Shown: positions 1 through 52,020 of the stretch, piece by piece | Layout of the letters: each line of letters starts with the position of its first letter | How positions within the stretch are numbered: position 1 is the first letter of the stretch | Source of the DNA: a virus | Taxonomy: Duplodnaviria > Caudoviricetes | Virus record (IMG/VR): IMGVR_UViG_3300022181_000105 | Span: 1-52,020 of that record | Length of the DNA: 52,020 bases | Direction: 5' to 3' (one strand) | Program-made: the position numbers and the translations under genes | The notes under the pieces: model-generated | Seen by the model: only the letters and a program-made list of their open reading frames with translations | Told to the model about the DNA's origin: nothing | Database searches by the model: none

Positions 1-546
1 TCAATCAAACCCCTCCCCGAACCTTCCACCATCCAATCCAAACTCCCAGAGGTCCAGTACGCTCCGAAGGCGCAGCCGGTCGATCCACTGATCGTACCCG
101 TAGCTTCTGGCGGAGTCGAACGACGCGAGGAGAGCGCGCCGGAAGTGATTCGGCATGGTCATCATCCGATTGACGCGGAGAACGCCGGTTGCGGAGTCGA
201 TGGCGAGCATGTGGACTATTCGTCCCTGCTCCCAGGCAAACCGCCGCGCCTCTTGCTGCTCCGCAGGGTAGACGTCCGGAGTGTACTCAAGCTCAAAAAC
301 CAGAGGTCCAGATCCGAAGCGGATAAGCCCGAGGAAAAACGGTCCGTCGGCGAAGTATCGAGCGCGGACTTTCAGCGTGCGGATCGACTCGGATTCGTCC
401 TCGGTCATCTCCGGGAGGTAGAGCGGCATATACACGCTGAATCCTCCGGAGGAATCGCGTATCTGGTCGAGGATCGCGCCCGAGACTCCCGGGCGCGGCC
501 AGAACGGAGCGGGCGCTGTGGCGCCGGTGCGGAAGGCGATAATCAT
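1..546 (-). CDS. Hypothetical protein, last visible gene of the cI (lysogenic) operon
   Basis: 181-aa ORF packed 1 bp after the 548..883 gene, same strand as cI. Confidence 0.75.
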   Translation of the reverse strand: MIIAFRTGATAPAPFWPRPGVSGAILDQIRDSSGGFSVYMPLYLPEMTEDESESIRTLKVRARYFADGPFFLGLIRFGSGPLVFELEYTPDVYPAEQQEARRFAWEQGRIVHMLAIDSATGVLRVNRMMTMPNHFRRALLASFDSARSYGYDQWIDRLRLRSVLDLWEFGLDGGRFGEGFD

Positions 547-547
547 T

Positions 548-883
548 TCAACGATACCTTTCCCATTCGACCTTAGACGCCTGCGGAGCCTTGCCGGTGT
601 TATTGAGCACGTATGCGCTTGTCTTCACGCGCTTCCCCGGCGCGAGGATGACGGAGAAAAAGCACTCTCCGAGGATGTCTTCAAAGATGCTCATCAGGTA
701 CATCGACGCTCTGAAAGTTATTCTCTTATCCGTTTGATTGTGAAATTCTATCGTCACCATGCGCGATGTGATCTTCAGGTTGCTGTATTCAATCTCATCG
801 TCCACCTTGCCGGAAGAGAACAGCGCGAAGGCCGAAGACGCGAGAGCAAGTACCAGAACGAACGCGAGTATTGCCTTTTTCAT
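548..883 (-). CDS. Secreted/periplasmic hypothetical protein (lysogenic conversion candidate)
   Basis: Typical signal peptide MKKAILAFVLVLALASSAFA; strong RBS (AAGGAGGG) upstream on the minus strand. Confidence 0.8.
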   Translation of the reverse strand: MKKAILAFVLVLALASSAFALFSSGKVDDEIEYSNLKITSRMVTIEFHNQTDKRITFRASMYLMSIFEDILGECFFSVILAPGKRVKTSAYVLNNTGKAPQASKVEWERYR

Positions 884-895
884 ATCATTCCCTCC

Positions 896-1492
896 TTACT
901 CAAATTTTATGGATATGAGTTTCCATTGCCCATTTCCGACGTATTGAACCTCCGCTTCGAAATACTTTCTAATTTCTGCGCCGAAAGCATTTTGAGCATC
1001 AACGTAAGAAACAACTTTCCAAGTGCGATTCCCCATATCGGTGAAATGCGCATTCCATATCCAGGGAAACTTTGCAGTACTTGGAGATCGAAGCCGTTCT
1101 TCGACGAATCCCTTCGCCCACACATAAGCGCCACCCTCCGTGTCTTCTCTAGGTGGAGACGTGTCTACTCTTGGGGCAGGAGCAGATGTTGCTTTTGGTA
1201 CTGGCGCTACTGCTACAGGTTCTCCCCTAAAGGAATCGATCCATCTTGAAGCGACTGGGTAGAATACGAGGAAGAGGGGGATCATCAAAACCGCAGCGAA
1301 GATAGACATGGCCTTACTTTCGCTGATAAGGATCTTTGCTTTTTTTTCAGACGGGGGTTCTGTCGCGGCTATGGCCGACAAAAGATCAAAGTCGGGGCCT
1401 TCGCGGACTATTCTTTTCACGAGTTCATCCTTTTGTTTTTGTGAAAGTCCGGATTCTCGTACTTGCTGAATCAAAGAGTCTATTGACGGCAT
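896..1492 (-). CDS. Single-pass membrane protein (superinfection-exclusion candidate)
   Basis: TM segment IFAAVLMIPLFLVFYPV, Pro-rich linker, C-terminal LRSPSTAKF...VDAQNAFGA domain of a kind common beside phage repressors. Confidence 0.75.
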   Translation of the reverse strand: MPSIDSLIQQVRESGLSQKQKDELVKRIVREGPDFDLLSAIAATEPPSEKKAKILISESKAMSIFAAVLMIPLFLVFYPVASRWIDSFRGEPVAVAPVPKATSAPAPRVDTSPPREDTEGGAYVWAKGFVEERLRSPSTAKFPWIWNAHFTDMGNRTWKVVSYVDAQNAFGAEIRKYFEAEVQYVGNGQWKLISIKFE

Positions 1493-1516
1493 ATCAGTTA
1501 CCCCCTTGGACGATTC

Positions 1517-2263
1517 TTAAGGTCTGTGATCAAGTTCCAAATCCGCTTTTACGATTTTCCCTCTGACGTGAACAAAGTCAACCTCTATATCCTCTTCTGT
1601 ATATCCAAGCGCTCGTCCATCCGAGGAAAGCAATTTCCCCCCTGCGCCTGGGCGAGGATAAATTTTCTTAATTACAGGGTTACCGTTTATTTCTACCAAC
1701 ACGATGTCCCCAGGCTTTATTTCTGCGGCGGGATTGACTATTACAGTGGTGTCTGGTGGTATGCCAAAGTCGACCATGCTGGTCCCGTCTGTCGATATCG
1801 CGAAAGGGGGCCTGTATGGATCGATAGGTCCCAGCTTTTGCTCCGCTATAACCTCGAAATCCAAAGAATCGAGATCCGTTACATCCCCATAAGCAACCCC
1901 CACACCGCCACAGTGAGCGGTGTATTCCACGGAAATCTTTGGAACAAACACAAGAGAATTTAGAGCAAAGAGCCCTCCCGGCAATCTCCGAAAGGATTGC
2001 ATGGCATTTATAAGCGCTGGTTTTGTTTTATCATTTTTGTCTACGCGAGCTTCCGGTAAAACCAAATCCTCCAAAGAGATGTCCAGCGCCTGCGCAATGG
2101 CTTCCACGTCTTTCACAGAAGGAGACGTAATCCCCCTTTCCCACCTTCTTATGGTGTCACGAGAAAGTTTTCCTCCCCGAATACTCATCACCTTCTCGGC
2201 CAATACCTCTTGCGACATATCCCTTTTAGCCCTGCACAATTTGATGCGCTCCCCCACATCCAT
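1517..2263 (-). CDS. cI: CI-like phage repressor (XRE HTH + S24 peptidase)
   Basis: N-terminal HTH (MSQEVLAEKV...TIRRWERGITSP); C-terminal DGTSM (catalytic Ser) and VIKK (catalytic Lys); divergent from cro. Confidence 0.92.
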   Translation of the reverse strand: MDVGERIKLCRAKRDMSQEVLAEKVMSIRGGKLSRDTIRRWERGITSPSVKDVEAIAQALDISLEDLVLPEARVDKNDKTKPALINAMQSFRRLPGGLFALNSLVFVPKISVEYTAHCGGVGVAYGDVTDLDSLDFEVIAEQKLGPIDPYRPPFAISTDGTSMVDFGIPPDTTVIVNPAAEIKPGDIVLVEINGNPVIKKIYPRPGAGGKLLSSDGRALGYTEEDIEVDFVHVRGKIVKADLELDHRP

Positions 2264-2305
2264 GGTTTCGCCCCCTTTGCGCCCCCACAGCGCTCAATGC
2301 ACATA

Positions 2306-2421
2306 ATGTGGCATAAACAACGCAAAAAAACAAGAAGCAAAAATACAACCGCAAATGCTTTATTTTTACGGCATTTGATTCTTAAGCCCTATTGATGTTG
2401 CAAAAAACAACGCATTATAAT
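2306..2421. promoter_or_regulatory. cI/cro switch: PR-like promoter and candidate operators
   Basis: TTGATG(2392-2397)-N18-TATAAT(2416-2421); imperfect repeats ATGTGGCATAAACAACGCA (2306-2324) and ATGTTGCAAAAAACAACGCA (2395-2414), weaker third copy ~2334-2353. Confidence 0.65.
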
Positions 2422-2448
2422 GACCTCAGAACGGAAGGGGGTGCAAAA

Positions 2449-2700
2449 ATGAAGCAAACGACTCTGGCGAATTTTAGGAGAGAGGCAAAATTAAGCCAAA
2501 AAGAAGTTGGAGAGCGCATAGGAAGGAGTAGAGATTCTGTGCGTCGGTACGAACACATGGAGGTTGAGTTGCCTTCAAGCGCAATTTCTATTCTTGCGGA
2601 ACTATACGGAAAAAGCGAGATGGAAATTCTTCGAGCCAGCCTAAACCCTCCTCCAGCCCCCGTGAAACCGGGGGAGCGGTCAAGTTCCAAGACGGCGTAG
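2449..2700 (+). CDS. cro: Cro-like XRE HTH regulator (83 aa, short form)
   Basis: LSQKEVGERIGRSRDSVRRYE HTH; RBS GAAGGGGGTG; divergent from cI. Confidence 0.88.
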   Translation: MKQTTLANFRREAKLSQKEVGERIGRSRDSVRRYEHMEVELPSSAISILAELYGKSEMEILRASLNPPPAPVKPGERSSSKTA

Positions 2701-2873
2701 AGGAGGCGAAAGCGTTCAAGGCCGTGGCGGCGGAGTGCCTGCCGATCTTCGTCGACCATAGCGAGTTTCTGGAGTTCATCCTCGACCTGGCGGACAACGG
2801 CAAGATCGACGAACCGGTACGACGGATGAAGGTTGAGCGACTCAGGGACGCGTTGACGGAGGCATTGATATAG
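2643..2873 (+). other. Candidate -1 ribosomal frameshift site and -1-frame extension of cro (long form ~141 aa)
   Basis: In-frame X_XXY_YYZ heptamer A_AAC_CCT (2643-2649), 7-nt spacer, hairpin CCCCCG-TGAAAC-CGGGGG (2657-2674); -1 frame open to TAG at 2871-2873 with phage-like codons and no well-placed start. Confidence 0.55.
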
Positions 2874-2988
2874 ACCCACATGGACAAAGCGAGAGATAGC
2901 CCACCCGGCAGTACGGTCGGCGATGAACGCCAAGCTCTTGCCTACAACTGAATAGAGGTACTCAGCTTTTTGAAAGGAGGCATAGAAA

Positions 2989-3219
2989 ATGCTCGTAATC
3001 ACAACGGATGGCGAAGTATTGGACGGAAAGAGTTCTCTTACGGGAAGAGAAATTGCTGCCGTCGTTCTTCTCAGGGAGGACGGCAGCGAGGATCTCAAAG
3101 AACGGTTGGAAATCAATATTCTTCCTCGGATGAGGGATACATCTCCCTCCGAGCTTCTGTCGTTGGGCGAGGATTGCTTACGTAAATATCGCAACCGTCA
3201 CCCTTTGCAGAGTGCATAA
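2989..3219 (+). CDS. Small hypothetical protein
   Basis: Strong RBS AAAGGAGG before ATG; 3' end overlaps a competing minus-strand ORF (3113..3358). Confidence 0.5.
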   Translation: MLVITTDGEVLDGKSSLTGREIAAVVLLREDGSEDLKERLEINILPRMRDTSPSELLSLGEDCLRKYRNRHPLQSA

Positions 3220-3408
3220 CACCCACGACGTCATAGCACGTGTTCTCCACCTCGACAATCTCCCCTTTTCTGGGCATCTGGGCAAAGACTCCTGTTCCAA
3301 GGTTGCTGGAAGACCCTGACGAGACGTCGATCAGTATCGGCTTATGTATTGGAATCACCTCCCTTCACCGGGGGATGGAAAAAGCATAGCACGAAAGGAG
3401 GTCGCCGC

Positions 3409-3681
3409 ATGACCGTAGAACTCTTGGAATCCATACGCAGCTCCCTGATCGAGCTGACCGATCTCGTCGAGACCGCGACGCGCTCCGAGCCTCGCCTCAT
3501 GGATGAAACGGAGGCGGGGCGCTACATCGGAATGTCCACGGCGTACCTGCGGAAAGCGCGGTGCGAGGGCAGCATCGGAGAGCGCACGCAGGCGCCGGTG
3601 CATCTGAAGATAGGGAACGCGGTCCGGTACGACAAGACGGACCTGGACCGATGGATAGACGAGCAGAAACGACACAGATAG
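3409..3681 (+). CDS. Excisionase/AlpA-like winged-HTH protein
   Basis: LMDETEAGRYIGMSTAYLRKAR...KIGNAVRYDKTDLDRWI; RBS AAAGGAGG. Confidence 0.8.
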   Translation: MTVELLESIRSSLIELTDLVETATRSEPRLMDETEAGRYIGMSTAYLRKARCEGSIGERTQAPVHLKIGNAVRYDKTDLDRWIDEQKRHR

Positions 3682-4204
3682 GAGGCGGACATCATGACGT
3701 TGATACGGATGCTCCTCGCGTCCGGAGCGCTCAGAGGGCCGTTCAGAAGACGGTGGCGACTATGGTAGTCCACTGCAAGGACTGCAAGCGGTGGCAGGAT
3801 GCGCAGGGCGTCGGCAATCACCGTCGGTGCCCCGCGTCGGGGGAAATGCGGTGGGCCGGAGACGATGCGGAAGAGTGCTGCCGCCTCGTCTTCATTCTGA
3901 AGGGGGAGGAGATCGCATGCTGAACTGGTCCATTTACGGGAAGTCTGACGCTAAAACGCTCGTCGAAGATTTCGTGGAGGCCGCGCAGAAGCGCGATAGG
4001 GAAATGCTCGCGGTCGAAGGCGACTGCATCAAGGCGGACATTTTACATCTGGTGGAGGTGGGGGCGTGATGTTCGCGCTCGGCTTCATGACGTGTCTTGT
4101 AATCATTGTCGGTTGGGGGCTGCTCAAATGACCGGCGCGGGAGAGTTTTTTATTCACGGTTTCCTCTTCGCGCTGCTTTTGTTTTGGTGCATGGAGGATC
4201 ACAA

Positions 4205-4552
4205 ATGAGGAGCGCCTACATCTGCCACCCCCTCCGTGGGAAGACCGGCAGCCCGGAGGAAATCAAATCGAACCTCGAACGGATCGACGAGATAGCCAAA
4301 AACCTCGCCGCGATCTATCCGGACGTGCTGCTGCTCAGTCCGCTTCACGCCTTCTCTTTCTACGACCCTCGCGGGCCGCAGGAACAGGTGCTCGGGCAGT
4401 GCATCGCGATGCTGGAGCGGGCCGACGAGATTTGGGTGTTCGGCGATTGGCGGGAATCGCAGGGGTGCAGGCTGGAAGTGGAATATGCCCGGAGGCTGGG
4501 GAAGGGAGTGGAATTCAAGGGATGCGGTACCACTACAACGGGCATGTCTTAG
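4205..4552 (+). CDS. DUF4406 / nucleoside-deoxyribosyltransferase-like protein
   Basis: AYICHPLRG...LLSPLH...CIAMLERADEIWVFGDWRESQGCRLEVEYA motif pattern. Confidence 0.75.
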   Translation: MRSAYICHPLRGKTGSPEEIKSNLERIDEIAKNLAAIYPDVLLLSPLHAFSFYDPRGPQEQVLGQCIAMLERADEIWVFGDWRESQGCRLEVEYARRLGKGVEFKGCGTTTTGMS

Positions 4553-4713
4553 AGGTGAGGAAAGGGCCTGGGGAATGGTTCTTCTCCGGCTTCTCGACCG
4601 AGGAGGGATTCCGCCAGTCCCCGGATCCAACGCTCCCGATGAGGCGCTCGCGCAAGGAGGCGCAAGTCGACCTGGACGCATGGGCGAAGAAGAAAGGATT
4701 GGAGGTCGTGTAA
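4522..4713 (+). CDS. Small hypothetical protein
   Basis: ATG after GGGAG; ends AQVDLDAWAKKKGL; stop overlaps next start (TAATG). Confidence 0.55.
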   Translation: MRYHYNGHVLEVRKGPGEWFFSGFSTEEGFRQSPDPTLPMRRSRKEAQVDLDAWAKKKGLEVV

Positions 4714-5057
4714 TGGGTAAGGTAGTCAGCGAAGCAGGCGACAATGCGCAAATGTTGCTTATCTTCGGCGTGGATTTCGAGCCGATAGAGCGATACGTAG
4801 GTCGGCAGAACGAAATGGCGAATGAGGTCGCGGCTTGCGAACATGCGGTTAAGGGTTTAGCGGGAGACCAGATAGTTGCCATCGACGGAGCGACATTTGA
4901 GCTTTTCGACACCACGCGCCCGATGCTCTTGGATTTTCTGGCCGCCACGAAACGCGAGCTTGAACGGCAGATGCGCGATATGCCGCTGGTGGTGAGGATA
5001 AGGACGGAGGAAGAGGAGGAAGAGGAGGAAGAGGAGGAAGCAAGCGATGAATCTTGA
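4713..5057 (+). CDS. Hypothetical protein with poly-Glu tail
   Basis: TAATG coupling, RBS GGAGG; GAG/GAA codon repeat ~5006-5039. Confidence 0.6.
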   Translation: MGKVVSEAGDNAQMLLIFGVDFEPIERYVGRQNEMANEVAACEHAVKGLAGDQIVAIDGATFELFDTTRPMLLDFLAATKRELERQMRDMPLVVRIRTEEEEEEEEEEEASDES

Positions 5058-5375
5058 TCATGCTAGGCGATGCAGCCTGTGCGGACGTTTGCCGAATGGT
5101 CTCACTGGATTCGGGCAAGAAGAAAACGGGAATTGGATATGCGGCGCCTGCGTCTTAGAACGCGAAGAAAAATACAAACATTTGGAGGTTGACGGCGAGA
5201 GATGAAATTCGCATATAACGACGACCTGAAGGACTTCATCGATGCGGTTCTGCCGGGAGATCAGGACGACGAAGACGATGAATAAAACAAAAACCTCCGC
5301 TTTCGCGGAGGCCCCAGAGAAGAGCCGGGTGCTGGAACACCCGGCCTCTATTTTACACCATAGGAGGGCATTTCA

Positions 5376-6050
5376 ATGGCGAAGAAGGTAACAATGTTCA
5401 AAAACAGCAAGGGAATCCGCGTTCCCTCGGTCACGACGATTTGCGGCCAGCTCGACAAGCCTGGGCTTATGTACTGGGCGCACAAGCTCGGATTGGAGGG
5501 CGTCTCCGATCTGAGGGCGCACCGGGACGCGATAGGTCAGGCCGGGAATCTCGCGCATGAACTGGCGCTTCCGTTCCTCTCCGGGGTCGAGATAGGAGAC
5601 ACGCTCAAGACGCTTCAGAGCGTGTACACCCCGGAGGAGCTGGCTCTCGCCGCCCCCATCATGAACCGCTTCACCGCGTGGGCGAAAGGACACGAGTTCC
5701 AGACCGATTTCGAGGAGGAGTCGTTCATCAGCGAGCGACATCAGTTCGGGGGGCGCATCGACTGGTTCGGGATTATGGACGGCGTTCCCACGCTGCTCGA
5801 TCTGAAGTTCACCAAGGCGCTGTATCCGGAATCCACATACCAGATGTCCGCGTATCTCCATCTGCTGAAGGAACACGGAATAGACGTCCACAGGACGAAG
5901 ATCTTCCGTTTCGGTCGCACCGAGGAGGAAGGCTTCGAGGAACCCGAGCTTCCCGAGGATGTCCTCGAAACGGGGTGGAACGTGTTCCTTCGGCTGCGGG
6001 AGATCTACGACCTCGCGAAGACGCTCCCGAAAACCGGGAAGGCCGCATAG
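5376..6050 (+). CDS. PD-(D/E)XK exonuclease (phage recombination nuclease)
   Basis: VPSVTTI N-terminal motif, FGGRID, LLDLK, YQMSAY. Confidence 0.85.
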   Translation: MAKKVTMFKNSKGIRVPSVTTICGQLDKPGLMYWAHKLGLEGVSDLRAHRDAIGQAGNLAHELALPFLSGVEIGDTLKTLQSVYTPEELALAAPIMNRFTAWAKGHEFQTDFEEESFISERHQFGGRIDWFGIMDGVPTLLDLKFTKALYPESTYQMSAYLHLLKEHGIDVHRTKIFRFGRTEEEGFEEPELPEDVLETGWNVFLRLREIYDLAKTLPKTGKAA

Positions 6051-6065
6051 AGAGGATTGATTAGA

Positions 6066-7031
6066 ATGAACGAAAACGCCATTCAGATTTTCGTGCAATA
6101 CCCGAAGGATAAGTTCATTCCGCTTGTGCCGGTGCAGACGATGCACACGATATCCCCGCTGCACCGGGTCAACATCAACGTTGTCCAGATCAGCACGGAC
6201 GAGAGGGAAAGGGACGCCTACAAAGAGGGGAAGAACGGAGAGTACGCGCTGACGAAAAAGGGGCTCATGAAGCTCATGGCTGCGGCGAACATCCAGATCG
6301 TCGAATCGAAATCCGTCACGCCGTCCTCGTGCCAGCGATGCCTCGACATGGCGCGGGCCACGGGCAAGCCGTGCCCCTGCGGCGGCTGCGACTGCAAGCA
6401 CGATGTCGCGTGGCAGGTGACAATCGCGGTTCCGGACCTCTCCGGAGGATTTCGACGAGTCACCGCGACGAGGGAATTCCTCTGCGCGGACGAAAAGGCG
6501 AAAGCGACGGACCAGCAGTACAAACAGGCGTTCGCCTTCCGATCCGCGCACGCTGAGTCGAAGGCCCTGAACCGGGCGCTTCGCGAGGCTCTGATGATCA
6601 AGCCGACGTACAAGGCCGAAGAGCTTTCGAAGCCGTTCGCAGTGCCTGTGATCAGTCCGAATTTCGAGGACGCGGACCTGAAGGCCGCCATGGTACAGCG
6701 CTTCGCCCAAGGAGAGAATTCACTCTTCGGTAGAGGGCCTGGGCTTCCTCCTCCGATGGACGGGGATACGCTCTCTCTCGCGGAAGGGGAGTCGGTGGTC
6801 ATCCCCCCGGACGATGACGACGTGCACGACGTCGAGTTCGCTGCGGAGGAAGCGCCGCTCGAGGCCGAAGCGGTCGTCGAGTGCCACGAGTGCGGCGCCG
6901 TTCTGGAGGCGTTTTCCGACCCGAAGAGCGGAGATTGGACCGTGGCGCGGTTGTCCGATTTCACACGGGAGCGTTTCGGCAAGCCTCTCTGCCGCCGTTG
7001 CGCGACGCAGAAGGGGAGGGCGGCGTCATGA
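6066..7031 (+). CDS. Putative single-strand annealing/recombination protein with Cys-rich Zn motifs
   Basis: Lies between exonuclease and sbcD; HAESKALNRALREAL helix resembles annealase motifs; CxxC pairs internally and at the C-terminus. Confidence 0.55.
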   Translation: MNENAIQIFVQYPKDKFIPLVPVQTMHTISPLHRVNINVVQISTDERERDAYKEGKNGEYALTKKGLMKLMAAANIQIVESKSVTPSSCQRCLDMARATGKPCPCGGCDCKHDVAWQVTIAVPDLSGGFRRVTATREFLCADEKAKATDQQYKQAFAFRSAHAESKALNRALREALMIKPTYKAEELSKPFAVPVISPNFEDADLKAAMVQRFAQGENSLFGRGPGLPPPMDGDTLSLAEGESVVIPPDDDDVHDVEFAAEEAPLEAEAVVECHECGAVLEAFSDPKSGDWTVARLSDFTRERFGKPLCRRCATQKGRAAS

Positions 7032-8254
7032 ACGGGAAGATCGCGCACATAGGAGATTGCCACCTGGGGCTGGGCTATCCCGGCCCCAAACCCGAATCGC
7101 GCTTCGACGACATCGTCCGCACTCTGGACTGGTGCGCGGACAGGATCATCGAGGCGGAATGCGACGCGGTGCTGTTCGCCGGGGACGCGTTCAAGGACAG
7201 CAAGGTGTTTCTCGACCGCGCGACGCCGGAGATCATGGCGTTCGTCGAGTGGCTCCGCAAGCTCTCGGAGGCCGGCATTCCGGTGACGGCCATCTCCGGC
7301 ACGCCCTCCCACGACGCGGTTTCCGCCTACGAGCTTATCCGGGAGATGAAGATCCCCGGAGTTTCGATCAGGACGCGCCCCGGCGTCGAATACCACGGCG
7401 ACTTCAGCGTCGCCTGTCTGCCGGGGATGAACCGCTCGCAGATCGCGACGAAGGACGAATGCAAGGGGCTTCAGCCGCGCGAGGTGCACCGGCTCATGAC
7501 GGAGAAGCTCCGCGATCTCTGCTGGGGCATGGTCGCCCGGAGAACCCCCATGGCAAGAGACCCGGTCGTGCTCCTCTCCCACATGACGATGGCCGGAGCG
7601 GACACTGGATTCGACGATCTCGTCATGGAGCACGAACCGGTGCTGACCCGCGAGGCGGTAGAGCTTTACGACTTCGTCTGCCTCGGGCATATCCACAGGC
7701 CGCAAATGATCGAATGCGGCAAAACGCGAGTCTCCTACTGCGGGAGTACGGAGAGGTTGACCTTTAATGACCAATGCATCGAGCCGGGCTTCTGGATCCA
7801 TGACCTCTGGGCGCGCGAGAGCGAATTCGTGAAGACCCCGGCGCGGCGATTCCTCGCGATCGACATGGACCTCTCCGACGGACTGCTCTTCGCGGCTCCG
7901 GAGACATCGTATCTTCACGCGATGAAGCACATGGAGCTGGGAGAGAACGTGATGCAGGCGAAGGACGCCGTTGTCCGCGTCCGGCTGAAATGCACGGACG
8001 AGCAGTCGGCGGCGCTGGACCGGAAGGCGCTTGAGAGGGAGTTGTACGAAGCGGGAGCGTTCTTCGTCTCGGAAATCCGCGTGGAGACTACGAAGACGAC
8101 GCGCTCCAGAGACGAGGAGGTCACGGAGAGCCTCGGACCTGTCCAGGCGCTGGCGAAGTGGTGCGCCGCGAGGGGCGAGGAGGAGTTCCGCGAAGAGGAC
8201 GTCGCGGTCATGCAGTCGATGGCCGCGCGGTTGATGGAGGAGGTACAGGCATGA
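7028..8254 (+). CDS. sbcD: SbcD/Mre11-like metallophosphoesterase nuclease
   Basis: HIGDCHLG, FAGDAF, GTPSHD, LGHIHRPQ, YCGSTERLTF. Confidence 0.92.
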   Translation: MNGKIAHIGDCHLGLGYPGPKPESRFDDIVRTLDWCADRIIEAECDAVLFAGDAFKDSKVFLDRATPEIMAFVEWLRKLSEAGIPVTAISGTPSHDAVSAYELIREMKIPGVSIRTRPGVEYHGDFSVACLPGMNRSQIATKDECKGLQPREVHRLMTEKLRDLCWGMVARRTPMARDPVVLLSHMTMAGADTGFDDLVMEHEPVLTREAVELYDFVCLGHIHRPQMIECGKTRVSYCGSTERLTFNDQCIEPGFWIHDLWARESEFVKTPARRFLAIDMDLSDGLLFAAPETSYLHAMKHMELGENVMQAKDAVVRVRLKCTDEQSAALDRKALERELYEAGAFFVSEIRVETTKTTRSRDEEVTESLGPVQALAKWCAARGEEEFREEDVAVMQSMAARLMEEVQA

Positions 8255-10803
8255 TCCCGACGAAGCTTGAGCTGCACAATTTTGGCCCGATCCAGGACGC
8301 GATGATCGATCTCGACGCGGTGGACCTCGCGGCCATAGTCGGACACAACGGCGCCGGGAAGTCCACGGCGTTCACCATCGCTCCGCTCTGGGCGCTCTTC
8401 GGAGGGACGAAGAACGGATGTTCCCCCGACGATCTGGTTCGCATGGGGGAGCTGGACGCGTCGGTGGAGCTCGAATTCGAGCACCGCGGAGAGAGTTACA
8501 GAGTGCGACGGACCCGCTCGAAGAACGGGCGCGGGAAGTCGTCCCTTGAGCTTCAGAAGCTCGTCTCCGGAGAATGGGAACCCATGTCCGGAGCGACGAT
8601 CAAAGAGACCGAGGAGAAGATTCGCGCCCTTCTCGGTCTGGACGAGGAGACGTTCACCGCCTCGTCGATGATCCTCCAGGGCAAGGCGAACGAATTCACA
8701 GCGAAAGCTCCGGGGCAGCGGAAAGCCATTCTCGCCCAGATTCTCGGGCTCGACGTCTACGACAGATTGCAGGAGGGAGCGAAGGAGCATGCGCGAAACA
8801 TCGCGGACCGGGTGGTCAGAAGCGAAGAAAAGGCTCGGGAGCTTGCAGGGATTTTCGTAGAACGGGAGGAAATCGCGGGCGATCTTGCCAAGGTCGAAAG
8901 GGGCGTTCAAGCGGGATCGGCGTCCGCGTCACGGCTCGAAGGCGACCTGCGCGGAGCGGAGGAAAAACTCGTGAAGCTACGCGAGGCCGAATCCGCTTTG
9001 GCTCAGAAACACGAGGAAGTGGCGCGTCGCCGCAAGCAGCTCAACGATCTTAAATGGGACTTGCGCCAGATGCGGGAGGAGCGGGCGAAGCTGGCCTCGG
9101 TAGCGGACATGAAGGAGCACATCCTCGAAAAGTGCGCCGCCTTCGACCGGGCGGAGAAACAGATGGCGGAAACTCGTCCGCTGAGCGAAGAGCGCGCCCG
9201 CCTTCTCGACGAACTCGGACGGGCTTCCGGGGCGATCCGGCGAGAGGAAGCGGCGCTCGTGAATCTTCAGGCGCAGGTCGACCCGCTGCGAAAGTTTGTC
9301 GACGCGGCGCCCATGTTCGCCTCCGCCGCCTCGCGCGTCGAGTGGCTGAAGAAGGAGCTTGATCGGCTGAACGAGCGGCGGGAAGAGGACCTCGATCTTG
9401 AGCGGAAAATCCGGGAGCTTGAGAAGGATCTCGGAGAGCGGGTGCGCGATCTTGAGCGCAAGCGCTCCCTCATGGAGACGCGGCTCGAATTCCTCCGCGG
9501 GCAGGCCGCGAAGATCGAGCGGTCGGGATGCGTCGCTCCGGAAGCGGTGAAGGTGACGCCGTGCGCCTTCCTTCGCGACGCTCTTCAGGCGGCGAACGAC
9601 CTCCACGGGACGGAGGCGGAGCTTCGAGACCTGAGCGATCCGCGCATCGAGCAGATTGAGTCGGTGTTGTCCGAGGCGAGAAAAGCGAGGGGGGATTTCG
9701 CGGCGCTGTTCAAGGAGCGCTCTACGGCTCTGAAACTGGAAATCGCGGAACTGGAACCGAAAGCGGCCATGCTCCCGCTCGTCGCGGAGAAGCGGGAAAG
9801 GCTCGAATCCGTCCTTGCGGGGATCGTCGACGCCGAATCTCGTCTGTGCGAAATGAGACGGCGGGTCGAAGAGGGCGAGCGGCGACGCAAACAGCTCGAC
9901 GATGTGCTGGAGGCCTCGCGGTCGCTCGAAGAGGCTCTTTCCGACGCGGAAGCGTGGAGGAAACGACGGGACATGATTCCCGCCTACGAGGAGCGCCTGA
10001 AGAACACGGACGAAAAGATCGACGCCCTGGAAGTCGACATCCGCGTGAAAGAATGCGAACTCGTCGCCCTGGAGGAGGAGTTGGTATTCGCCCCCTCGGA
10101 CGAAAGTGAGGCGGCAGCGGCAGCGGTCGCCGGACTTCGGCGGGAACTCGACACGGTTCGGAGGTCGCTCGACGAGCTGCACGCTCGTCGAGGCGGTCTG
10201 AAGGAGCGGCTCGACAGAGCGGAGGAGGCGAAGCGGCAGATCGACGCGATGGAGGAAGAGCGGGCTCCTCTGGTCACGGAACGACACTACTGGTCGAAGC
10301 TCGTGGAGGCATTCGGCCGCAACGGCATTCCGGCGCTCGTCATCGAAAACGCCGTCCCGGAGCTGGAGCGGATAGCGAACGAGATCCTCGGCGAAATGTC
10401 ACAGGGGAGGCACTCCCTCAGATTCGAGACGCAGCGCGAGCTGAAGAGCCGGGCCGGGATGGCGGAGACGCTCGAGATCATCGTTGCCGACTGGATGGGC
10501 ACTCGCCCCTACGAGACCTTCTCCGGAGGGGAGCAGCTCAGGATAGATTTCGCGATCCGCTTCGCGCTCGCGGAACTCCTCGCGCGTCGCGCCGGGAGTC
10601 GGATCGAGTGGCTCGTGATCGACGAGGGGCTCGGCAGCCAAGACAAGGAGCATCGCGAGTTGGTGCTCGAAGCGATACGCAATGTCGCCGGGCGCTTCCG
10701 GAAGGTCCTCGTGATCACGCACGTCGAGGAGGCGCAGGGGGCGTTCCCGCAGCAAATCCGCTTCGAGAGGACCGACGGCGGAGTGAAAATAACGGTGCAG
10801 TAG
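8251..10803 (+). CDS. sbcC: SbcC/Rad50-like SMC ATPase
   Basis: Walker A GHNGAGKST, long coiled coil, signature FSGGE, Walker B LVIDEG, H-loop VITH. Confidence 0.94.
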   Translation: MIPTKLELHNFGPIQDAMIDLDAVDLAAIVGHNGAGKSTAFTIAPLWALFGGTKNGCSPDDLVRMGELDASVELEFEHRGESYRVRRTRSKNGRGKSSLELQKLVSGEWEPMSGATIKETEEKIRALLGLDEETFTASSMILQGKANEFTAKAPGQRKAILAQILGLDVYDRLQEGAKEHARNIADRVVRSEEKARELAGIFVEREEIAGDLAKVERGVQAGSASASRLEGDLRGAEEKLVKLREAESALAQKHEEVARRRKQLNDLKWDLRQMREERAKLASVADMKEHILEKCAAFDRAEKQMAETRPLSEERARLLDELGRASGAIRREEAALVNLQAQVDPLRKFVDAAPMFASAASRVEWLKKELDRLNERREEDLDLERKIRELEKDLGERVRDLERKRSLMETRLEFLRGQAAKIERSGCVAPEAVKVTPCAFLRDALQAANDLHGTEAELRDLSDPRIEQIESVLSEARKARGDFAALFKERSTALKLEIAELEPKAAMLPLVAEKRERLESVLAGIVDAESRLCEMRRRVEEGERRRKQLDDVLEASRSLEEALSDAEAWRKRRDMIPAYEERLKNTDEKIDALEVDIRVKECELVALEEELVFAPSDESEAAAAAVAGLRRELDTVRRSLDELHARRGGLKERLDRAEEAKRQIDAMEEERAPLVTERHYWSKLVEAFGRNGIPALVIENAVPELERIANEILGEMSQGRHSLRFETQRELKSRAGMAETLEIIVADWMGTRPYETFSGGEQLRIDFAIRFALAELLARRAGSRIEWLVIDEGLGSQDKEHRELVLEAIRNVAGRFRKVLVITHVEEAQGAFPQQIRFERTDGGVKITVQ

Positions 10804-10815
10804 GAGGGCAAAAAC

Positions 10816-11145
10816 ATGAGGAATCGCGAAGAGGAAAACGTGGTGAATTTGACCGGGATAGTCGGCGCCGATGGACAGGTACGCATCTTTCCCGACGAGG
10901 GACTTCCCGACGACTACGAGGATGCGCGGTACAAGCAGACGAAGGAGTTTTTCCTGAAGGCCTCAGCGGAAGAGGTGGAGGCGAACGACGAGAAGAAGCG
11001 CGCCACCAGCATTTTCAAAACGAAGGAACGCCATCTCCACTACGCCGCATTCTTCGAAGGCATGGAGGTCGAGCTTTCCCACGCCAGAGATTTTGACGAT
11101 GACGAAGGCGAAGGGGAAACGGACGAGGGGGAAGGGGCTGCGTAG
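10816..11145 (+). CDS. Acidic hypothetical protein
   Basis: RBS AGGAGGG; phage-like codon use. Confidence 0.65.
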   Translation: MRNREEENVVNLTGIVGADGQVRIFPDEGLPDDYEDARYKQTKEFFLKASAEEVEANDEKKRATSIFKTKERHLHYAAFFEGMEVELSHARDFDDDEGEGETDEGEGAA

Positions 11146-11162
11146 CCGTGAGGACTGGCGAA

Positions 11163-11191
11163 AAGGGGAGGGGCGTTTTGCCCCTCCCCTT
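11163..11191. terminator. Strong hairpin (probable terminator)
   Basis: AAGGGGAGGGGC-GTTTT-GCCCCTCCCCTT, 12-bp stem. Confidence 0.65.
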
Positions 11192-11208
11192 GCAAGGGTG
11201 GTGAGATC

Positions 11209-12090
11209 TTGGCGTGGCTTTCAGTAGACCAAAGCCTTCCGGATCACAGAAAAACGCTTCGTGCGGCGGATATTCTCAGCGTCTCTCCCGTGCAGATAGT
11301 TGGTCACATGGTGTGCTTCTGGCTGTGGGCGCTCGACAACGCCCCGGACGGGGATCTCGGAGATGTGACTCCGGGGATGATAGCGAGAGCCGCGCAGTGG
11401 GACGGAGATCCTCAGTTGTTTACGGACGCCCTCTCGGAGGCGCGCTTCCTGGAGAGCGAAGGCGACCCTCGCATCAGGAATTGGGAAGAGTACGGCGGGA
11501 AGCTTATCGAGGGGAAGCGGAAAAGCAGAGAGCGCGCGAAGCGTTCGGAAGAGCGAAGAAAAGCGAAAGAGCAGGAAACGGAAATACCAGAAGGGTCTAC
11601 GCGCAATCTGCGCGCAGATGACGCGCAGACTGCGGAGCAGAAAAGAAAAGAAAAGATAAGAGAAGAAAAGAATAAAACCTTAAACCCATACGTCGGTCAA
11701 AACCCGCCCGACGCGCTCGAAGAAGGGGAGGATTCGACCAAAAACGACGAGGTCACCCCCGAATCGGCCAAAATTCCGCATGTTCCCCACACCAAAATCA
11801 TGGACCTCTGGAACTCCATCGTCGCCCCGAAGGGCAAACCCAGCATCAAGAGCATGACAGACTTCAGGAAAAAAGCCCTGAAGCGAATGTGGCGCGACCT
11901 CGGAGAGGGCAACGACTTTACCGACCCGGATGTCTGGAGGCAGTTCTTCGAGTTCTGCACGCGCTCCGAGGTGCTCATGGCCGGAGGATGGTTCACGTTC
12001 GACTGGCTCTTCAAGCCCGCGAACTTCCAGAAGATCTTCGAGGGCAACTACCACGGGAGGAGGGCTCAGGCATGGCAAGAGAGGCGGTAG
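11209..12090 (+). CDS. Phage replication initiator (O-like)
   Basis: N-terminal AWLSVDQSLPDHRKT...GHMVCFWLWALDNAPDG wHTH, charged linker, C-terminal FDWLFKPANFQKIFEGNY. Confidence 0.85.
   Translation: MAWLSVDQSLPDHRKTLRAADILSVSPVQIVGHMVCFWLWALDNAPDGDLGDVTPGMIARAAQWDGDPQLFTDALSEARFLESEGDPRIRNWEEYGGKLIEGKRKSRERAKRSEERRKAKEQETEIPEGSTRNLRADDAQTAEQKRKEKIREEKNKTLNPYVGQNPPDALEEGEDSTKNDEVTPESAKIPHVPHTKIMDLWNSIVAPKGKPSIKSMTDFRKKALKRMWRDLGEGNDFTDPDVWRQFFEFCTRSEVLMAGGWFTFDWLFKPANFQKIFEGNYHGRRAQAWQERR
11600..11680. promoter_or_regulatory. Putative replication origin inside the initiator gene
   Basis: Three CGCGCA units, palindrome ATCTGCGCGCAGAT (11606-11619), then a strand-biased (AAAAG)n tract. Confidence 0.5.
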
Positions 12091-12533
12091 CGATCGGACC
12101 GAAGGCGCGAGAGATTCTCAGAGGCATCCTTCTCAGGCGGCGGGACGAAGGCGTCCGCTTCCGCTCCCCCGATCAGCGCCTGAAGGAGATTCTCGAATTC
12201 GTCCGCAAGGAGTTCCCGGAGGCGCAACCGGATCAACTCTTCGGCGACGTCCTTGAATTCGTGAAAGCGGAGCGCTCCGACGGCGAATGCGCGTACTACC
12301 GCGAGCAGAATCGCTGTCCCAAGGAATGCGGGAACTGCGGGCGGCTATGGGTGGTGCGGCGCGTGGATACGCGGACCGGACCGGGATACATAGTCACGTG
12401 GCAAATGTGCGGCCGGTATCGCGGATGGATGGCGAAGAGGGGCGCGGAGGCGAAGCCGAAAGAGCAGGAGCCGGAATCGTCCTTCGCGGCCAGGAAAGGA
12501 GGCGTTGGCGATGACCGAAAGGACATCGCTTGA
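12072..12533 (+). CDS. Cys-rich hypothetical protein in the helicase-loader position
   Basis: Overlaps initiator end; CAY...CPKECGNC...C cluster; no Walker motif. Confidence 0.6.
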   Translation: MAREAVAIGPKAREILRGILLRRRDEGVRFRSPDQRLKEILEFVRKEFPEAQPDQLFGDVLEFVKAERSDGECAYYREQNRCPKECGNCGRLWVVRRVDTRTGPGYIVTWQMCGRYRGWMAKRGAEAKPKEQEPESSFAARKGGVGDDRKDIA

Positions 12534-13123
12534 AGAGCAGGTCGCCGAGCTGCGCGAATGGAAGCGGCGCAAACAGGCGGCTCTGGAAAGAGAGACGGCG
12601 GTCCACAGGCGGAACAATCTCGAACGGGAAATCGAAGCTCTGGACCGCGAGCTGGATCGGCTTGCCGCCGAGGCGCTTCGAAGCGGCGCGCAAGGGTCGC
12701 TTTTTTAGGGTGGCGGAGATGAAGACGATCAGCGCGACAAGGGGCCTCGTGGTGGGGCGTAGGTACGAAATGCGGTACAGCACGCACAAGGCGAGCGCCC
12801 ACAAGGGCCGCGAATCGGGCAGCCGCAAGTGCGAATACCTTGGCGAGGAGAGGGCGAGGGCGCCGGAGGGAAAACTTTTCATGTTCCGGAACCCCGGCGG
12901 CGCGAAGGAGAGCTACACGGTCTTTCAGCTCATGGACATGCTGGTGGGATGAAAATGGGGAGAACGGTACGCCGGGAAATCCACGGAGGCAAGAAATTTA
13001 CGGGCGCATTTGAACGATGTGCGCAAAGGCGGCACCTAGGGTTGTCTTGAATAAAAACATGGGCTTAGCGGTCAAAAAAACGGCATAGCACACTAAAACA
13101 CTATGATATGGAGGCGCGAAAAC

Positions 13124-13609
13124 ATGATCATCATCGGAATCGACCCCGGCATGAACGGGGCCGTGGTGGCGATAAACGGGAAAACGCGGGAGCTTCTTCG
13201 GGTGTCCGACTGCCCCACGCTGAAAATCGGGAAAACGGCGGACTACGACGTCCCGGAAATGGCGAGCCTCCTCCGGGGCTTTTCGCTCGGTGGGCCGACC
13301 ACGGCGATTCTGGAGCAGGCACAGTCGATGCCGGATCAGGGCGTGGCAAGCATGTTCGCGACCGGGCGCGGATACGGAATCTGGCTCGGAATACTCGGGG
13401 CGCTGGAGATCCCCTATCAGACCGTGAGACCCTGCGTCTGGACGCGGAGGCTTTTCAAGGGGCTTCCGGGCAAGGGGAAGGAGCGCGGGATTCTCTTCGC
13501 CTCCAGGACGTTCCCAGGAATAGAGCTGGTCCCGAAGGGGTGCCGCAAGCCGAGAGACGGCAGGTCCGACGCGGCGTGCCTGGCGTACTACGGGGCGTTG
13601 GTGGCATGA
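13124..13609 (+). CDS. RuvC-like Holliday junction resolvase
   Basis: IIGIDPGMNGA, ILEQA, DGRSDAACLA. Confidence 0.88.
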   Translation: MIIIGIDPGMNGAVVAINGKTRELLRVSDCPTLKIGKTADYDVPEMASLLRGFSLGGPTTAILEQAQSMPDQGVASMFATGRGYGIWLGILGALEIPYQTVRPCVWTRRLFKGLPGKGKERGILFASRTFPGIELVPKGCRKPRDGRSDAACLAYYGALVA

Positions 13610-13638
13610 GACTCGAACCCGAGGAAGGAGCAGGAAAA

Positions 13639-16600
13639 ATGAAAACGCGTCCAACCGACGGTCCCTACAGACCGGGGAATCAAAACGGCGTCGTCGTGTC
13701 CGACGCCTCGAACGGTCTTACCCTGAACGGCGCAACGGGCAAGAGGTCCGTCGATTATTACGGCGGAAACCTGATCGCGGAATCGGTATCGCCGTGCAAC
13801 GTGCCGCTGCTCGCCGCTTCCTGGGATTTGCTGCGATTGCTGCGGAATCTGGTGAGTCGAGACAGGCGGATGGTAGAAGCCGGCGGTCTCATGCAATCCA
13901 CCGCGGAGCTTGAGGAGGCGGAGGGGTTTTTGGTGGCGCTCGATAGCGAGGATCCGTCATGAGACGCCCCAAGGATCACCTGACGCTCCAGCACATGATG
14001 GCCCGCATAGCCGAAGAAGACGGCATGCCGGAGCTGGCGCGGAGCTTGGATCGCCGCCCCGAGCCGCTGCGGGAGGAGATGCCGTGGTGGGACAGGACGC
14101 CTAAAAAGGGGGTGTGAGCGGGTGCTCTTTGGTATGCAATTCTGGAAATACTTTCCTTGGGAGAACTGGGCAATTTTCAAGCGTTTCCATTACCACAACA
14201 CCGAGGGGCTGAGACGATACGCCCCGAAACCCACTCGGAAGACAATCAAGCCGCAGCGCCTGACGATTGCTCGGAAGTCGTTCGAGCGCAGAAGGAGCGG
14301 GTGCCCATGAAAGCCTATTTGACAACAACGCCCCGGCGAGCTGCTCGCGCAACGCAAAGCCTTGCGGCAAGCGGTACGGCTTAATTGATGAGGAGGGGTC
14401 GGCATGGACAAGATCAAACACACGGGCACGATGAACGCGGTCTGCCCGTGGTGCGGCAGAGAGGTCGCGGATAGCTGGGAGTTATGGCACCCTGAAAGCG
14501 AGTGCGAGTGTAATCAGTGTGGGAGGTTGTTCAAGGCGACGCGGATTGTGACTGTGGAATTCGATACGGAGAAGGTGGAGGCATGAAGGCGAGTTCTGGA
14601 CCGTTCGAGATTGACACCTACGGACACGGACACGGACACAATGTGTTCGAAAACGACAGAAACATTTGGGTCGCCCATTACCCGGATTCTACGGGCGCCT
14701 CCGAAGCAAACGCGCTGCTTTTCACGCGCGCGCGAGACATGCTGCGCCTGCTGCGGGAGGTTGCGCCGACGCTCGGGCACTATCACGGTCCGCTAGGAGG
14801 CTGCACGGCGTGCGACATTGACGCGTTACTTGAAGACTTGAGGGAGGTCGAGGCATGAGCTGGCGTGAAATGTGGGAAGATTTAAGCGAAGTGCTATTTA
14901 TAGCGGTTGTTTTAGGTTTTGGAATGGGACTATGCGGAATCGCTTTTTATCTGCCATTGTCATTCCCATTGAGCTAGTAAGGTGGTTGTTGACATGAGCC
15001 GCAAACATCCCCGCGACAGGCGGGTGAAGATGCTCCGGCTCTGGCTCCGGGGGCTGCGGAAGATGTCGCGGCGGATTGAGGACGCGAAGAAGGTGGCGAA
15101 TAGAACCACAGTACCCATCTTCGTAGACAAAGACCGGCGCGTTATGTTCAGCGAGTTCTCTTGGCTGCGGCATATTGTCGGCGTGCGAAAGGGGACGATA
15201 CTTTGAGCCGGAACAGCACGTGGTACACAATCAGCAGGTGGAGCAGCAGCAACGTCATTGACCGCGATCTTCTCTTCTACCGCACGGCGCGAACCGCGAA
15301 AAAAGCTCGTAGCATCGCCGCAAACAATCCGGGAGCCAAAATACTCATGGAGCGTCACACCCCGTCATCGTTCAAGTGGCTCCATGACATCATTCCCGAC
15401 AACAGTAAAAAAATGAGGCAACTACGGCGCCTCTACCGAAATTTCCGCCGCCGCGAGGCGGACGCGAAGAAGCGTGTCGCGCGCAACCAGCGCAAAGAGC
15501 GAGTGGCGCGCTGGGTGGCGATAAAACAGTCTTTTGACCGTGCGTACGGGGATGTTGCGCGAGCAAGCAGGAAAGTACAACGCAAGCTCTGGGCGTTCTG
15601 GAATTCGCTGGACACGGGGACGGGAGGAGAAAAGTTATGAACACGCACCTTTGCGACACCTGCAAGTACAGCGAAGAGGAGTGCAAGCCGGAGGATATGC
15701 AGCTTGACGATCTGGACAACGTGGTTGAGTGCTTCGGGTACGAGGAGGACGGGGCATGTTCAGGCTGATGCGGATGCCGGACGGTAACGCTTTGCTGATC
15801 CGCGAGCGGGACATGGAGCCTGCCGGGATCATTCACGAGTCGCACGTCGAGGCCGTCTCCCAGGCGCTGGGGATCGGGGTGCCGGTCATCGTAGGAATCG
15901 GAGACGGAAAGTCGACCACGTTTCAGTGTAGCCACGAGGTCGATTCTATCGAAGCAGATTCGGAGCTTGTGGCGGAGGTGACGGAATGACGCTGATTCGT
16001 GCGACCTTTGAAATTGGAGGCGAAGGTGAGTTGTGCCATTTCTGTGTATATGGGATGTATGGAGGTTTGGATGAAAGTATTTGTTCTTGCGTTCTGTTTC
16101 GGCAAAAACTTAAAAGAGATTCTGAAAGGCGCAAGGTTCGCTGTCCGCAGTGTCGTGCTTCGGAGGTGACGGGATGAACCACGCGAAGGAGATTTGGATA
16201 CCCGATGAATCCGGCATGTATATTCTGGCCTGCAATCCGAACGACAATCATGGGTACGTGGCTGTGGAGATTCGCGGATGGGGGAGCCTGTCTAAGCTTG
16301 GGAAAGAAGAGGCTGAAAGAGTTCTAAGGGACAGGGCCATCCGTATCGCCGCCCTGTGGAATACTGCGGAAGACTTGTGGCTGACGACGGAGGAGATTAC
16401 GCGTGGTGCTATTTCCAAGATGTTCTGGCTTGCAGGGAATCGCATACCGCAGGTAGACATGATCGACATGGAGTTCATGGTTCCTATCCGGGACGACGAG
16501 ATCGAGTTCCATCCGTGGAAGGGAGAGCCAATAAAGGTGAGCGTGCGCGGTGGGGAGCACACGAAACATGTGCGGGACGAGATTATGAGGCGGTGGAACA

Positions 16601-18206
16601 AGTGCGAGGTGGCGGAATGAGCAAATGGATTTTTTACGACAGATGCGCAAATGAGGGGCGGATTTTCGATTCGATGGAAAAGGCGATGGAGCACGCGGAA
16701 TTGTTTATCCAGCGGTACAGCGAGGGTGGCGAAGGGTACCCTGACAGCGGAGACATTCTAATAGCCAAGGTTACACATGTCAATACTTTCCACCCCTCGG
16801 ACCGGGCGAAGGATCACCCATGCATTCAACATCCGGAAAGGACCGCGCTTTGTCACGTGTGCGACGAGCATCCAGAGTGTCCACAAACAGACGCATGGGA
16901 GCATTCCCCGTTCGACGAGATCGGCGAGATGAAAATGGATGAGGTGACGGAATAATGGGGGGTTTTCCTGATGTCTTTGGCGCGATGATCCTGATCTGTG
17001 TTGTGGCTTTTATTGCCGGAACTCAGATTCTTCTGCTGGTGTTCAAGATGTTCGGTGTTCTGACGATATCGTGGGGGTGTGTGTTTGCAGTGATCCCTAT
17101 TTCGATCATTGTGATCATTTTCCTGTTGGGATTGAATAGCGTCTTCGGATTTTGGGAATAGGAGGTGGCGTGATGAGGCGGAAAATAAAAGCAACCCCCT
17201 GGGACGAGTTGCATCCGGACCACCCGCGTCCCGGATTAGCAGTCTTCGACGCGCCAGCGTTAGGAGGCGGAAACAAGTATTTTGCATGCGGCGGCGGAGA
17301 GGTCGAAGAACTGGAGGAGACGGCGAGGCGCCTCGCCGCCCTCTGGAACGCGGCGGAGGATATAGGATCGACAACGAATGAGATAGAGGACGGGGTAATT
17401 CAATTTGCTTTCGAGCTTGGAGAGCGCCACGCCGAAGTAATCAACGCCGCGAAAGAGCGCATCGAAAAGCTCGAAGCGGAGAAGGCGGAGGCGTGCGAGC
17501 TGATTCACGCACTCCTCACGACTGTCCCAAGAGGTAGTTTTTTTGCTCCACTGATTTTGCGGACAGAAACCTTTATCGAAGGGACTATTGAGAAAGCGAG
17601 GGGCGAAAGTGTTGAGCAAGAAAAAGTGTGAAATATGTGGACAGCGACCGGCGACGGTGCCGGACAGAGACCGACCGGGTCGCCCGGTGAGCCGGATATG
17701 TTCGGAGTGCCACAGGTCCCGGCTGGCGGGAGATATGAAAATTGTCATGGCTGCCGCTGCAAAGCAAGCGAGGACGCTAGGAATAGCGTTGGGTATGCTG
17801 CTTGACGAAAAGCAGAAAGCGAGGAGAGAGGAATGATCTGGTTCTTTCTCTCCGTGCTATTCGCTTCCAACGCCATGCTGTGGTGGCGTCTCCTATACCT
17901 TGAGAGCGTCGCCGCGAAGCTGGAATTCGAGCAGATGTGGAGGCCGGGGAAATGACCGAGAAGATCGAACCCGAATGGCAAAAGGAAATTCCGCTCCGCT
18001 GCAAGCGCTGCGACGGCTGCCGCGACATCTCGCCGCTGGCGTACAACGCTTTCCATCTGGAAGAAAAGGTTCGAAAGCTCGAAGAGCGCAACTCATTTCT
18101 CGAAGCGCAGTGCCGCGCCGCGATGGAGCGTGGATCGGATTCCTTCAGGGCGCAGATGAAGGAGCTGCTCGGAGACAACGAACCGAACCGGAGGCGCTGC
18201 GGGTGA
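13639..18206 (+). other. Run of small overlapping hypothetical genes (nin-like region), e.g. 13639-13962, 14404-14586, 14583-14858, 15986-16177, 16174-16620, 16955-17161, 17173-17631
   Basis: Chained ATGA/GTGA start-stop overlaps with GGAGG RBSs; several CxxC mini Zn-fingers and one membrane peptide. Confidence 0.7.
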
Positions 18207-18622
18207 CCCGCGAAGCCGCGGTCAAATGGTGTTTGGACCGCAGTTTGATTTTCGTCGACTTTTTCAACGGCTCCATAATCTACGTCCGCCCGAACGGACA
18301 AATCGCACAGACGGAGGTGCAATCGGTGACGCGGGATGATGCTTTGCTCAGGGAGGCAGTATCGAAATTGGGATCCATCAATCAGCTCAGGCAGGCTCAG
18401 GAAGAGGCTGGCGAGCTGATCGCCGCCATAAACCAGTACTCGCGGGGGCGGATAGGGCCGTCTGTACTCGCCGAGGAGATAGCGGACATGGAGATCATGA
18501 TCGAGCAGGCGAGGGTGATCGTGGGCGACGCGGCCGTGGACGAGCACAAGAAGTTCAAGCTGCAACGGCTGAGGGCGATGGTCGAGGGCGGGGTGGGGTT
18601 TGACGGTGTGCAAGGCGCTTAG
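18203..18622 (+). CDS. MazG-like NTP pyrophosphohydrolase
   Basis: QAQEEAGELIAAI...LAEEIADMEIMIEQ (EExxE...EExxD); alternative start GTG at 18326 with RBS GGAGGTG. Confidence 0.8.
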   Translation: MTREAAVKWCLDRSLIFVDFFNGSIIYVRPNGQIAQTEVQSVTRDDALLREAVSKLGSINQLRQAQEEAGELIAAINQYSRGRIGPSVLAEEIADMEIMIEQARVIVGDAAVDEHKKFKLQRLRAMVEGGVGFDGVQGA

Positions 18623-19028
18623 AAACGCAAGGGTGTTAATGGGAAGGGCTTTGATAGCGGCGTATAAGGACAGGTGGATTCCGCGAAAGAGAGAAGTTGA
18701 CAAGATTATCGAAGAAATGGTGATGGGCGGGAAGTGGCTGAAAGAGGATATGGTGCAGGGTGGCGACGTCATTCCCCCGCAAGAAGTCTTGCTACACCTC
18801 AAGGAGAATAATAAAAATTACATCGCGCTGTTGTCCAACATAGAAAAAATGGAGAGGATTATTGAATCTCTCACAGACGAACAGGTTTTCATCCTCGAAG
18901 AGCACTTTTGGAGGGGGATACCTTGGTATGAGGTCGCGGATGTTATCTCAGTCAGCAGAACAACCTTTTTCCGAAAAAAGTACGATATCGAGGAGTATGT
19001 TGGGGCGCACTGGAAAGAGGGGGAATGA
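18600..19028 (+). CDS. ArpU/RinA-like late transcription regulator (sigma-70 region 4-like HTH)
   Basis: LTDEQVFILEEHFWRGIPWYEVADVISVSRTTFFR; last early gene, followed by a terminator. Confidence 0.75.
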   Translation: MTVCKALRNARVLMGRALIAAYKDRWIPRKREVDKIIEEMVMGGKWLKEDMVQGGDVIPPQEVLLHLKENNKNYIALLSNIEKMERIIESLTDEQVFILEEHFWRGIPWYEVADVISVSRTTFFRKKYDIEEYVGAHWKEGE

Positions 19029-19043
19029 TCCCCCTCTTTTTTT
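19014..19043 (+). terminator. Rho-independent terminator ending the early operon
   Basis: AAAGAGGGGGA-ATGA-TCCCCCTCTTT followed by T tract. Confidence 0.8.
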
Positions 19044-19110
19044 GTGCCCAAAAACCCCTCAACTTTTGGCAAACTTGGTACTTTAGACCGATGTACGCCA
19101 GCAGATTTTA

Positions 19111-19119
19111 TGGTAGTAT
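19111..19119 (+). promoter_or_regulatory. Candidate extended -10 promoter for the accessory island
   Basis: TGGTAGTAT (TGn + TAGTAT) in AT-rich spacer ahead of RBS GGAGGAGGGG. Confidence 0.4.
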
Positions 19120-19184
19120 ATAGATAGAAAAGGAAATAAGATTCTGAAAGCGCAGTCAATGAAAGATCGGAGGAGGGGATTTGA

Positions 19185-20210
19185 ATGGCAACCACGGTCA
19201 CAATTAAAGAGCGTAAAACGGGGATAGTCGTTGAAACGCAGGAGTTCGAAGAGGGGAATGCGTACTATTGGTTTATACACAAGTACCCAGGGTATAAGCA
19301 ACGGAGCGTGGTCGCGGAAATCACAACCACATATCCGGGGCGTCCGGATTATATCCGCACGGAGGAATATCCCCTCACGTGTATCGCGAGTGATCTTTAC
19401 GACGCTGGGAAAGCGGCAGCTGAGGACGAGTACAACAATGCAAACGCGCTGATCAAGGGCAAGCGAGGCGCGGCGGAAATGCGCAAGCCGCTCGAGGAGC
19501 GGAAAATGAAGCGCCTGAGCGCCCTCAGGAGGGGCTACGACAAGCTCAAGGGCGAGCTTTGGTTGTCAAAAGGGTGGAGCGACGATGGGTCTAGACAGAA
19601 TTTCATCGACAAATGGAGGGGGCACAAATCTTCTCGCAGGCATACGTGGGGCATCAAACAGGGGCATGCCCTTGCGGAGAGGGCTGGCCAAAATTTCGAC
19701 GAGCACGGATCGTCGAGCGGCGACTACCTGAGCACCGGCGTGGTCGATTACGTCTCCCCATGGGATGGCTCAGCCGCCGCACCATATTGTGACATGGGGG
19801 GAGAGGGGCTAGCTCTCATACGGATAACCCGCACGAGAGTCTACGCGAAGTCGTCGAAGTGGTTTCCAGCGCGAGCCTTTACACTCTTCCTCGTCGGGAA
19901 AAATGAGGCAGGAACTTATTTCGCGCACCCTGTCGCAAAAACATGTGAGACGGTTGCGGATGCCGTCCAGTGGATTTGGGGCGGGCGGGCAAGGGACATC
20001 ATTGCCAGGCAGGGAGACATCGCGTTGATAGGCGGCAATGGCGGCCCGAAGCTTCCGAATGACGGATTGCCTCGGGGACACGTGATCGACGAGGCGGCAG
20101 GCATAGTACGCCACTCCACCCACCCGGACATTCCTCTTCCGGGGAAGGGACAGAGAATCATCGTCGGAAGGAGAGCCGCCGTCTATGCCTCCGACGCCAC
20201 GCGGGACTAA
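19185..20210 (+). CDS. Hypothetical accessory protein with C-terminal RQGD/His motif region
   Basis: 341-aa ORF, strong RBS, followed by hairpin 20217-20245. Confidence 0.8.
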   Translation: MATTVTIKERKTGIVVETQEFEEGNAYYWFIHKYPGYKQRSVVAEITTTYPGRPDYIRTEEYPLTCIASDLYDAGKAAAEDEYNNANALIKGKRGAAEMRKPLEERKMKRLSALRRGYDKLKGELWLSKGWSDDGSRQNFIDKWRGHKSSRRHTWGIKQGHALAERAGQNFDEHGSSSGDYLSTGVVDYVSPWDGSAAAPYCDMGGEGLALIRITRTRVYAKSSKWFPARAFTLFLVGKNEAGTYFAHPVAKTCETVADAVQWIWGGRARDIIARQGDIALIGGNGGPKLPNDGLPRGHVIDEAAGIVRHSTHPDIPLPGKGQRIIVGRRAAVYASDATRD

Positions 20211-20287
20211 TAAAAACGCCGCCTTCGTTGCGAGCGAGGGCGGCGCATTTTCCACCCGGCGCGAACCGGGAAGAAGGGAGCATTGCA

Positions 20288-20497
20288 ATGACATCTTATC
20301 ACGGGTTGAGCGGAATTTATAGGCGCGGAAAGGTGGTTTTTGTAAGGTTTTTCGGGAACACGAGGATTCGACCCGACCAGGCGAAGCGCGCATTCCCGAC
20401 CGAAGAGCAGGCCCAGGATTTCTACGCGTGGGCGACGGAGCGGGCGGACAGTGAAAATTTGTCACTCGGAGGATTTTTGACCGGAGGCGGCGCGTAG
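20288..20497 (+). CDS. Small hypothetical accessory protein
   Basis: RBS AAGGGAG; followed by hairpin GGGGCG-ACAG-CGCCCC-TTTATTT. Confidence 0.6.
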   Translation: MTSYHGLSGIYRRGKVVFVRFFGNTRIRPDQAKRAFPTEEQAQDFYAWATERADSENLSLGGFLTGGGA

Positions 20498-20538
20498 GGG
20501 CGACAGCGCCCCTTTATTTCAACAAAGGAGGAATTGAC

Positions 20539-21003
20539 ATGGAACACAAAAACATCGATCTGTTTTTCTCGTTTTTGCGTGACACACTCTTGCACCCCGA
20601 GTCTCTGGATTTCAAGCCCACGAGAGAGGCATGGGTAGAAGACCTGGAGCATGACGCCGCAAGAAACGGCGGTTGTTGCTTCGAGGTTCCGTCTTCAGCG
20701 ACAAAGGACTACGCCCCAGCACTCTACTACTTCCGCAGGGAGTTTTTCATTGATTCTGACGGTGACTGGAACTACCGTATTATTCACGGCGAAACAGAGA
20801 GGCACGTCGCCGTCTCCGTAGACAGAACCATCGCCCCCGCGTTCTGGGCGAAGGTCGACTCCGAATCAGAGGGTGGGAGCATCGTTGCGGAGTTCCTCGC
20901 AACCGGCGGATCGTCGTCTTGTGAAATCTCCGTCGCAGAAATCGCCATGAGATACGCAAAAAGCTTTTCCGAGTGGGAGGATGGCGCGGTGGAGGTTGGA
21001 TAG
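20539..21003 (+). CDS. Acidic hypothetical accessory protein
   Basis: RBS AAGGAGGA; followed by hairpin 21016-21045. Confidence 0.75.
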   Translation: MEHKNIDLFFSFLRDTLLHPESLDFKPTREAWVEDLEHDAARNGGCCFEVPSSATKDYAPALYYFRREFFIDSDGDWNYRIIHGETERHVAVSVDRTIAPAFWAKVDSESEGGSIVAEFLATGGSSSCEISVAEIAMRYAKSFSEWEDGAVEVG

Positions 21004-21128
21004 GGAAATAAAAACTCCGCCTCTCCTTTTCACGGGAGAGGCGGAAATCAGAGGTAGTATTTCTCGTGTTGCGCCCTTACGGGTATCAGAGGATAAAAGA
21101 ACAATAGCACGTCGGAGGAGGGGTGTCA

Positions 21129-22139
21129 ATGGGCGATTTGAAAAATATCGAACTTTCTCTTCACGCGGCATGTCCCGCAGCGTGGCGCGAAGCGGAGGGG
21201 ATGCGAGCCAAGAAGGGGAGAGCGCTGCCACATTGGAGCAAGTGGTGTTACCTCCCGTTGGCAGGGTGGATCGCGATCGTCTCCAGGGGCTGCGACATGT
21301 CGCAGGTTTCCATGGAGCACACGCAGGCGGCAGCGCTATATGCGGCAATCGGATCATGGCGTATCGGACGCGGGATATACCGTTTCGACGAAACCTTGTT
21401 TCAGGAGCTTATCTCCACACCGATGGAAGGGAACATTCCTTGCGACGTGATCTTTCGTCTACCCGAGTGGTGCGTCTATCTCGAGACTGAGCCGCTCGGG
21501 TTCCCTGGGGTATTCGTCCACCTGGAGGAGGACGCGAACAGCGGGGAGAGGGAGCTGCGATTTCTTTTCCACGAGGTCGACGGGGACCTTATCCCCGCCG
21601 TCGTTCATCTGGGAGACTATTCGCTCGCCGAGGGCGTGCGTCGCTCCGTGGAGATGGTCAAGCTCAACATGTCGAAACAGGGATTGTCCTATTCGTCCGA
21701 GCGCATGGCGTTGGACGCTGCGGGAATCATGAATAAGGTGGGAAGCGTTATGCCTCTCGTGCTCTACATCTGCTCCGCGAACTCGGAGGTCAGGCGGCGC
21801 GAAAATGACGCGCAGCCTACGCGCAGAAAACCAAAGGGCAAGGCTGCAAAATTCGCCGTCTCTCCCACAACATGGGAGGTGGGGTACAGGATCGGCGCCG
21901 CCATCCGCGCAGGGCGATCCAAGGAAGAGCAAGGGGAATCGTCTGAGTCGCAGTATCCGGGGGTGGGAATACCCAAGCGTCCGCACGTGCGAAGGGCGCA
22001 CTGGCACGGGTACTGGACGGGGCCGCGCGACGGGAAGCGTTTGTTCTCGTTGAAATGGCTACCGCCCATTCCCGTAAACATCGACACGGACGAAGACGGT
22101 CCGATGGTCATACATCCAGTAGAGGAGGAGCAGTTATGA
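21129..22139 (+). CDS. AcrVA2/FinQ-family protein (putative anti-defence factor)
   Basis: Motifs SWRIGRGIYRFDE, RLPEWCVYLE and KRPHVRRAHWHGYWTG...KWLPP match my recollection of AcrVA2 (WRNTLGIYQLDE, LPDWCVYVD, RPHIRRGHWHGYW). Confidence 0.8.
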   Translation: MGDLKNIELSLHAACPAAWREAEGMRAKKGRALPHWSKWCYLPLAGWIAIVSRGCDMSQVSMEHTQAAALYAAIGSWRIGRGIYRFDETLFQELISTPMEGNIPCDVIFRLPEWCVYLETEPLGFPGVFVHLEEDANSGERELRFLFHEVDGDLIPAVVHLGDYSLAEGVRRSVEMVKLNMSKQGLSYSSERMALDAAGIMNKVGSVMPLVLYICSANSEVRRRENDAQPTRRKPKGKAAKFAVSPTTWEVGYRIGAAIRAGRSKEEQGESSESQYPGVGIPKRPHVRRAHWHGYWTGPRDGKRLFSLKWLPPIPVNIDTDEDGPMVIHPVEEEQL

Positions 22140-22564
22140 AAAAATACACAGTCAGAGCGCAGGACAAGACGGCGGAGACGGTAGAAACTTTCCCGGGGTT
22201 CGCCCCGACACACGCGGCGGAGGAGCTGTTGGATGCTGCGGCGGAATGGGTGCGGCAGGGAGAAATTGACGCGCTCCCGAGGCTGACGGAGCAGGAGAAA
22301 ATAGCCATTGTCGGCGTAGTCAATTCCTGGTACATCGAACCGCTCTGGACAATCTTGCCGGTGACGCTCGCCATGGAGATCCGCGACTACCTCGCCCCCG
22401 GCGAAGAGGGATTTTTCCTCGGGTGGACCGACGAGGCGAAGAAGGAGTTCGTGGAGAAACTATCGAAGCTGACTCCTCCGGAGGCGCTGGCGGTTGTGCT
22501 CTGGGGCAAGCGATTCTGGGAATCCGAGGAGCGGGACGTGTTCAAGTATTGCGCGGACGCGTGA
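22136..22564 (+). CDS. Hypothetical protein coupled to the AcrVA2-like gene
   Basis: ATGA overlap with upstream stop; RBS GAGGAGGAG. Confidence 0.75.
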   Translation: MKKYTVRAQDKTAETVETFPGFAPTHAAEELLDAAAEWVRQGEIDALPRLTEQEKIAIVGVVNSWYIEPLWTILPVTLAMEIRDYLAPGEEGFFLGWTDEAKKEFVEKLSKLTPPEALAVVLWGKRFWESEERDVFKYCADA

Positions 22565-22642
22565 AGGTTGGGAATGAATTCCACATCGGAATCGTTTATT
22601 ATATTAGGGTCGACGATCGGCCCTGGACAAGGGGCGAAGAGA

Positions 22643-23035
22643 ATGTATGTGTCTAGATACAGCAACAAGAAGATTACCAACGATCTGTATGTGCCTTTAA
22701 GAATTTCAATCGGCGCTCCTAGGTGGCGACTGGGATACAAGATCGTCGGAGCGGTAAAAGAGCTGATGCCTTTCGGTCTGCTCGACCTCGAAAGGGCGGA
22801 ATATGAAGAGAGATACCGCGCTCAACTTGAGAAAATTGGAGTAGGTGCGATATCGAAAAGGCTGGAATCCCTCAGGGACGGGGACAAGAATGTTGTGCTC
22901 CTGTGCTACGAGGATATTCGGAAGCCTGGCGAATGGTGCCATAGGACGCTCTTTTCTCTTTGGTGGAAAGAGAAAACTGGCGAGGGCGTCGGGGAGCTGG
23001 AGATGTCGGAGGCAAAACAGGGGGTTTTGTTCTAA
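22643..23035 (+). CDS. DUF488-family protein
   Basis: YEERYRAQL...VVLLCYE...WCHR motif. Confidence 0.75.
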   Translation: MYVSRYSNKKITNDLYVPLRISIGAPRWRLGYKIVGAVKELMPFGLLDLERAEYEERYRAQLEKIGVGAISKRLESLRDGDKNVVLLCYEDIRKPGEWCHRTLFSLWWKEKTGEGVGELEMSEAKQGVLF

Positions 23036-23050
23036 GGAAACCCGAGCGAT

Positions 23051-23076
23051 GAGGGGCCGTTGGCCCCTCTTTTTTT
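23051..23076 (+). terminator. Rho-independent terminator
   Basis: GAGGGGCC-GTT-GGCCCCTC followed by T7. Confidence 0.75.
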
Positions 23077-23113
23077 ATGCCGTTTGTCACCCTAAAAAAG
23101 GTGGGGATTGTAG

Positions 23114-24568
23114 ATGTTTCAGGGAACGATCCCGAGCAATGTTCAAATGATGCTTGGAGAGATAGTTGGCAGTTGGAACGCCAGCGATATTTACGTGGGA
23201 TGCTCTGGTAATTTTACCGTCGAGCGCGTGTTGCATAACCACGCGAAGGCGAGGTTGCACGGAAACGACGTGACGGCGTACTCGTGTCTTATAGGCGATT
23301 ACCTTGCGGGGAATGAATTGGGCGCGAGGTTTAACCCAAAGTACGACGGCCCGATGTCCTTTGTCGAGAAGTACATAACCGACGACGCTTCCGTAATCGC
23401 GGTAACGTTAATTCTCTCCAAGCTCGCGGATGCGCTGAAGTCAAAGAAAAGGAACGCGTATTACGAAAGACTGATCCAAGCGTATAAGGATCAGTGGGAA
23501 ACCATCTTCGCCTCGCAGTATAACTTGGTGCTTGCGTTGCCAAAGATGCTGACGAGCTTCTGCCGGGGCGACGTTTGCGAATGGGTGAAGGGGCTCGACA
23601 AGAGTCAGGGGTTTATCTGTCACCCCCCCTTTTACAAGGGTGGTTACGAAAAAATGTTCGCGGCGATAGAGGACGTAATCGCGTGGGCTCCACCAGAGTA
23701 CGAAATGATCGACCAGGAAAAAATTCATGCGCTTTTCGAGGAGGCGATGGGTTTCAGGCATTTTCTATTCGTAATAAACAAAGAAATGCCAGAACTCAAA
23801 AAAAACCTCATAGGATTAGCACAGACGACCAACAGGGGGACGCCGTTATATGTCTATGCGAACCACGACCGGTCGAGGATTGTCATGCCGTCGCAGAAAG
23901 CCACAACGCCAGCAATAGCGAGGTTAGGGCAAAATGACGACGTTGGAGAAACAATCTCCTTGGTAAAGCTGCAATCGGCAGAATTCCAAGGCTTGCGGTC
24001 TCAATATCTAAACCCGCACATCAAACCGGCGAGCGAGTCTTTGGCACTGGGGGTTGTGGTAGATAAAAAACTTGTGGGAGCCTTCGCCGTATCCGTAGCC
24101 CCAACAATGGGAAATTTCGATAAACACGTAAGCACGCCGACCGTCTACCTCTTGAGCGATTTTCCCGTCGCCCCATCCAAGTACAAGAGGCTTGCAAAGC
24201 TTGTGCTCTACGCGGCGCTGAGCAAAGAGTCGAAACTGATAATGGAGATGCTTTCGAACAGGAGAGCAAGAACGCTCATTACGACAGCGTTTTCAAAGAA
24301 GCCCGTGTCAATGAAGTACCGCGGGCTTTTTGATCTCGTCTCAAAAAAGGAGCTTGACGGTGTGGATGAGAATGAAACGGACATGTCGAAAATCTACTAC
24401 GGGTCAGGGTTCCAGCTGAACTACGCGGCCCCCCTGGGTGCATGGACGCTCCAAGAGGGACTGGCGCTCTGGAAAAAGAAGTGCTCGCAGGTTGAGCAAA
24501 AAGAGGAGGTGTGTGAGGTTGGACGTCCACGTGATGGAGATAGACCCGCGGGAGCTCCGATTACTTGA
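23114..24568 (+). CDS. Putative amino-methyltransferase-like domain fused to a GNAT/Mom-like domain (DNA modification candidate)
   Basis: Motif I-like DIYVGCSGNF, motif IV-like ICHPPFY; C-terminal VVDKKLVGAFAV...VYLLSDF...RLAKLVL...SMKYRG reads as GNAT-like. Confidence 0.6.
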   Translation: MFQGTIPSNVQMMLGEIVGSWNASDIYVGCSGNFTVERVLHNHAKARLHGNDVTAYSCLIGDYLAGNELGARFNPKYDGPMSFVEKYITDDASVIAVTLILSKLADALKSKKRNAYYERLIQAYKDQWETIFASQYNLVLALPKMLTSFCRGDVCEWVKGLDKSQGFICHPPFYKGGYEKMFAAIEDVIAWAPPEYEMIDQEKIHALFEEAMGFRHFLFVINKEMPELKKNLIGLAQTTNRGTPLYVYANHDRSRIVMPSQKATTPAIARLGQNDDVGETISLVKLQSAEFQGLRSQYLNPHIKPASESLALGVVVDKKLVGAFAVSVAPTMGNFDKHVSTPTVYLLSDFPVAPSKYKRLAKLVLYAALSKESKLIMEMLSNRRARTLITTAFSKKPVSMKYRGLFDLVSKKELDGVDENETDMSKIYYGSGFQLNYAAPLGAWTLQEGLALWKKKCSQVEQKEEVCEVGRPRDGDRPAGAPIT

Positions 24569-25394
24569 GCTGAACGCCCGGTATATGAAGCATGAGGAGT
24601 TTGCGAGGTTGGTGGAGAATATCAGAAGGGACGGAAGATTGACATCCGCCCCTTTTTGCTGCCGCGAGAAAGACGGAGGATACAAGGTTCTTTCCGGAAA
24701 TCATAGAACGAGAGCCGCCATAGAAGCGGGAATCGAAAAAATTACATGCTTGGCAACAGACGATGACCTTTCCGAGGATCAGCGGATAGCGATTCAGCTG
24801 TCGCACAATGCCATATCGGGGCACGACGACCTTGGGACGTTGAAGATCCTGTATGAGCAAGTGCTGGACATCGAGATGAAAAAATACAGCGGCCTTGACG
24901 ATAAAACGCTGGAATTGCTTCAGCAGGTGGACAGCGTGCGAATGGCGGAGGCCAACCTGAGATTCCTCACGTTAAGCGTGGTATTCCTCCCGGACGAGAT
25001 AGAAGCTGCTCAAAAGACTCTAGACGATGCGATAGGGTCGGCGAAGGGCGCTGATGTGAAGTGGCTTGCGAGAATGGCGGAGTATGACAAGTGGTTGGAT
25101 TCCATAGAAGCGGCGGGCTCCTCTCAAGGGATAAAAAATAACGCGACTGCGCTCAAAATAGTATTCGACATCTTTGAGGACAACATGCATCAGCTGTCTG
25201 ACGCGTGGAGCGACGACGAAGACTCGAAGGCGTGGGTTCCGTTGGAGGCCGTGATAGGGAAGACAAAGATCCCGGAGGGGGCGGCGAAGGTAATAAAACG
25301 AGCAGTGGAAAAGATGATAGGGGAAAAGAGCCTCAATTCCTCGAACCGTTGGCAGGCGCTTGAATACTGGGCCGCTGACTATTTATCGAGGTAG
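24519..25394 (+). CDS. ParB/Srx N-terminal domain protein
   Basis: NARYM...LVENIRRDG...YKVLSGNHRTRAA; TTG start 8 nt after AGGAGGT. Confidence 0.85.
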   Translation: MDVHVMEIDPRELRLLELNARYMKHEEFARLVENIRRDGRLTSAPFCCREKDGGYKVLSGNHRTRAAIEAGIEKITCLATDDDLSEDQRIAIQLSHNAISGHDDLGTLKILYEQVLDIEMKKYSGLDDKTLELLQQVDSVRMAEANLRFLTLSVVFLPDEIEAAQKTLDDAIGSAKGADVKWLARMAEYDKWLDSIEAAGSSQGIKNNATALKIVFDIFEDNMHQLSDAWSDDEDSKAWVPLEAVIGKTKIPEGAAKVIKRAVEKMIGEKSLNSSNRWQALEYWAADYLSR

Positions 25395-25398
25395 CGCT

Positions 25399-25926
25399 AT
25401 GCCTGCGTTCGATAAATACAATTCGAAGTATCACGATGACTGGGGGTGGTCCCTCGCCATTAAGGGATGCACTAATGAGGAGATTGCAACGGCATTCGGC
25501 ATAAGCAAGCGGACTTTGATCAGATGGATGAACCAGTACGAATCGCTAAAAAACGCCATCAACGAGGGGAAGGCTTCGGCTGACGCCAAGGTCGAAAGAA
25601 AGCTCTACGAGCGCGCTCTTGGCTATGAGGTGGAAGAGGAGCAGAAGGTTTTAAACGTAAGCAAAGAAGGTGGATCTCGGATAGGCAGAATCACCATAAC
25701 GAAAAAACACGTGCCCCCAGACCCGACCTCTTGCATTTTTTGGTTAAAAAATCGACACCCTGATATCTGGCGCGACGTGCAGCGCATGGAGCACGGCGGC
25801 AAGGTGGAGGTGAGCCATGACCCGCAGATCGAGCGGCTCATCGAAGACCCCGAGGCGCAGCGCCTCCTCGCGGAACTCCACGCGAGAGCGACTTCAGGAC
25901 ACGTGGAAGGCGCTGGCGAGGCGTAG
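25399..25926 (+). CDS. terS: Terminase small subunit
   Basis: HTH (EEIATAFGISKRTLIRW), LYERALGY, PPDPTSCIFWLKNR; directly before terL. Confidence 0.85.
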   Translation: MPAFDKYNSKYHDDWGWSLAIKGCTNEEIATAFGISKRTLIRWMNQYESLKNAINEGKASADAKVERKLYERALGYEVEEEQKVLNVSKEGGSRIGRITITKKHVPPDPTSCIFWLKNRHPDIWRDVQRMEHGGKVEVSHDPQIERLIEDPEAQRLLAELHARATSGHVEGAGEA

Positions 25927-27286
25927 GTTCTGGTTCTTCTGCCAGTACTCGCACTTCGGCAAGTGGCGTCTCGCTCCCCATCTGGAACTCCTCTGCTCCG
26001 AACTCGAAGAGGTCGAGGCCGGGCGACTTGATCGGTTGATTCTGACTGTCCCTCCGCGACATGGCAAGTCTATGTGCGTCACGGAGACCTTTCCGGCCTG
26101 GTATCTGGGCCGCAATCCCGAGAAGCGCGTCATCGAGGCGTCGTACAGCGACGATCTCGCCCGGACCTTCGGCGACAAGTGCCGCCGGAAGATCGAAACC
26201 TTTGGCCCGGAACTCTGGGGGCTGGAGATCGACCGTCGGCGCGCGGACAAGTCCGACTGGGGGATCAAGGATCACAACGGCGGAATGGTCTCGGCGGGGA
26301 TCGGCGGAGGAATCACGGGCAAAGGGGCCGACCTGCTGATAATCGACGACCCGGTAAAGAACAGACAGGAAGCCGACTCGCAGACCTACCGCGACCGCGT
26401 CTGGTCGGAGTGGCAATCCACCCTTTCCACGCGGCTGCATCCGATGGCCGCGGTCGTCGTCGTCCTGACCCGATGGCACGAGGACGACCTTGCCGGAAGG
26501 CTGATCAAAGCGGAGCCGAACAGGTGGAAGCTGCTGAACCTCCCGGCTATCGCCGAGGAGAACGACCCGCTCGGACGTCCGATAGGCGCGGCGCTCTGGC
26601 CGGAGAGGTACGACGAGGCCGAGCTTGCACGGAAAAAGATTACGTCTGGATCGCGCGACTGGGAGGCGTTATATCAAGGGAGGCCGAGTCCGACGAAGGG
26701 ATCCATCCTTCTCCGGGGGTGGTGGAGGGAATACCGCTTGCCTCCCGAGACGATGGTGAAAGGTATGGATCAGGTGATTCTGTCGTTCGACTGCGCCTTC
26801 AAGGACAAGGACACATCCGACTACGTCGTCGGTCAGGTGTGGTGCCGAAAGGGGCCGGACGCCTATCTGCTCGACCAGGTGCGCGGCCGGATGGACTTTC
26901 CCTCTACGCAGCGAGCGTTGAAGGCTCTGTCGGCCAAGTGGCCGATGGCGCGGGCGAAGCTCGTGGAGGATAAGGCGAACGGCACGGCGATCATAGCGAG
27001 CCTTCGCAAGGAGACGTCCGGCCTCATCCCAATCGAGCCGGACGGCGGCAAGGTAGTCCGGGCGAACGCCGTGACCCCGTTCATCGAGGCGGGGAACGTC
27101 CATCTGCCCGAACCTCGCTTCGCTCCGTGGATCGGCGACTTCATCGAGGAGTGCGCCGCGTTCCCGAACGGAGCGCACGACGACCAGGTGGACGCTATGA
27201 CGCAGGCACTCTCCCATCTGCTGGGTAGGTGCAGAGGCGGAAAACCCGTAGCAGGCGGCGCCAGACAGGCGCACCTGCTTTTTTAA
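25817..27286 (+). CDS. terL: Terminase large subunit
   Basis: Walker A PPRHGKS, Walker B LIIDDP, LTRWHEDD, nuclease SFD...EDKANG...HDDQVDA; RBS GGAGGTGA inside terS. Confidence 0.95.
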   Translation: MTRRSSGSSKTPRRSASSRNSTRERLQDTWKALARRRFWFFCQYSHFGKWRLAPHLELLCSELEEVEAGRLDRLILTVPPRHGKSMCVTETFPAWYLGRNPEKRVIEASYSDDLARTFGDKCRRKIETFGPELWGLEIDRRRADKSDWGIKDHNGGMVSAGIGGGITGKGADLLIIDDPVKNRQEADSQTYRDRVWSEWQSTLSTRLHPMAAVVVVLTRWHEDDLAGRLIKAEPNRWKLLNLPAIAEENDPLGRPIGAALWPERYDEAELARKKITSGSRDWEALYQGRPSPTKGSILLRGWWREYRLPPETMVKGMDQVILSFDCAFKDKDTSDYVVGQVWCRKGPDAYLLDQVRGRMDFPSTQRALKALSAKWPMARAKLVEDKANGTAIIASLRKETSGLIPIEPDGGKVVRANAVTPFIEAGNVHLPEPRFAPWIGDFIEECAAFPNGAHDDQVDAMTQALSHLLGRCRGGKPVAGGARQAHLLF

Positions 27287-27307
27287 TGGCCGGAAAGGGG
27301 GGAGAAA

Positions 27308-28531
27308 ATGACAAATGTGGACGTGACGAAGACCTACGGCGTCGGATACTCAGACGTCCTGATGCAGCTTCTGTTCTCGCTCTCGCAGCCGGTACAGAAC
27401 CCGGAGCAGATGCTTCCGGAATACCACGAAATGGCGGAGATGGACGAGACCGTCGGGACCGGGCTGGAATTTCTGTGCTATGCGGTGGTCTCGAAGATCC
27501 AGCCGTTCGATCACCCCGATTCCCGCGTCAAGGACCTGGTGCGCCTTTGCGGAGAACGCATCTCGGGCACGCTGGAGGAGTCTCGCAGGGCGCTGCTTTC
27601 CAGTGCGCTAACGTACGGTTTCGGCGTCGAAGAGTTCACGCTCGGAGTGAGCAACTCCCAGTGGTTCTTGTCTTCACTGCAACTGTTCGACGCGCTGACC
27701 GTGAGATTCCTTTTCGAGAAGGCCGCGGACAACTCTCTGCGAATCGCGACGATACGGCAGACCGCCGCGGGCAAGGAGATCGATATTCCCGCCTCGAAGT
27801 GCCTCGTATTCCGCCACAACGCCGGGACGAATCCTTATGGACGGTCCCGCCTCAAACGATGCTGGCGCTGGTACTCCTTCAAGCGCGCGATTCCGAAGTT
27901 CTGGGCTATCGCTCTCGAACGCTTCGGAATGCCGATGTTGGTGGGGAAAAGTTCCGATCCGAAGGCGTTGGAGGAGATTCTGAAGGACGCATACAGTCAA
28001 GCGTACGCGTCGATCTATACAGACGACAGCATCGAGGCGGTCGGACAAGGCATGCCAGCCGGGCTCAGCGGAGCGTACGAGAGCGCCGCCGAGTTCTGCA
28101 ACAAGATGATTTACAGAAGTCTTTTCCTTCCGTCTCTGCTGGAAAGCGGCGACGGCGGAGGCTCCTACGCTCTGGGGAAAATCCATTGGCAAATGTTCAA
28201 CGATGCGTGCATCTGGCTGGCGAAGGAGCTGGCGGAGGCCGAGATAGAGCGGTTATGGCGCCCGATCATCGAGTGGAACTTGGGCCCGATGGAGAGTTAC
28301 GGCACGCTGAACGTCTTTAACTCTCAGACTCCCGAGGAGCAGGAAATCATGTCAAGGATTTTCCTGAACGGGGTCAACGCCGGGATGCTGTTCCCGGAGG
28401 AGGGCGACGCCGACTGGATGCGGGAAAGGCTGGGCTTTCCCCTCAGTCCGGAGGGGGGTGAAGCCGACGGATGGAGAGCAAAATTATCTCGGCTGGAAGG
28501 GACAATAGCCGACGGGCAAAAATCAGGATAG
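27308..28531 (+). CDS. Portal protein (Mu gp29/DUF935-like)
   Basis: NPYGRSRL...ERFGMP...GGSYALGKIH; follows terL. Confidence 0.88.
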   Translation: MTNVDVTKTYGVGYSDVLMQLLFSLSQPVQNPEQMLPEYHEMAEMDETVGTGLEFLCYAVVSKIQPFDHPDSRVKDLVRLCGERISGTLEESRRALLSSALTYGFGVEEFTLGVSNSQWFLSSLQLFDALTVRFLFEKAADNSLRIATIRQTAAGKEIDIPASKCLVFRHNAGTNPYGRSRLKRCWRWYSFKRAIPKFWAIALERFGMPMLVGKSSDPKALEEILKDAYSQAYASIYTDDSIEAVGQGMPAGLSGAYESAAEFCNKMIYRSLFLPSLLESGDGGGSYALGKIHWQMFNDACIWLAKELAEAEIERLWRPIIEWNLGPMESYGTLNVFNSQTPEEQEIMSRIFLNGVNAGMLFPEEGDADWMRERLGFPLSPEGGEADGWRAKLSRLEGTIADGQKSG

Positions 28532-30042
28532 CCGCCGTTCGCAGAGCGATGCGCCGCTTGCTCAAAAATGCGCGCGAATTGGAGAGCGTCATCGTTCCGC
28601 GAGTGGCGGCCTGGATGAAAAAGCAGGACAGGTTCTCGATCGGCGGCGACTTCCCGAATATCGCTCCCCTCATCGCAGAGCTGATGAAGTCCTCCATGCA
28701 CTACGGAGCGCAGGACATGGAGCGGCAGGTGGAGGAGCTTCGAGGCGTGCGAGTCAGGAGATTCGCAGACTGGACCGCAGTGCTGCCGGAGGAGGCCCTG
28801 TCGTGGATCGACGCGTACATGCCGCAACTCGTCGGCGTACTCGAAGACGCGCTGCTGGAGAAGTGCAGAAGCCTGATAGCGGACGGGATGAGGCGTGGGT
28901 TGACCAACAGGGAAGCGGTGAAGGAGTTGGGGAAGACCTTCGACCGGTTCTCTCAATTCCGCCTCGAAACCATCGTCCGCACGGAGTCGATGCGGGCGTA
29001 CAACCTCGGCTCCCTTATCGGAATGAAGCGGGCTCGCGGGGTCGCCGGTGTGGAGTTCCTCGCCATCATGGACGAGCGCGTCACGCCGCAGTGCGAGGCG
29101 AGAAACGGAATGAGGCTGCGGCTCGACGATCCGCACATCGTCAACAACACGCCCCCGCTGCATCCGCGTTGTCGCTCCATGCTGATTCCGATCCTCGACG
29201 ACGAGGTGGAAGAGGGGTGGAGAGGAGACGGCGAGCTTGCCGCGAGGCTTGAGATAGACGAGCCTGGTATTCAGAGGCCGGTCGACATCGAGGCGGTGCG
29301 GAAGGTATGGGGTGGGGCAAAAGAGCCGTCGGCTGTTGACATCATTTCCAAAGACCCATATTTCAAGAGCAATATGGGATGGGGAACGAATGAAGCGCTG
29401 GAGAGCGAAATGATGGGGGGGCGCGAGTTCAAATACCGCAGCAGAGAGGCGGAAGAAGCTCAGAGAAAAGAGATAATGAGGAGATTTGAGTCGTCAGGAA
29501 CCCCAATTTCAGCGGATGATGCTGAAAGAATTGTAAGATATTTGGATGATTATACCGCTGGAGACTATTCCAAGGTAAGGGATTGGATGCGCATTCAAGA
29601 CGGGTTGCGACCGATTCGCGACATAACCAACAGAAACATTGAGCAATTCGCTGATCACGCGAGATGGCTTGAACGATTTATCGCCAATAGCCCGCGTCCG
29701 GATATCGAGAACGGTGGCTTGCATCGAGGCATGGGAAGGATACCGGATTATCTTGAAAATGCAAAAGTAGGAGACGTGGTTCACTCGTCTTCAATGGTCA
29801 GCGCAACTAGTGATTTTAAAATAGCAGAGAAGTTTGGGGATCGGTGCATTGTAACCTATGAAAATCCAAGGGATTTACGGGGGACTGGTGTAAAACCATT
29901 CTCGTCGAATCGCATGGAAGAGGAGTATCTTGTGTCCTCTGCTAATCTGTATGAGATTTTAAGTGTAAACACTTCTCCGGAGGGTGTGGCGCTGTACAGG
30001 CTTCGATGTGTTGGATACAGAACCCCGACGGGGTTGAATTGA
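28471..30042 (+). CDS. MuF (SPP1 gp7-like) head protein with C-terminal ADP-ribosyltransferase domain
   Basis: RLETIVRTE...DERVTPQC...PPLHPRCRS MuF motifs; C-terminal YTAGDY, LHRG, SATS, EEEYL (R-S-E ART motifs). Confidence 0.85.
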   Translation: MESKIISAGRDNSRRAKIRIAAVRRAMRRLLKNARELESVIVPRVAAWMKKQDRFSIGGDFPNIAPLIAELMKSSMHYGAQDMERQVEELRGVRVRRFADWTAVLPEEALSWIDAYMPQLVGVLEDALLEKCRSLIADGMRRGLTNREAVKELGKTFDRFSQFRLETIVRTESMRAYNLGSLIGMKRARGVAGVEFLAIMDERVTPQCEARNGMRLRLDDPHIVNNTPPLHPRCRSMLIPILDDEVEEGWRGDGELAARLEIDEPGIQRPVDIEAVRKVWGGAKEPSAVDIISKDPYFKSNMGWGTNEALESEMMGGREFKYRSREAEEAQRKEIMRRFESSGTPISADDAERIVRYLDDYTAGDYSKVRDWMRIQDGLRPIRDITNRNIEQFADHARWLERFIANSPRPDIENGGLHRGMGRIPDYLENAKVGDVVHSSSMVSATSDFKIAEKFGDRCIVTYENPRDLRGTGVKPFSSNRMEEEYLVSSANLYEILSVNTSPEGVALYRLRCVGYRTPTGLN

Positions 30043-30066
30043 CAATTCTCCGAGCACGGGAGGTGG

Positions 30067-30294
30067 ATGGCTATGGTTAGCGCGACTGAATTTAGAATAT
30101 CAGATCCCGATTCTGGTGGAGCTATATATCGAGGTGGTCGATTGTACAGGGTTGAGAGCGGGGTTTTGGTTGATGTGGGGGCTGTACCAGTAGATATTTT
30201 AAGCCAGATCCAAAGCGCCCCGCCAGTGAATCGCGATGCAATTAGAGATGCAGATTCGAAGTTGATGGCGCGTTTAAGCGAATCGAAGGAGTGA
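30067..30294 (+). CDS. Small protein, candidate immunity protein for the MuF-ART toxin
   Basis: RBS GGGAGGTGG; directly after the toxin domain with the same AT-richer composition; followed by terminators. Confidence 0.55.
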   Translation: MAMVSATEFRISDPDSGGAIYRGGRLYRVESGVLVDVGAVPVDILSQIQSAPPVNRDAIRDADSKLMARLSESKE

Positions 30295-30347
30295 TACGCA
30301 TACACCCCGCGCCGGGCAAATCGCTACCTTGACGCCGGGTTGTTCCG

Positions 30348-30469
30348 AGACCGCTCCCCAGGGCGGTCTTTTTTTATGCCTATTCCACGAGCCGCAAGAC
30401 ACTTTGTGACTCGTGGATGGGCTTTTAATCACCACAAATCAAGCCGTCTCTTCGGGGGCGGCTTTTTTT
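30348..30469 (+). terminator. Two Rho-independent terminators flanking a long hairpin
   Basis: AGACCGCT..GGGCGGTCT+T (30348-30375); hairpin 30378-30422; AAGCCGTCTC-TTCG-GGGGCGGC+T (30441-30469). Confidence 0.7.
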
Positions 30470-30491
30470 GTATCCGCAGGGAGGTGAACGA

Positions 30492-31397
30492 ATGCGAGAG
30501 ATTCTGACGGAAGCGGTCCAGCTCGGAGAGGACTTCTGGTACAACGTGCTGCCCGTGGGGCAGTTCCACGACCCGCGGTACGGGCGAATTTCCGTCACGC
30601 CCACGCTGGTCGGGGGACTGGCTTCCAGCTTCGGCAAGGCGACGTCGTACCCACCGCCGGTCAAGATCGGGCATGGGGACGGGGCGGCGAGCCCCGGAGT
30701 GGTGAAGGAGGTGAAGGCGGAATCCGACGGGCTGCATGTGCGCTTCGAGGTGGACGAAAAGGCGGCGAAGGACGTGCGTGAAAAACGATTCCGCTTTTTG
30801 TCCGCCGAGTACGACCCGGACTACATGGACAAGGCCACGGGACGGCGAATAGGTCCGGCGTTGCTCGGGGTGGCGTTGGTGAATCAGCCGGGGCATCCCG
30901 GCGTCAAGCCCATCGCGTTCAGCGACGGGGAATGGAAGCAGGAAGGGGATGGCAGTGTGGACGAAAGAGTGAAAGAGCTTGAAATCAAGCTTGCGGATGC
31001 GTTGAAGGAGCGGGATGAGCTGAAAGCGAAGCTCGCGGAGGAAACGAAGAAGGCGACGGACAGCGTCGCCCTTGCGGAAGCGCTTGCGAATGACCTTTCC
31101 GATGTCCGCAGGGAGAAGCGCGAAGCGGAGGTCAAGGTGTTCTGCGACAAGGCGGTCGAACAGGGGGTTCCTCCCGCGATCGTCGAGAAGGTGAAGCCCG
31201 TGCTGCTGTCGGAGGCTTCCGGAGGGGAGATTTGCCTGTCGGACGGGAAGAAGGTCCAGATGAGCGTTTTCCTTTCGGACTTGCTTGAGTCGATGCCGAA
31301 GATTCCTCTCGGCTCGCTCGGGCAGCGGGAGTCTGGCGGAGTGCCTGCGGTGGTCACGAAAGTGATCAACGACGTGAACGGCACGAAGAAGGGATAG
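30492..31397 (+). CDS. Mu gpI-like prohead protease with C-terminal scaffold
   Basis: VLPVGQF...KIGH...FRFLSAEY...GVALVNQP; coiled-coil C-terminal half. Confidence 0.85.
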   Translation: MREILTEAVQLGEDFWYNVLPVGQFHDPRYGRISVTPTLVGGLASSFGKATSYPPPVKIGHGDGAASPGVVKEVKAESDGLHVRFEVDEKAAKDVREKRFRFLSAEYDPDYMDKATGRRIGPALLGVALVNQPGHPGVKPIAFSDGEWKQEGDGSVDERVKELEIKLADALKERDELKAKLAEETKKATDSVALAEALANDLSDVRREKREAEVKVFCDKAVEQGVPPAIVEKVKPVLLSEASGGEICLSDGKKVQMSVFLSDLLESMPKIPLGSLGQRESGGVPAVVTKVINDVNGTKKG

Positions 31398-31409
31398 GAG
31401 GTCGGTTCG

Positions 31410-32135
31410 ATGGTGCAGAGATTCGGAGTTCCGTACTTCGGAAAAGTGGGGGAAACGGAGCGTCACCGCGATCTTTCGGTCGGCGTTTACGACCATGAGA
31501 TTCGGCGTGTGGTGGACCTGGTTAATTCCAGCACCTCCGCCGTAGTCGAGTACAAGCGGGGTCAGATTCTGCTTCGCAACGCGTCCGGAGTTGTTTCGGC
31601 GCTCGCTGCGGAGGACCTGACGCCTGTCGCGCATACGCTGCTCGCTCCCGGAGATGCGGTCGAAGTGACGGACGAAGCCGTCGGAACGGGGAACGGGACG
31701 CTCACGACCTTCACGCTGGATCACGCTCCGGTCGTGGCGGACACGCTCGTTCTCAAGGTGAACTCCGTGGGAGTGACCACGGGATTCGCCCTGGACGCGC
31801 ACAGAGGGGTTCTCGAGTTCGACGCGCCCGTCACCAACGAACACGCCGTCGTTGCGAGCTACAGCTATGCGGAACCGGCGGAGGAAGAGTCGATAACCCT
31901 CTCTTCGCTCGCGGATTGCTTGCCGCTGGTGGCCGAGGTCGACGCGACCGTCCCGAAGAAAGTCGGCGAGACGAACGGGACCGCGACGGTCAACGTCCTC
32001 GTAAAGGCAGAAGTCGCGAAAGACATGCTCTATGTCGGCGCTACGGCCTGGGCCGACCTTGACGCAGCGGTCGCCGCGAAGCTCGAAAACTGGATGACGC
32101 TCGCCGGGCTTGTCCCGGCCGACGTCGTGAGATAG
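31410..32135 (+). CDS. Head decoration protein with inserted beta-rich module
   Basis: Between protease and capsid; YKRGQIL motif; insert AVGTGNGTLTTFTL...VVASYSY. Confidence 0.65.
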   Translation: MVQRFGVPYFGKVGETERHRDLSVGVYDHEIRRVVDLVNSSTSAVVEYKRGQILLRNASGVVSALAAEDLTPVAHTLLAPGDAVEVTDEAVGTGNGTLTTFTLDHAPVVADTLVLKVNSVGVTTGFALDAHRGVLEFDAPVTNEHAVVASYSYAEPAEEESITLSSLADCLPLVAEVDATVPKKVGETNGTATVNVLVKAEVAKDMLYVGATAWADLDAAVAAKLENWMTLAGLVPADVVR

Positions 32136-32146
32136 GGGGCACTGGA

Positions 32147-33223
32147 ATGACCACGAATAGCGCGTACAACACCGAATGGCAGACCCTCACGCATGTGGTG
32201 CAGGAGCTTGTAATCGAGCCGTCGTATTTCGGCAAAAGGCTCGGCGTAAAGGGGGCCATCACGAGCCCGACAACCTCCTGCCAGTTCGACGTGGTGCACG
32301 GGCGCCGGGATCTTGCTCCGATGGGGTTCCCCGGAGATCCCGCGACCCGCGTCGATTACAGCGAGAAATTCGAGACGAAGACGGCGACGCCGCCTCAGAT
32401 TTTCCTCGAAGACCCGATCAGAGCGAACGTGCTGGCTTCGATGCGCATCCCCGGGAGAAGCCCGCTCCTTACCGGCAGCGGGAATCAGGGCATGCTCTCC
32501 GAGGCCTTTCTGCGTCATGTGGCCATCAAGCAGCGGAACCTGCTGAAGGCGATCGAGAGGCGCGAGGAATGGCTGTGGGCGCAGGTGGCGACCACTGGGA
32601 AGATCGACTACGTCGGGAACGACGGGCGGCGGTTCCAGATCGACTTCGGAGTGCCCGAGACGAACATTTTCACCAGCACCGAAAAGTGGGACGGCGCTGA
32701 GCCTGTGGACCCGCTGTTCCATCTGCGCGAGCTGCGCGATCTTTACCTCGAACAAAACGGCATGTTGCCGACCGTGCAGGTGCTCGGCAAAAAGGCCGCC
32801 GCCGCGTTCCGCAAGAACAAGTACGTTCAGGGGTGGATGAAAAGCGCCGGCGTCCAGCTCCTTCAGCTCAACATGGGGCAGAGTGAGACTCTGGTGACGC
32901 CCGTTGCGACCATCCCGGACATGGGGCTGCTGGTCGAGCACGCGGGGAAGTACCCGGCGGACAATACGGGAGTCGCGACGCCCTACGTTCCGGAGGGGGC
33001 CATCGTGCTGACCACGCCGGAAGTGTTCCAGCTTCATTACGGGGCAATCCATGACTTCGACATCGACCCGGATTATCCGCTCCTTCAGGCGTCGCGGTTC
33101 AGCAAAATGAAGATCAGCCACGACGGCAAGAGCAAGAGCCTGTTCGTCGAGAGCCACCCGCTGCCCGTGCTGGAAATCGACACCGGGATCATGGTGGTCA
33201 CGGTGACCGGCGGAGACGATTAG
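32147..33223 (+). CDS. Major capsid protein (lambda gpE-like family)
   Basis: IERREEWLWAQVATTGKI...IDFGVP...ESHPLPV. Confidence 0.9.
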   Translation: MTTNSAYNTEWQTLTHVVQELVIEPSYFGKRLGVKGAITSPTTSCQFDVVHGRRDLAPMGFPGDPATRVDYSEKFETKTATPPQIFLEDPIRANVLASMRIPGRSPLLTGSGNQGMLSEAFLRHVAIKQRNLLKAIERREEWLWAQVATTGKIDYVGNDGRRFQIDFGVPETNIFTSTEKWDGAEPVDPLFHLRELRDLYLEQNGMLPTVQVLGKKAAAAFRKNKYVQGWMKSAGVQLLQLNMGQSETLVTPVATIPDMGLLVEHAGKYPADNTGVATPYVPEGAIVLTTPEVFQLHYGAIHDFDIDPDYPLLQASRFSKMKISHDGKSKSLFVESHPLPVLEIDTGIMVVTVTGGDD

Positions 33224-33226
33224 CCC

Positions 33227-33634
33227 ATGTACTGCTCTCCCGAGGATGTCCGAGGAGAATTGTACATCCCTCTCCTCACACAGATGAGCGCCAAGTTTTC
33301 CGTACCGGGGGAGTTCGATATCTTTCTTGAGCGTCACATAGGGGCGGCTTCGGATTTCGTCGACGCCGCCCTTTCCGCTGCGTTCACCGTGCCGCTCGCG
33401 CTTCCGATTCCCTCGGCGGTGCGCACTGCGACGGCGAAGGAGGCGGCCTACTACGCGGCGGCCCAGTTTTCGGAGGCGGAGGAGATTCTGCAGGACCGTC
33501 ACGAGACCGCCGTCGCCATGTTGTCCGCCATTGTCGCAGCGGGGCGCTTGCCCGGACAACCTTCGAAGAGCACCGAAATAACGGGGGGCTCCGACAAGCG
33601 CGTGTTCACCGACGACGTGCTGAGCCGGTGGTGA
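33227..33634 (+). CDS. Head-tail adaptor (Mu gp36/DUF1320-like)
   Basis: MYCSPEDV...ASDFVDAAL...VPL...; follows capsid. Confidence 0.75.
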   Translation: MYCSPEDVRGELYIPLLTQMSAKFSVPGEFDIFLERHIGAASDFVDAALSAAFTVPLALPIPSAVRTATAKEAAYYAAAQFSEAEEILQDRHETAVAMLSAIVAAGRLPGQPSKSTEITGGSDKRVFTDDVLSRW

Positions 33635-33638
33635 TCCC

Positions 33639-34145
33639 ATGAAGATATCTCTTGAGATGATCGGCGTGCAGACCACGCGGCAGCAGGTGGACAAACTGAA
33701 GGATAGGCCGACTGCCAGCAGGCTGTGGAGTACCGTCGCGCAGATCATGAAGGCCGAGACGCTGCGATGTTTCGCCGAAGAGCGCGCTCCTTCTGGCGCG
33801 AAGTGGAAGCCGCTTTCAGACGCCGCCCTAAGGTCAAGGGCGTACAGCCACACGAAAGGCGCGCGGAAACGGCTGAAGCGCATCCGAGGGAATCAGTCCG
33901 CAGCGTTCAAAAAGGCGATGGGCGGCGCGCGCATCCTTCAGGATACCGGACGTCTGCGGGCGTCCATTTCGGCGAATCACGGCGCAGGATGGGCCGAGGT
34001 CGGAACGACGATCAAGTACGCCCCGACGCATCAGTACGGCGACAAGCGGCGCAATATCCCGGCCCGCCCCTTCATAGGCCTTTCCCAGTCCATGCGCGAC
34101 CGAATACAGGCGACGACGCGCAAGTGGCTTGAGGAGGGGGTGTAG
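33639..34145 (+). CDS. Virion morphogenesis/tail completion protein (Mu gpG-like)
   Basis: PSGAKWKPLS...ILQDTGRLRASI...YAPTHQYG...IPARPFIG. Confidence 0.88.
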   Translation: MKISLEMIGVQTTRQQVDKLKDRPTASRLWSTVAQIMKAETLRCFAEERAPSGAKWKPLSDAALRSRAYSHTKGARKRLKRIRGNQSAAFKKAMGGARILQDTGRLRASISANHGAGWAEVGTTIKYAPTHQYGDKRRNIPARPFIGLSQSMRDRIQATTRKWLEEGV

Positions 34146-34147
34146 AG

Positions 34148-34549
34148 ATGATCGAGACGGCGCTGACGCTCCTCAAGGACGGGCTTGCCGCTCTGACCGA
34201 TCTCGCCGCGTTCGTGGAGGAGAAGAGCGGCCTTCCGCTCACCATCACGACCGACGCGCAGTCTGCGACGCCTCCGTGCGCGCTCGTGCTCCCGTCGAGG
34301 GGCAATTACGGCGTCAACGGCGGTGCGGGCTCCTGCGGGTTTTCCGTGACGCTCATACTCCCGTTCTTCGGGGGGAGTATGAGCGACGTGTTGCACGCCG
34401 TGGACCTCCTCGGTGGAGGGCTGTACCGGGCGACGGCGAGAGCGCCTGACGGAACGCGGCTGACGCGGGTGGAGGTCGGGGAAATAGAGGAAACGGGAGA
34501 TCGTCCGGGAGTCTGGGCGGTCTCCTTTTTTTGCGAGTTCGCATACTAA
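34148..34549 (+). CDS. Putative tail terminator/neck protein
   Basis: Size and position before the tail tube gene. Confidence 0.55.
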   Translation: MIETALTLLKDGLAALTDLAAFVEEKSGLPLTITTDAQSATPPCALVLPSRGNYGVNGGAGSCGFSVTLILPFFGGSMSDVLHAVDLLGGGLYRATARAPDGTRLTRVEVGEIEETGDRPGVWAVSFFCEFAY

Positions 34550-34561
34550 GGGGGTACGAAA

Positions 34562-35341
34562 ATGACATTCGTCAAAAACGCCGACAACATCCTGATCGGA
34601 ACGGGGAGGGTCTTTATCGACGGTTCGTGCGTCGGTCAGATTTCCGGACAGTTCAGGGCCAAGGTCGGCAATACGTGGTACACGGTGGAGGCCGGGTTTC
34701 CGTCCTCGAAGGTGAAGCAGGCTCTTACCGGGGAATCCGGAGAGGTCGCGTTCAACCTGCTGGAAATCGACCTCGATGTGATCCGGTCGATAATGCCGCA
34801 GTTCGCGGAGTACGCGGAGGAAGCGGGGGAAAGCGCGGACTTCGTCTCCGAGGTTGTACCCATTTACCCTTCGAAGCACACGAAGCTTGGGAACAGCCGG
34901 ATTACGACGCTCGACAGCGTGAAAACAGTGGCGGACACGCCTGCGACGCTGGTGGAGGGAGCAGACTACTATTTCGACAGGCTGAACGGAACGCTTTACA
35001 TGATTTCAACATCCGTCGCAGTCGAGAGCGGCGACAGCGTGACGGTCAAGTACAAGCACGCCACGTTCACCGGCGCCGGATTCGGAGTCGGCGGAGGCAC
35101 GACCACGAGCGACACGTTCCTCGTCGAGTTCTGGCACAAGAAAACGAACGGGAAATACCTGTGCAAGAGATTCTGGAAATGTCAGGTCGCGGGAGACTTC
35201 GAAATGCTTTTCGAAGAGGCCGCGCACACCACGCTTCCGGTGCTGCTGACGGTACTCTCGGACAGCACGAAGCCCGCAGGGCATCAGCTGTACAGAACGA
35301 TCGAGTACGACGCGAGCGCCGCTCCCGAAGGCGGGTGGTAA
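34562..35341 (+). CDS. Major tail (tube) protein with inserted beta module
   Basis: NILIGTGRVFI start; precedes chaperone and tape measure; insert LVEGADYYFDRLNG...VTVKY. Confidence 0.75.
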   Translation: MTFVKNADNILIGTGRVFIDGSCVGQISGQFRAKVGNTWYTVEAGFPSSKVKQALTGESGEVAFNLLEIDLDVIRSIMPQFAEYAEEAGESADFVSEVVPIYPSKHTKLGNSRITTLDSVKTVADTPATLVEGADYYFDRLNGTLYMISTSVAVESGDSVTVKYKHATFTGAGFGVGGGTTTSDTFLVEFWHKKTNGKYLCKRFWKCQVAGDFEMLFEEAAHTTLPVLLTVLSDSTKPAGHQLYRTIEYDASAAPEGGW

Positions 35342-35344
35342 GCC

Positions 35345-35898
35345 GTGCGCGATTTTCCCAGACCGAAGAAGGTCGAGGTGAAGATTTTCGAAGAGGTCCA
35401 CGAGATGCGTCGAATTTCATTCGTGGACTTCATGGAGATCATGCCCGAGATCGTCGAAAAGGTGTACCGCACCGAGGGTCCCGTCACTCCGGCGAAGGTG
35501 TTCGACGCCGCATTGCCGTGCATGGATCGCATTCTGCGGACGTCGTTTCCCACGTTCACCGCCTGGAACGACCTGCCGGTCGAGCATTCGCTCTCCCTGC
35601 TCGAAGTCATCTGGGAGGAGAACGACATCTCCGGAATGATCGTAAATTTTACGAGCAAAATTCAGAAGGGACTGGGGGGGAAGGCGTTCCTGAAGATCTG
35701 ACGTGGCCCTACATCCACCTGACTCTGAGGATGCACTTCGGCATCACGCAAGAAGAGTTCTGCGGCATGACGTACTGGCAGGTGCGTGGGTACCTGCTCG
35801 CGTTGCCGTATGCGCTCGGGACGAAAAAAGAAACCTCCGCGAAGGAGGACGACGAGGCTCGTCTTGACGAGTTTTTGAAGCGAATGGGCCGGGGCTGA
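35345..35898 (+). CDS. Tail assembly chaperone (short form 35345-35701; -1 frameshifted long form to 35898)
   Basis: Run of 7 G (35674-35680) read ..G GGG GGG AAG near the gene end; -1 frame continues EGVPEDLTWPYIHL...MTYWQV to 35898; directly before tape measure. Confidence 0.8.
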
Positions 35899-35916
35899 TG
35901 CTCCGGCTCTTTTTTT
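35886..35916 (+). terminator. Terminator-like hairpin before the tape measure gene
   Basis: GGGCCGGGGC-TGAT-GCTCCGGCTC followed by T7. Confidence 0.55.
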
Positions 35917-35937
35917 GTATGCAGAGGTGGTGAAAAT

Positions 35938-38900
35938 GTGAATCTGAACGACGTGCGGATGCGGATAACCGCCGACGTCGCCGGGGCGCTCTCCGCGCTC
36001 GATGCTTTCTCAGGCAAGCTGAACACGTTCGGCAACCAGGCGCAGACGCTCGGCTCTTCGCTCGGGGGGGTGTTCAATCCGCTGATGAGCGCGTTGACCG
36101 CAGGAGTCGCGGCGGTCACGGCGGCGACGGCGGGGCTGACGAAGCAGATGCTCGACGTGGGCGGCGGCTTCGAGCTGCAAATGGCGATCGTGCAGGGGAA
36201 GGCGAACGCGAGCGCGGAGGACTTGGGGCGCATGTCCGCGAAGGCGCGCGAACTTGGCGAAACCTTGCCGATAACGGCGACCGAGGCCGCGCAGGCGATG
36301 ACGAACCTCACCGCCGCCGGCGCCGGGGTGGAAGGCACTCTTGCGGCGGTAGCGGACATCACGAAGCTCTCCGTGGTGCAGAATTACGACCTTGCCCGCA
36401 CGAGCGCGCTGGTCGTCGAAACGCTGCGGAACTTCAAAATGGAATGGTCGGAAGCGGGAAAAGTCGGAGACACGTTCAACCACGTCTTCAACAACACCGC
36501 GTTGAGCATAGACCAGCTCGCAGGAGGCTTCCAGTACATTTCACCCCTCGCGCGCCATCTGAACATGTCTCTGGAGGAGACCGTGACCGTTCTCGGGATG
36601 CTCGCCGACGCCGGTCTTAAGGGGGAGCAGGGCGCGACGACCCTGAGAGCCGTCATGGTCAACATCATCGATGCGGCGAACAAGGCCGACAGCGCCGCCG
36701 CGAAGGTGTTTGAGGAACTGGGGGTAAAGCTCCACGACGCGCAGGGAAATATGCGGAACGGCATGGACGTGCTGCTCGATCTGTCCAATACCTCGATGAA
36801 CGCCGCCCAGTCGTTCGAAATCTTCGGCACCCGCGCGTTCGCAGGCGGCCTCGTGGCGAAAGAGGCGTTCGGACAGCTCGGAGAGAAGTTGAAGGAGTTG
36901 GAACAAGACGCGGGCAACGTGGACCGGAATCTCAAGCTTATTACCGCAACGTTCCTCATGCTGAAAAAGGGCATCGAAAGCGCTGCGGAAGAGACCACGC
37001 ACATCGGATTCGCTCAGATCGAAACCGAGGCGAAAAGCGCTGCCGAGAGCATCAGGGGCCTCATTCTTGAATTCAATTCATGGGCGCGGGAGAGCGAGAT
37101 ATTCGGCAAGACGCTCGGCACGCTCTTCGGAGAGTTCAACAAGGGCATCCCGTCGGTGGAGAGCTTCCGCGCGTCGCTCAAGTCCATCAAGGTGGAAGAT
37201 GTCGTGGCGAGATTCAACGACTTCGTGGCCGGAACGAAACGTCTTGTCGCCGGGCTGATGGACTTCGCCAACGCCGTCCCGTGGGGGCTGATCATCGATA
37301 ACCTGGGGACGATCGCACAGATCATAGTCGTAGGTTGGGCGGCCGGGAAGATTGCCGCCGTAACCGCCGCCATCGTTGGCCTTTCCGGGGCTTTCGACGT
37401 TCTGAAAACAGCCGTGGTGGGCGCCGGGGCGGCAATCGCCGCTCATCCCATCCTTACCGCGCTTGCCGCGACGGCGGCGGGCATCGCCTCCATCGTCGAC
37501 TCGGCGAACAAGATCGACGAGGCGCGGGCAAAGATAGAGGAGTACAACGCCGAAGCGGAGCGCATGGAGGATATCGCCCTAGCCTACACCGAGGCTCTCA
37601 ACGGGAATCTTGAAGCCTTGGAAATCTTGCCGAAGAAGTATCAAGATATGGCGAATGAAACACTGAAAGCCCGCATTGAGACGGAGAAATTCCAGAAGGC
37701 CTTCGATGGCGTGACCGATGCCGCGCTACTGGCAACGAAGGCGATTTTCGAAGCAGGGCTATCCTCAGAGGAGCAGGTGAAACAGCTCTCCGCTCTCTGG
37801 GGCGATGAACTCGCCGACAACTTCCGGCGCAACGGCGCTTCGGCGATGGGAGCCTTCCTCTCGAACTTCGAGAACATGCCCGCGGACGTCCGGAGCGTTA
37901 TGGTCCAGGTGGCGAACTCCGTGCTCGAAGGCGTCGAGAAGGTAAAGGACGCTGTGGAGGATGTGCCCAAAGCCACGGAGACGGTCGCGGGATCGCTCCG
38001 GAGTGCCGCCGCTGAAATACAGGAGTACTTCGTCGCGGCGAGTGAAAGCGTCGGGGAACTTGTGAACGACGGATTCCTCAGTGCGGAGCAGGGGGTCGAC
38101 TCCCTCAAGGAGCAGATTGGCGCGAAAGCGGAAGAAGTCGGGAAAAGCCTTGCGGAGAAATTCAAAAACCCGGCACTCAAAGACGCGGTTGTCAACTCCA
38201 TGCGCGAGATCGGCAAGCAGAGCGGAAACGCCCTTTTCGTCGAGGTCGCGGACGCGATGCAGAAGGTAGAGAAGACCGTCAAGGAGTTTTCCGACAAGGC
38301 GAAGACGCTGCTTGCGGAAGCCTTCGAGGAATTCGACACACTTGGAGTGGGCGTCGGCAACGTGCTTGCCGAGACCGAGAACTTCGTTGGGATGGTGATG
38401 GAATCCGCAGGGAAGAGCCTTGTCCAAATCGTGAACAAGACGACCGGCGAAATCGTCGCCACCGGAAGCGAAGCGGCGCAGATGATGGGATCCTCGATCG
38501 GCGACATTCTCCGGGAGAACCAAACGCTCGCACGCACGACCGGCGGCATGGTCGCAGGGGAATTCAACGCAGCGGCGTTGCAGCTTCAGGAGTCGGCGCG
38601 GAAAGCGCAGGCGGCGGCGGAGTTGGCAGGTGGCGCGATTGAAAAGAAGCTTACCGAGCCTATGGACAGGTTCGCGAATAAAAGCGTGCAGCTTGTGGAC
38701 GACGGCATGGGGAATCTGAAAATGGTCGTCGTCGACGCCGCCGAAGCAGGTGGAAGCGCCATCACGGGAAAGATGATTCCACCGCTCGAAAAGACCGGCG
38801 AGACCGCAAAAACAACAGGCGCCGCGATCGGAGGGCTTGCCGCCGAAGCCGTCAAAGTCGCGGACGGATTCAAGGCCGCAATCGACGGTATCGACAATGC

Positions 38901-39255
38901 AATCAGCACAATGGGCGAGCGCATGGTATCCGCGCTCCATAGCGCCGTCGAGGGCTTGAAGGTTGTCTTCGAGCAGATCGGCATCGACAGCGGTAATTCC
39001 ATGATGACGGCGCTCAATCGCCAGGTCGAGGCGGCTATCCCGTCTCTGAGCACGACCGCAGCGAACGCTGGTATGTCCATGGGTCAGTCGATGGGGCGAA
39101 GCCTCGAAAGCGCGATGCAGACATCGCTGCAAAACATCGCCCGCGCAATAGACGCAATGGCGCGGCGTGCGGCATCCGCAGTACCGGCGGCGGCAGGCTC
39201 CGGCGGGAACGTTGACGCGGCAGCGCTGGCGGCGGCATACGCGAGGGAGGGGTAA
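35938..39255 (+). CDS. Tail tape measure protein (TP901-type)
   Basis: 1105 aa, Ala-rich helical; TATEAAQAM, LADAGLKGEQGATTLR, IFGTRA. Confidence 0.93.
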   Translation: MNLNDVRMRITADVAGALSALDAFSGKLNTFGNQAQTLGSSLGGVFNPLMSALTAGVAAVTAATAGLTKQMLDVGGGFELQMAIVQGKANASAEDLGRMSAKARELGETLPITATEAAQAMTNLTAAGAGVEGTLAAVADITKLSVVQNYDLARTSALVVETLRNFKMEWSEAGKVGDTFNHVFNNTALSIDQLAGGFQYISPLARHLNMSLEETVTVLGMLADAGLKGEQGATTLRAVMVNIIDAANKADSAAAKVFEELGVKLHDAQGNMRNGMDVLLDLSNTSMNAAQSFEIFGTRAFAGGLVAKEAFGQLGEKLKELEQDAGNVDRNLKLITATFLMLKKGIESAAEETTHIGFAQIETEAKSAAESIRGLILEFNSWARESEIFGKTLGTLFGEFNKGIPSVESFRASLKSIKVEDVVARFNDFVAGTKRLVAGLMDFANAVPWGLIIDNLGTIAQIIVVGWAAGKIAAVTAAIVGLSGAFDVLKTAVVGAGAAIAAHPILTALAATAAGIASIVDSANKIDEARAKIEEYNAEAERMEDIALAYTEALNGNLEALEILPKKYQDMANETLKARIETEKFQKAFDGVTDAALLATKAIFEAGLSSEEQVKQLSALWGDELADNFRRNGASAMGAFLSNFENMPADVRSVMVQVANSVLEGVEKVKDAVEDVPKATETVAGSLRSAAAEIQEYFVAASESVGELVNDGFLSAEQGVDSLKEQIGAKAEEVGKSLAEKFKNPALKDAVVNSMREIGKQSGNALFVEVADAMQKVEKTVKEFSDKAKTLLAEAFEEFDTLGVGVGNVLAETENFVGMVMESAGKSLVQIVNKTTGEIVATGSEAAQMMGSSIGDILRENQTLARTTGGMVAGEFNAAALQLQESARKAQAAAELAGGAIEKKLTEPMDRFANKSVQLVDDGMGNLKMVVVDAAEAGGSAITGKMIPPLEKTGETAKTTGAAIGGLAAEAVKVADGFKAAIDGIDNAISTMGERMVSALHSAVEGLKVVFEQIGIDSGNSMMTALNRQVEAAIPSLSTTAANAGMSMGQSMGRSLESAMQTSLQNIARAIDAMARRAASAVPAAAGSGGNVDAAALAAAYAREG

Positions 39256-39259
39256 AAGC

Positions 39260-39574
39260 ATGAAGATTTTAGGCTCGGATTTGCTTTACCCTCCGACGAA
39301 TCAGGACTACAAGCGCGAGACGTTCCCCATCGGAGTACAGCGGCGCGCGCTGGACGGCTCCATGGATACACATGTTCGGGCGACTAAAAAACGGTGGTCG
39401 TTCAAGGTGCTTGAACAGGGGCTTGAAGCTCTGCTCGTCCCGTATCTGGACGGAACGCCGTTCGAGTTCGAGGACATCGACGAGGAGGAATACATGGTCG
39501 TTCTCACCGGCGTCGTCCCTGTCGCCGGATATCCGTCCGTGGCGGAACTCTCCATCAGTCTGGAGGAAGCATGA
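39260..39574 (+). CDS. Putative distal tail protein
   Basis: Small beta-rich ORF right after tape measure (RRALDGSM). Confidence 0.6.
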   Translation: MKILGSDLLYPPTNQDYKRETFPIGVQRRALDGSMDTHVRATKKRWSFKVLEQGLEALLVPYLDGTPFEFEDIDEEEYMVVLTGVVPVAGYPSVAELSISLEEA

Positions 39575-41073
39575 TGCGGTGCTCTCTGGGGTATTTAGCC
39601 TCCGACCGCATCCGCTGGCAGATGACCGCACGGATACCGGCGCGGCAGCTCATGCGGGCCGTGCTGCCGTACCACGCCGCCGCGCTCCTCCCGGCGAGAA
39701 TGGGATGGGGGCAGAATCTTGTTCCGTGGGAATTGGACCTCCGTTCCGACGAGGCCGGGACGGGCTCGTGTCCGTGGGAGATCACCATCCGCTCGACGAC
39801 TGATCCGCGAATTACGTCATCGGAGGGAGCGCTTTTGCCGGGCAGTTACCTTGAATCCCTTCCGAACGGCGAGACGAAAGCGGCACTCGTTCTTCGGGCA
39901 AGCGTCCCGGCGGGCAAGACCGTATCCGTCTCCACGGTGGACGAGCTGACGCTTTTCTCCGGTTCCGTAGTCAGGAGCGCCTACGACGCGGAATCCGACA
40001 CGTGGACCGTCACGGCGGCGGACCCGCTTTCCGCGCAGGGCATGGATGAGGAATTCGAGATCGTCCGTGCGGGTGACGTGGCGGAAGTGATACCGTTCGA
40101 GTTTTTGGACTTGTCGCAAGGTACCGCATTCCCGACGGTCCCGGTATCCGAAGGTATCACGCTGCGGTACTGGGTGCAGCTTTTGGAGGCGTTGCGCGGT
40201 GCGCGGCTGTACTACGATCCGGTAGCGGAGAGCTACGTTCTCTCGGACAACCCGCGTGCATGGAACCTCTCCAAAGTTCTCACGTTCTCGGAGGAGGTAG
40301 ATGCTTCGCAGTACTTCAATCTCGTGGTCGCTGAACAGAACGACTCATGGGAAGAGAACGCGGCGAGGGCGACAACCACGAAGGATTACCAGAGCTACCG
40401 GCTGACCGTCGACCGCGCCGGAGACAAAATTTTCAGCGCGAAGTTGACGAGAGAGGGCGCAACGCTCGTCGACGAGGTATTCGAGTACGACGCTGACAAT
40501 CAGCTGACAAGACAGGTATCGAGGAAAGATTCCAAGACGACCACGACCGAATACGTTATTCAACCGGGGGAAGTTCCGTTTGTGAAGCGCGAAATGTCCG
40601 TCACGGTCGACCCGTCGACGGAGACGGAGTTCGACGAAAGGCGCATCAGGAGCGTGGACGTGGCTTTAAGCGACGAGCGCTCCCTCGTGGTGCGGTTGAT
40701 CGAGACTCGGGAATGGTGGGAGGGAGAAGGGGCGGGTACAACACCCGCCGCGCCGGAACCGGACCCGCTGGACCCGCCGACGCCGGAACCTCTGACGCTA
40801 TACATGCCCGTGATGTCGGTATCCGTGGCATCTAGCGGACGCGCGACGATCTCGTTTTACCTCCAAGGCGGGACGAGCGCGGACGTATTCAGCGGGCTGA
40901 CCTACACCGCTCCCGCCGGGATCGACGTGAGCACCGGCACCGGGCAGACTCGATATCGCTCGTATCTGGTGACGCGAGGCGGCGCAACGCCGGGAACGTA
41001 TCAAATCCCGTTCGTCGTCACGTCCGGCTCCACGACGTGGAATAGAACGGTATCGGTGGTGGTGACGATATGA
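39571..41073 (+). CDS. Tail tip/hub protein
   Basis: ATGA overlap; beta-rich; Pro linker then Ig-like C-terminal segment. Confidence 0.6.
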   Translation: MMRCSLGYLASDRIRWQMTARIPARQLMRAVLPYHAAALLPARMGWGQNLVPWELDLRSDEAGTGSCPWEITIRSTTDPRITSSEGALLPGSYLESLPNGETKAALVLRASVPAGKTVSVSTVDELTLFSGSVVRSAYDAESDTWTVTAADPLSAQGMDEEFEIVRAGDVAEVIPFEFLDLSQGTAFPTVPVSEGITLRYWVQLLEALRGARLYYDPVAESYVLSDNPRAWNLSKVLTFSEEVDASQYFNLVVAEQNDSWEENAARATTTKDYQSYRLTVDRAGDKIFSAKLTREGATLVDEVFEYDADNQLTRQVSRKDSKTTTTEYVIQPGEVPFVKREMSVTVDPSTETEFDERRIRSVDVALSDERSLVVRLIETREWWEGEGAGTTPAAPEPDPLDPPTPEPLTLYMPVMSVSVASSGRATISFYLQGGTSADVFSGLTYTAPAGIDVSTGTGQTRYRSYLVTRGGATPGTYQIPFVVTSGSTTWNRTVSVVVTI

Positions 41074-42623
41074 GCACGACGATGACGCCTTCCGCGTTCA
41101 TATCCAAAATTCGCGCCGGGGAGGCGATTGTTCCGCCGGTGACGGTCAAGGCGTTCGGCCCCGGCGATATCCCCGGAGGGTACAAGGCGTTCGATGGCGG
41201 CACATATACGATCAACGACCCGAAATATGGGCCGGTCGGGACAAAACATTTGCGCCCTCGCGTGACTGGGTCGAACCCGTGGTCAATCGCTATCGGCGGC
41301 GGTGTGCTGCTGGAGAATTACAATCCGGTCGGGTACAAGACGGATATCGTAATTACGAAGTCGGCAAGCGGACATGTGGTCGTTCGCGGCGAATGGTCCA
41401 TGGCGACGACGATCCTGGATAATCGCGGGAACAAAACGTTCGGTCAGTGGAGCAATTTCGATGGGCGAATCGAGTTCGACGTGAGCGCGGGACCTCCTGA
41501 GCCTACGCCGACCAACCCGGCGAAGCCCTTCACGGTGACGGGTCCATCGGGGGTATTCGCACGCCCTGACAAAGCCACAAGAATAGGGACAGTTCAAACC
41601 TCGAAACAGTTTCAGATTGCGTCGTTGAAAGTGCTCCCGTCGAACCCTGGGTTCGGAGTGCAAAAAGAGGGCTACGACAAATGGCACCTGTCGATCGGAC
41701 CGAGTGCAAAGCTCGGAAAATTCCGCGTCGGCATCGAGGCGCTTTTACCTGGTCAAATGGCGACGGTCTACGCGGACGGCGAGATCGAAATCACCGCTAC
41801 TCAAGGCACTCCCGTCGACCCTGACGACCCGATTGACTACCCGATTACACCTGTCCCGCCTACGCCCGAAGTCCCTGAAGAGCCGGAAGAGCTGGCACTG
41901 AAAAAGTCCACGGTCGAAACGACGGCCTTGGGAGACGAGGACGGCAACGTCGAATGGGTTGTCGTGGCGACGGCCGAAGCCGACGGAACCGGGAGTATCG
42001 AGGCGGAAGCCCTGCCGCGCCGGATGATATCGGACTACTTGCCCGCGCCGAAGATTTTCAGACCTGTACAGCGGCGATCCCTCAAGCGGTCCTTGACAGT
42101 TGAGGACGCGCAATCGGTCGAGGAGCTTGGGGAGCAAGAGAAGCGGATTCGCTTCGCTGGCGTGGATTCCTGGGGAGCGCTTCAACAGTACGCGGAATCC
42201 GCACTGCGGGACGCGGCGCGATGTGTGCGGGGAATGGCGACGATTCCATGCAATCCCATGATGAGGTCTGGCGACACGGTGAATTACAACGGGCACGAAT
42301 GGTACGTCGAGCGGGCGCAGCACAATTTCAGCGACTGGACGACGCACGTCACCATGCGGCGCGTTCCTTTGGGCGCGGAGATTGCCGGAGTGTTCTTTTC
42401 ATCTCCTGGGAATGCGGAAAGCGCGATAGTGCGCGTGGTCAAGGACGCTACAGGTCGCGTGAATAACGCGGTCGAGGCTACGGTGCTGCAAAAGCTGGAC
42501 GCAAGGACGTACACGGTCAAGGTCCAAAACTCAGACGAGATTGTCACGGTCAAGAGCGATCACGTGCTTTTCGGTGATCTCATCGCCGGGCGGACAATTC
42601 TGATAGGGAGGGGAACAAAGTGA
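41070..42623 (+). CDS. Tail tip protein (beta domains with Pro linkers, OB-like C-terminus)
   Basis: ATGA overlap; IPCNPMMRSGDTV...WYVERAQH hub-like motif. Confidence 0.6.
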   Translation: MSTTMTPSAFISKIRAGEAIVPPVTVKAFGPGDIPGGYKAFDGGTYTINDPKYGPVGTKHLRPRVTGSNPWSIAIGGGVLLENYNPVGYKTDIVITKSASGHVVVRGEWSMATTILDNRGNKTFGQWSNFDGRIEFDVSAGPPEPTPTNPAKPFTVTGPSGVFARPDKATRIGTVQTSKQFQIASLKVLPSNPGFGVQKEGYDKWHLSIGPSAKLGKFRVGIEALLPGQMATVYADGEIEITATQGTPVDPDDPIDYPITPVPPTPEVPEEPEELALKKSTVETTALGDEDGNVEWVVVATAEADGTGSIEAEALPRRMISDYLPAPKIFRPVQRRSLKRSLTVEDAQSVEELGEQEKRIRFAGVDSWGALQQYAESALRDAARCVRGMATIPCNPMMRSGDTVNYNGHEWYVERAQHNFSDWTTHVTMRRVPLGAEIAGVFFSSPGNAESAIVRVVKDATGRVNNAVEATVLQKLDARTYTVKVQNSDEIVTVKSDHVLFGDLIAGRTILIGRGTK

Positions 42624-43633
42624 TACCAAAGATCGACATCTACAATGCCGCCGGGAGCGCCGTACAGGATTTAGCCTCGTTCGGCTCGCGTCCTCTCGGG
42701 GGGACGTCGAATCCGATTGAGGTGCAAATCTGGAACGACAAAAGCACGACCGTAACAAATGAAGCGGTTGGAACAGGCGACGGGGTGACGGACGCCTTTT
42801 CGCTGGCGAACGGGAATTTGATACCCGGCTCGCCGTGCGTGGTCAAGGTCGCCGGGACAACGAAGACCGAAACGACGCACTACAGCCTTGACCGGGTGAC
42901 GGGGATAGTGACATTCACACCGGGCAATATCCCGACCGCCGGGCAAGCCGTCACGGTCTCCTATCACTACGGCACCGGCGCGGCGACTGCCTCGAATGTG
43001 TATCTACTGGCACGCCGGAGACAGACGTTCGTAGCGTCCGGCGCTTCCGTGACGCTCGCGGCGACGCCTTCGCGCATCTACGAGGTGCAGATCAATTCCG
43101 CCGTCACGTCCGACTACACGCTGACCGACAAGGTTTTGACGTTCGACCCGGCGCCTACGCCGGGAGACGCGATCCTCGTGATTTACGAGGATGAATCCTG
43201 CAATCTGCAAATGCTCCAAGTCAAAAGCTCCGGCGTGGTCGATCCCTTCACGGTCGGCCTCTCCGACGACGCACAAGGCTCGTATCTGGGGATAGGCGGC
43301 AGCGCAGCCGTTACGGACGAATCCGTGGGCGTTGGCGACGACGCGACTACGGTTTTCAGTCTGCTTTTCCCGTGCGTCGTCGAGGGTACTCTCGTAGTCA
43401 AGGTAGACGACGTGGAAACGGAGGTCACCCTTGACCCGGTGACGGGCGAAATCGAGTTTGCGACGGCTCCGGCGGACGAGGCGGTCATCACGGCTTCGTA
43501 TCGGTACTACCGGGTGCGGCAGATCGGCGCGATCAATCCGGGGTGCGCGAAACTGGTGCAGCTCCGGGGGCATGCCCCGACGACGGCGACGCTCAGTAAG
43601 GGGGAGGCCCATTTGGAGGTGTGGGCGGTGTGA
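42620..43633 (+). CDS. Tail protein with three repeated beta modules
   Basis: Repeats of VGxGDxxTxxFxL...DxxTGxxxF...xxxxSY. Confidence 0.7.
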   Translation: MIPKIDIYNAAGSAVQDLASFGSRPLGGTSNPIEVQIWNDKSTTVTNEAVGTGDGVTDAFSLANGNLIPGSPCVVKVAGTTKTETTHYSLDRVTGIVTFTPGNIPTAGQAVTVSYHYGTGAATASNVYLLARRRQTFVASGASVTLAATPSRIYEVQINSAVTSDYTLTDKVLTFDPAPTPGDAILVIYEDESCNLQMLQVKSSGVVDPFTVGLSDDAQGSYLGIGGSAAVTDESVGVGDDATTVFSLLFPCVVEGTLVVKVDDVETEVTLDPVTGEIEFATAPADEAVITASYRYYRVRQIGAINPGCAKLVQLRGHAPTTATLSKGEAHLEVWAV

Positions 43634-45168
43634 GCTATCGCGTGCTGAGCCGCGATGCGGGAAGAAGAGAGGTGAGGCGCGTCGATCTGCCCGTGGTGCC
43701 GTGGACGCCGATGTTTGGCGGATATTACGGGTGGGGATACACCTCGAAACTTGGCGTTCCGGATTGGGAAGTCCAAGACCCAAATGCCTATTTGCCGCGT
43801 CTCGTGTGGGCTCCGGTTTATCTGAAGCAAATCGTTGCTTTTTACGGGGGGGCGCTGGCCCAAGGTGCGGACAATCGACTGTACTATTGGGGGGATTTCC
43901 CTTTCGTCGACTCGCAATTTCAGCCCACGCTCCACCCGTTCGACCCCGGCGAGCCCGTTAAAATCCACGTGCTGGAAGGGCTGTACTGGGGAATGCCTAT
44001 TTTTTTGATAGGGCTTGAAAGCGGCCGCGTATGGTGTCTCGGAACAAACGACTTCGGACAGCTTGGGCTTGGGATCGATGATTTTTCCTATGTCGCCGAA
44101 ACGTTTACGGAAGTTCCGTTATTGCGCGGATTTTCGAAAATAGGAGTATTCATGGCAGGAAGAAACGTCAATCCAATCCCCACCTTCCCCGTCCTGTGTG
44201 TCTACGGTGTCCACGGTAACGACATGTACTTGTGGGGGGATTTCGTAGAGAGTGGCCCCTCAGCTCCGGCGTTTTACCAAAGGTTTTCTTACCCTGTTGT
44301 AGATGTCGCAAGCCCAGACACGGATAGATCGAATTGCGAAAGGCCATCGTGCTGGGGGGCCTTGATCACGTTGTCGAACGGAGACGTGTATTTTCGAGGC
44401 ACCAGCGACACGGGGGCGGCTCTGGCAATCGGATATCACGAAGACCCTCGACTTTTCACGCTGACGAAACACCCACATTTATCGGGAGTCAAAAAAATCC
44501 TCAAATTGGGCCCGGAATTTATCGATATCACGCACAGCGAAAGCAGGTGCGTAGCTCTAAAGTCGGACGGGTCAGTCTGGTGCTGGGGATACGTGACGCT
44601 TTATACCGACGGGACAAGCCGCGACGAATTCGTGTATACGCCGATTCGAATACCAGGGCTTTCGAAAATCGCCGATATCGCAGCCAATTTGGACGTCCTG
44701 TTTGCGCTGGATACACAGGGCGACGTGTGGGTGTGGGGAGGTCGCGCCGGATTCGCCGACGCGAGAAGGGGGCTAGGAGAGGGAGCGCCCGTAAACGTGC
44801 CGCCGCAAAAGATTCCGGGGATGCCGGCGATTTCCGCTCTCGGAATCCCAAGCAGCGCGGCGTTTGCGATCCCGAAAACATCGATCCCGATTGAAAGGCC
44901 TGTGCGTCCGGGCGGGGAAGCGGATCTGGAATCTATCGCGTGGCTGTGGGATGAATGGAATTGGGCTCCAGAGGAGGGATGGCCCACGAACTGGCCGTGG
45001 GGCGAAGCGCATCCGTGGCTTGGAGGAGACGCCGCTCCGCTCCCGGCAGGGTATACGGATAAGCCTGATTGGAGCTGGCTTTGGACGTGGGACTGGCAGA
45101 TGACCGAAGAAGGTCCGGAAAATATTCCATGGGGAGACGCTCACCCGTGGAAAGTCCTGGAAATGTAA
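43630..45168 (+). CDS. RCC1-like beta-propeller tail protein with Trp-rich C-terminal repeat
   Basis: SGRVWCLGTNDFGQLGLG, ALKSDGSVWCWG, ALDTQGDVWVWG. Confidence 0.8.
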   Translation: MSYRVLSRDAGRREVRRVDLPVVPWTPMFGGYYGWGYTSKLGVPDWEVQDPNAYLPRLVWAPVYLKQIVAFYGGALAQGADNRLYYWGDFPFVDSQFQPTLHPFDPGEPVKIHVLEGLYWGMPIFLIGLESGRVWCLGTNDFGQLGLGIDDFSYVAETFTEVPLLRGFSKIGVFMAGRNVNPIPTFPVLCVYGVHGNDMYLWGDFVESGPSAPAFYQRFSYPVVDVASPDTDRSNCERPSCWGALITLSNGDVYFRGTSDTGAALAIGYHEDPRLFTLTKHPHLSGVKKILKLGPEFIDITHSESRCVALKSDGSVWCWGYVTLYTDGTSRDEFVYTPIRIPGLSKIADIAANLDVLFALDTQGDVWVWGGRAGFADARRGLGEGAPVNVPPQKIPGMPAISALGIPSSAAFAIPKTSIPIERPVRPGGEADLESIAWLWDEWNWAPEEGWPTNWPWGEAHPWLGGDAAPLPAGYTDKPDWSWLWTWDWQMTEEGPENIPWGDAHPWKVLEM

Positions 45169-45185
45169 TTCAAGGAGGACTGAAA

Positions 45186-45590
45186 ATGCCGACGTACAAA
45201 AACAACAACACCACGCAAATCTATTGGAGAAATATCCTGTGGGAGCCTGGCGAAAGCCGGGCTCTCACTCACTTTGTGCCTCACGCGGACTTGGGGCTGA
45301 CCGAGACGGCGAGCACTCCCGCAGTCACTCCGCCGGTGCTCATCTCGGAGGACGTGGTGCTCTCGGCTGGAGTGGCTCAGACGAAGACCATTCCGTATAG
45401 CGCTCGTGTGCAAATCAGCGCGATGGCGCTCTCCGGCACGGCGACGCTGAGCATTGGATCGAAAGAGGTGCCGTTGGATTCGAACGCGGATTACATTTCG
45501 ACCGCGCTTCCGTGGGACAAAGTCGCGAGCATCGGCCTCGCGTCGACCGCCGGGGCCACTGTGCGCCTGCTCGTGGAGGGGGTGCTGTAA
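45186..45590 (+). CDS. Minor structural protein
   Basis: RBS AAGGAGG; TAATG coupling to next gene. Confidence 0.7.
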   Translation: MPTYKNNNTTQIYWRNILWEPGESRALTHFVPHADLGLTETASTPAVTPPVLISEDVVLSAGVAQTKTIPYSARVQISAMALSGTATLSIGSKEVPLDSNADYISTALPWDKVASIGLASTAGATVRLLVEGVL

Positions 45591-46624
45591 TGCCGCTGGT
45601 CAAAAGGGGCGGCGGCTCCTACACTCTGCCGCCGGCGAGCGCGGAGGTGCTCGGCGGAGTAAAGGTCGGGGCGAATCTGAGTATTGCGGATGGGGTGTTA
45701 AGCGCGGAAGCAGGTGGCGTTTCCTCGTGGAACGACCTGACGGACAAGCCGGAGACTTTCGCACCGGCAGCGCACTCCCTCGACGCGCACACGGCAATCA
45801 CGCTGGCGGAGCTGAACGCGAAGATCAGCGACAAGGATATTGCTTCGACAGACGCCGCCACCACGAGCGCGGCGGGGCTGATGTCGGCGAGCGACAAGAC
45901 TAAGCTCGACGGGCTCGGCTCCGGCGGCGGCTCCGTCATGCTCACGCTGTTCCACACGACCGAAGCGCAGAGCACAACTGAGGAGACGTACTCCGCGCTC
46001 TACACCGGCAAGCTCATCCCGCGCCTCGACTGGCACGGCTCGGCGCTCTCGGTGCTGGTGCGACGTTCCGGCACCGGGCAGATTCGAGCGACTGTCACGG
46101 ACGGCACGGGTACTGTGACGGACGAAGGAACGGCCTTCAGCGCGGAGGGGACCGACGAACTGAGCCTCGACGTTTCGACGCTCGACGACTCAGTGCTCTG
46201 GACTTTCACGGTCGAAGGGAAGGGGAGCAACTGCAACGCTTCCCGCGTGAAAGTGACTGTTGACCCGGTAAACGAGTTTTCGCCGCCGCTCGTGGCTTCC
46301 GGCGCTGGCGGGACGACGAACAGCGCGGCGTATGCGGAACTGGCAAGCTCGACGTTTCTCCCCACGTGGCTCGACGTGGACGGCAACGGCGGTGTTGTGC
46401 TGCTGGCTGATGTAGACCTCGGAACAGCTACCGGCGCAGACGTGCGGATTACGGTGGGAACCGAGAGCGCGACGGCCGCGGTGAGCGCTGACGGGATAAC
46501 CTCGGTGCGTTGCCCCTTCCCGGCGACCGCTGCGGCGCTCTTGACGGCGCGTATCGACGGACGGATTACGGCAGGCTCGGGAACGATGAGCCTGAACCAT
46601 TATCAGATCCACATCGAAAAATAG
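45590..46624 (+). CDS. Tail fibre/spike-like protein
   Basis: YTLPPASAEVLGGVKVG, SWNDLTDKP, ATTSAAGLMSASDKTKLDGL fibre motifs. Confidence 0.8.
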   Translation: MPLVKRGGGSYTLPPASAEVLGGVKVGANLSIADGVLSAEAGGVSSWNDLTDKPETFAPAAHSLDAHTAITLAELNAKISDKDIASTDAATTSAAGLMSASDKTKLDGLGSGGGSVMLTLFHTTEAQSTTEETYSALYTGKLIPRLDWHGSALSVLVRRSGTGQIRATVTDGTGTVTDEGTAFSAEGTDELSLDVSTLDDSVLWTFTVEGKGSNCNASRVKVTVDPVNEFSPPLVASGAGGTTNSAAYAELASSTFLPTWLDVDGNGGVVLLADVDLGTATGADVRITVGTESATAAVSADGITSVRCPFPATAAALLTARIDGRITAGSGTMSLNHYQIHIEK

Positions 46625-46630
46625 GAGGAG

Positions 46631-47037
46631 ATGCCAATGAGTCAGATTACAGAGAGCACCACCGCGATTGTTTCCACCGATACCACACTGGCGAACACGG
46701 TAGCGGCCACGTTACGCCGGAGGTCGACTTCCGGCGCTGCATCGGCGGGGTGGTTCAGATCGACTTTCAGTTTGCCACAAATCCGACTGCGGACAAGACG
46801 CTCGACCTGTATCTGCTCCCCGCGCTCGCGTCCGGGACCGACTACGACGTGTACTCGCAGGGGCGTAATATCCTGCTCGGGAGCGTCAAAGTGGCGGCGG
46901 CCACGACGGTTCAGCGGGTAAGCATTCCGCTGGACGCGGTGAACGTCCCTTATGCGAAGCTCGCCCTTTATAACAACGCGACGGGGCAGACGGTGACGAT
47001 CAAAAAAATGACGGTGAGCGCGAGGAAGGTGGGGTAG
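46631..47037 (+). pseudogene. Frameshifted minor structural gene
   Basis: RBS AGGAGGAG + MPMSQITE...LAN in one frame; protein-like continuation GSGHVTPEVDF...SARKVG in another; break ~46694-46700. Confidence 0.7.
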
Positions 47038-47541
47038 GTGCTCTTAAAATCCGTAAAAATTGTTCAAAGCACCTCTTTAGCGGAACCCTTTTTGATTATA
47101 AATGAAATGCAAATAATAAATGTTGACGGCACAGATATCGCTACCGGTGGAAGTCCCTTTGGACAAGCGTATATTACAGTCTACGACCCGAGTAAGGCGT
47201 TTGACAAAAGTATCGCTCAAACAAGCATTTTTTACTCGCAGGCTTCTCCCGGTTATTTGGGATACCTTCTTCCCACAGCCCAAAACGTTGTTGCAATAAA
47301 GCTATATACGCATTCGACGTATGCCTCTTATCGATTGCAACAGGGAAAGGTGTATGGGTCGTTAAATACAAGCAACGGGGTAGATGGCACTTGGGAGTTG
47401 CTTGCTGAAGCCAGTATGGAGGGGGCCGATATGTGGTGCACTTTTGTATTGGAGCCACAGGTGAAAATCGCGCGCAAGGTACAATCGTTTGCCCCTCTTC
47501 TCTCCGCCATGCCCGCCGCGCTGAATCGCGGCTTCAGATAG
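47038..47541 (+). CDS. Discoidin/galactose-binding-like domain protein
   Basis: YDPSKAFD...YLGYLL...KVYGS...WELL pattern; visibly AT-richer than neighbours. Confidence 0.55.
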   Translation: MLLKSVKIVQSTSLAEPFLIINEMQIINVDGTDIATGGSPFGQAYITVYDPSKAFDKSIAQTSIFYSQASPGYLGYLLPTAQNVVAIKLYTHSTYASYRLQQGKVYGSLNTSNGVDGTWELLAEASMEGADMWCTFVLEPQVKIARKVQSFAPLLSAMPAALNRGFR

Positions 47542-47552
47542 GAGGTTTTGCA

Positions 47553-48023
47553 ATGATCGAGCAGATTCATTTCCAAGGCGTAGCGTACACGCCTCACGAG
47601 TTTGCCGCGTTCGAGGCCGCTCATCCGGAGGCGTTCCTGCTTCCCGCGCCGACGCTGGACGCACTGAAGAATCAGAAACGGAGCGAGATTCATTCCGCGT
47701 ACCATGCGGCGCAGTCGGAGGGCGTTCCGACCACGCCGGGGCTGACTATGAAATTCGGTCAAAACGACTGCGTGCTGGTGGACGGGGTAGTGAGATACGC
47801 GGAACTCAAAGGATTGCCTGTGGTGCCTAAGCTGATCGAGGCGGACGGCACGGAGCATGTCGGGACCATCAGTCTGGCGGACGGAAAGACAATTGTGATC
47901 GAGCAGTTCGAGGCTGCGTATGCGGCTGATGAGAGGATACGGGAACTGCTGGCTCTGGTGGATGCGGCGACTACGCCGCAGGAAGTGGAGGGGATCGCAT
48001 GGAGTATGCCAGCATCCTCCTGA
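47553..48023 (+). CDS. Tail fibre assembly-like protein (DUF4376-like)
   Basis: LDALKNQKRSEI...VDAATTPQEVEGIAW. Confidence 0.7.
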   Translation: MIEQIHFQGVAYTPHEFAAFEAAHPEAFLLPAPTLDALKNQKRSEIHSAYHAAQSEGVPTTPGLTMKFGQNDCVLVDGVVRYAELKGLPVVPKLIEADGTEHVGTISLADGKTIVIEQFEAAYAADERIRELLALVDAATTPQEVEGIAWSMPASS

Positions 48024-48304
48024 TTCCGCTCGTCCACGAACTCGGTCACTATCTGGCGGCTCGCCTCTTCGGGAGTCGCCTTTCTTTTACCTTCGAGTGG
48101 GGGAAATACTACGTCCCGCGCTGGACGTGGGTATTCCCCGACGTCCAGAAATGGCAGCTGCGGATAATCTGCCTCGCCGGGTTCGGGCTGGAGTTCGCCA
48201 TACTCCCGTTCATGCCGCTGCCGTATCAGGTGGGGGCCGCGATTCATTTCGTAGCGTACCCGTTCTATGCGGGGGAGACATCTGACTTTAAGGGGATGAT
48301 TTAA
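47999..48304 (+). CDS. Small membrane protein with HExxH (M50 peptidase-like)
   Basis: LVHELGHYLAA, ICLAG, C-terminal SDF; hydrophobic; RBS GGAGGGG. Confidence 0.65.
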   Translation: MEYASILLIPLVHELGHYLAARLFGSRLSFTFEWGKYYVPRWTWVFPDVQKWQLRIICLAGFGLEFAILPFMPLPYQVGAAIHFVAYPFYAGETSDFKGMI

Positions 48305-48868
48305 TTGTTTGAACGCTGCATGAAGTTCGTAAAGGTCGCGGAAGGCGGCGCGAATTTCGACGTCGTAAACGGCAAGCCCGTGCTGAAGCGGTCCGCGCGA
48401 AACGACAGGGGCGGGCCGACAAAGTACGGAATCACCTGGGGAACACTGGCGCGGGCATACTCGCAGGGCGTCGTTGATCACAACGACATCGTTCAGCTGA
48501 CGCGCCAGGAGGCGGTCAGGATATTCGAGGCGTTCTACTGGGTCCCTTCGCGGGCCGACCGTCTGCCGTGGGGGCTGTGTTTGGCGCATTTCGACGCGGC
48601 GGTCAACTCCGGGGTGTCCGCCGCCGGGAAGATGCTGCAAAGAGCGGTCAACGATCTGTCGATTCACAAAATCGTCGTTGACGGGATCATCGGGCCGGAT
48701 TCCCTGCGGGCTATCGGCGACCTCGACGTGACGGCGCTGACGACGCAGCAGACGGAGGTGCGCAAAGCGTTTTTTCACGGGCTGGTGGCGCGTGATCCGG
48801 GGCAGGGAGATCACCTGCAAGGATGGATCAATCGCCTGAACAGGCTGCGCCGGGAGGTGGGGCTATGA
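48305..48868 (+). CDS. Endolysin, glycoside hydrolase family 108 with peptidoglycan-binding domain
   Basis: EGG...DRGGPTKYGIT, FDAAVNSG, VDGIIGP, GWINR. Confidence 0.92.
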   Translation: MFERCMKFVKVAEGGANFDVVNGKPVLKRSARNDRGGPTKYGITWGTLARAYSQGVVDHNDIVQLTRQEAVRIFEAFYWVPSRADRLPWGLCLAHFDAAVNSGVSAAGKMLQRAVNDLSIHKIVVDGIIGPDSLRAIGDLDVTALTTQQTEVRKAFFHGLVARDPGQGDHLQGWINRLNRLRREVGL

Positions 48869-49266
48869 GCGAGGAGCGGAAATCGAGCTTCTGGGAATTC
48901 GCGAGTGAAAATCCGGTCATGCTGATTATCGTGATGATCATCGTGCTGGGAATTATCGCCATCGTCATGGGGTATCGCGAGGGGTTCGCGTCCGTGCTGA
49001 CAGGGCTGTTTGGATTCATGAAGCGCGACGACGCGGATCGGAAGTTGCAGGAAAAAGAGTTGGACGCGCGCAAGATCGAGGCGGACAATCGACGGTTCGA
49101 AAAAGAGATCGTCGAAAACCGGAAGATACACGACGAGGAGGTCGAAGAAAATGCGGCAAGCGCAAAAGCGGAGTGCGACGAAATGGATATCGATGAGTTG
49201 GTTGATATTGGCAACGCTATGCTTCGTGGCGCTGCCCCAGGCTACGGCGGAGATACGCCGAGCTGA
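48865..49266 (+). CDS. Membrane protein with coiled coil (i-spanin- or holin-like)
   Basis: N-terminal TM, charged helical C-terminus; directly after endolysin. Confidence 0.65.
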   Translation: MSEERKSSFWEFASENPVMLIIVMIIVLGIIAIVMGYREGFASVLTGLFGFMKRDDADRKLQEKELDARKIEADNRRFEKEIVENRKIHDEEVEENAASAKAECDEMDIDELVDIGNAMLRGAAPGYGGDTPS

Positions 49267-49570
49267 CGGGAAAATCGTCATGGAGGAGGCTGACTACCGC
49301 CTCCTGATCACCGAGATTCAGACTCTCAAGGCCGAGGCCGCAGCGCTTCGGGCGGTCGTCGAGAAGGAGCGCGCCGGGCAGAACGAATACATGGTCCGCG
49401 TCTCGCTGGAACGCCAGGCACACGAGGCGTTGTTCGAGGCTCAGAAAGACCGCATCGACCGGTTGACGCGGCAGAAGTGGTATCCGGGGATCATCGCCGG
49501 GGTCGGCGGTACATGGAAGGGGGAGGTCCAGGGTGTTGTCGGCATCGGCTGGAAAATCGACCTGTGGTGA
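49151..49570 (+). CDS. Secreted coiled-coil protein with C-terminal amphipathic beta hairpin (o-spanin-like)
   Basis: RBS GAGGAGG, signal peptide ending PQATA; start embedded in previous gene; ends GIIAGVGG...VVGIGWKIDLW. Confidence 0.6.
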   Translation: MRQAQKRSATKWISMSWLILATLCFVALPQATAEIRRADGKIVMEEADYRLLITEIQTLKAEAAALRAVVEKERAGQNEYMVRVSLERQAHEALFEAQKDRIDRLTRQKWYPGIIAGVGGTWKGEVQGVVGIGWKIDLW

Positions 49571-49577
49571 CGAGGCG

Positions 49578-49952
49578 ATGGAGGGGATTTACGAGCGCTC
49601 GATTGAGGGGGTGCAGCGGAGCCTGGGGGTGCTCCAAGGGCGCCTGTCGGCCGTGGAGTCGGGGGTGAAGGAGGCCAACGACACTCTGAGAAAACTCTTG
49701 GAGCAGACCGCCATGATCGCGGAGCTGCAAAGGGTTGCCATCGCCCACGACAAGCGACTTGTGGCTATCGAGCGATGGTGCTCCGAAAATACCCCGGCAC
49801 TGCTGACCTTCGCCGAGCATATCCGCACCGACAAGCCGGTGGACGCCGTCGCCGGTGAATGGGCGCTGCGGGTCGTGCTTGTCGTCGGCGGGGCGGGTGG
49901 AATGTGGCTCATGTCGCGGCTTCCGAGGATTTGGGAGCTGCTGGGGGGGTGA
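49578..49952 (+). CDS. Holin/XhlA-like protein
   Basis: Coiled coil plus C-terminal TM; last gene of the lysis cassette. Confidence 0.55.
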   Translation: MEGIYERSIEGVQRSLGVLQGRLSAVESGVKEANDTLRKLLEQTAMIAELQRVAIAHDKRLVAIERWCSENTPALLTFAEHIRTDKPVDAVAGEWALRVVLVVGGAGGMWLMSRLPRIWELLGG

Positions 49953-49990
49953 AAAAAGGGGGGAGCTACCGCTCCCCCTCGTTATTCTTT
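49952..49990. terminator. Probable bidirectional terminator between lysis genes and integrase
   Basis: A6 + GGGGGAGC-TACC-GCTCCCCC + T-rich tail. Confidence 0.65.
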
Positions 49991-50036
49991 TCCCTCCACT
50001 CTAGGCTGGCGCGCAGCATGTGCCAGTTGTCTCACC

Positions 50037-51143
50037 TTATAGCAAATCGACGGCGCGCTTCTTCACGTCCGGGGCGAGGTGTGCGTACCGGAGCGTCATT
50101 TTCAAATCGGCGTGCCCGAGCAGCTCCCGGACGGTGTTCAAATCGACTCCGGCCATCACGAGCCGGGAGGCGAAGTCATGGCGCATGTCGTGCCAGCGGA
50201 AATTCTCTATCCCCGCACGCTTCAGGATCGTCTCCCAGGCGGTGCGGTAGTTTGGGATTGGCTCTCCGGTGCGGGTATGGGGGAAGACGTGCTTGCTCAG
50301 ACGAGGGAGTGCGGAGAGTGTTTCATGGACCACGCGGTTCATCGGGACTTTCTGTTCCTTCTCCGCCTTCGCGGACTCGGAACGGAGGGTGATGGTGCCG
50401 GTGGAGAAATCTATGTCGGTCCATCGCAGATCGAAAAGCGCCCCCTGCCGGATGCCGGTGTGCAGTGAGACGATGACGGCCCCCCTGTGCAGGGGGTGCG
50501 CCTCTTCGAGGGCGGCCATCAGGCGGGCGCGTTCCTCCGGGGAGAGGAAGCGCACTCTGTCGGGGGAATCCGTCTCGCGGAGGCGCTCGAGAAGGTCGAT
50601 GGGGTTGCCTGGGATCATGCCTCGCCTTTTCCCCCAGTTCAGCACGGCCCGCAGAGCGGTGATGCGGCGGTTGATCGTCGCCGCCTTGATCCCCTTCTTT
50701 TTCTGAGCAAGCCGCCAGTTTTCCACCTTCCCGAGAGAGATGTCTTCGATATTATCTTTCCATATAAAGGAAAAGAAGTTGCGCAGAGTTTGAAGCGTAA
50801 ACGATGCGCTTTTACGATGCGCCGTCACCCACGGCGCGTATTCCTTCTCGACGAGATCGCCGAGAGTGAAAACCTCGTCCTTCCGAGGTTCCTCTCCTTT
50901 CGAGACCATCGCCAGGTATTCCCGGGCAAGCTCGCGGGCTTCGGCTACCTTCAGCACGTCGGCGTCGCCGAGTTTTTTCGTGTTCCGCCGACCGTTCTTT
51001 CGTGTATAATCGACGTACCATGTCTTCTTCCCGGAGGGTTCGACCCGCAGGAGGAGTTTGGTGAAAACGGAGTCGCGGACATCGTAGCGCTTCTCCCTGG
51101 GGTCGAACTTCGGCACCGTGGTGTTGGTGAGTTTTTCGGACAT
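50037..51143 (-). CDS. int: Tyrosine integrase with N-terminal arm-binding domain
   Basis: YDVRDS...LLLRVEPSGKKTW arm domain; catalytic TGIR, HDMRH, LLGH, RYAH. Confidence 0.95.
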   Translation of the reverse strand: MSEKLTNTTVPKFDPREKRYDVRDSVFTKLLLRVEPSGKKTWYVDYTRKNGRRNTKKLGDADVLKVAEARELAREYLAMVSKGEEPRKDEVFTLGDLVEKEYAPWVTAHRKSASFTLQTLRNFFSFIWKDNIEDISLGKVENWRLAQKKKGIKAATINRRITALRAVLNWGKRRGMIPGNPIDLLERLRETDSPDRVRFLSPEERARLMAALEEAHPLHRGAVIVSLHTGIRQGALFDLRWTDIDFSTGTITLRSESAKAEKEQKVPMNRVVHETLSALPRLSKHVFPHTRTGEPIPNYRTAWETILKRAGIENFRWHDMRHDFASRLVMAGVDLNTVRELLGHADLKMTLRYAHLAPDVKKRAVDLL

Positions 51144-51180
51144 GCGGTCACTTCCCGTACTCGATATGTACTCAACGGCG

Positions 51181-51209
51181 ATTATACAACGATAGCAAAG
51201 GGTAAACAA
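51181..51209 (-). promoter_or_regulatory. Sigma-70-type promoter for int
   Basis: Minus strand TTGTTT-N17-TATAAT, ~40 nt upstream of the int ATG. Confidence 0.7.
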
Positions 51210-51301
51210 CGCGGAGAGAGAAAAAATGATACACGCTTGCAAACACCGGATTCCAAGAACGTGGACTTTTACAATGTCATACGGTTGTATATGCCGGGAC
51301 A

Positions 51302-51348
51302 CCATGGTAAGGATGGGGTCTCCGGTTCAAGTCCGGAAGTCGGCTCCA
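51302..51348 (+). repeat. attR core: 3' half of tRNA-Thr(GGT)
   Basis: CCATGGTAAGGATGGGGTCTCCGGTTCAAGTCCGGAAGTCGGCTCCA contains GGT anticodon loop, T arm (GGTTCAAGTCC) and CCA end; no 5' acceptor strand or D arm upstream. Confidence 0.88.
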
Positions 51349-51359
51349 GCGAGTGAACG

Positions 51360-51395
51360 CAAGACTTTAGCAATTCTGCTAAAGTCTTGTTTTTT
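51360..51395 (+). terminator. Host tRNA terminator
   Basis: CAAGACTTTAGCA-ATTC-TGCTAAAGTCTTG, 13-bp stem, followed by T6. Confidence 0.85.
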
Positions 51396-51459
51396 ATATA
51401 GGGATGGGGTCTGGAGAGGCGCGTTTCCATCTTCGCAGTTCGATCGGCAGGTGGCATCT

Positions 51460-52020
51460 ATGAGAAAAAAAGTGTGTTCGAAAAAGTATTTCAGAGTCGC
51501 TGCGGTAGTCGCGCTGTTATTTTCGGTGTGTTCAGCGGCTTTTCCTGAACCTGGAAGCCCTCCCGCTCAGTCGGTCGAGGCATCGCTGTCGCAGGGGATA
51601 GCCAGGCTCGGTTATTTGTGGCCGCTCTTTGTGCCGGGGAGGGTGACAAGCCGCTACGGGCAGAGAACGCACCCTATTACCAAAGAGACTGACTTCCACC
51701 TGGGAGTGGACATCCACGTGCCGCACGGGGCCTCCGTACGGGCTGCGAAGGCCGGTGAGGTGCTTTTCTCCGGAATGCGCGGAGGGTATGGAAACGCCGT
51801 CATCATACAGCACGACGCGAAGAGTTCTTCGTTATACGGGCACTGTTCCCGTCTTCTTGTCAAGCGCGGCCAGAAGGTCCATCAGGGACAGGTGATCGCC
51901 ATGGTGGGCGATACGGGAAGGGCGACGGGACCGCATCTGCATTTCGAAATACGTACAGGGGGCGGAGCAGTCGACCCTTTGGAGTTCTGGAAAAATCACG
52001 CCGAAACGTCGGCGCCGTGA
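51460..52020 (+). CDS. Host M23-family peptidase
   Basis: Signal peptide; HLGVD, GYGNAV, LYGH, TGPHLHFE. Confidence 0.92.
   Translation: MRKKVCSKKYFRVAAVVALLFSVCSAAFPEPGSPPAQSVEASLSQGIARLGYLWPLFVPGRVTSRYGQRTHPITKETDFHLGVDIHVPHGASVRAAKAGEVLFSGMRGGYGNAVIIQHDAKSSSLYGHCSRLLVKRGQKVHQGQVIAMVGDTGRATGPHLHFEIRTGGGAVDPLEFWKNHAETSAP

Follow-up and report, generated by a model that had tools for sequence, protein, structure and literature searches.

Sequence conservation at the end of a Synergistota phage cro gene points to programmed -1 frameshifting into a small helical domain

Phage, host group and switch region

The window analysed here is the whole virus record IMGVR_UViG_3300022181_000105 with a length of 52,020 nt. 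Integrase, terminase, head and tape-measure genes are present on these 52 kb, which hence represent a temperate tailed phage. Its host group is the anaerobic Synergistota bacteria. A Synergistaceae MAG that was fetched independently contains the cro region unchanged (100% protein identity), and positions 2449-2873 show zero indels in the contigs of 4/4 runs wherever these contigs cover them. The layout of the cro junction described below is therefore not an assembly error.

A cI-like repressor gene of 248 aa, consisting of an HTH and a peptidase S24 domain, is located on the minus strand at 1517-2263 (phrog_4, E 5e-25; Pfam HTH_3 and Peptidase_S24). Divergent from it, cro is a small HTH gene and the first gene of the early lytic operon (2449-2700, plus strand, ATG 2449 to TAG 2700), with Pfam HTH_31 on residues 5-56 (E 1e-8). 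It is preceded by a candidate sigma70-like promoter at 2392-2421 (plus strand, TTGATG-18-TATAAT, 10/12 matches to the consensus); the consensus scan returned 2 sites compared to 1.0 expected, which makes this candidate a weak one. From gene position only, the cro product would be expected to bind the operators of the switch and to repress cI.

RNA contigs of four runs cover cI and positions 3005-3624, with cro and the junction located outside this coverage, and one RNA-library piece of 151 nt spans 2721-2871. A related phage is represented by RNA-library contigs of 903 nt and 912 nt (runs X9 and X14) that include its DLADNG region, corresponding to window positions 2782-2817. Their depth is above that of the window's own pieces, and they may be DNA carry-over. 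Inside the early lytic operon an 81-aa gene is found in antisense orientation (3113-3358, minus strand; phrog_24992, E 1e-10), overlapping 2989-3219 on the plus strand. Like cI and unlike cro, its stretch is covered by RNA contigs of 3/4 runs, a pattern that a lysogen-expressed gene might show. Rfam yielded zero matches within 2200-3450.

Layout of the cro junction

All features of the junction are located on the plus strand. The cro codons CTA AAC CCT (Leu65-Asn66-Pro67) set the heptamer A_AAC_CCT in the frame of the gene as a putative slippery site (2643-2649). It is followed by a spacer of 7 nt (2650-2656) and a predicted stimulatory hairpin (2657-2674) with a 6-bp stem CCCCCG/CGGGGG and a 6-nt loop. 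Past Pro67 the 0 frame continues for 16 aa as a Pro-rich tail, resulting in the short, 83-aa HTH protein. The -1 frame, which is open already from 2568 (101 codons), runs on for 74 codons to a TAG at 2873. Read after a shift, it would contribute a linker PSSSPRETGGAVKF (2646-2687) followed by a 61-aa domain with the motif DLxDNGRID (2688-2873), leading to a product of 141 aa. The cro stop TAG (2698-2700) is located on a Val codon (GTA) of the domain, and the first ATG, GTG or TTG of the -1 frame is GTG 2724, 17 nt behind an AGGAGG at 2701-2706. The preliminary description, which had proposed a programmed -1 frameshift giving a short and a long Cro, is accurate in the elements that it names and in both isoform lengths.

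In the window alone this layout does not exceed chance level, because XXXYYYZ heptamers occur 466 times on both strands and the hairpin has a z-score of only -1.49, with 18 of 200 shuffled sequences folding equally well. With 6 bp and z between -0.6 and -1.5, the hairpin of the window is a modest one, which counts against the frameshift reading. On sequence comparison, it is the relatives that strongly provide evidence beyond chance for the layout of the cro junction.

Positions 2643-2676 are also present in a different cro gene (record 7 of run X18). The shared stretch comprises 34 nt only, with 3 differences, and is followed by a similar tail. Since nothing but these 34 nt is shared, the cassette of heptamer and hairpin may be a joint at which HTH modules recombine.

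The -1 frame behind cro

Related-phage contigs of four runs carry 8 substitutions within 2732-2861. All of them are synonymous in the -1 frame (8/8), compared to 3/8 in frame 0 and 0/8 in +1. Within cro itself (2526-2640) 5/5 variants are synonymous in frame 0. The dual-coding stretch 2641-2720 is free of variants in the same contigs. Two adjacent bases are changed at 2721-2722, with a non-synonymous result. By this substitution pattern, the -1 frame behind cro is coding.

An ancestral fused gene broken by a frameshift mutation would likewise leave a domain in another frame, either as a decaying remnant or as an assembly error. Fused forms do exist, and broken copies were found in four loci (L014, L034, L039, L046). 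A decaying remnant is however at odds with the substitutions just described, and the break is -1 in 22/22 split loci (see below), always at the same motif. Furthermore, the same letters are read in the independent MAG and in several runs. Conservation refutes this explanation, and we assign a negligible probability to it.

As a single protein, the extension finds matches in 12/268 Synergistota genomes. Used as a profile, the domain is found in 22/268 of these genomes and, in addition, in 7 viral contigs. AlphaFold predicts three helices with a mean pLDDT of 92, based on an alignment of 16 rows. Searches of Pfam (over cut-off), the PHROG families and the PDB sequences returned no match for the domain. 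Foldseek gave none at E 0.001, the best VIA Z of 5.8 being among generic helical pairs. The Atlas offered no usable match either, and the fused protein P0021 retrieved HTH clusters only. The label "CII-like", which had been considered for the extension, is not backed by any family or fold match; the best hint is phrog_101 with E 0.031 in 1/16 domain members. EF-hands consist of a 12-residue loop with ligands at positions 1, 3, 5, 7, 9 and 12 and usually occur in pairs. The motif DLxDNGRID resembles such a loop, with one loop in the model and EF-hand_5 reached under the cut-off by 1/16 members (E 0.012).

Queries derived from the window itself retrieved little. A single-protein scan with the -1 ORF found zero relatives in viral and metagenome contigs, and tblastn found none in GenBank phages. 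Cro alone resulted in one weak match and, among proteins, in itself only, and a back-translated pattern of the Cro tail matched 0 viral contigs. As a control query in the phylum, Cro returns only 2/268 genomes and is thus weak as a census.

The slippery site in related loci

In total 37 distinct domain matches were collected, eight of which were set aside (seven without an HTH above 10 bits and one at a contig end). The remaining 29 comprise 22 loci in which the domain lies in -1 relative to the HTH (frame 0), 6 loci fused in frame and none with the domain in +1; the last one is the second piece of the broken copy L046. The split loci are of Synergistota and viral origin. A divergent HTH gene (at least 20 bits) is located upstream in 15/22, so that most of them are cro by position. 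Their HTH domains have a median identity of 29% and form 20 clusters at 60%. As the split loci share ancestry, the following counts do not represent independent events; the cassettes of L048 and L049 are identical and the domain of L046 is broken.

The heptamer A_AAC_CCT is in register in 20/22 split loci, the other two showing G_GAC_CCT and T_TGC_CCT. The core C_CCT is common to all 22, with sites chosen by C_CCT in the first place. For this reason the analysis was repeated without site choice, by counting all 7-mers in the overlap windows: AAACCCT ranks first (20/22), and the best unrelated 7-mer reaches 7. The wobble base in front of AAC is an A under Leu, Ala, Ser, Thr, Glu, Gly, Val, Pro and Lys. 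Since these are nine different amino acids, the constraint acts on the nucleotide. As background, A_AAC_CCT was found in 4 of 142 Asn-Pro pairs from long ORFs of the same loci, non-coding strands included. Codon use in the HTH region amounts to 34% AAC for Asn and 39% CCT for Pro.

From the site to the domain, the -1 frame is free of stops in 22/22 loci (369 codons). Stops are present in 16/22 loci for an equal length upstream and in 5/22 for the +1 frame. In two loci the heptamer immediately follows a -1 stop; in two others the 0 frame terminates 15 and 24 nt after CCT, within the hairpin loop. The shift site is bracketed by these two kinds of stops. An SD-like stimulator 6-17 nt upstream of the site, optional in this family of signals, is seen in only 3/22 loci; the further testable features of bacterial -1 frameshift signals are all present in the cassette.

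The same fusion protein, with the same need for an open -1 frame, would result if RNA polymerase slipped in AAACCC or in a C/G run of the hairpin and added a base, the long form then being made by normal translation. The hairpin arms do contain C and G runs of 4-7 nt. The runs at the site itself however consist of merely 3 A and 3 C, and slippage-prone runs are usually much longer than 3 nt. Slippage 3' of the hairpin is excluded because of the 0-frame stop in the hairpin loop in two loci. Moreover, the motif is tied to the codon register (20/22), which a polymerase does not need. Polymerase slippage thus appears very improbable to us.

Conservation of the hairpin

The stem begins 4-7 nt after the site in 21/22 loci and encloses loops of 5-39 nt. 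The 40 nt following the site fold with a mean z of -2.17 (21/22 below zero), compared to +0.09 for the upstream control. Across 27 distinct cassettes the arms covary. A 5' arm CCCTG is paired with CAGGG in 12/14 cassettes, whereas a 5' arm CCCCG is found together with CGGGG in 7/9 and with CAGGG in 0/9. In an alignment-free test on the 27 cassettes the 5' arms fit their own downstream sequence by 6.9 nt and that of other cassettes by 5.7 nt. This own-arm complementarity lies above 20000/20000 permutations, in a test that shared descent can inflate. RNAalifold predicted zero consensus pairs for a plain alignment of 23 cassettes, since loops of 5-39 nt misalign the 3' arms; the covariation refers to our own anchored and alignment-free tests. 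In line with what the preliminary description had expected of homologues, these retain the heptamer in register, the hairpin and the open -1 frame.

Start codons in the -1 frame

Translation of the domain as a separate small protein would be the consequence of termination-reinitiation, either at the codon overlapping the cro stop or at GTG 2724. Heptamer and hairpin would then serve another role, such as pausing or antitermination. Indeed, the cro stop overlaps the first Val/Ile codon of the domain at the same place in 15/22 loci, an arrangement required by reinitiation and not by frameshifting. Of the 22 loci, 12 have ATA, 2 GTG and 2 CTG as the -1 codon that overlaps the stop, and gene callers record a 49-aa protein starting from GTG 2724.

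In 5/22 loci, including the window, this codon is however GTA and in 1/22 CTA, neither of which is a start codon, and an SD-like word 4-16 nt upstream is present in just 5/22. The stops of L011 and L052 are located as far as 38 and 47 nt before the domain. No ATG, GTG or TTG at all is found between the last -1 stop and 30 nt into the domain in 15/22 loci, and in 7 of 11 split loci examined the first such codon lies beyond mid-domain. GTG 2724 is not conserved among the relatives, and a start at this position would cut the first predicted helix. The Val/Ile on the cro stop may be explained by the protein, because fused proteins keep Val/Ile there. Reinitiation furthermore leaves the in-register heptamer, the stop-free linker and the linker match of P0027 (see below) unexplained. 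We consider it an improbable route to the domain.

In-frame fusions and modularity of the cassette

Firm in-frame fusions of HTH and domain are represented by three loci (L013, L016 and L035), all without the motif in register; three more are weak partial matches. The firm fusions L013 and L035 (2/3) also keep GTA-G at the position equivalent to the stop. On the protein level, eight sequences of 137-153 aa (P0021, P0023-P0029) contain HTH and domain in one frame, including P0029 as the protein of L016 and the near-identical P0027 and P0028. P0027 (11 members, 98 contigs) has a linker that agrees in 17/24 residues with the one read in the -1 frame of L011. What is predicted as a trans-frame product is hence also encoded by an ordinary gene, and the search for homologues fused in frame was successful. 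In a tree of the domain (61 columns, 11/28 forks open) split and fused forms interleave with 7 changes, at least 3 of which are forced by well-supported branches.

A search starting from the motif resulted in 31 matches in 23/268 genomes, and 29 distinct ones were examined. In 16/29 cases an HTH gene ends with the motif in its own register, and seven of these cases are new. The other 13/29 are without HTH and were taken as chance matches, a reversed control pattern yielding 8 matches. Six of the new cassette genes possess -1 extensions of 75-114 aa, and one is cut by the contig end. Behind two of the new cassettes the extension is a diverged form of the domain (10-15 bits). Four other extensions behind the same heptamer-hairpin cassette (L109:1501-1806, L110:1183-1521, L122:1180-1521 and L103:1294-1521; 76-114 aa) have no PHROG match, and three of them align mutually and form a second family. 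Comparison of the domain with this second family using hhalign gave a probability of 1.1, and a relation is thus not shown. As judged from these loci, the cassette is modular and precedes other -1 domains too.

A boxA-like motif behind the domain

After the stop of the domain, a boxA-like motif CTACAACTGAATA is present at 2942-2954 (plus strand) as a possible nut-type antitermination site. With up to 2 mismatches, the motif TGACAAYYGAATA, which resembles boxA, is found within 130 nt of the domain stop in 12/22 split and 3/6 fused loci; in L057 it is located at about 1353-1365 (minus strand). It also occurs between the spacer tRNAs and the 23S rRNA in genome G031. The motif after cro looks like a Synergistota boxA, by analogy to the nut-type antitermination site of lambda.

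Proposed decoding mechanism

The comparison supports the frameshift reading in that heptamer, hairpin, open -1 frame and fusions are found and a conserved start at 2724 is absent. On these grounds, the end of cro very probably directs programmed -1 ribosomal frameshifting, which gives rise to an 83-aa and a 141-aa Cro. Most ribosomes would produce the 83-aa HTH protein and a minority the 141-aa protein with linker and three-helix domain. A ribosome paused by the hairpin would hold AAC in its P site and CCU in its A site. Here tRNA-Pro(GGG) would exchange its wobble pairing on CCU for full pairing on CCC, and tRNA-Asn would come to pair with AAA through two of its three bases. The step from AAC CCU to AAA CCC may be a tandem or an A-site slippage. 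The invariant core would be C_CCU, with a P-site codon that keeps at least the match of its first base (A_AAC, G_GAC, T_TGC). The window itself encodes no tRNA. A sequence pattern for tRNA-Pro matched 0/5 genomes; the tRNAs of one genome were then listed directly, and this genome (G031, with three cassettes) encodes tRNA-Pro GGG and tRNA-Asn GUU.

Heptamers with C at the Y positions had been put forward as non-canonical. This caveat turns out to be weaker than stated, as C_CC.U is one of the six shift-prone E. coli tetramers reported at least four times over background in PMC4066793. According to the same source, three heptamers proved negative with the IS3 pseudoknot, A_AA.C_CC.U not being one of them, and cognate re-pairing in the A site is the main rule. 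CCN motifs and heptamers with purine X and pyrimidine Z are described there among the weaker ones in E. coli. The efficiency of the shift is probably low, a few percent or less, because CCN motifs are weaker than AAN and UUN motifs in E. coli.

Selection has kept the signal in HTH genes with less than a third of residues in common, and a role in the lysis-lysogeny switch is therefore indicated. The added domain would oligomerise, with the long Cro binding operators of the cI/cro switch cooperatively and more tightly. The self-association assumed here has its model in the C-terminal domains of phage repressors. The shift would in turn set the amount of cro transcription needed to commit to lysis, and phages with a fused gene would make the long form only. 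We give even chances to an oligomerising domain that tightens operator binding and tunes the commitment to lysis, the weakest step of the proposed mechanism.

Relation to known systems

A -1 frameshift in a phage cro gene has a counterpart in the Lactobacillus casei phage A2, where it was seen upon decoding in E. coli (Escobedo et al. 2014, via PMC5009743). The shifted A2 product is 12 aa shorter and is called "apparently irrelevant to infection in L. casei" in PMC5009743. In contrast to this account of A2, the Synergistota shift would add a conserved domain of ~60 aa, with phylum-wide conservation of site, hairpin and open frame. Within the portions of the literature available to us, A2 is the only cro precedent found.

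A shared N-terminus and a minor, C-terminally extended -1 product are also described for the tail assembly chaperone gpG/gpGT of lambda and the capsid or tail extensions of T3, T7 and A2 (PMC5009743), and for the Ig-like extensions of phages the coexistence of fused and shifted forms (PMC5009743). As portrayed there, the former serve virion structure or assembly and use other motifs, whereas the Synergistota case concerns a switch gene with CCU in the A site.

FseA (msi172-msi171) of ICEMlSymR7A is likewise a mobile-element regulator that arises by trans-frame fusion (4-13%), and variants with one ORF and with two ORFs both occur naturally (PMC4755241). Its shift has been proposed to damp noise in the switch (PMC4755241). 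In the description of PMC4755241, FseA differs from cro in that the ribosome shifts by +1 on UUUC, helped by a G-rich stimulator located upstream, and in that it belongs to an ICE and not to a phage. Moreover, the DNA-binding part of FseA resides in the second ORF (PMC4755241), while both Cro products would carry the HTH.

Signals of the IS3-family/dnaX type, X_XXZ_ZZN, resemble the cassette by an in-register heptamer, cognate re-pairing in the A site and a hairpin 4-10 nt downstream with G-C as first pair (PMC4066793). IS elements mostly use A_AAA_AAR, however, and A_AAC_CCU is outside the 21 patterns of the genome search as given in PMC4066793. Compared to the rules in that source, the variants G_GAC_CCU and U_UGC_CCU relax the requirement for the P site.

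GeneTack (PMC3711429) included 2 Synergistetes genomes, and its main text is without XRE or helix-turn-helix genes. The training set of PRFect (PMC10885494) consists, by its description, mostly of tail chaperones. Our literature search, with most subscription papers outside its reach, found no report of the cassette or of frameshifting in Synergistota phage regulators.

A portable joint in a decision gene

Overall we lean, by a small margin, towards a broader reading in which the portable A_AAC_CCU and hairpin cassette is a modular joint at the end of cro, by which a helical domain, one of several unrelated ones, is attached to the HTH at a fixed low ratio. The switch would run on two Cro isoforms with their ratio set by tRNA-Pro decoding, and lineages would tune it by swapping the domain or by fixing the fusion. 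If true, ribosomal frameshifting that is selected and phylum-wide would be seen here for the first time in a phage decision gene. Frameshifting in phages is otherwise found mostly in structural genes, and conserved prokaryotic cases beyond IS elements and virion genes are few. The cassette would also offer a natural signal based on CCU in the A site, for which the variants and fusions found in nature are ready controls.

For annotation, the frameshift reading means that Synergistota prophages are misannotated at this place, the domain being called as a truncated orphan of 45-76 aa or missed. Several genomes contain 2-4 cro cassettes or domain copies (G031:C1:1083000-1088300, G239:C2:82500-83700, G234 on C42 and C64, G243:C54:26100-26900). 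Some of these are 0.5-5 kb apart and some are broken, which suggests stacked or exchanged immunity modules.

Follow-up and report, generated by a model that had tools for sequence, protein, structure and literature searches.

The closest described counterparts of the protein considered here are AcrVA2 and FinQ. According to the part of the discoverers' preprint consulted (10.1101/2022.11.29.518452), AcrVA2 binds to LSKT at the N-terminus of Cas12a as a nascent protein, and the Cas12a mRNA is lost as a consequence; the substitutions H286A, R288A, and H291A abolish this loss, and W79A and D89A weaken it. The same source reports that AcrVA2 acts on divergent Cas12a proteins, that its acidic site for the Cas12a 620–636 peptide is dispensable in vivo, and that FinQ lowers the mRNA of F transfer genes, i.e., both studied members of the family reduce specific mRNAs. 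In addition, excerpts of PMC13728456, which refers to Marino et al. 2026, state that the ribosome is bound by the C-terminal part of AcrVA2 and that the cutting is done by a cellular enzyme, and those of a conference report (PMC12908700) describe the engineered use of AcrVA2 on tagged Cas9 and Cas12f.

The preprint (10.1101/2022.11.29.518452) counts about 1,800 AcrVA2 orthologues, which occur "typically in the absence of Cas12a", and it already contains the idea that AcrVA2 homologues have other targets; the part consulted names no further target and does not mention Cas3. The question raised by the discoverers is what these ∼1,800 homologues, mostly without Cas12a, silence. No natural second target of the AcrVA2/FinQ family was found in the literature searched, and the preprint supplements or the 2026 Nature version may include the clade considered here or tests of further targets. 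Regarding Synergistota, the phylum of the host described below, no anti-CRISPR work was found in the literature either.

The gene under study, whose product is referred to as P0001, lies in a window, namely the whole stretch of DNA that was analysed, of 52,020 nucleotides (IMG/VR record IMGVR_UViG_3300022181_000105). The window contains nearly a whole prophage, with repressor, recombination, terminase, portal, capsid, tail, lysin, and integrase genes. The initial annotation had placed the gene in a temperate phage, and these genes together with the attachment core (Table 1) bear this out. The last 671 bases, past the attachment core, are host DNA and are identical at 671 of 671 positions to a Synergistaceae MAG (G001), which carries a 97%-identical copy of P0001 in its own prophage. 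The window is a prophage in the tRNA-Thr of a Synergistaceae species.

From its sequence, its modeled fold, and its functional residues, P0001 is assigned as a full-length protein of the AcrVA2/FinQ family. This similarity had been proposed from three motifs, which do occur in the order given (Table 1), and the profile search against AcrVA2 suggested as a check is significant: a profile of 120 sequences matches residues 10–318 of the AcrVA2 chain (7CI1) with E 9.4e-36. When the single sequence is used against the PDB, AcrVA2 (7CI1/7CI2) is the sole match (E 2.7e-18), and tblastn finds annotated FinQ (E 1e-19) in an alignment that spans 82% of the query at 26.6% identity. An AlphaFold2 run on the single sequence was unusable (pLDDT 38), and the model built on the family alignment was taken instead (mean pLDDT 87.1, pTM 0.86). 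With this model, a fold search reached E ≤ 0.001 only for AcrVA2 chains, which were 3 of the 500 matches listed, the best having E 1.2e-14 and TM 0.59/0.63. P0001 has 926 relatives at E ≤ 0.001; the precomputed PF26125 assignment is present on 120/120 of the relatives listed, including the 98%-identical P0002, and the match of P0001 to phrog_6160 has E 2.4e-59. The copies of Pfam and NCBIfam searched gave no match for P0001, the Pfam copy being without the PF26125 model. In the literature searched, neither a tested function nor a named target was found for the P0001 clade of PF26125/phrog_6160.

Sequence alignments, in which the AcrVA2 chain numbering is offset by one, place W79, D89, H286, R288, and H291 of AcrVA2 at W77, D87, H286, R288, and H291 of P0001. 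Among the aligned relatives W77 is conserved in 120/120, and each of the other four residues in 119/120. The site for the Cas12a 620–636 peptide (AcrVA2 E98/D129/D195) is not kept, with E98 replaced by S96, the D129 loop absent, and D195 unclear. Comparison with two near-identical copies gives 32 synonymous and 9–10 non-synonymous codon changes, and on this count the gene looks alive. In a quick tree the closest relatives (68–98% identical) form one supported clade that includes P0001, and P0001 lies in a large clade far from both AcrVA2 and FinQ. P0001 adds one member to a large published family and no new system; its novelty is its context. Some family members are longer, about 435–450 aa (L056 649–1971 in G069, L057 1438–2742 in G009) or, in one ORF (L002 5023–7032), 669 aa, and may carry inserted or fused domains.

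The gene is located between the late regulator and a block with DAM-like/GNAT, ParB, and terminase genes, in an accessory island of six same-strand genes that extends from 19185 to a terminator-like hairpin. In the G001 copy two extra ORFs (∼112 and ∼67 aa) precede the 154-aa gene, and the island is thus variable. These two ORFs (L015 6834–7391) have no family and are candidate anti-CRISPR genes by position. The gene that follows P0001 is translationally coupled to it; with only 6 relatives found (66–88% identical), it is a candidate clade-restricted partner or regulator. Directly before the terminase (22568–25394), a DUF488-N3-like gene, a DAM-like/GNAT fusion (PF22555 + PF22559), and a ParB-like gene likely form a block for DNA modification that could, in addition, protect the phage against nucleases of the host, and the early region (5376–10803) has a phage-borne recombination/repair set composed of a Cas4-like nuclease, an SbcD-like phosphoesterase, and an SbcC-like ATPase. 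Elsewhere, in the Rheinheimera prophage of G271, a small HTH gene (L018 9388–9570) lies two genes past the AcrVA2-like gene, as in acr-aca operons. A search of Pfam, PHROGs, PDB, and Atlas with 60 small ORFs of the window, the two additional ORFs of G001, and 9 genes that neighbour two relatives found no known Acr family; it points to no particular alternative inhibitor near P0001, although one may be present.

The intergenic stretch 5′ of the gene, with its hairpin and TCAGAGG pair, is conserved in a 72%-identical relative (L016, 920–1030) and is a possible operator or RNA element. The two TCAGAGG copies are ∼39 nt apart, and the same stretch holds a palindrome-like word, CCCTTACGGG. A minus-strand promoter-like site (21129–21101), considered as the source of an antisense RNA, was discarded: L016 does not conserve the second hexamer of this site, and the sites of the scan are no commoner than in shuffles. 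As for expression, RNA contigs of four metatranscriptomes cover ∼19141–23046, and DNA runs contain the entire 19000–24000 query. The RNA runs were chosen for holding 19000–24000 and their contigs give neither level nor strand, so the coverage is only a weak hint that the island, with the P0001 gene, is expressed in the lysogen; the absence of RNA contigs over the late genes (23296–33900) in runs chosen in this way is no proof of it.

Table 1. Coordinates of the features discussed, in positions of the 52,020-nucleotide window
Feature	Position	Strand	Details
I-E spacer 27 protospacer	5775..5807	-	perfect, AAC flank
I-E spacer 43 protospacer	8944..8976	-	perfect, non-consensus AGC flank
I-E spacer 7 protospacer	14436..14468	+	one mismatch (position 24), AAC flank
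I-E spacer 19 protospacer	16671..16703	-	perfect, AAC flank
Island first gene, 341 aa	19185..20210	+	no family found
Island gene, 69 aa	20288..20497	+	no family found
Island gene, 154 aa	20539..21003	+	no family found; 64% identical in the G001 copy
Intergenic stretch 5′ of P0001	21005..21100	.	12-bp hairpin (21015-21046) and two TCAGAGG copies
Ribosome-binding site GGAGGAGG	21114..21121	+	7 nt 5′ of the P0001 ATG; strong; from sequence
AcrVA2/FinQ-family gene, P0001	21129..22139	+	single open frame, 336 aa, ATG start
W77...D87 motif WRIGRGIYRFD	21357..21389, aa 77-87	+	corresponds to AcrVA2 W79...D89 in alignments
LPEWCVY motif	21459..21479, aa 111-117	+	from the sequence of P0001
HxRxxH motif RPHVRRAHWHGYW (H286, R288, H291)	21978..22016, aa 284-296	+	corresponds to AcrVA2 H286/R288/H291 in alignments
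Gene, 142 aa	22136..22564	+	overlaps the P0001 stop codon by 4 nt; no family
Gene, 155 aa	22568..23035	+	weak DUF488-N3a match below cut-off; phrog_2450
Terminator-like hairpin with T run	23051..23069	+	in two runs the RNA contigs stop at 23046
I-MYXAN spacer 9 protospacer, in terminase gene	26342..26379	+	perfect over 38 nt, ATA flank
I-E spacer 67 protospacer	27602..27634	-	mismatches 15 and 24, AAC flank
I-E spacer 29 protospacer	49353..49385	+	perfect, non-consensus GGC flank
Tyrosine integrase	50037..51305	-	integrase of the prophage
I-E spacer 73 protospacer	50218..50250	-	mismatches 12 and 32, AAC flank
Attachment core, 3′ end of tRNA-Thr(GGT)	51302..51349	+	48-bp repeat bounding the G001 prophage

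The initial annotation had held that the target, which it did not name, would be a host defence protein that need not be Cas12a and may be new, and had pointed to an inventory of host CRISPR and defence systems. The CRISPR part of this inventory gave two type I systems, I-E and I-MYXAN, and no Cas12a: the models TIGR04330 and PF18516, positive in G236, G241, and G242, found none in G001, and none was found in G002, which is the closest of the relatives that have a host genome. The view that the target need not be Cas12a is consistent with this result, and the idea of other targets, as noted above, had already been published by the discoverers. Both G001 operons consist of full-length ORFs, with cas3, cas8e, cas11, cas7, cas5, cas6, cas1, and cas2 for I-E (the cas8e matches being below cut-off) and cas6, cas3, cas8a1, cas7, and cas5 for the I-MYXAN interference operon. 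The I-MYXAN locus (G001:C30 2168–10102, L045) has no cas1 alongside, and the sole cas1 found in the MAG is that of I-E. The I-E array comprises 76 repeats and 74 spacers, the I-MYXAN array 22 repeats and 21 spacers. An IS21 element (G001:C36 23504–26020, L043) interrupts the I-E array; counted from the leader, it lies between spacers 31 and 32, and it possibly silences the 43 older spacers, so that spacers 57, 67, and 73 may not be expressed.

With at most 5 mismatches, 15 of the 74 I-E spacers have a match, 9 in the window and 11 in the G001 prophage. As controls, 0 of 222 shuffled spacers matched, and no spacer matched the 100 kb read outside the prophage. Five of the 11 spacers against G001's own prophage have an AAC flank, including spacer 57, which is perfect, and spacer 4, which has one mismatch at the last position and lies on the leader side of the IS21. 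AAC is the consensus flank in these data (70/74 33-mers start with C, and AA precedes the C in 8/15), and we infer that it works as the PAM. Non-consensus flanks occur at several perfect targets (AGC for spacer 5, GGC for spacer 29), and spacer 7 has AAC in the window and TAC in G001, a pattern that fits escape by mutation rather than full protection. Of the 21 I-MYXAN spacers one, spacer 9, targets the phage, the array direction being taken from the cas genes; its ATA flank is a close second-best PAM for a Myxan-type system in the part of PMC11096372 consulted. Arrays with the same repeat in other metagenome assemblies yield 9 of 334 distinct spacers that match the window, six of them common to G001. 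In addition, RNA run X13 contains a repeat-spacer-repeat contig of I-E spacer 7, and the two DNA runs with the whole query also contain long, difference-free stretches of the I-E cas operon. Since G001 was assembled from a population, the array and the prophage may belong to different cells. The host cas operon has sparse coverage by RNA contigs (depth 2–4), which fall on the 5′ part of cas3 and become few beyond it; the published AcrVA2 pattern is similar, but this coverage was left out as evidence, since contig gaps prove nothing.

The association with type I systems extends in part to other carriers of the family. The isolate Marinomonas shanghaiensis (G272, L019) has a complete I-E operon, and 6 of its 102 spacers match the contig of its own homologue, one of them perfectly with AAG, compared with 0/102 for shuffles. 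The isolate Rheinheimera soli (G271) has one match among 71 spacers, with two mismatches and a weak AAA flank, and no self-targets were found in the further I-E carriers G069 (0/8 spacers), G277 (0/10), and G115 (0/44, against only 6 kb). A family gene thus lies on an element targeted by a type I system of the same genome in G001 and G272 on paper, weakly in G271, and not in G069, G115, or G277 as far as found, an observation that is not tied to P0001 itself. According to the part of PMC7708048 consulted, self-targeting occurs in one fifth of CRISPR-carrying bacteria, with a consensus PAM in 37% of the I-E cases, and three positives among six carriers are for this reason suggestive, not decisive.

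Across Synergistota, 7 of 268 genomes have a family member (with either query) and 29 have I-E cas7, which is present in 5/7 carriers vs 24/261 other genomes (Fisher p 1.9e-4, size-stratified p 0.001, the size strata being counted by hand). These genomes share traits by kinship, and the five I-E carriers represent perhaps two or three lineages. When only intact copies are counted, i.e., without the broken or partial ones of G112 and G114, I-E is found in 3/5 carriers (p 0.01 by Fisher, 0.05 size-stratified). Among the carriers outside the Synergistota sample I-E cas7 is present in 5 of 19, and G002 is not one of them: this 72%-identical relative has an I-MYXAN cas8 and two cas3 genes and no I-E, the I-MYXAN type being common to it and G001. 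The order of G272 has 3 carriers in 401 genomes, one of them marginal, which is too few to replicate the I-E enrichment. Overall, Cas3 is over cut-off in 13/25 carrier genomes and Cas12a in 1/25. One Synergistota genome, G242, has a Cas12a with an LSKT N-terminus (L066) and, on short contigs, three near-identical full-length family genes (L053, L059, L062) plus two fragments, which may represent a second anti-Cas12a lineage, independent of the first and located on a multicopy element.

Regarding the peptide that such a protein could read, a literal LSKT near the N-terminus is absent from 13 host Cas proteins. The host I-E Cas3 has W14-G-K-S17, similar to L12-S-K-T15 of Cas12a in being hydrophobic-small-K-S/T and nearly equal in its distance from the start. 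In its strict form this word occurs within the first 45 residues of 7/20 Cas3 proteins vs 2/115 other host ORFs, and its lysine is invariant in 15/15 aligned Cas3 N-termini, which were picked from 21 available for having the word; the host I-MYXAN Cas3 has LAKL, outside the pattern. The word was spotted post hoc and is a general Cas3 trait, and hence it provides a testable site and no support for binding. When P0001 was modeled in complex with residues 1–45 of the host I-E Cas3, the score was 0.01 and the fold of the partner uncertain, a result that counts neither for nor against binding.

Taken with the published work, the conserved residues suggest, by analogy, that P0001 quite probably keeps the AcrVA2 mechanism, i.e., mRNA decay triggered by a nascent peptide. 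P0001 would ride on ribosomes through its C-terminal HxRxxH region, as reported for the C-terminal part of AcrVA2, its divergent N-terminal and middle parts would catch the N-terminus of one nascent host protein, and a host nuclease would then clear the corresponding mRNA. Such a blocker of biogenesis would suit lysogeny, in which a self-targeting system would not be rebuilt, rather than the first minutes of an infection. The host inventory makes type I CRISPR-Cas, on circumstantial grounds, the leading candidate target; that the target is a type I cas gene is a tentative proposal drawn from context, and Cas3, the best guess among the type I genes on the same basis, is a doubtful one. The wider statement, that the main AcrVA2/FinQ clade consists of anti-type-I proteins which read the N-terminal W/L-G/A-K word of Cas3 and destroy its mRNA, with prophages thereby living under self-targeting I-E and I-MYXAN arrays, we regard as unlikely. 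The strongest points against a type I target are the population assembly, the escape-like changes of the flanks, and the other island genes as the inhibitor; four or more flanking genes without a family could be the real type I inhibitors.

An alternative is that P0001 applies the same AcrVA2-like mechanism to a target other than a cas gene, such as a restriction enzyme, a toxin or abortive-infection gene, or a gene that belongs to a competing mobile element, with the type I self-targeting handled by another island gene or produced by an assembly effect; this joint reading approaches an even chance. FinQ is itself a family member with a non-CRISPR target, 552 of the 609 matching plasmids are conjugative, 12/25 carriers are without a Cas3 over the cut-off and 14 of the 19 outside the Synergistota sample without I-E cas7, and the island has four to six genes of no known family and varies between copies. 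Set against a non-cas target, the dominant visible pressure in the host of this phage is type I CRISPR (15/74 spacers), the Synergistota carriers are enriched for I-E, and no positive pointer singles out any specific alternative.

It is improbable that P0001 has the family fold and another job, such as binding to ribosomes in general or regulating genes of the phage itself during lysogeny, without a specific foreign target. In favour of this, only one family member has been studied mechanistically, TM values are ∼0.6, and the P0001 clade is large and distant from AcrVA2 and FinQ. Against it, the five residues required in AcrVA2 hardly vary among the 120 aligned relatives, specific mRNAs are reduced by both members studied, and a variable accessory island is typical of counter-defence loci. 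Cas12a is likely not the target, and a genuine anti-Cas12a function of P0001, from or for other Cas12a-bearing hosts, is very improbable. Cas12a does occur in 3/268 Synergistota genomes, with an LSKT N-terminus in both proteins that have an intact start, G242 combines it with three full-length family copies, and AcrVA2 is active on divergent Cas12a. On the other hand, G001 and G002 gave no Cas12a, which a single carrier among the 25 has, and its overlap with the family in Synergistota is not beyond chance (p 0.077); the quick tree, whose long branches make it unsure, sets the G242 copies apart from both P0001 and the Moraxella orthologue, and the acidic residues for the Cas12a 620–636 peptide are not kept, though dispensable in vivo.

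With regard to the discoverers' question, the P0001 case provides a short list of candidate targets: the host species has been identified, the sequences of its cas genes are available, and both type I systems have spacers against the phage. Moreover, the Marinomonas isolate, from another phylum, has the same self-targeting pattern. Should the target prove to be a type I subunit, mRNA decay coupled to translation would be a general means of countering CRISPR, and a new peptide tag for knocking down specific proteins would come with it; if the Cas3 reading is true, Cas3 would be the first class 1 protein among the natural targets of nascent-peptide-triggered mRNA decay and provide the second programmable peptide tag. 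If no type I subunit is the target, P0001 is one more ordinary family member.

Collectively, P0001 resembles AcrVA2 from the Moraxella bovoculi prophage (7CI1/7CI2) in its length, its fold, the equivalents of W79, D89, H286, R288, and H291, and its place in an accessory locus of a temperate phage. It differs in that the structural alignment gives ∼18–19% identity with a divergent N-terminal part, that the acidic residues binding Cas12a 620–636 are not kept, that neither acrVA1 nor another known Acr family was found beside it, and that its host has two type I systems and no Cas12a found. The Cas12a 620–636 peptide site differs in the AcrVA2 orthologue of Moraxella Mcat5 as well. With FinQ from IncI1/F-like plasmids P0001 shares the WR and HxRxxHWH motifs, whereas FinQ adjoins conjugation genes on plasmids and the P0001 gene belongs to a prophage; the 42 window proteins scanned include no transfer proteins, a setting other than that of FinQ. 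Within PF26125/phrog_6160, P0001 is a direct member. The CasPR proteins, as described in the part of 10.64898/2026.02.23.707548 consulted, are unrelated to P0001 and stop the transcription of cas genes by binding to their DNA with CapR/AP2 domains; they offer a precedent for a single family of biogenesis-blocking anti-CRISPRs, active in lysogeny, that has diverged to silence unrelated CRISPR types, including type I-B.
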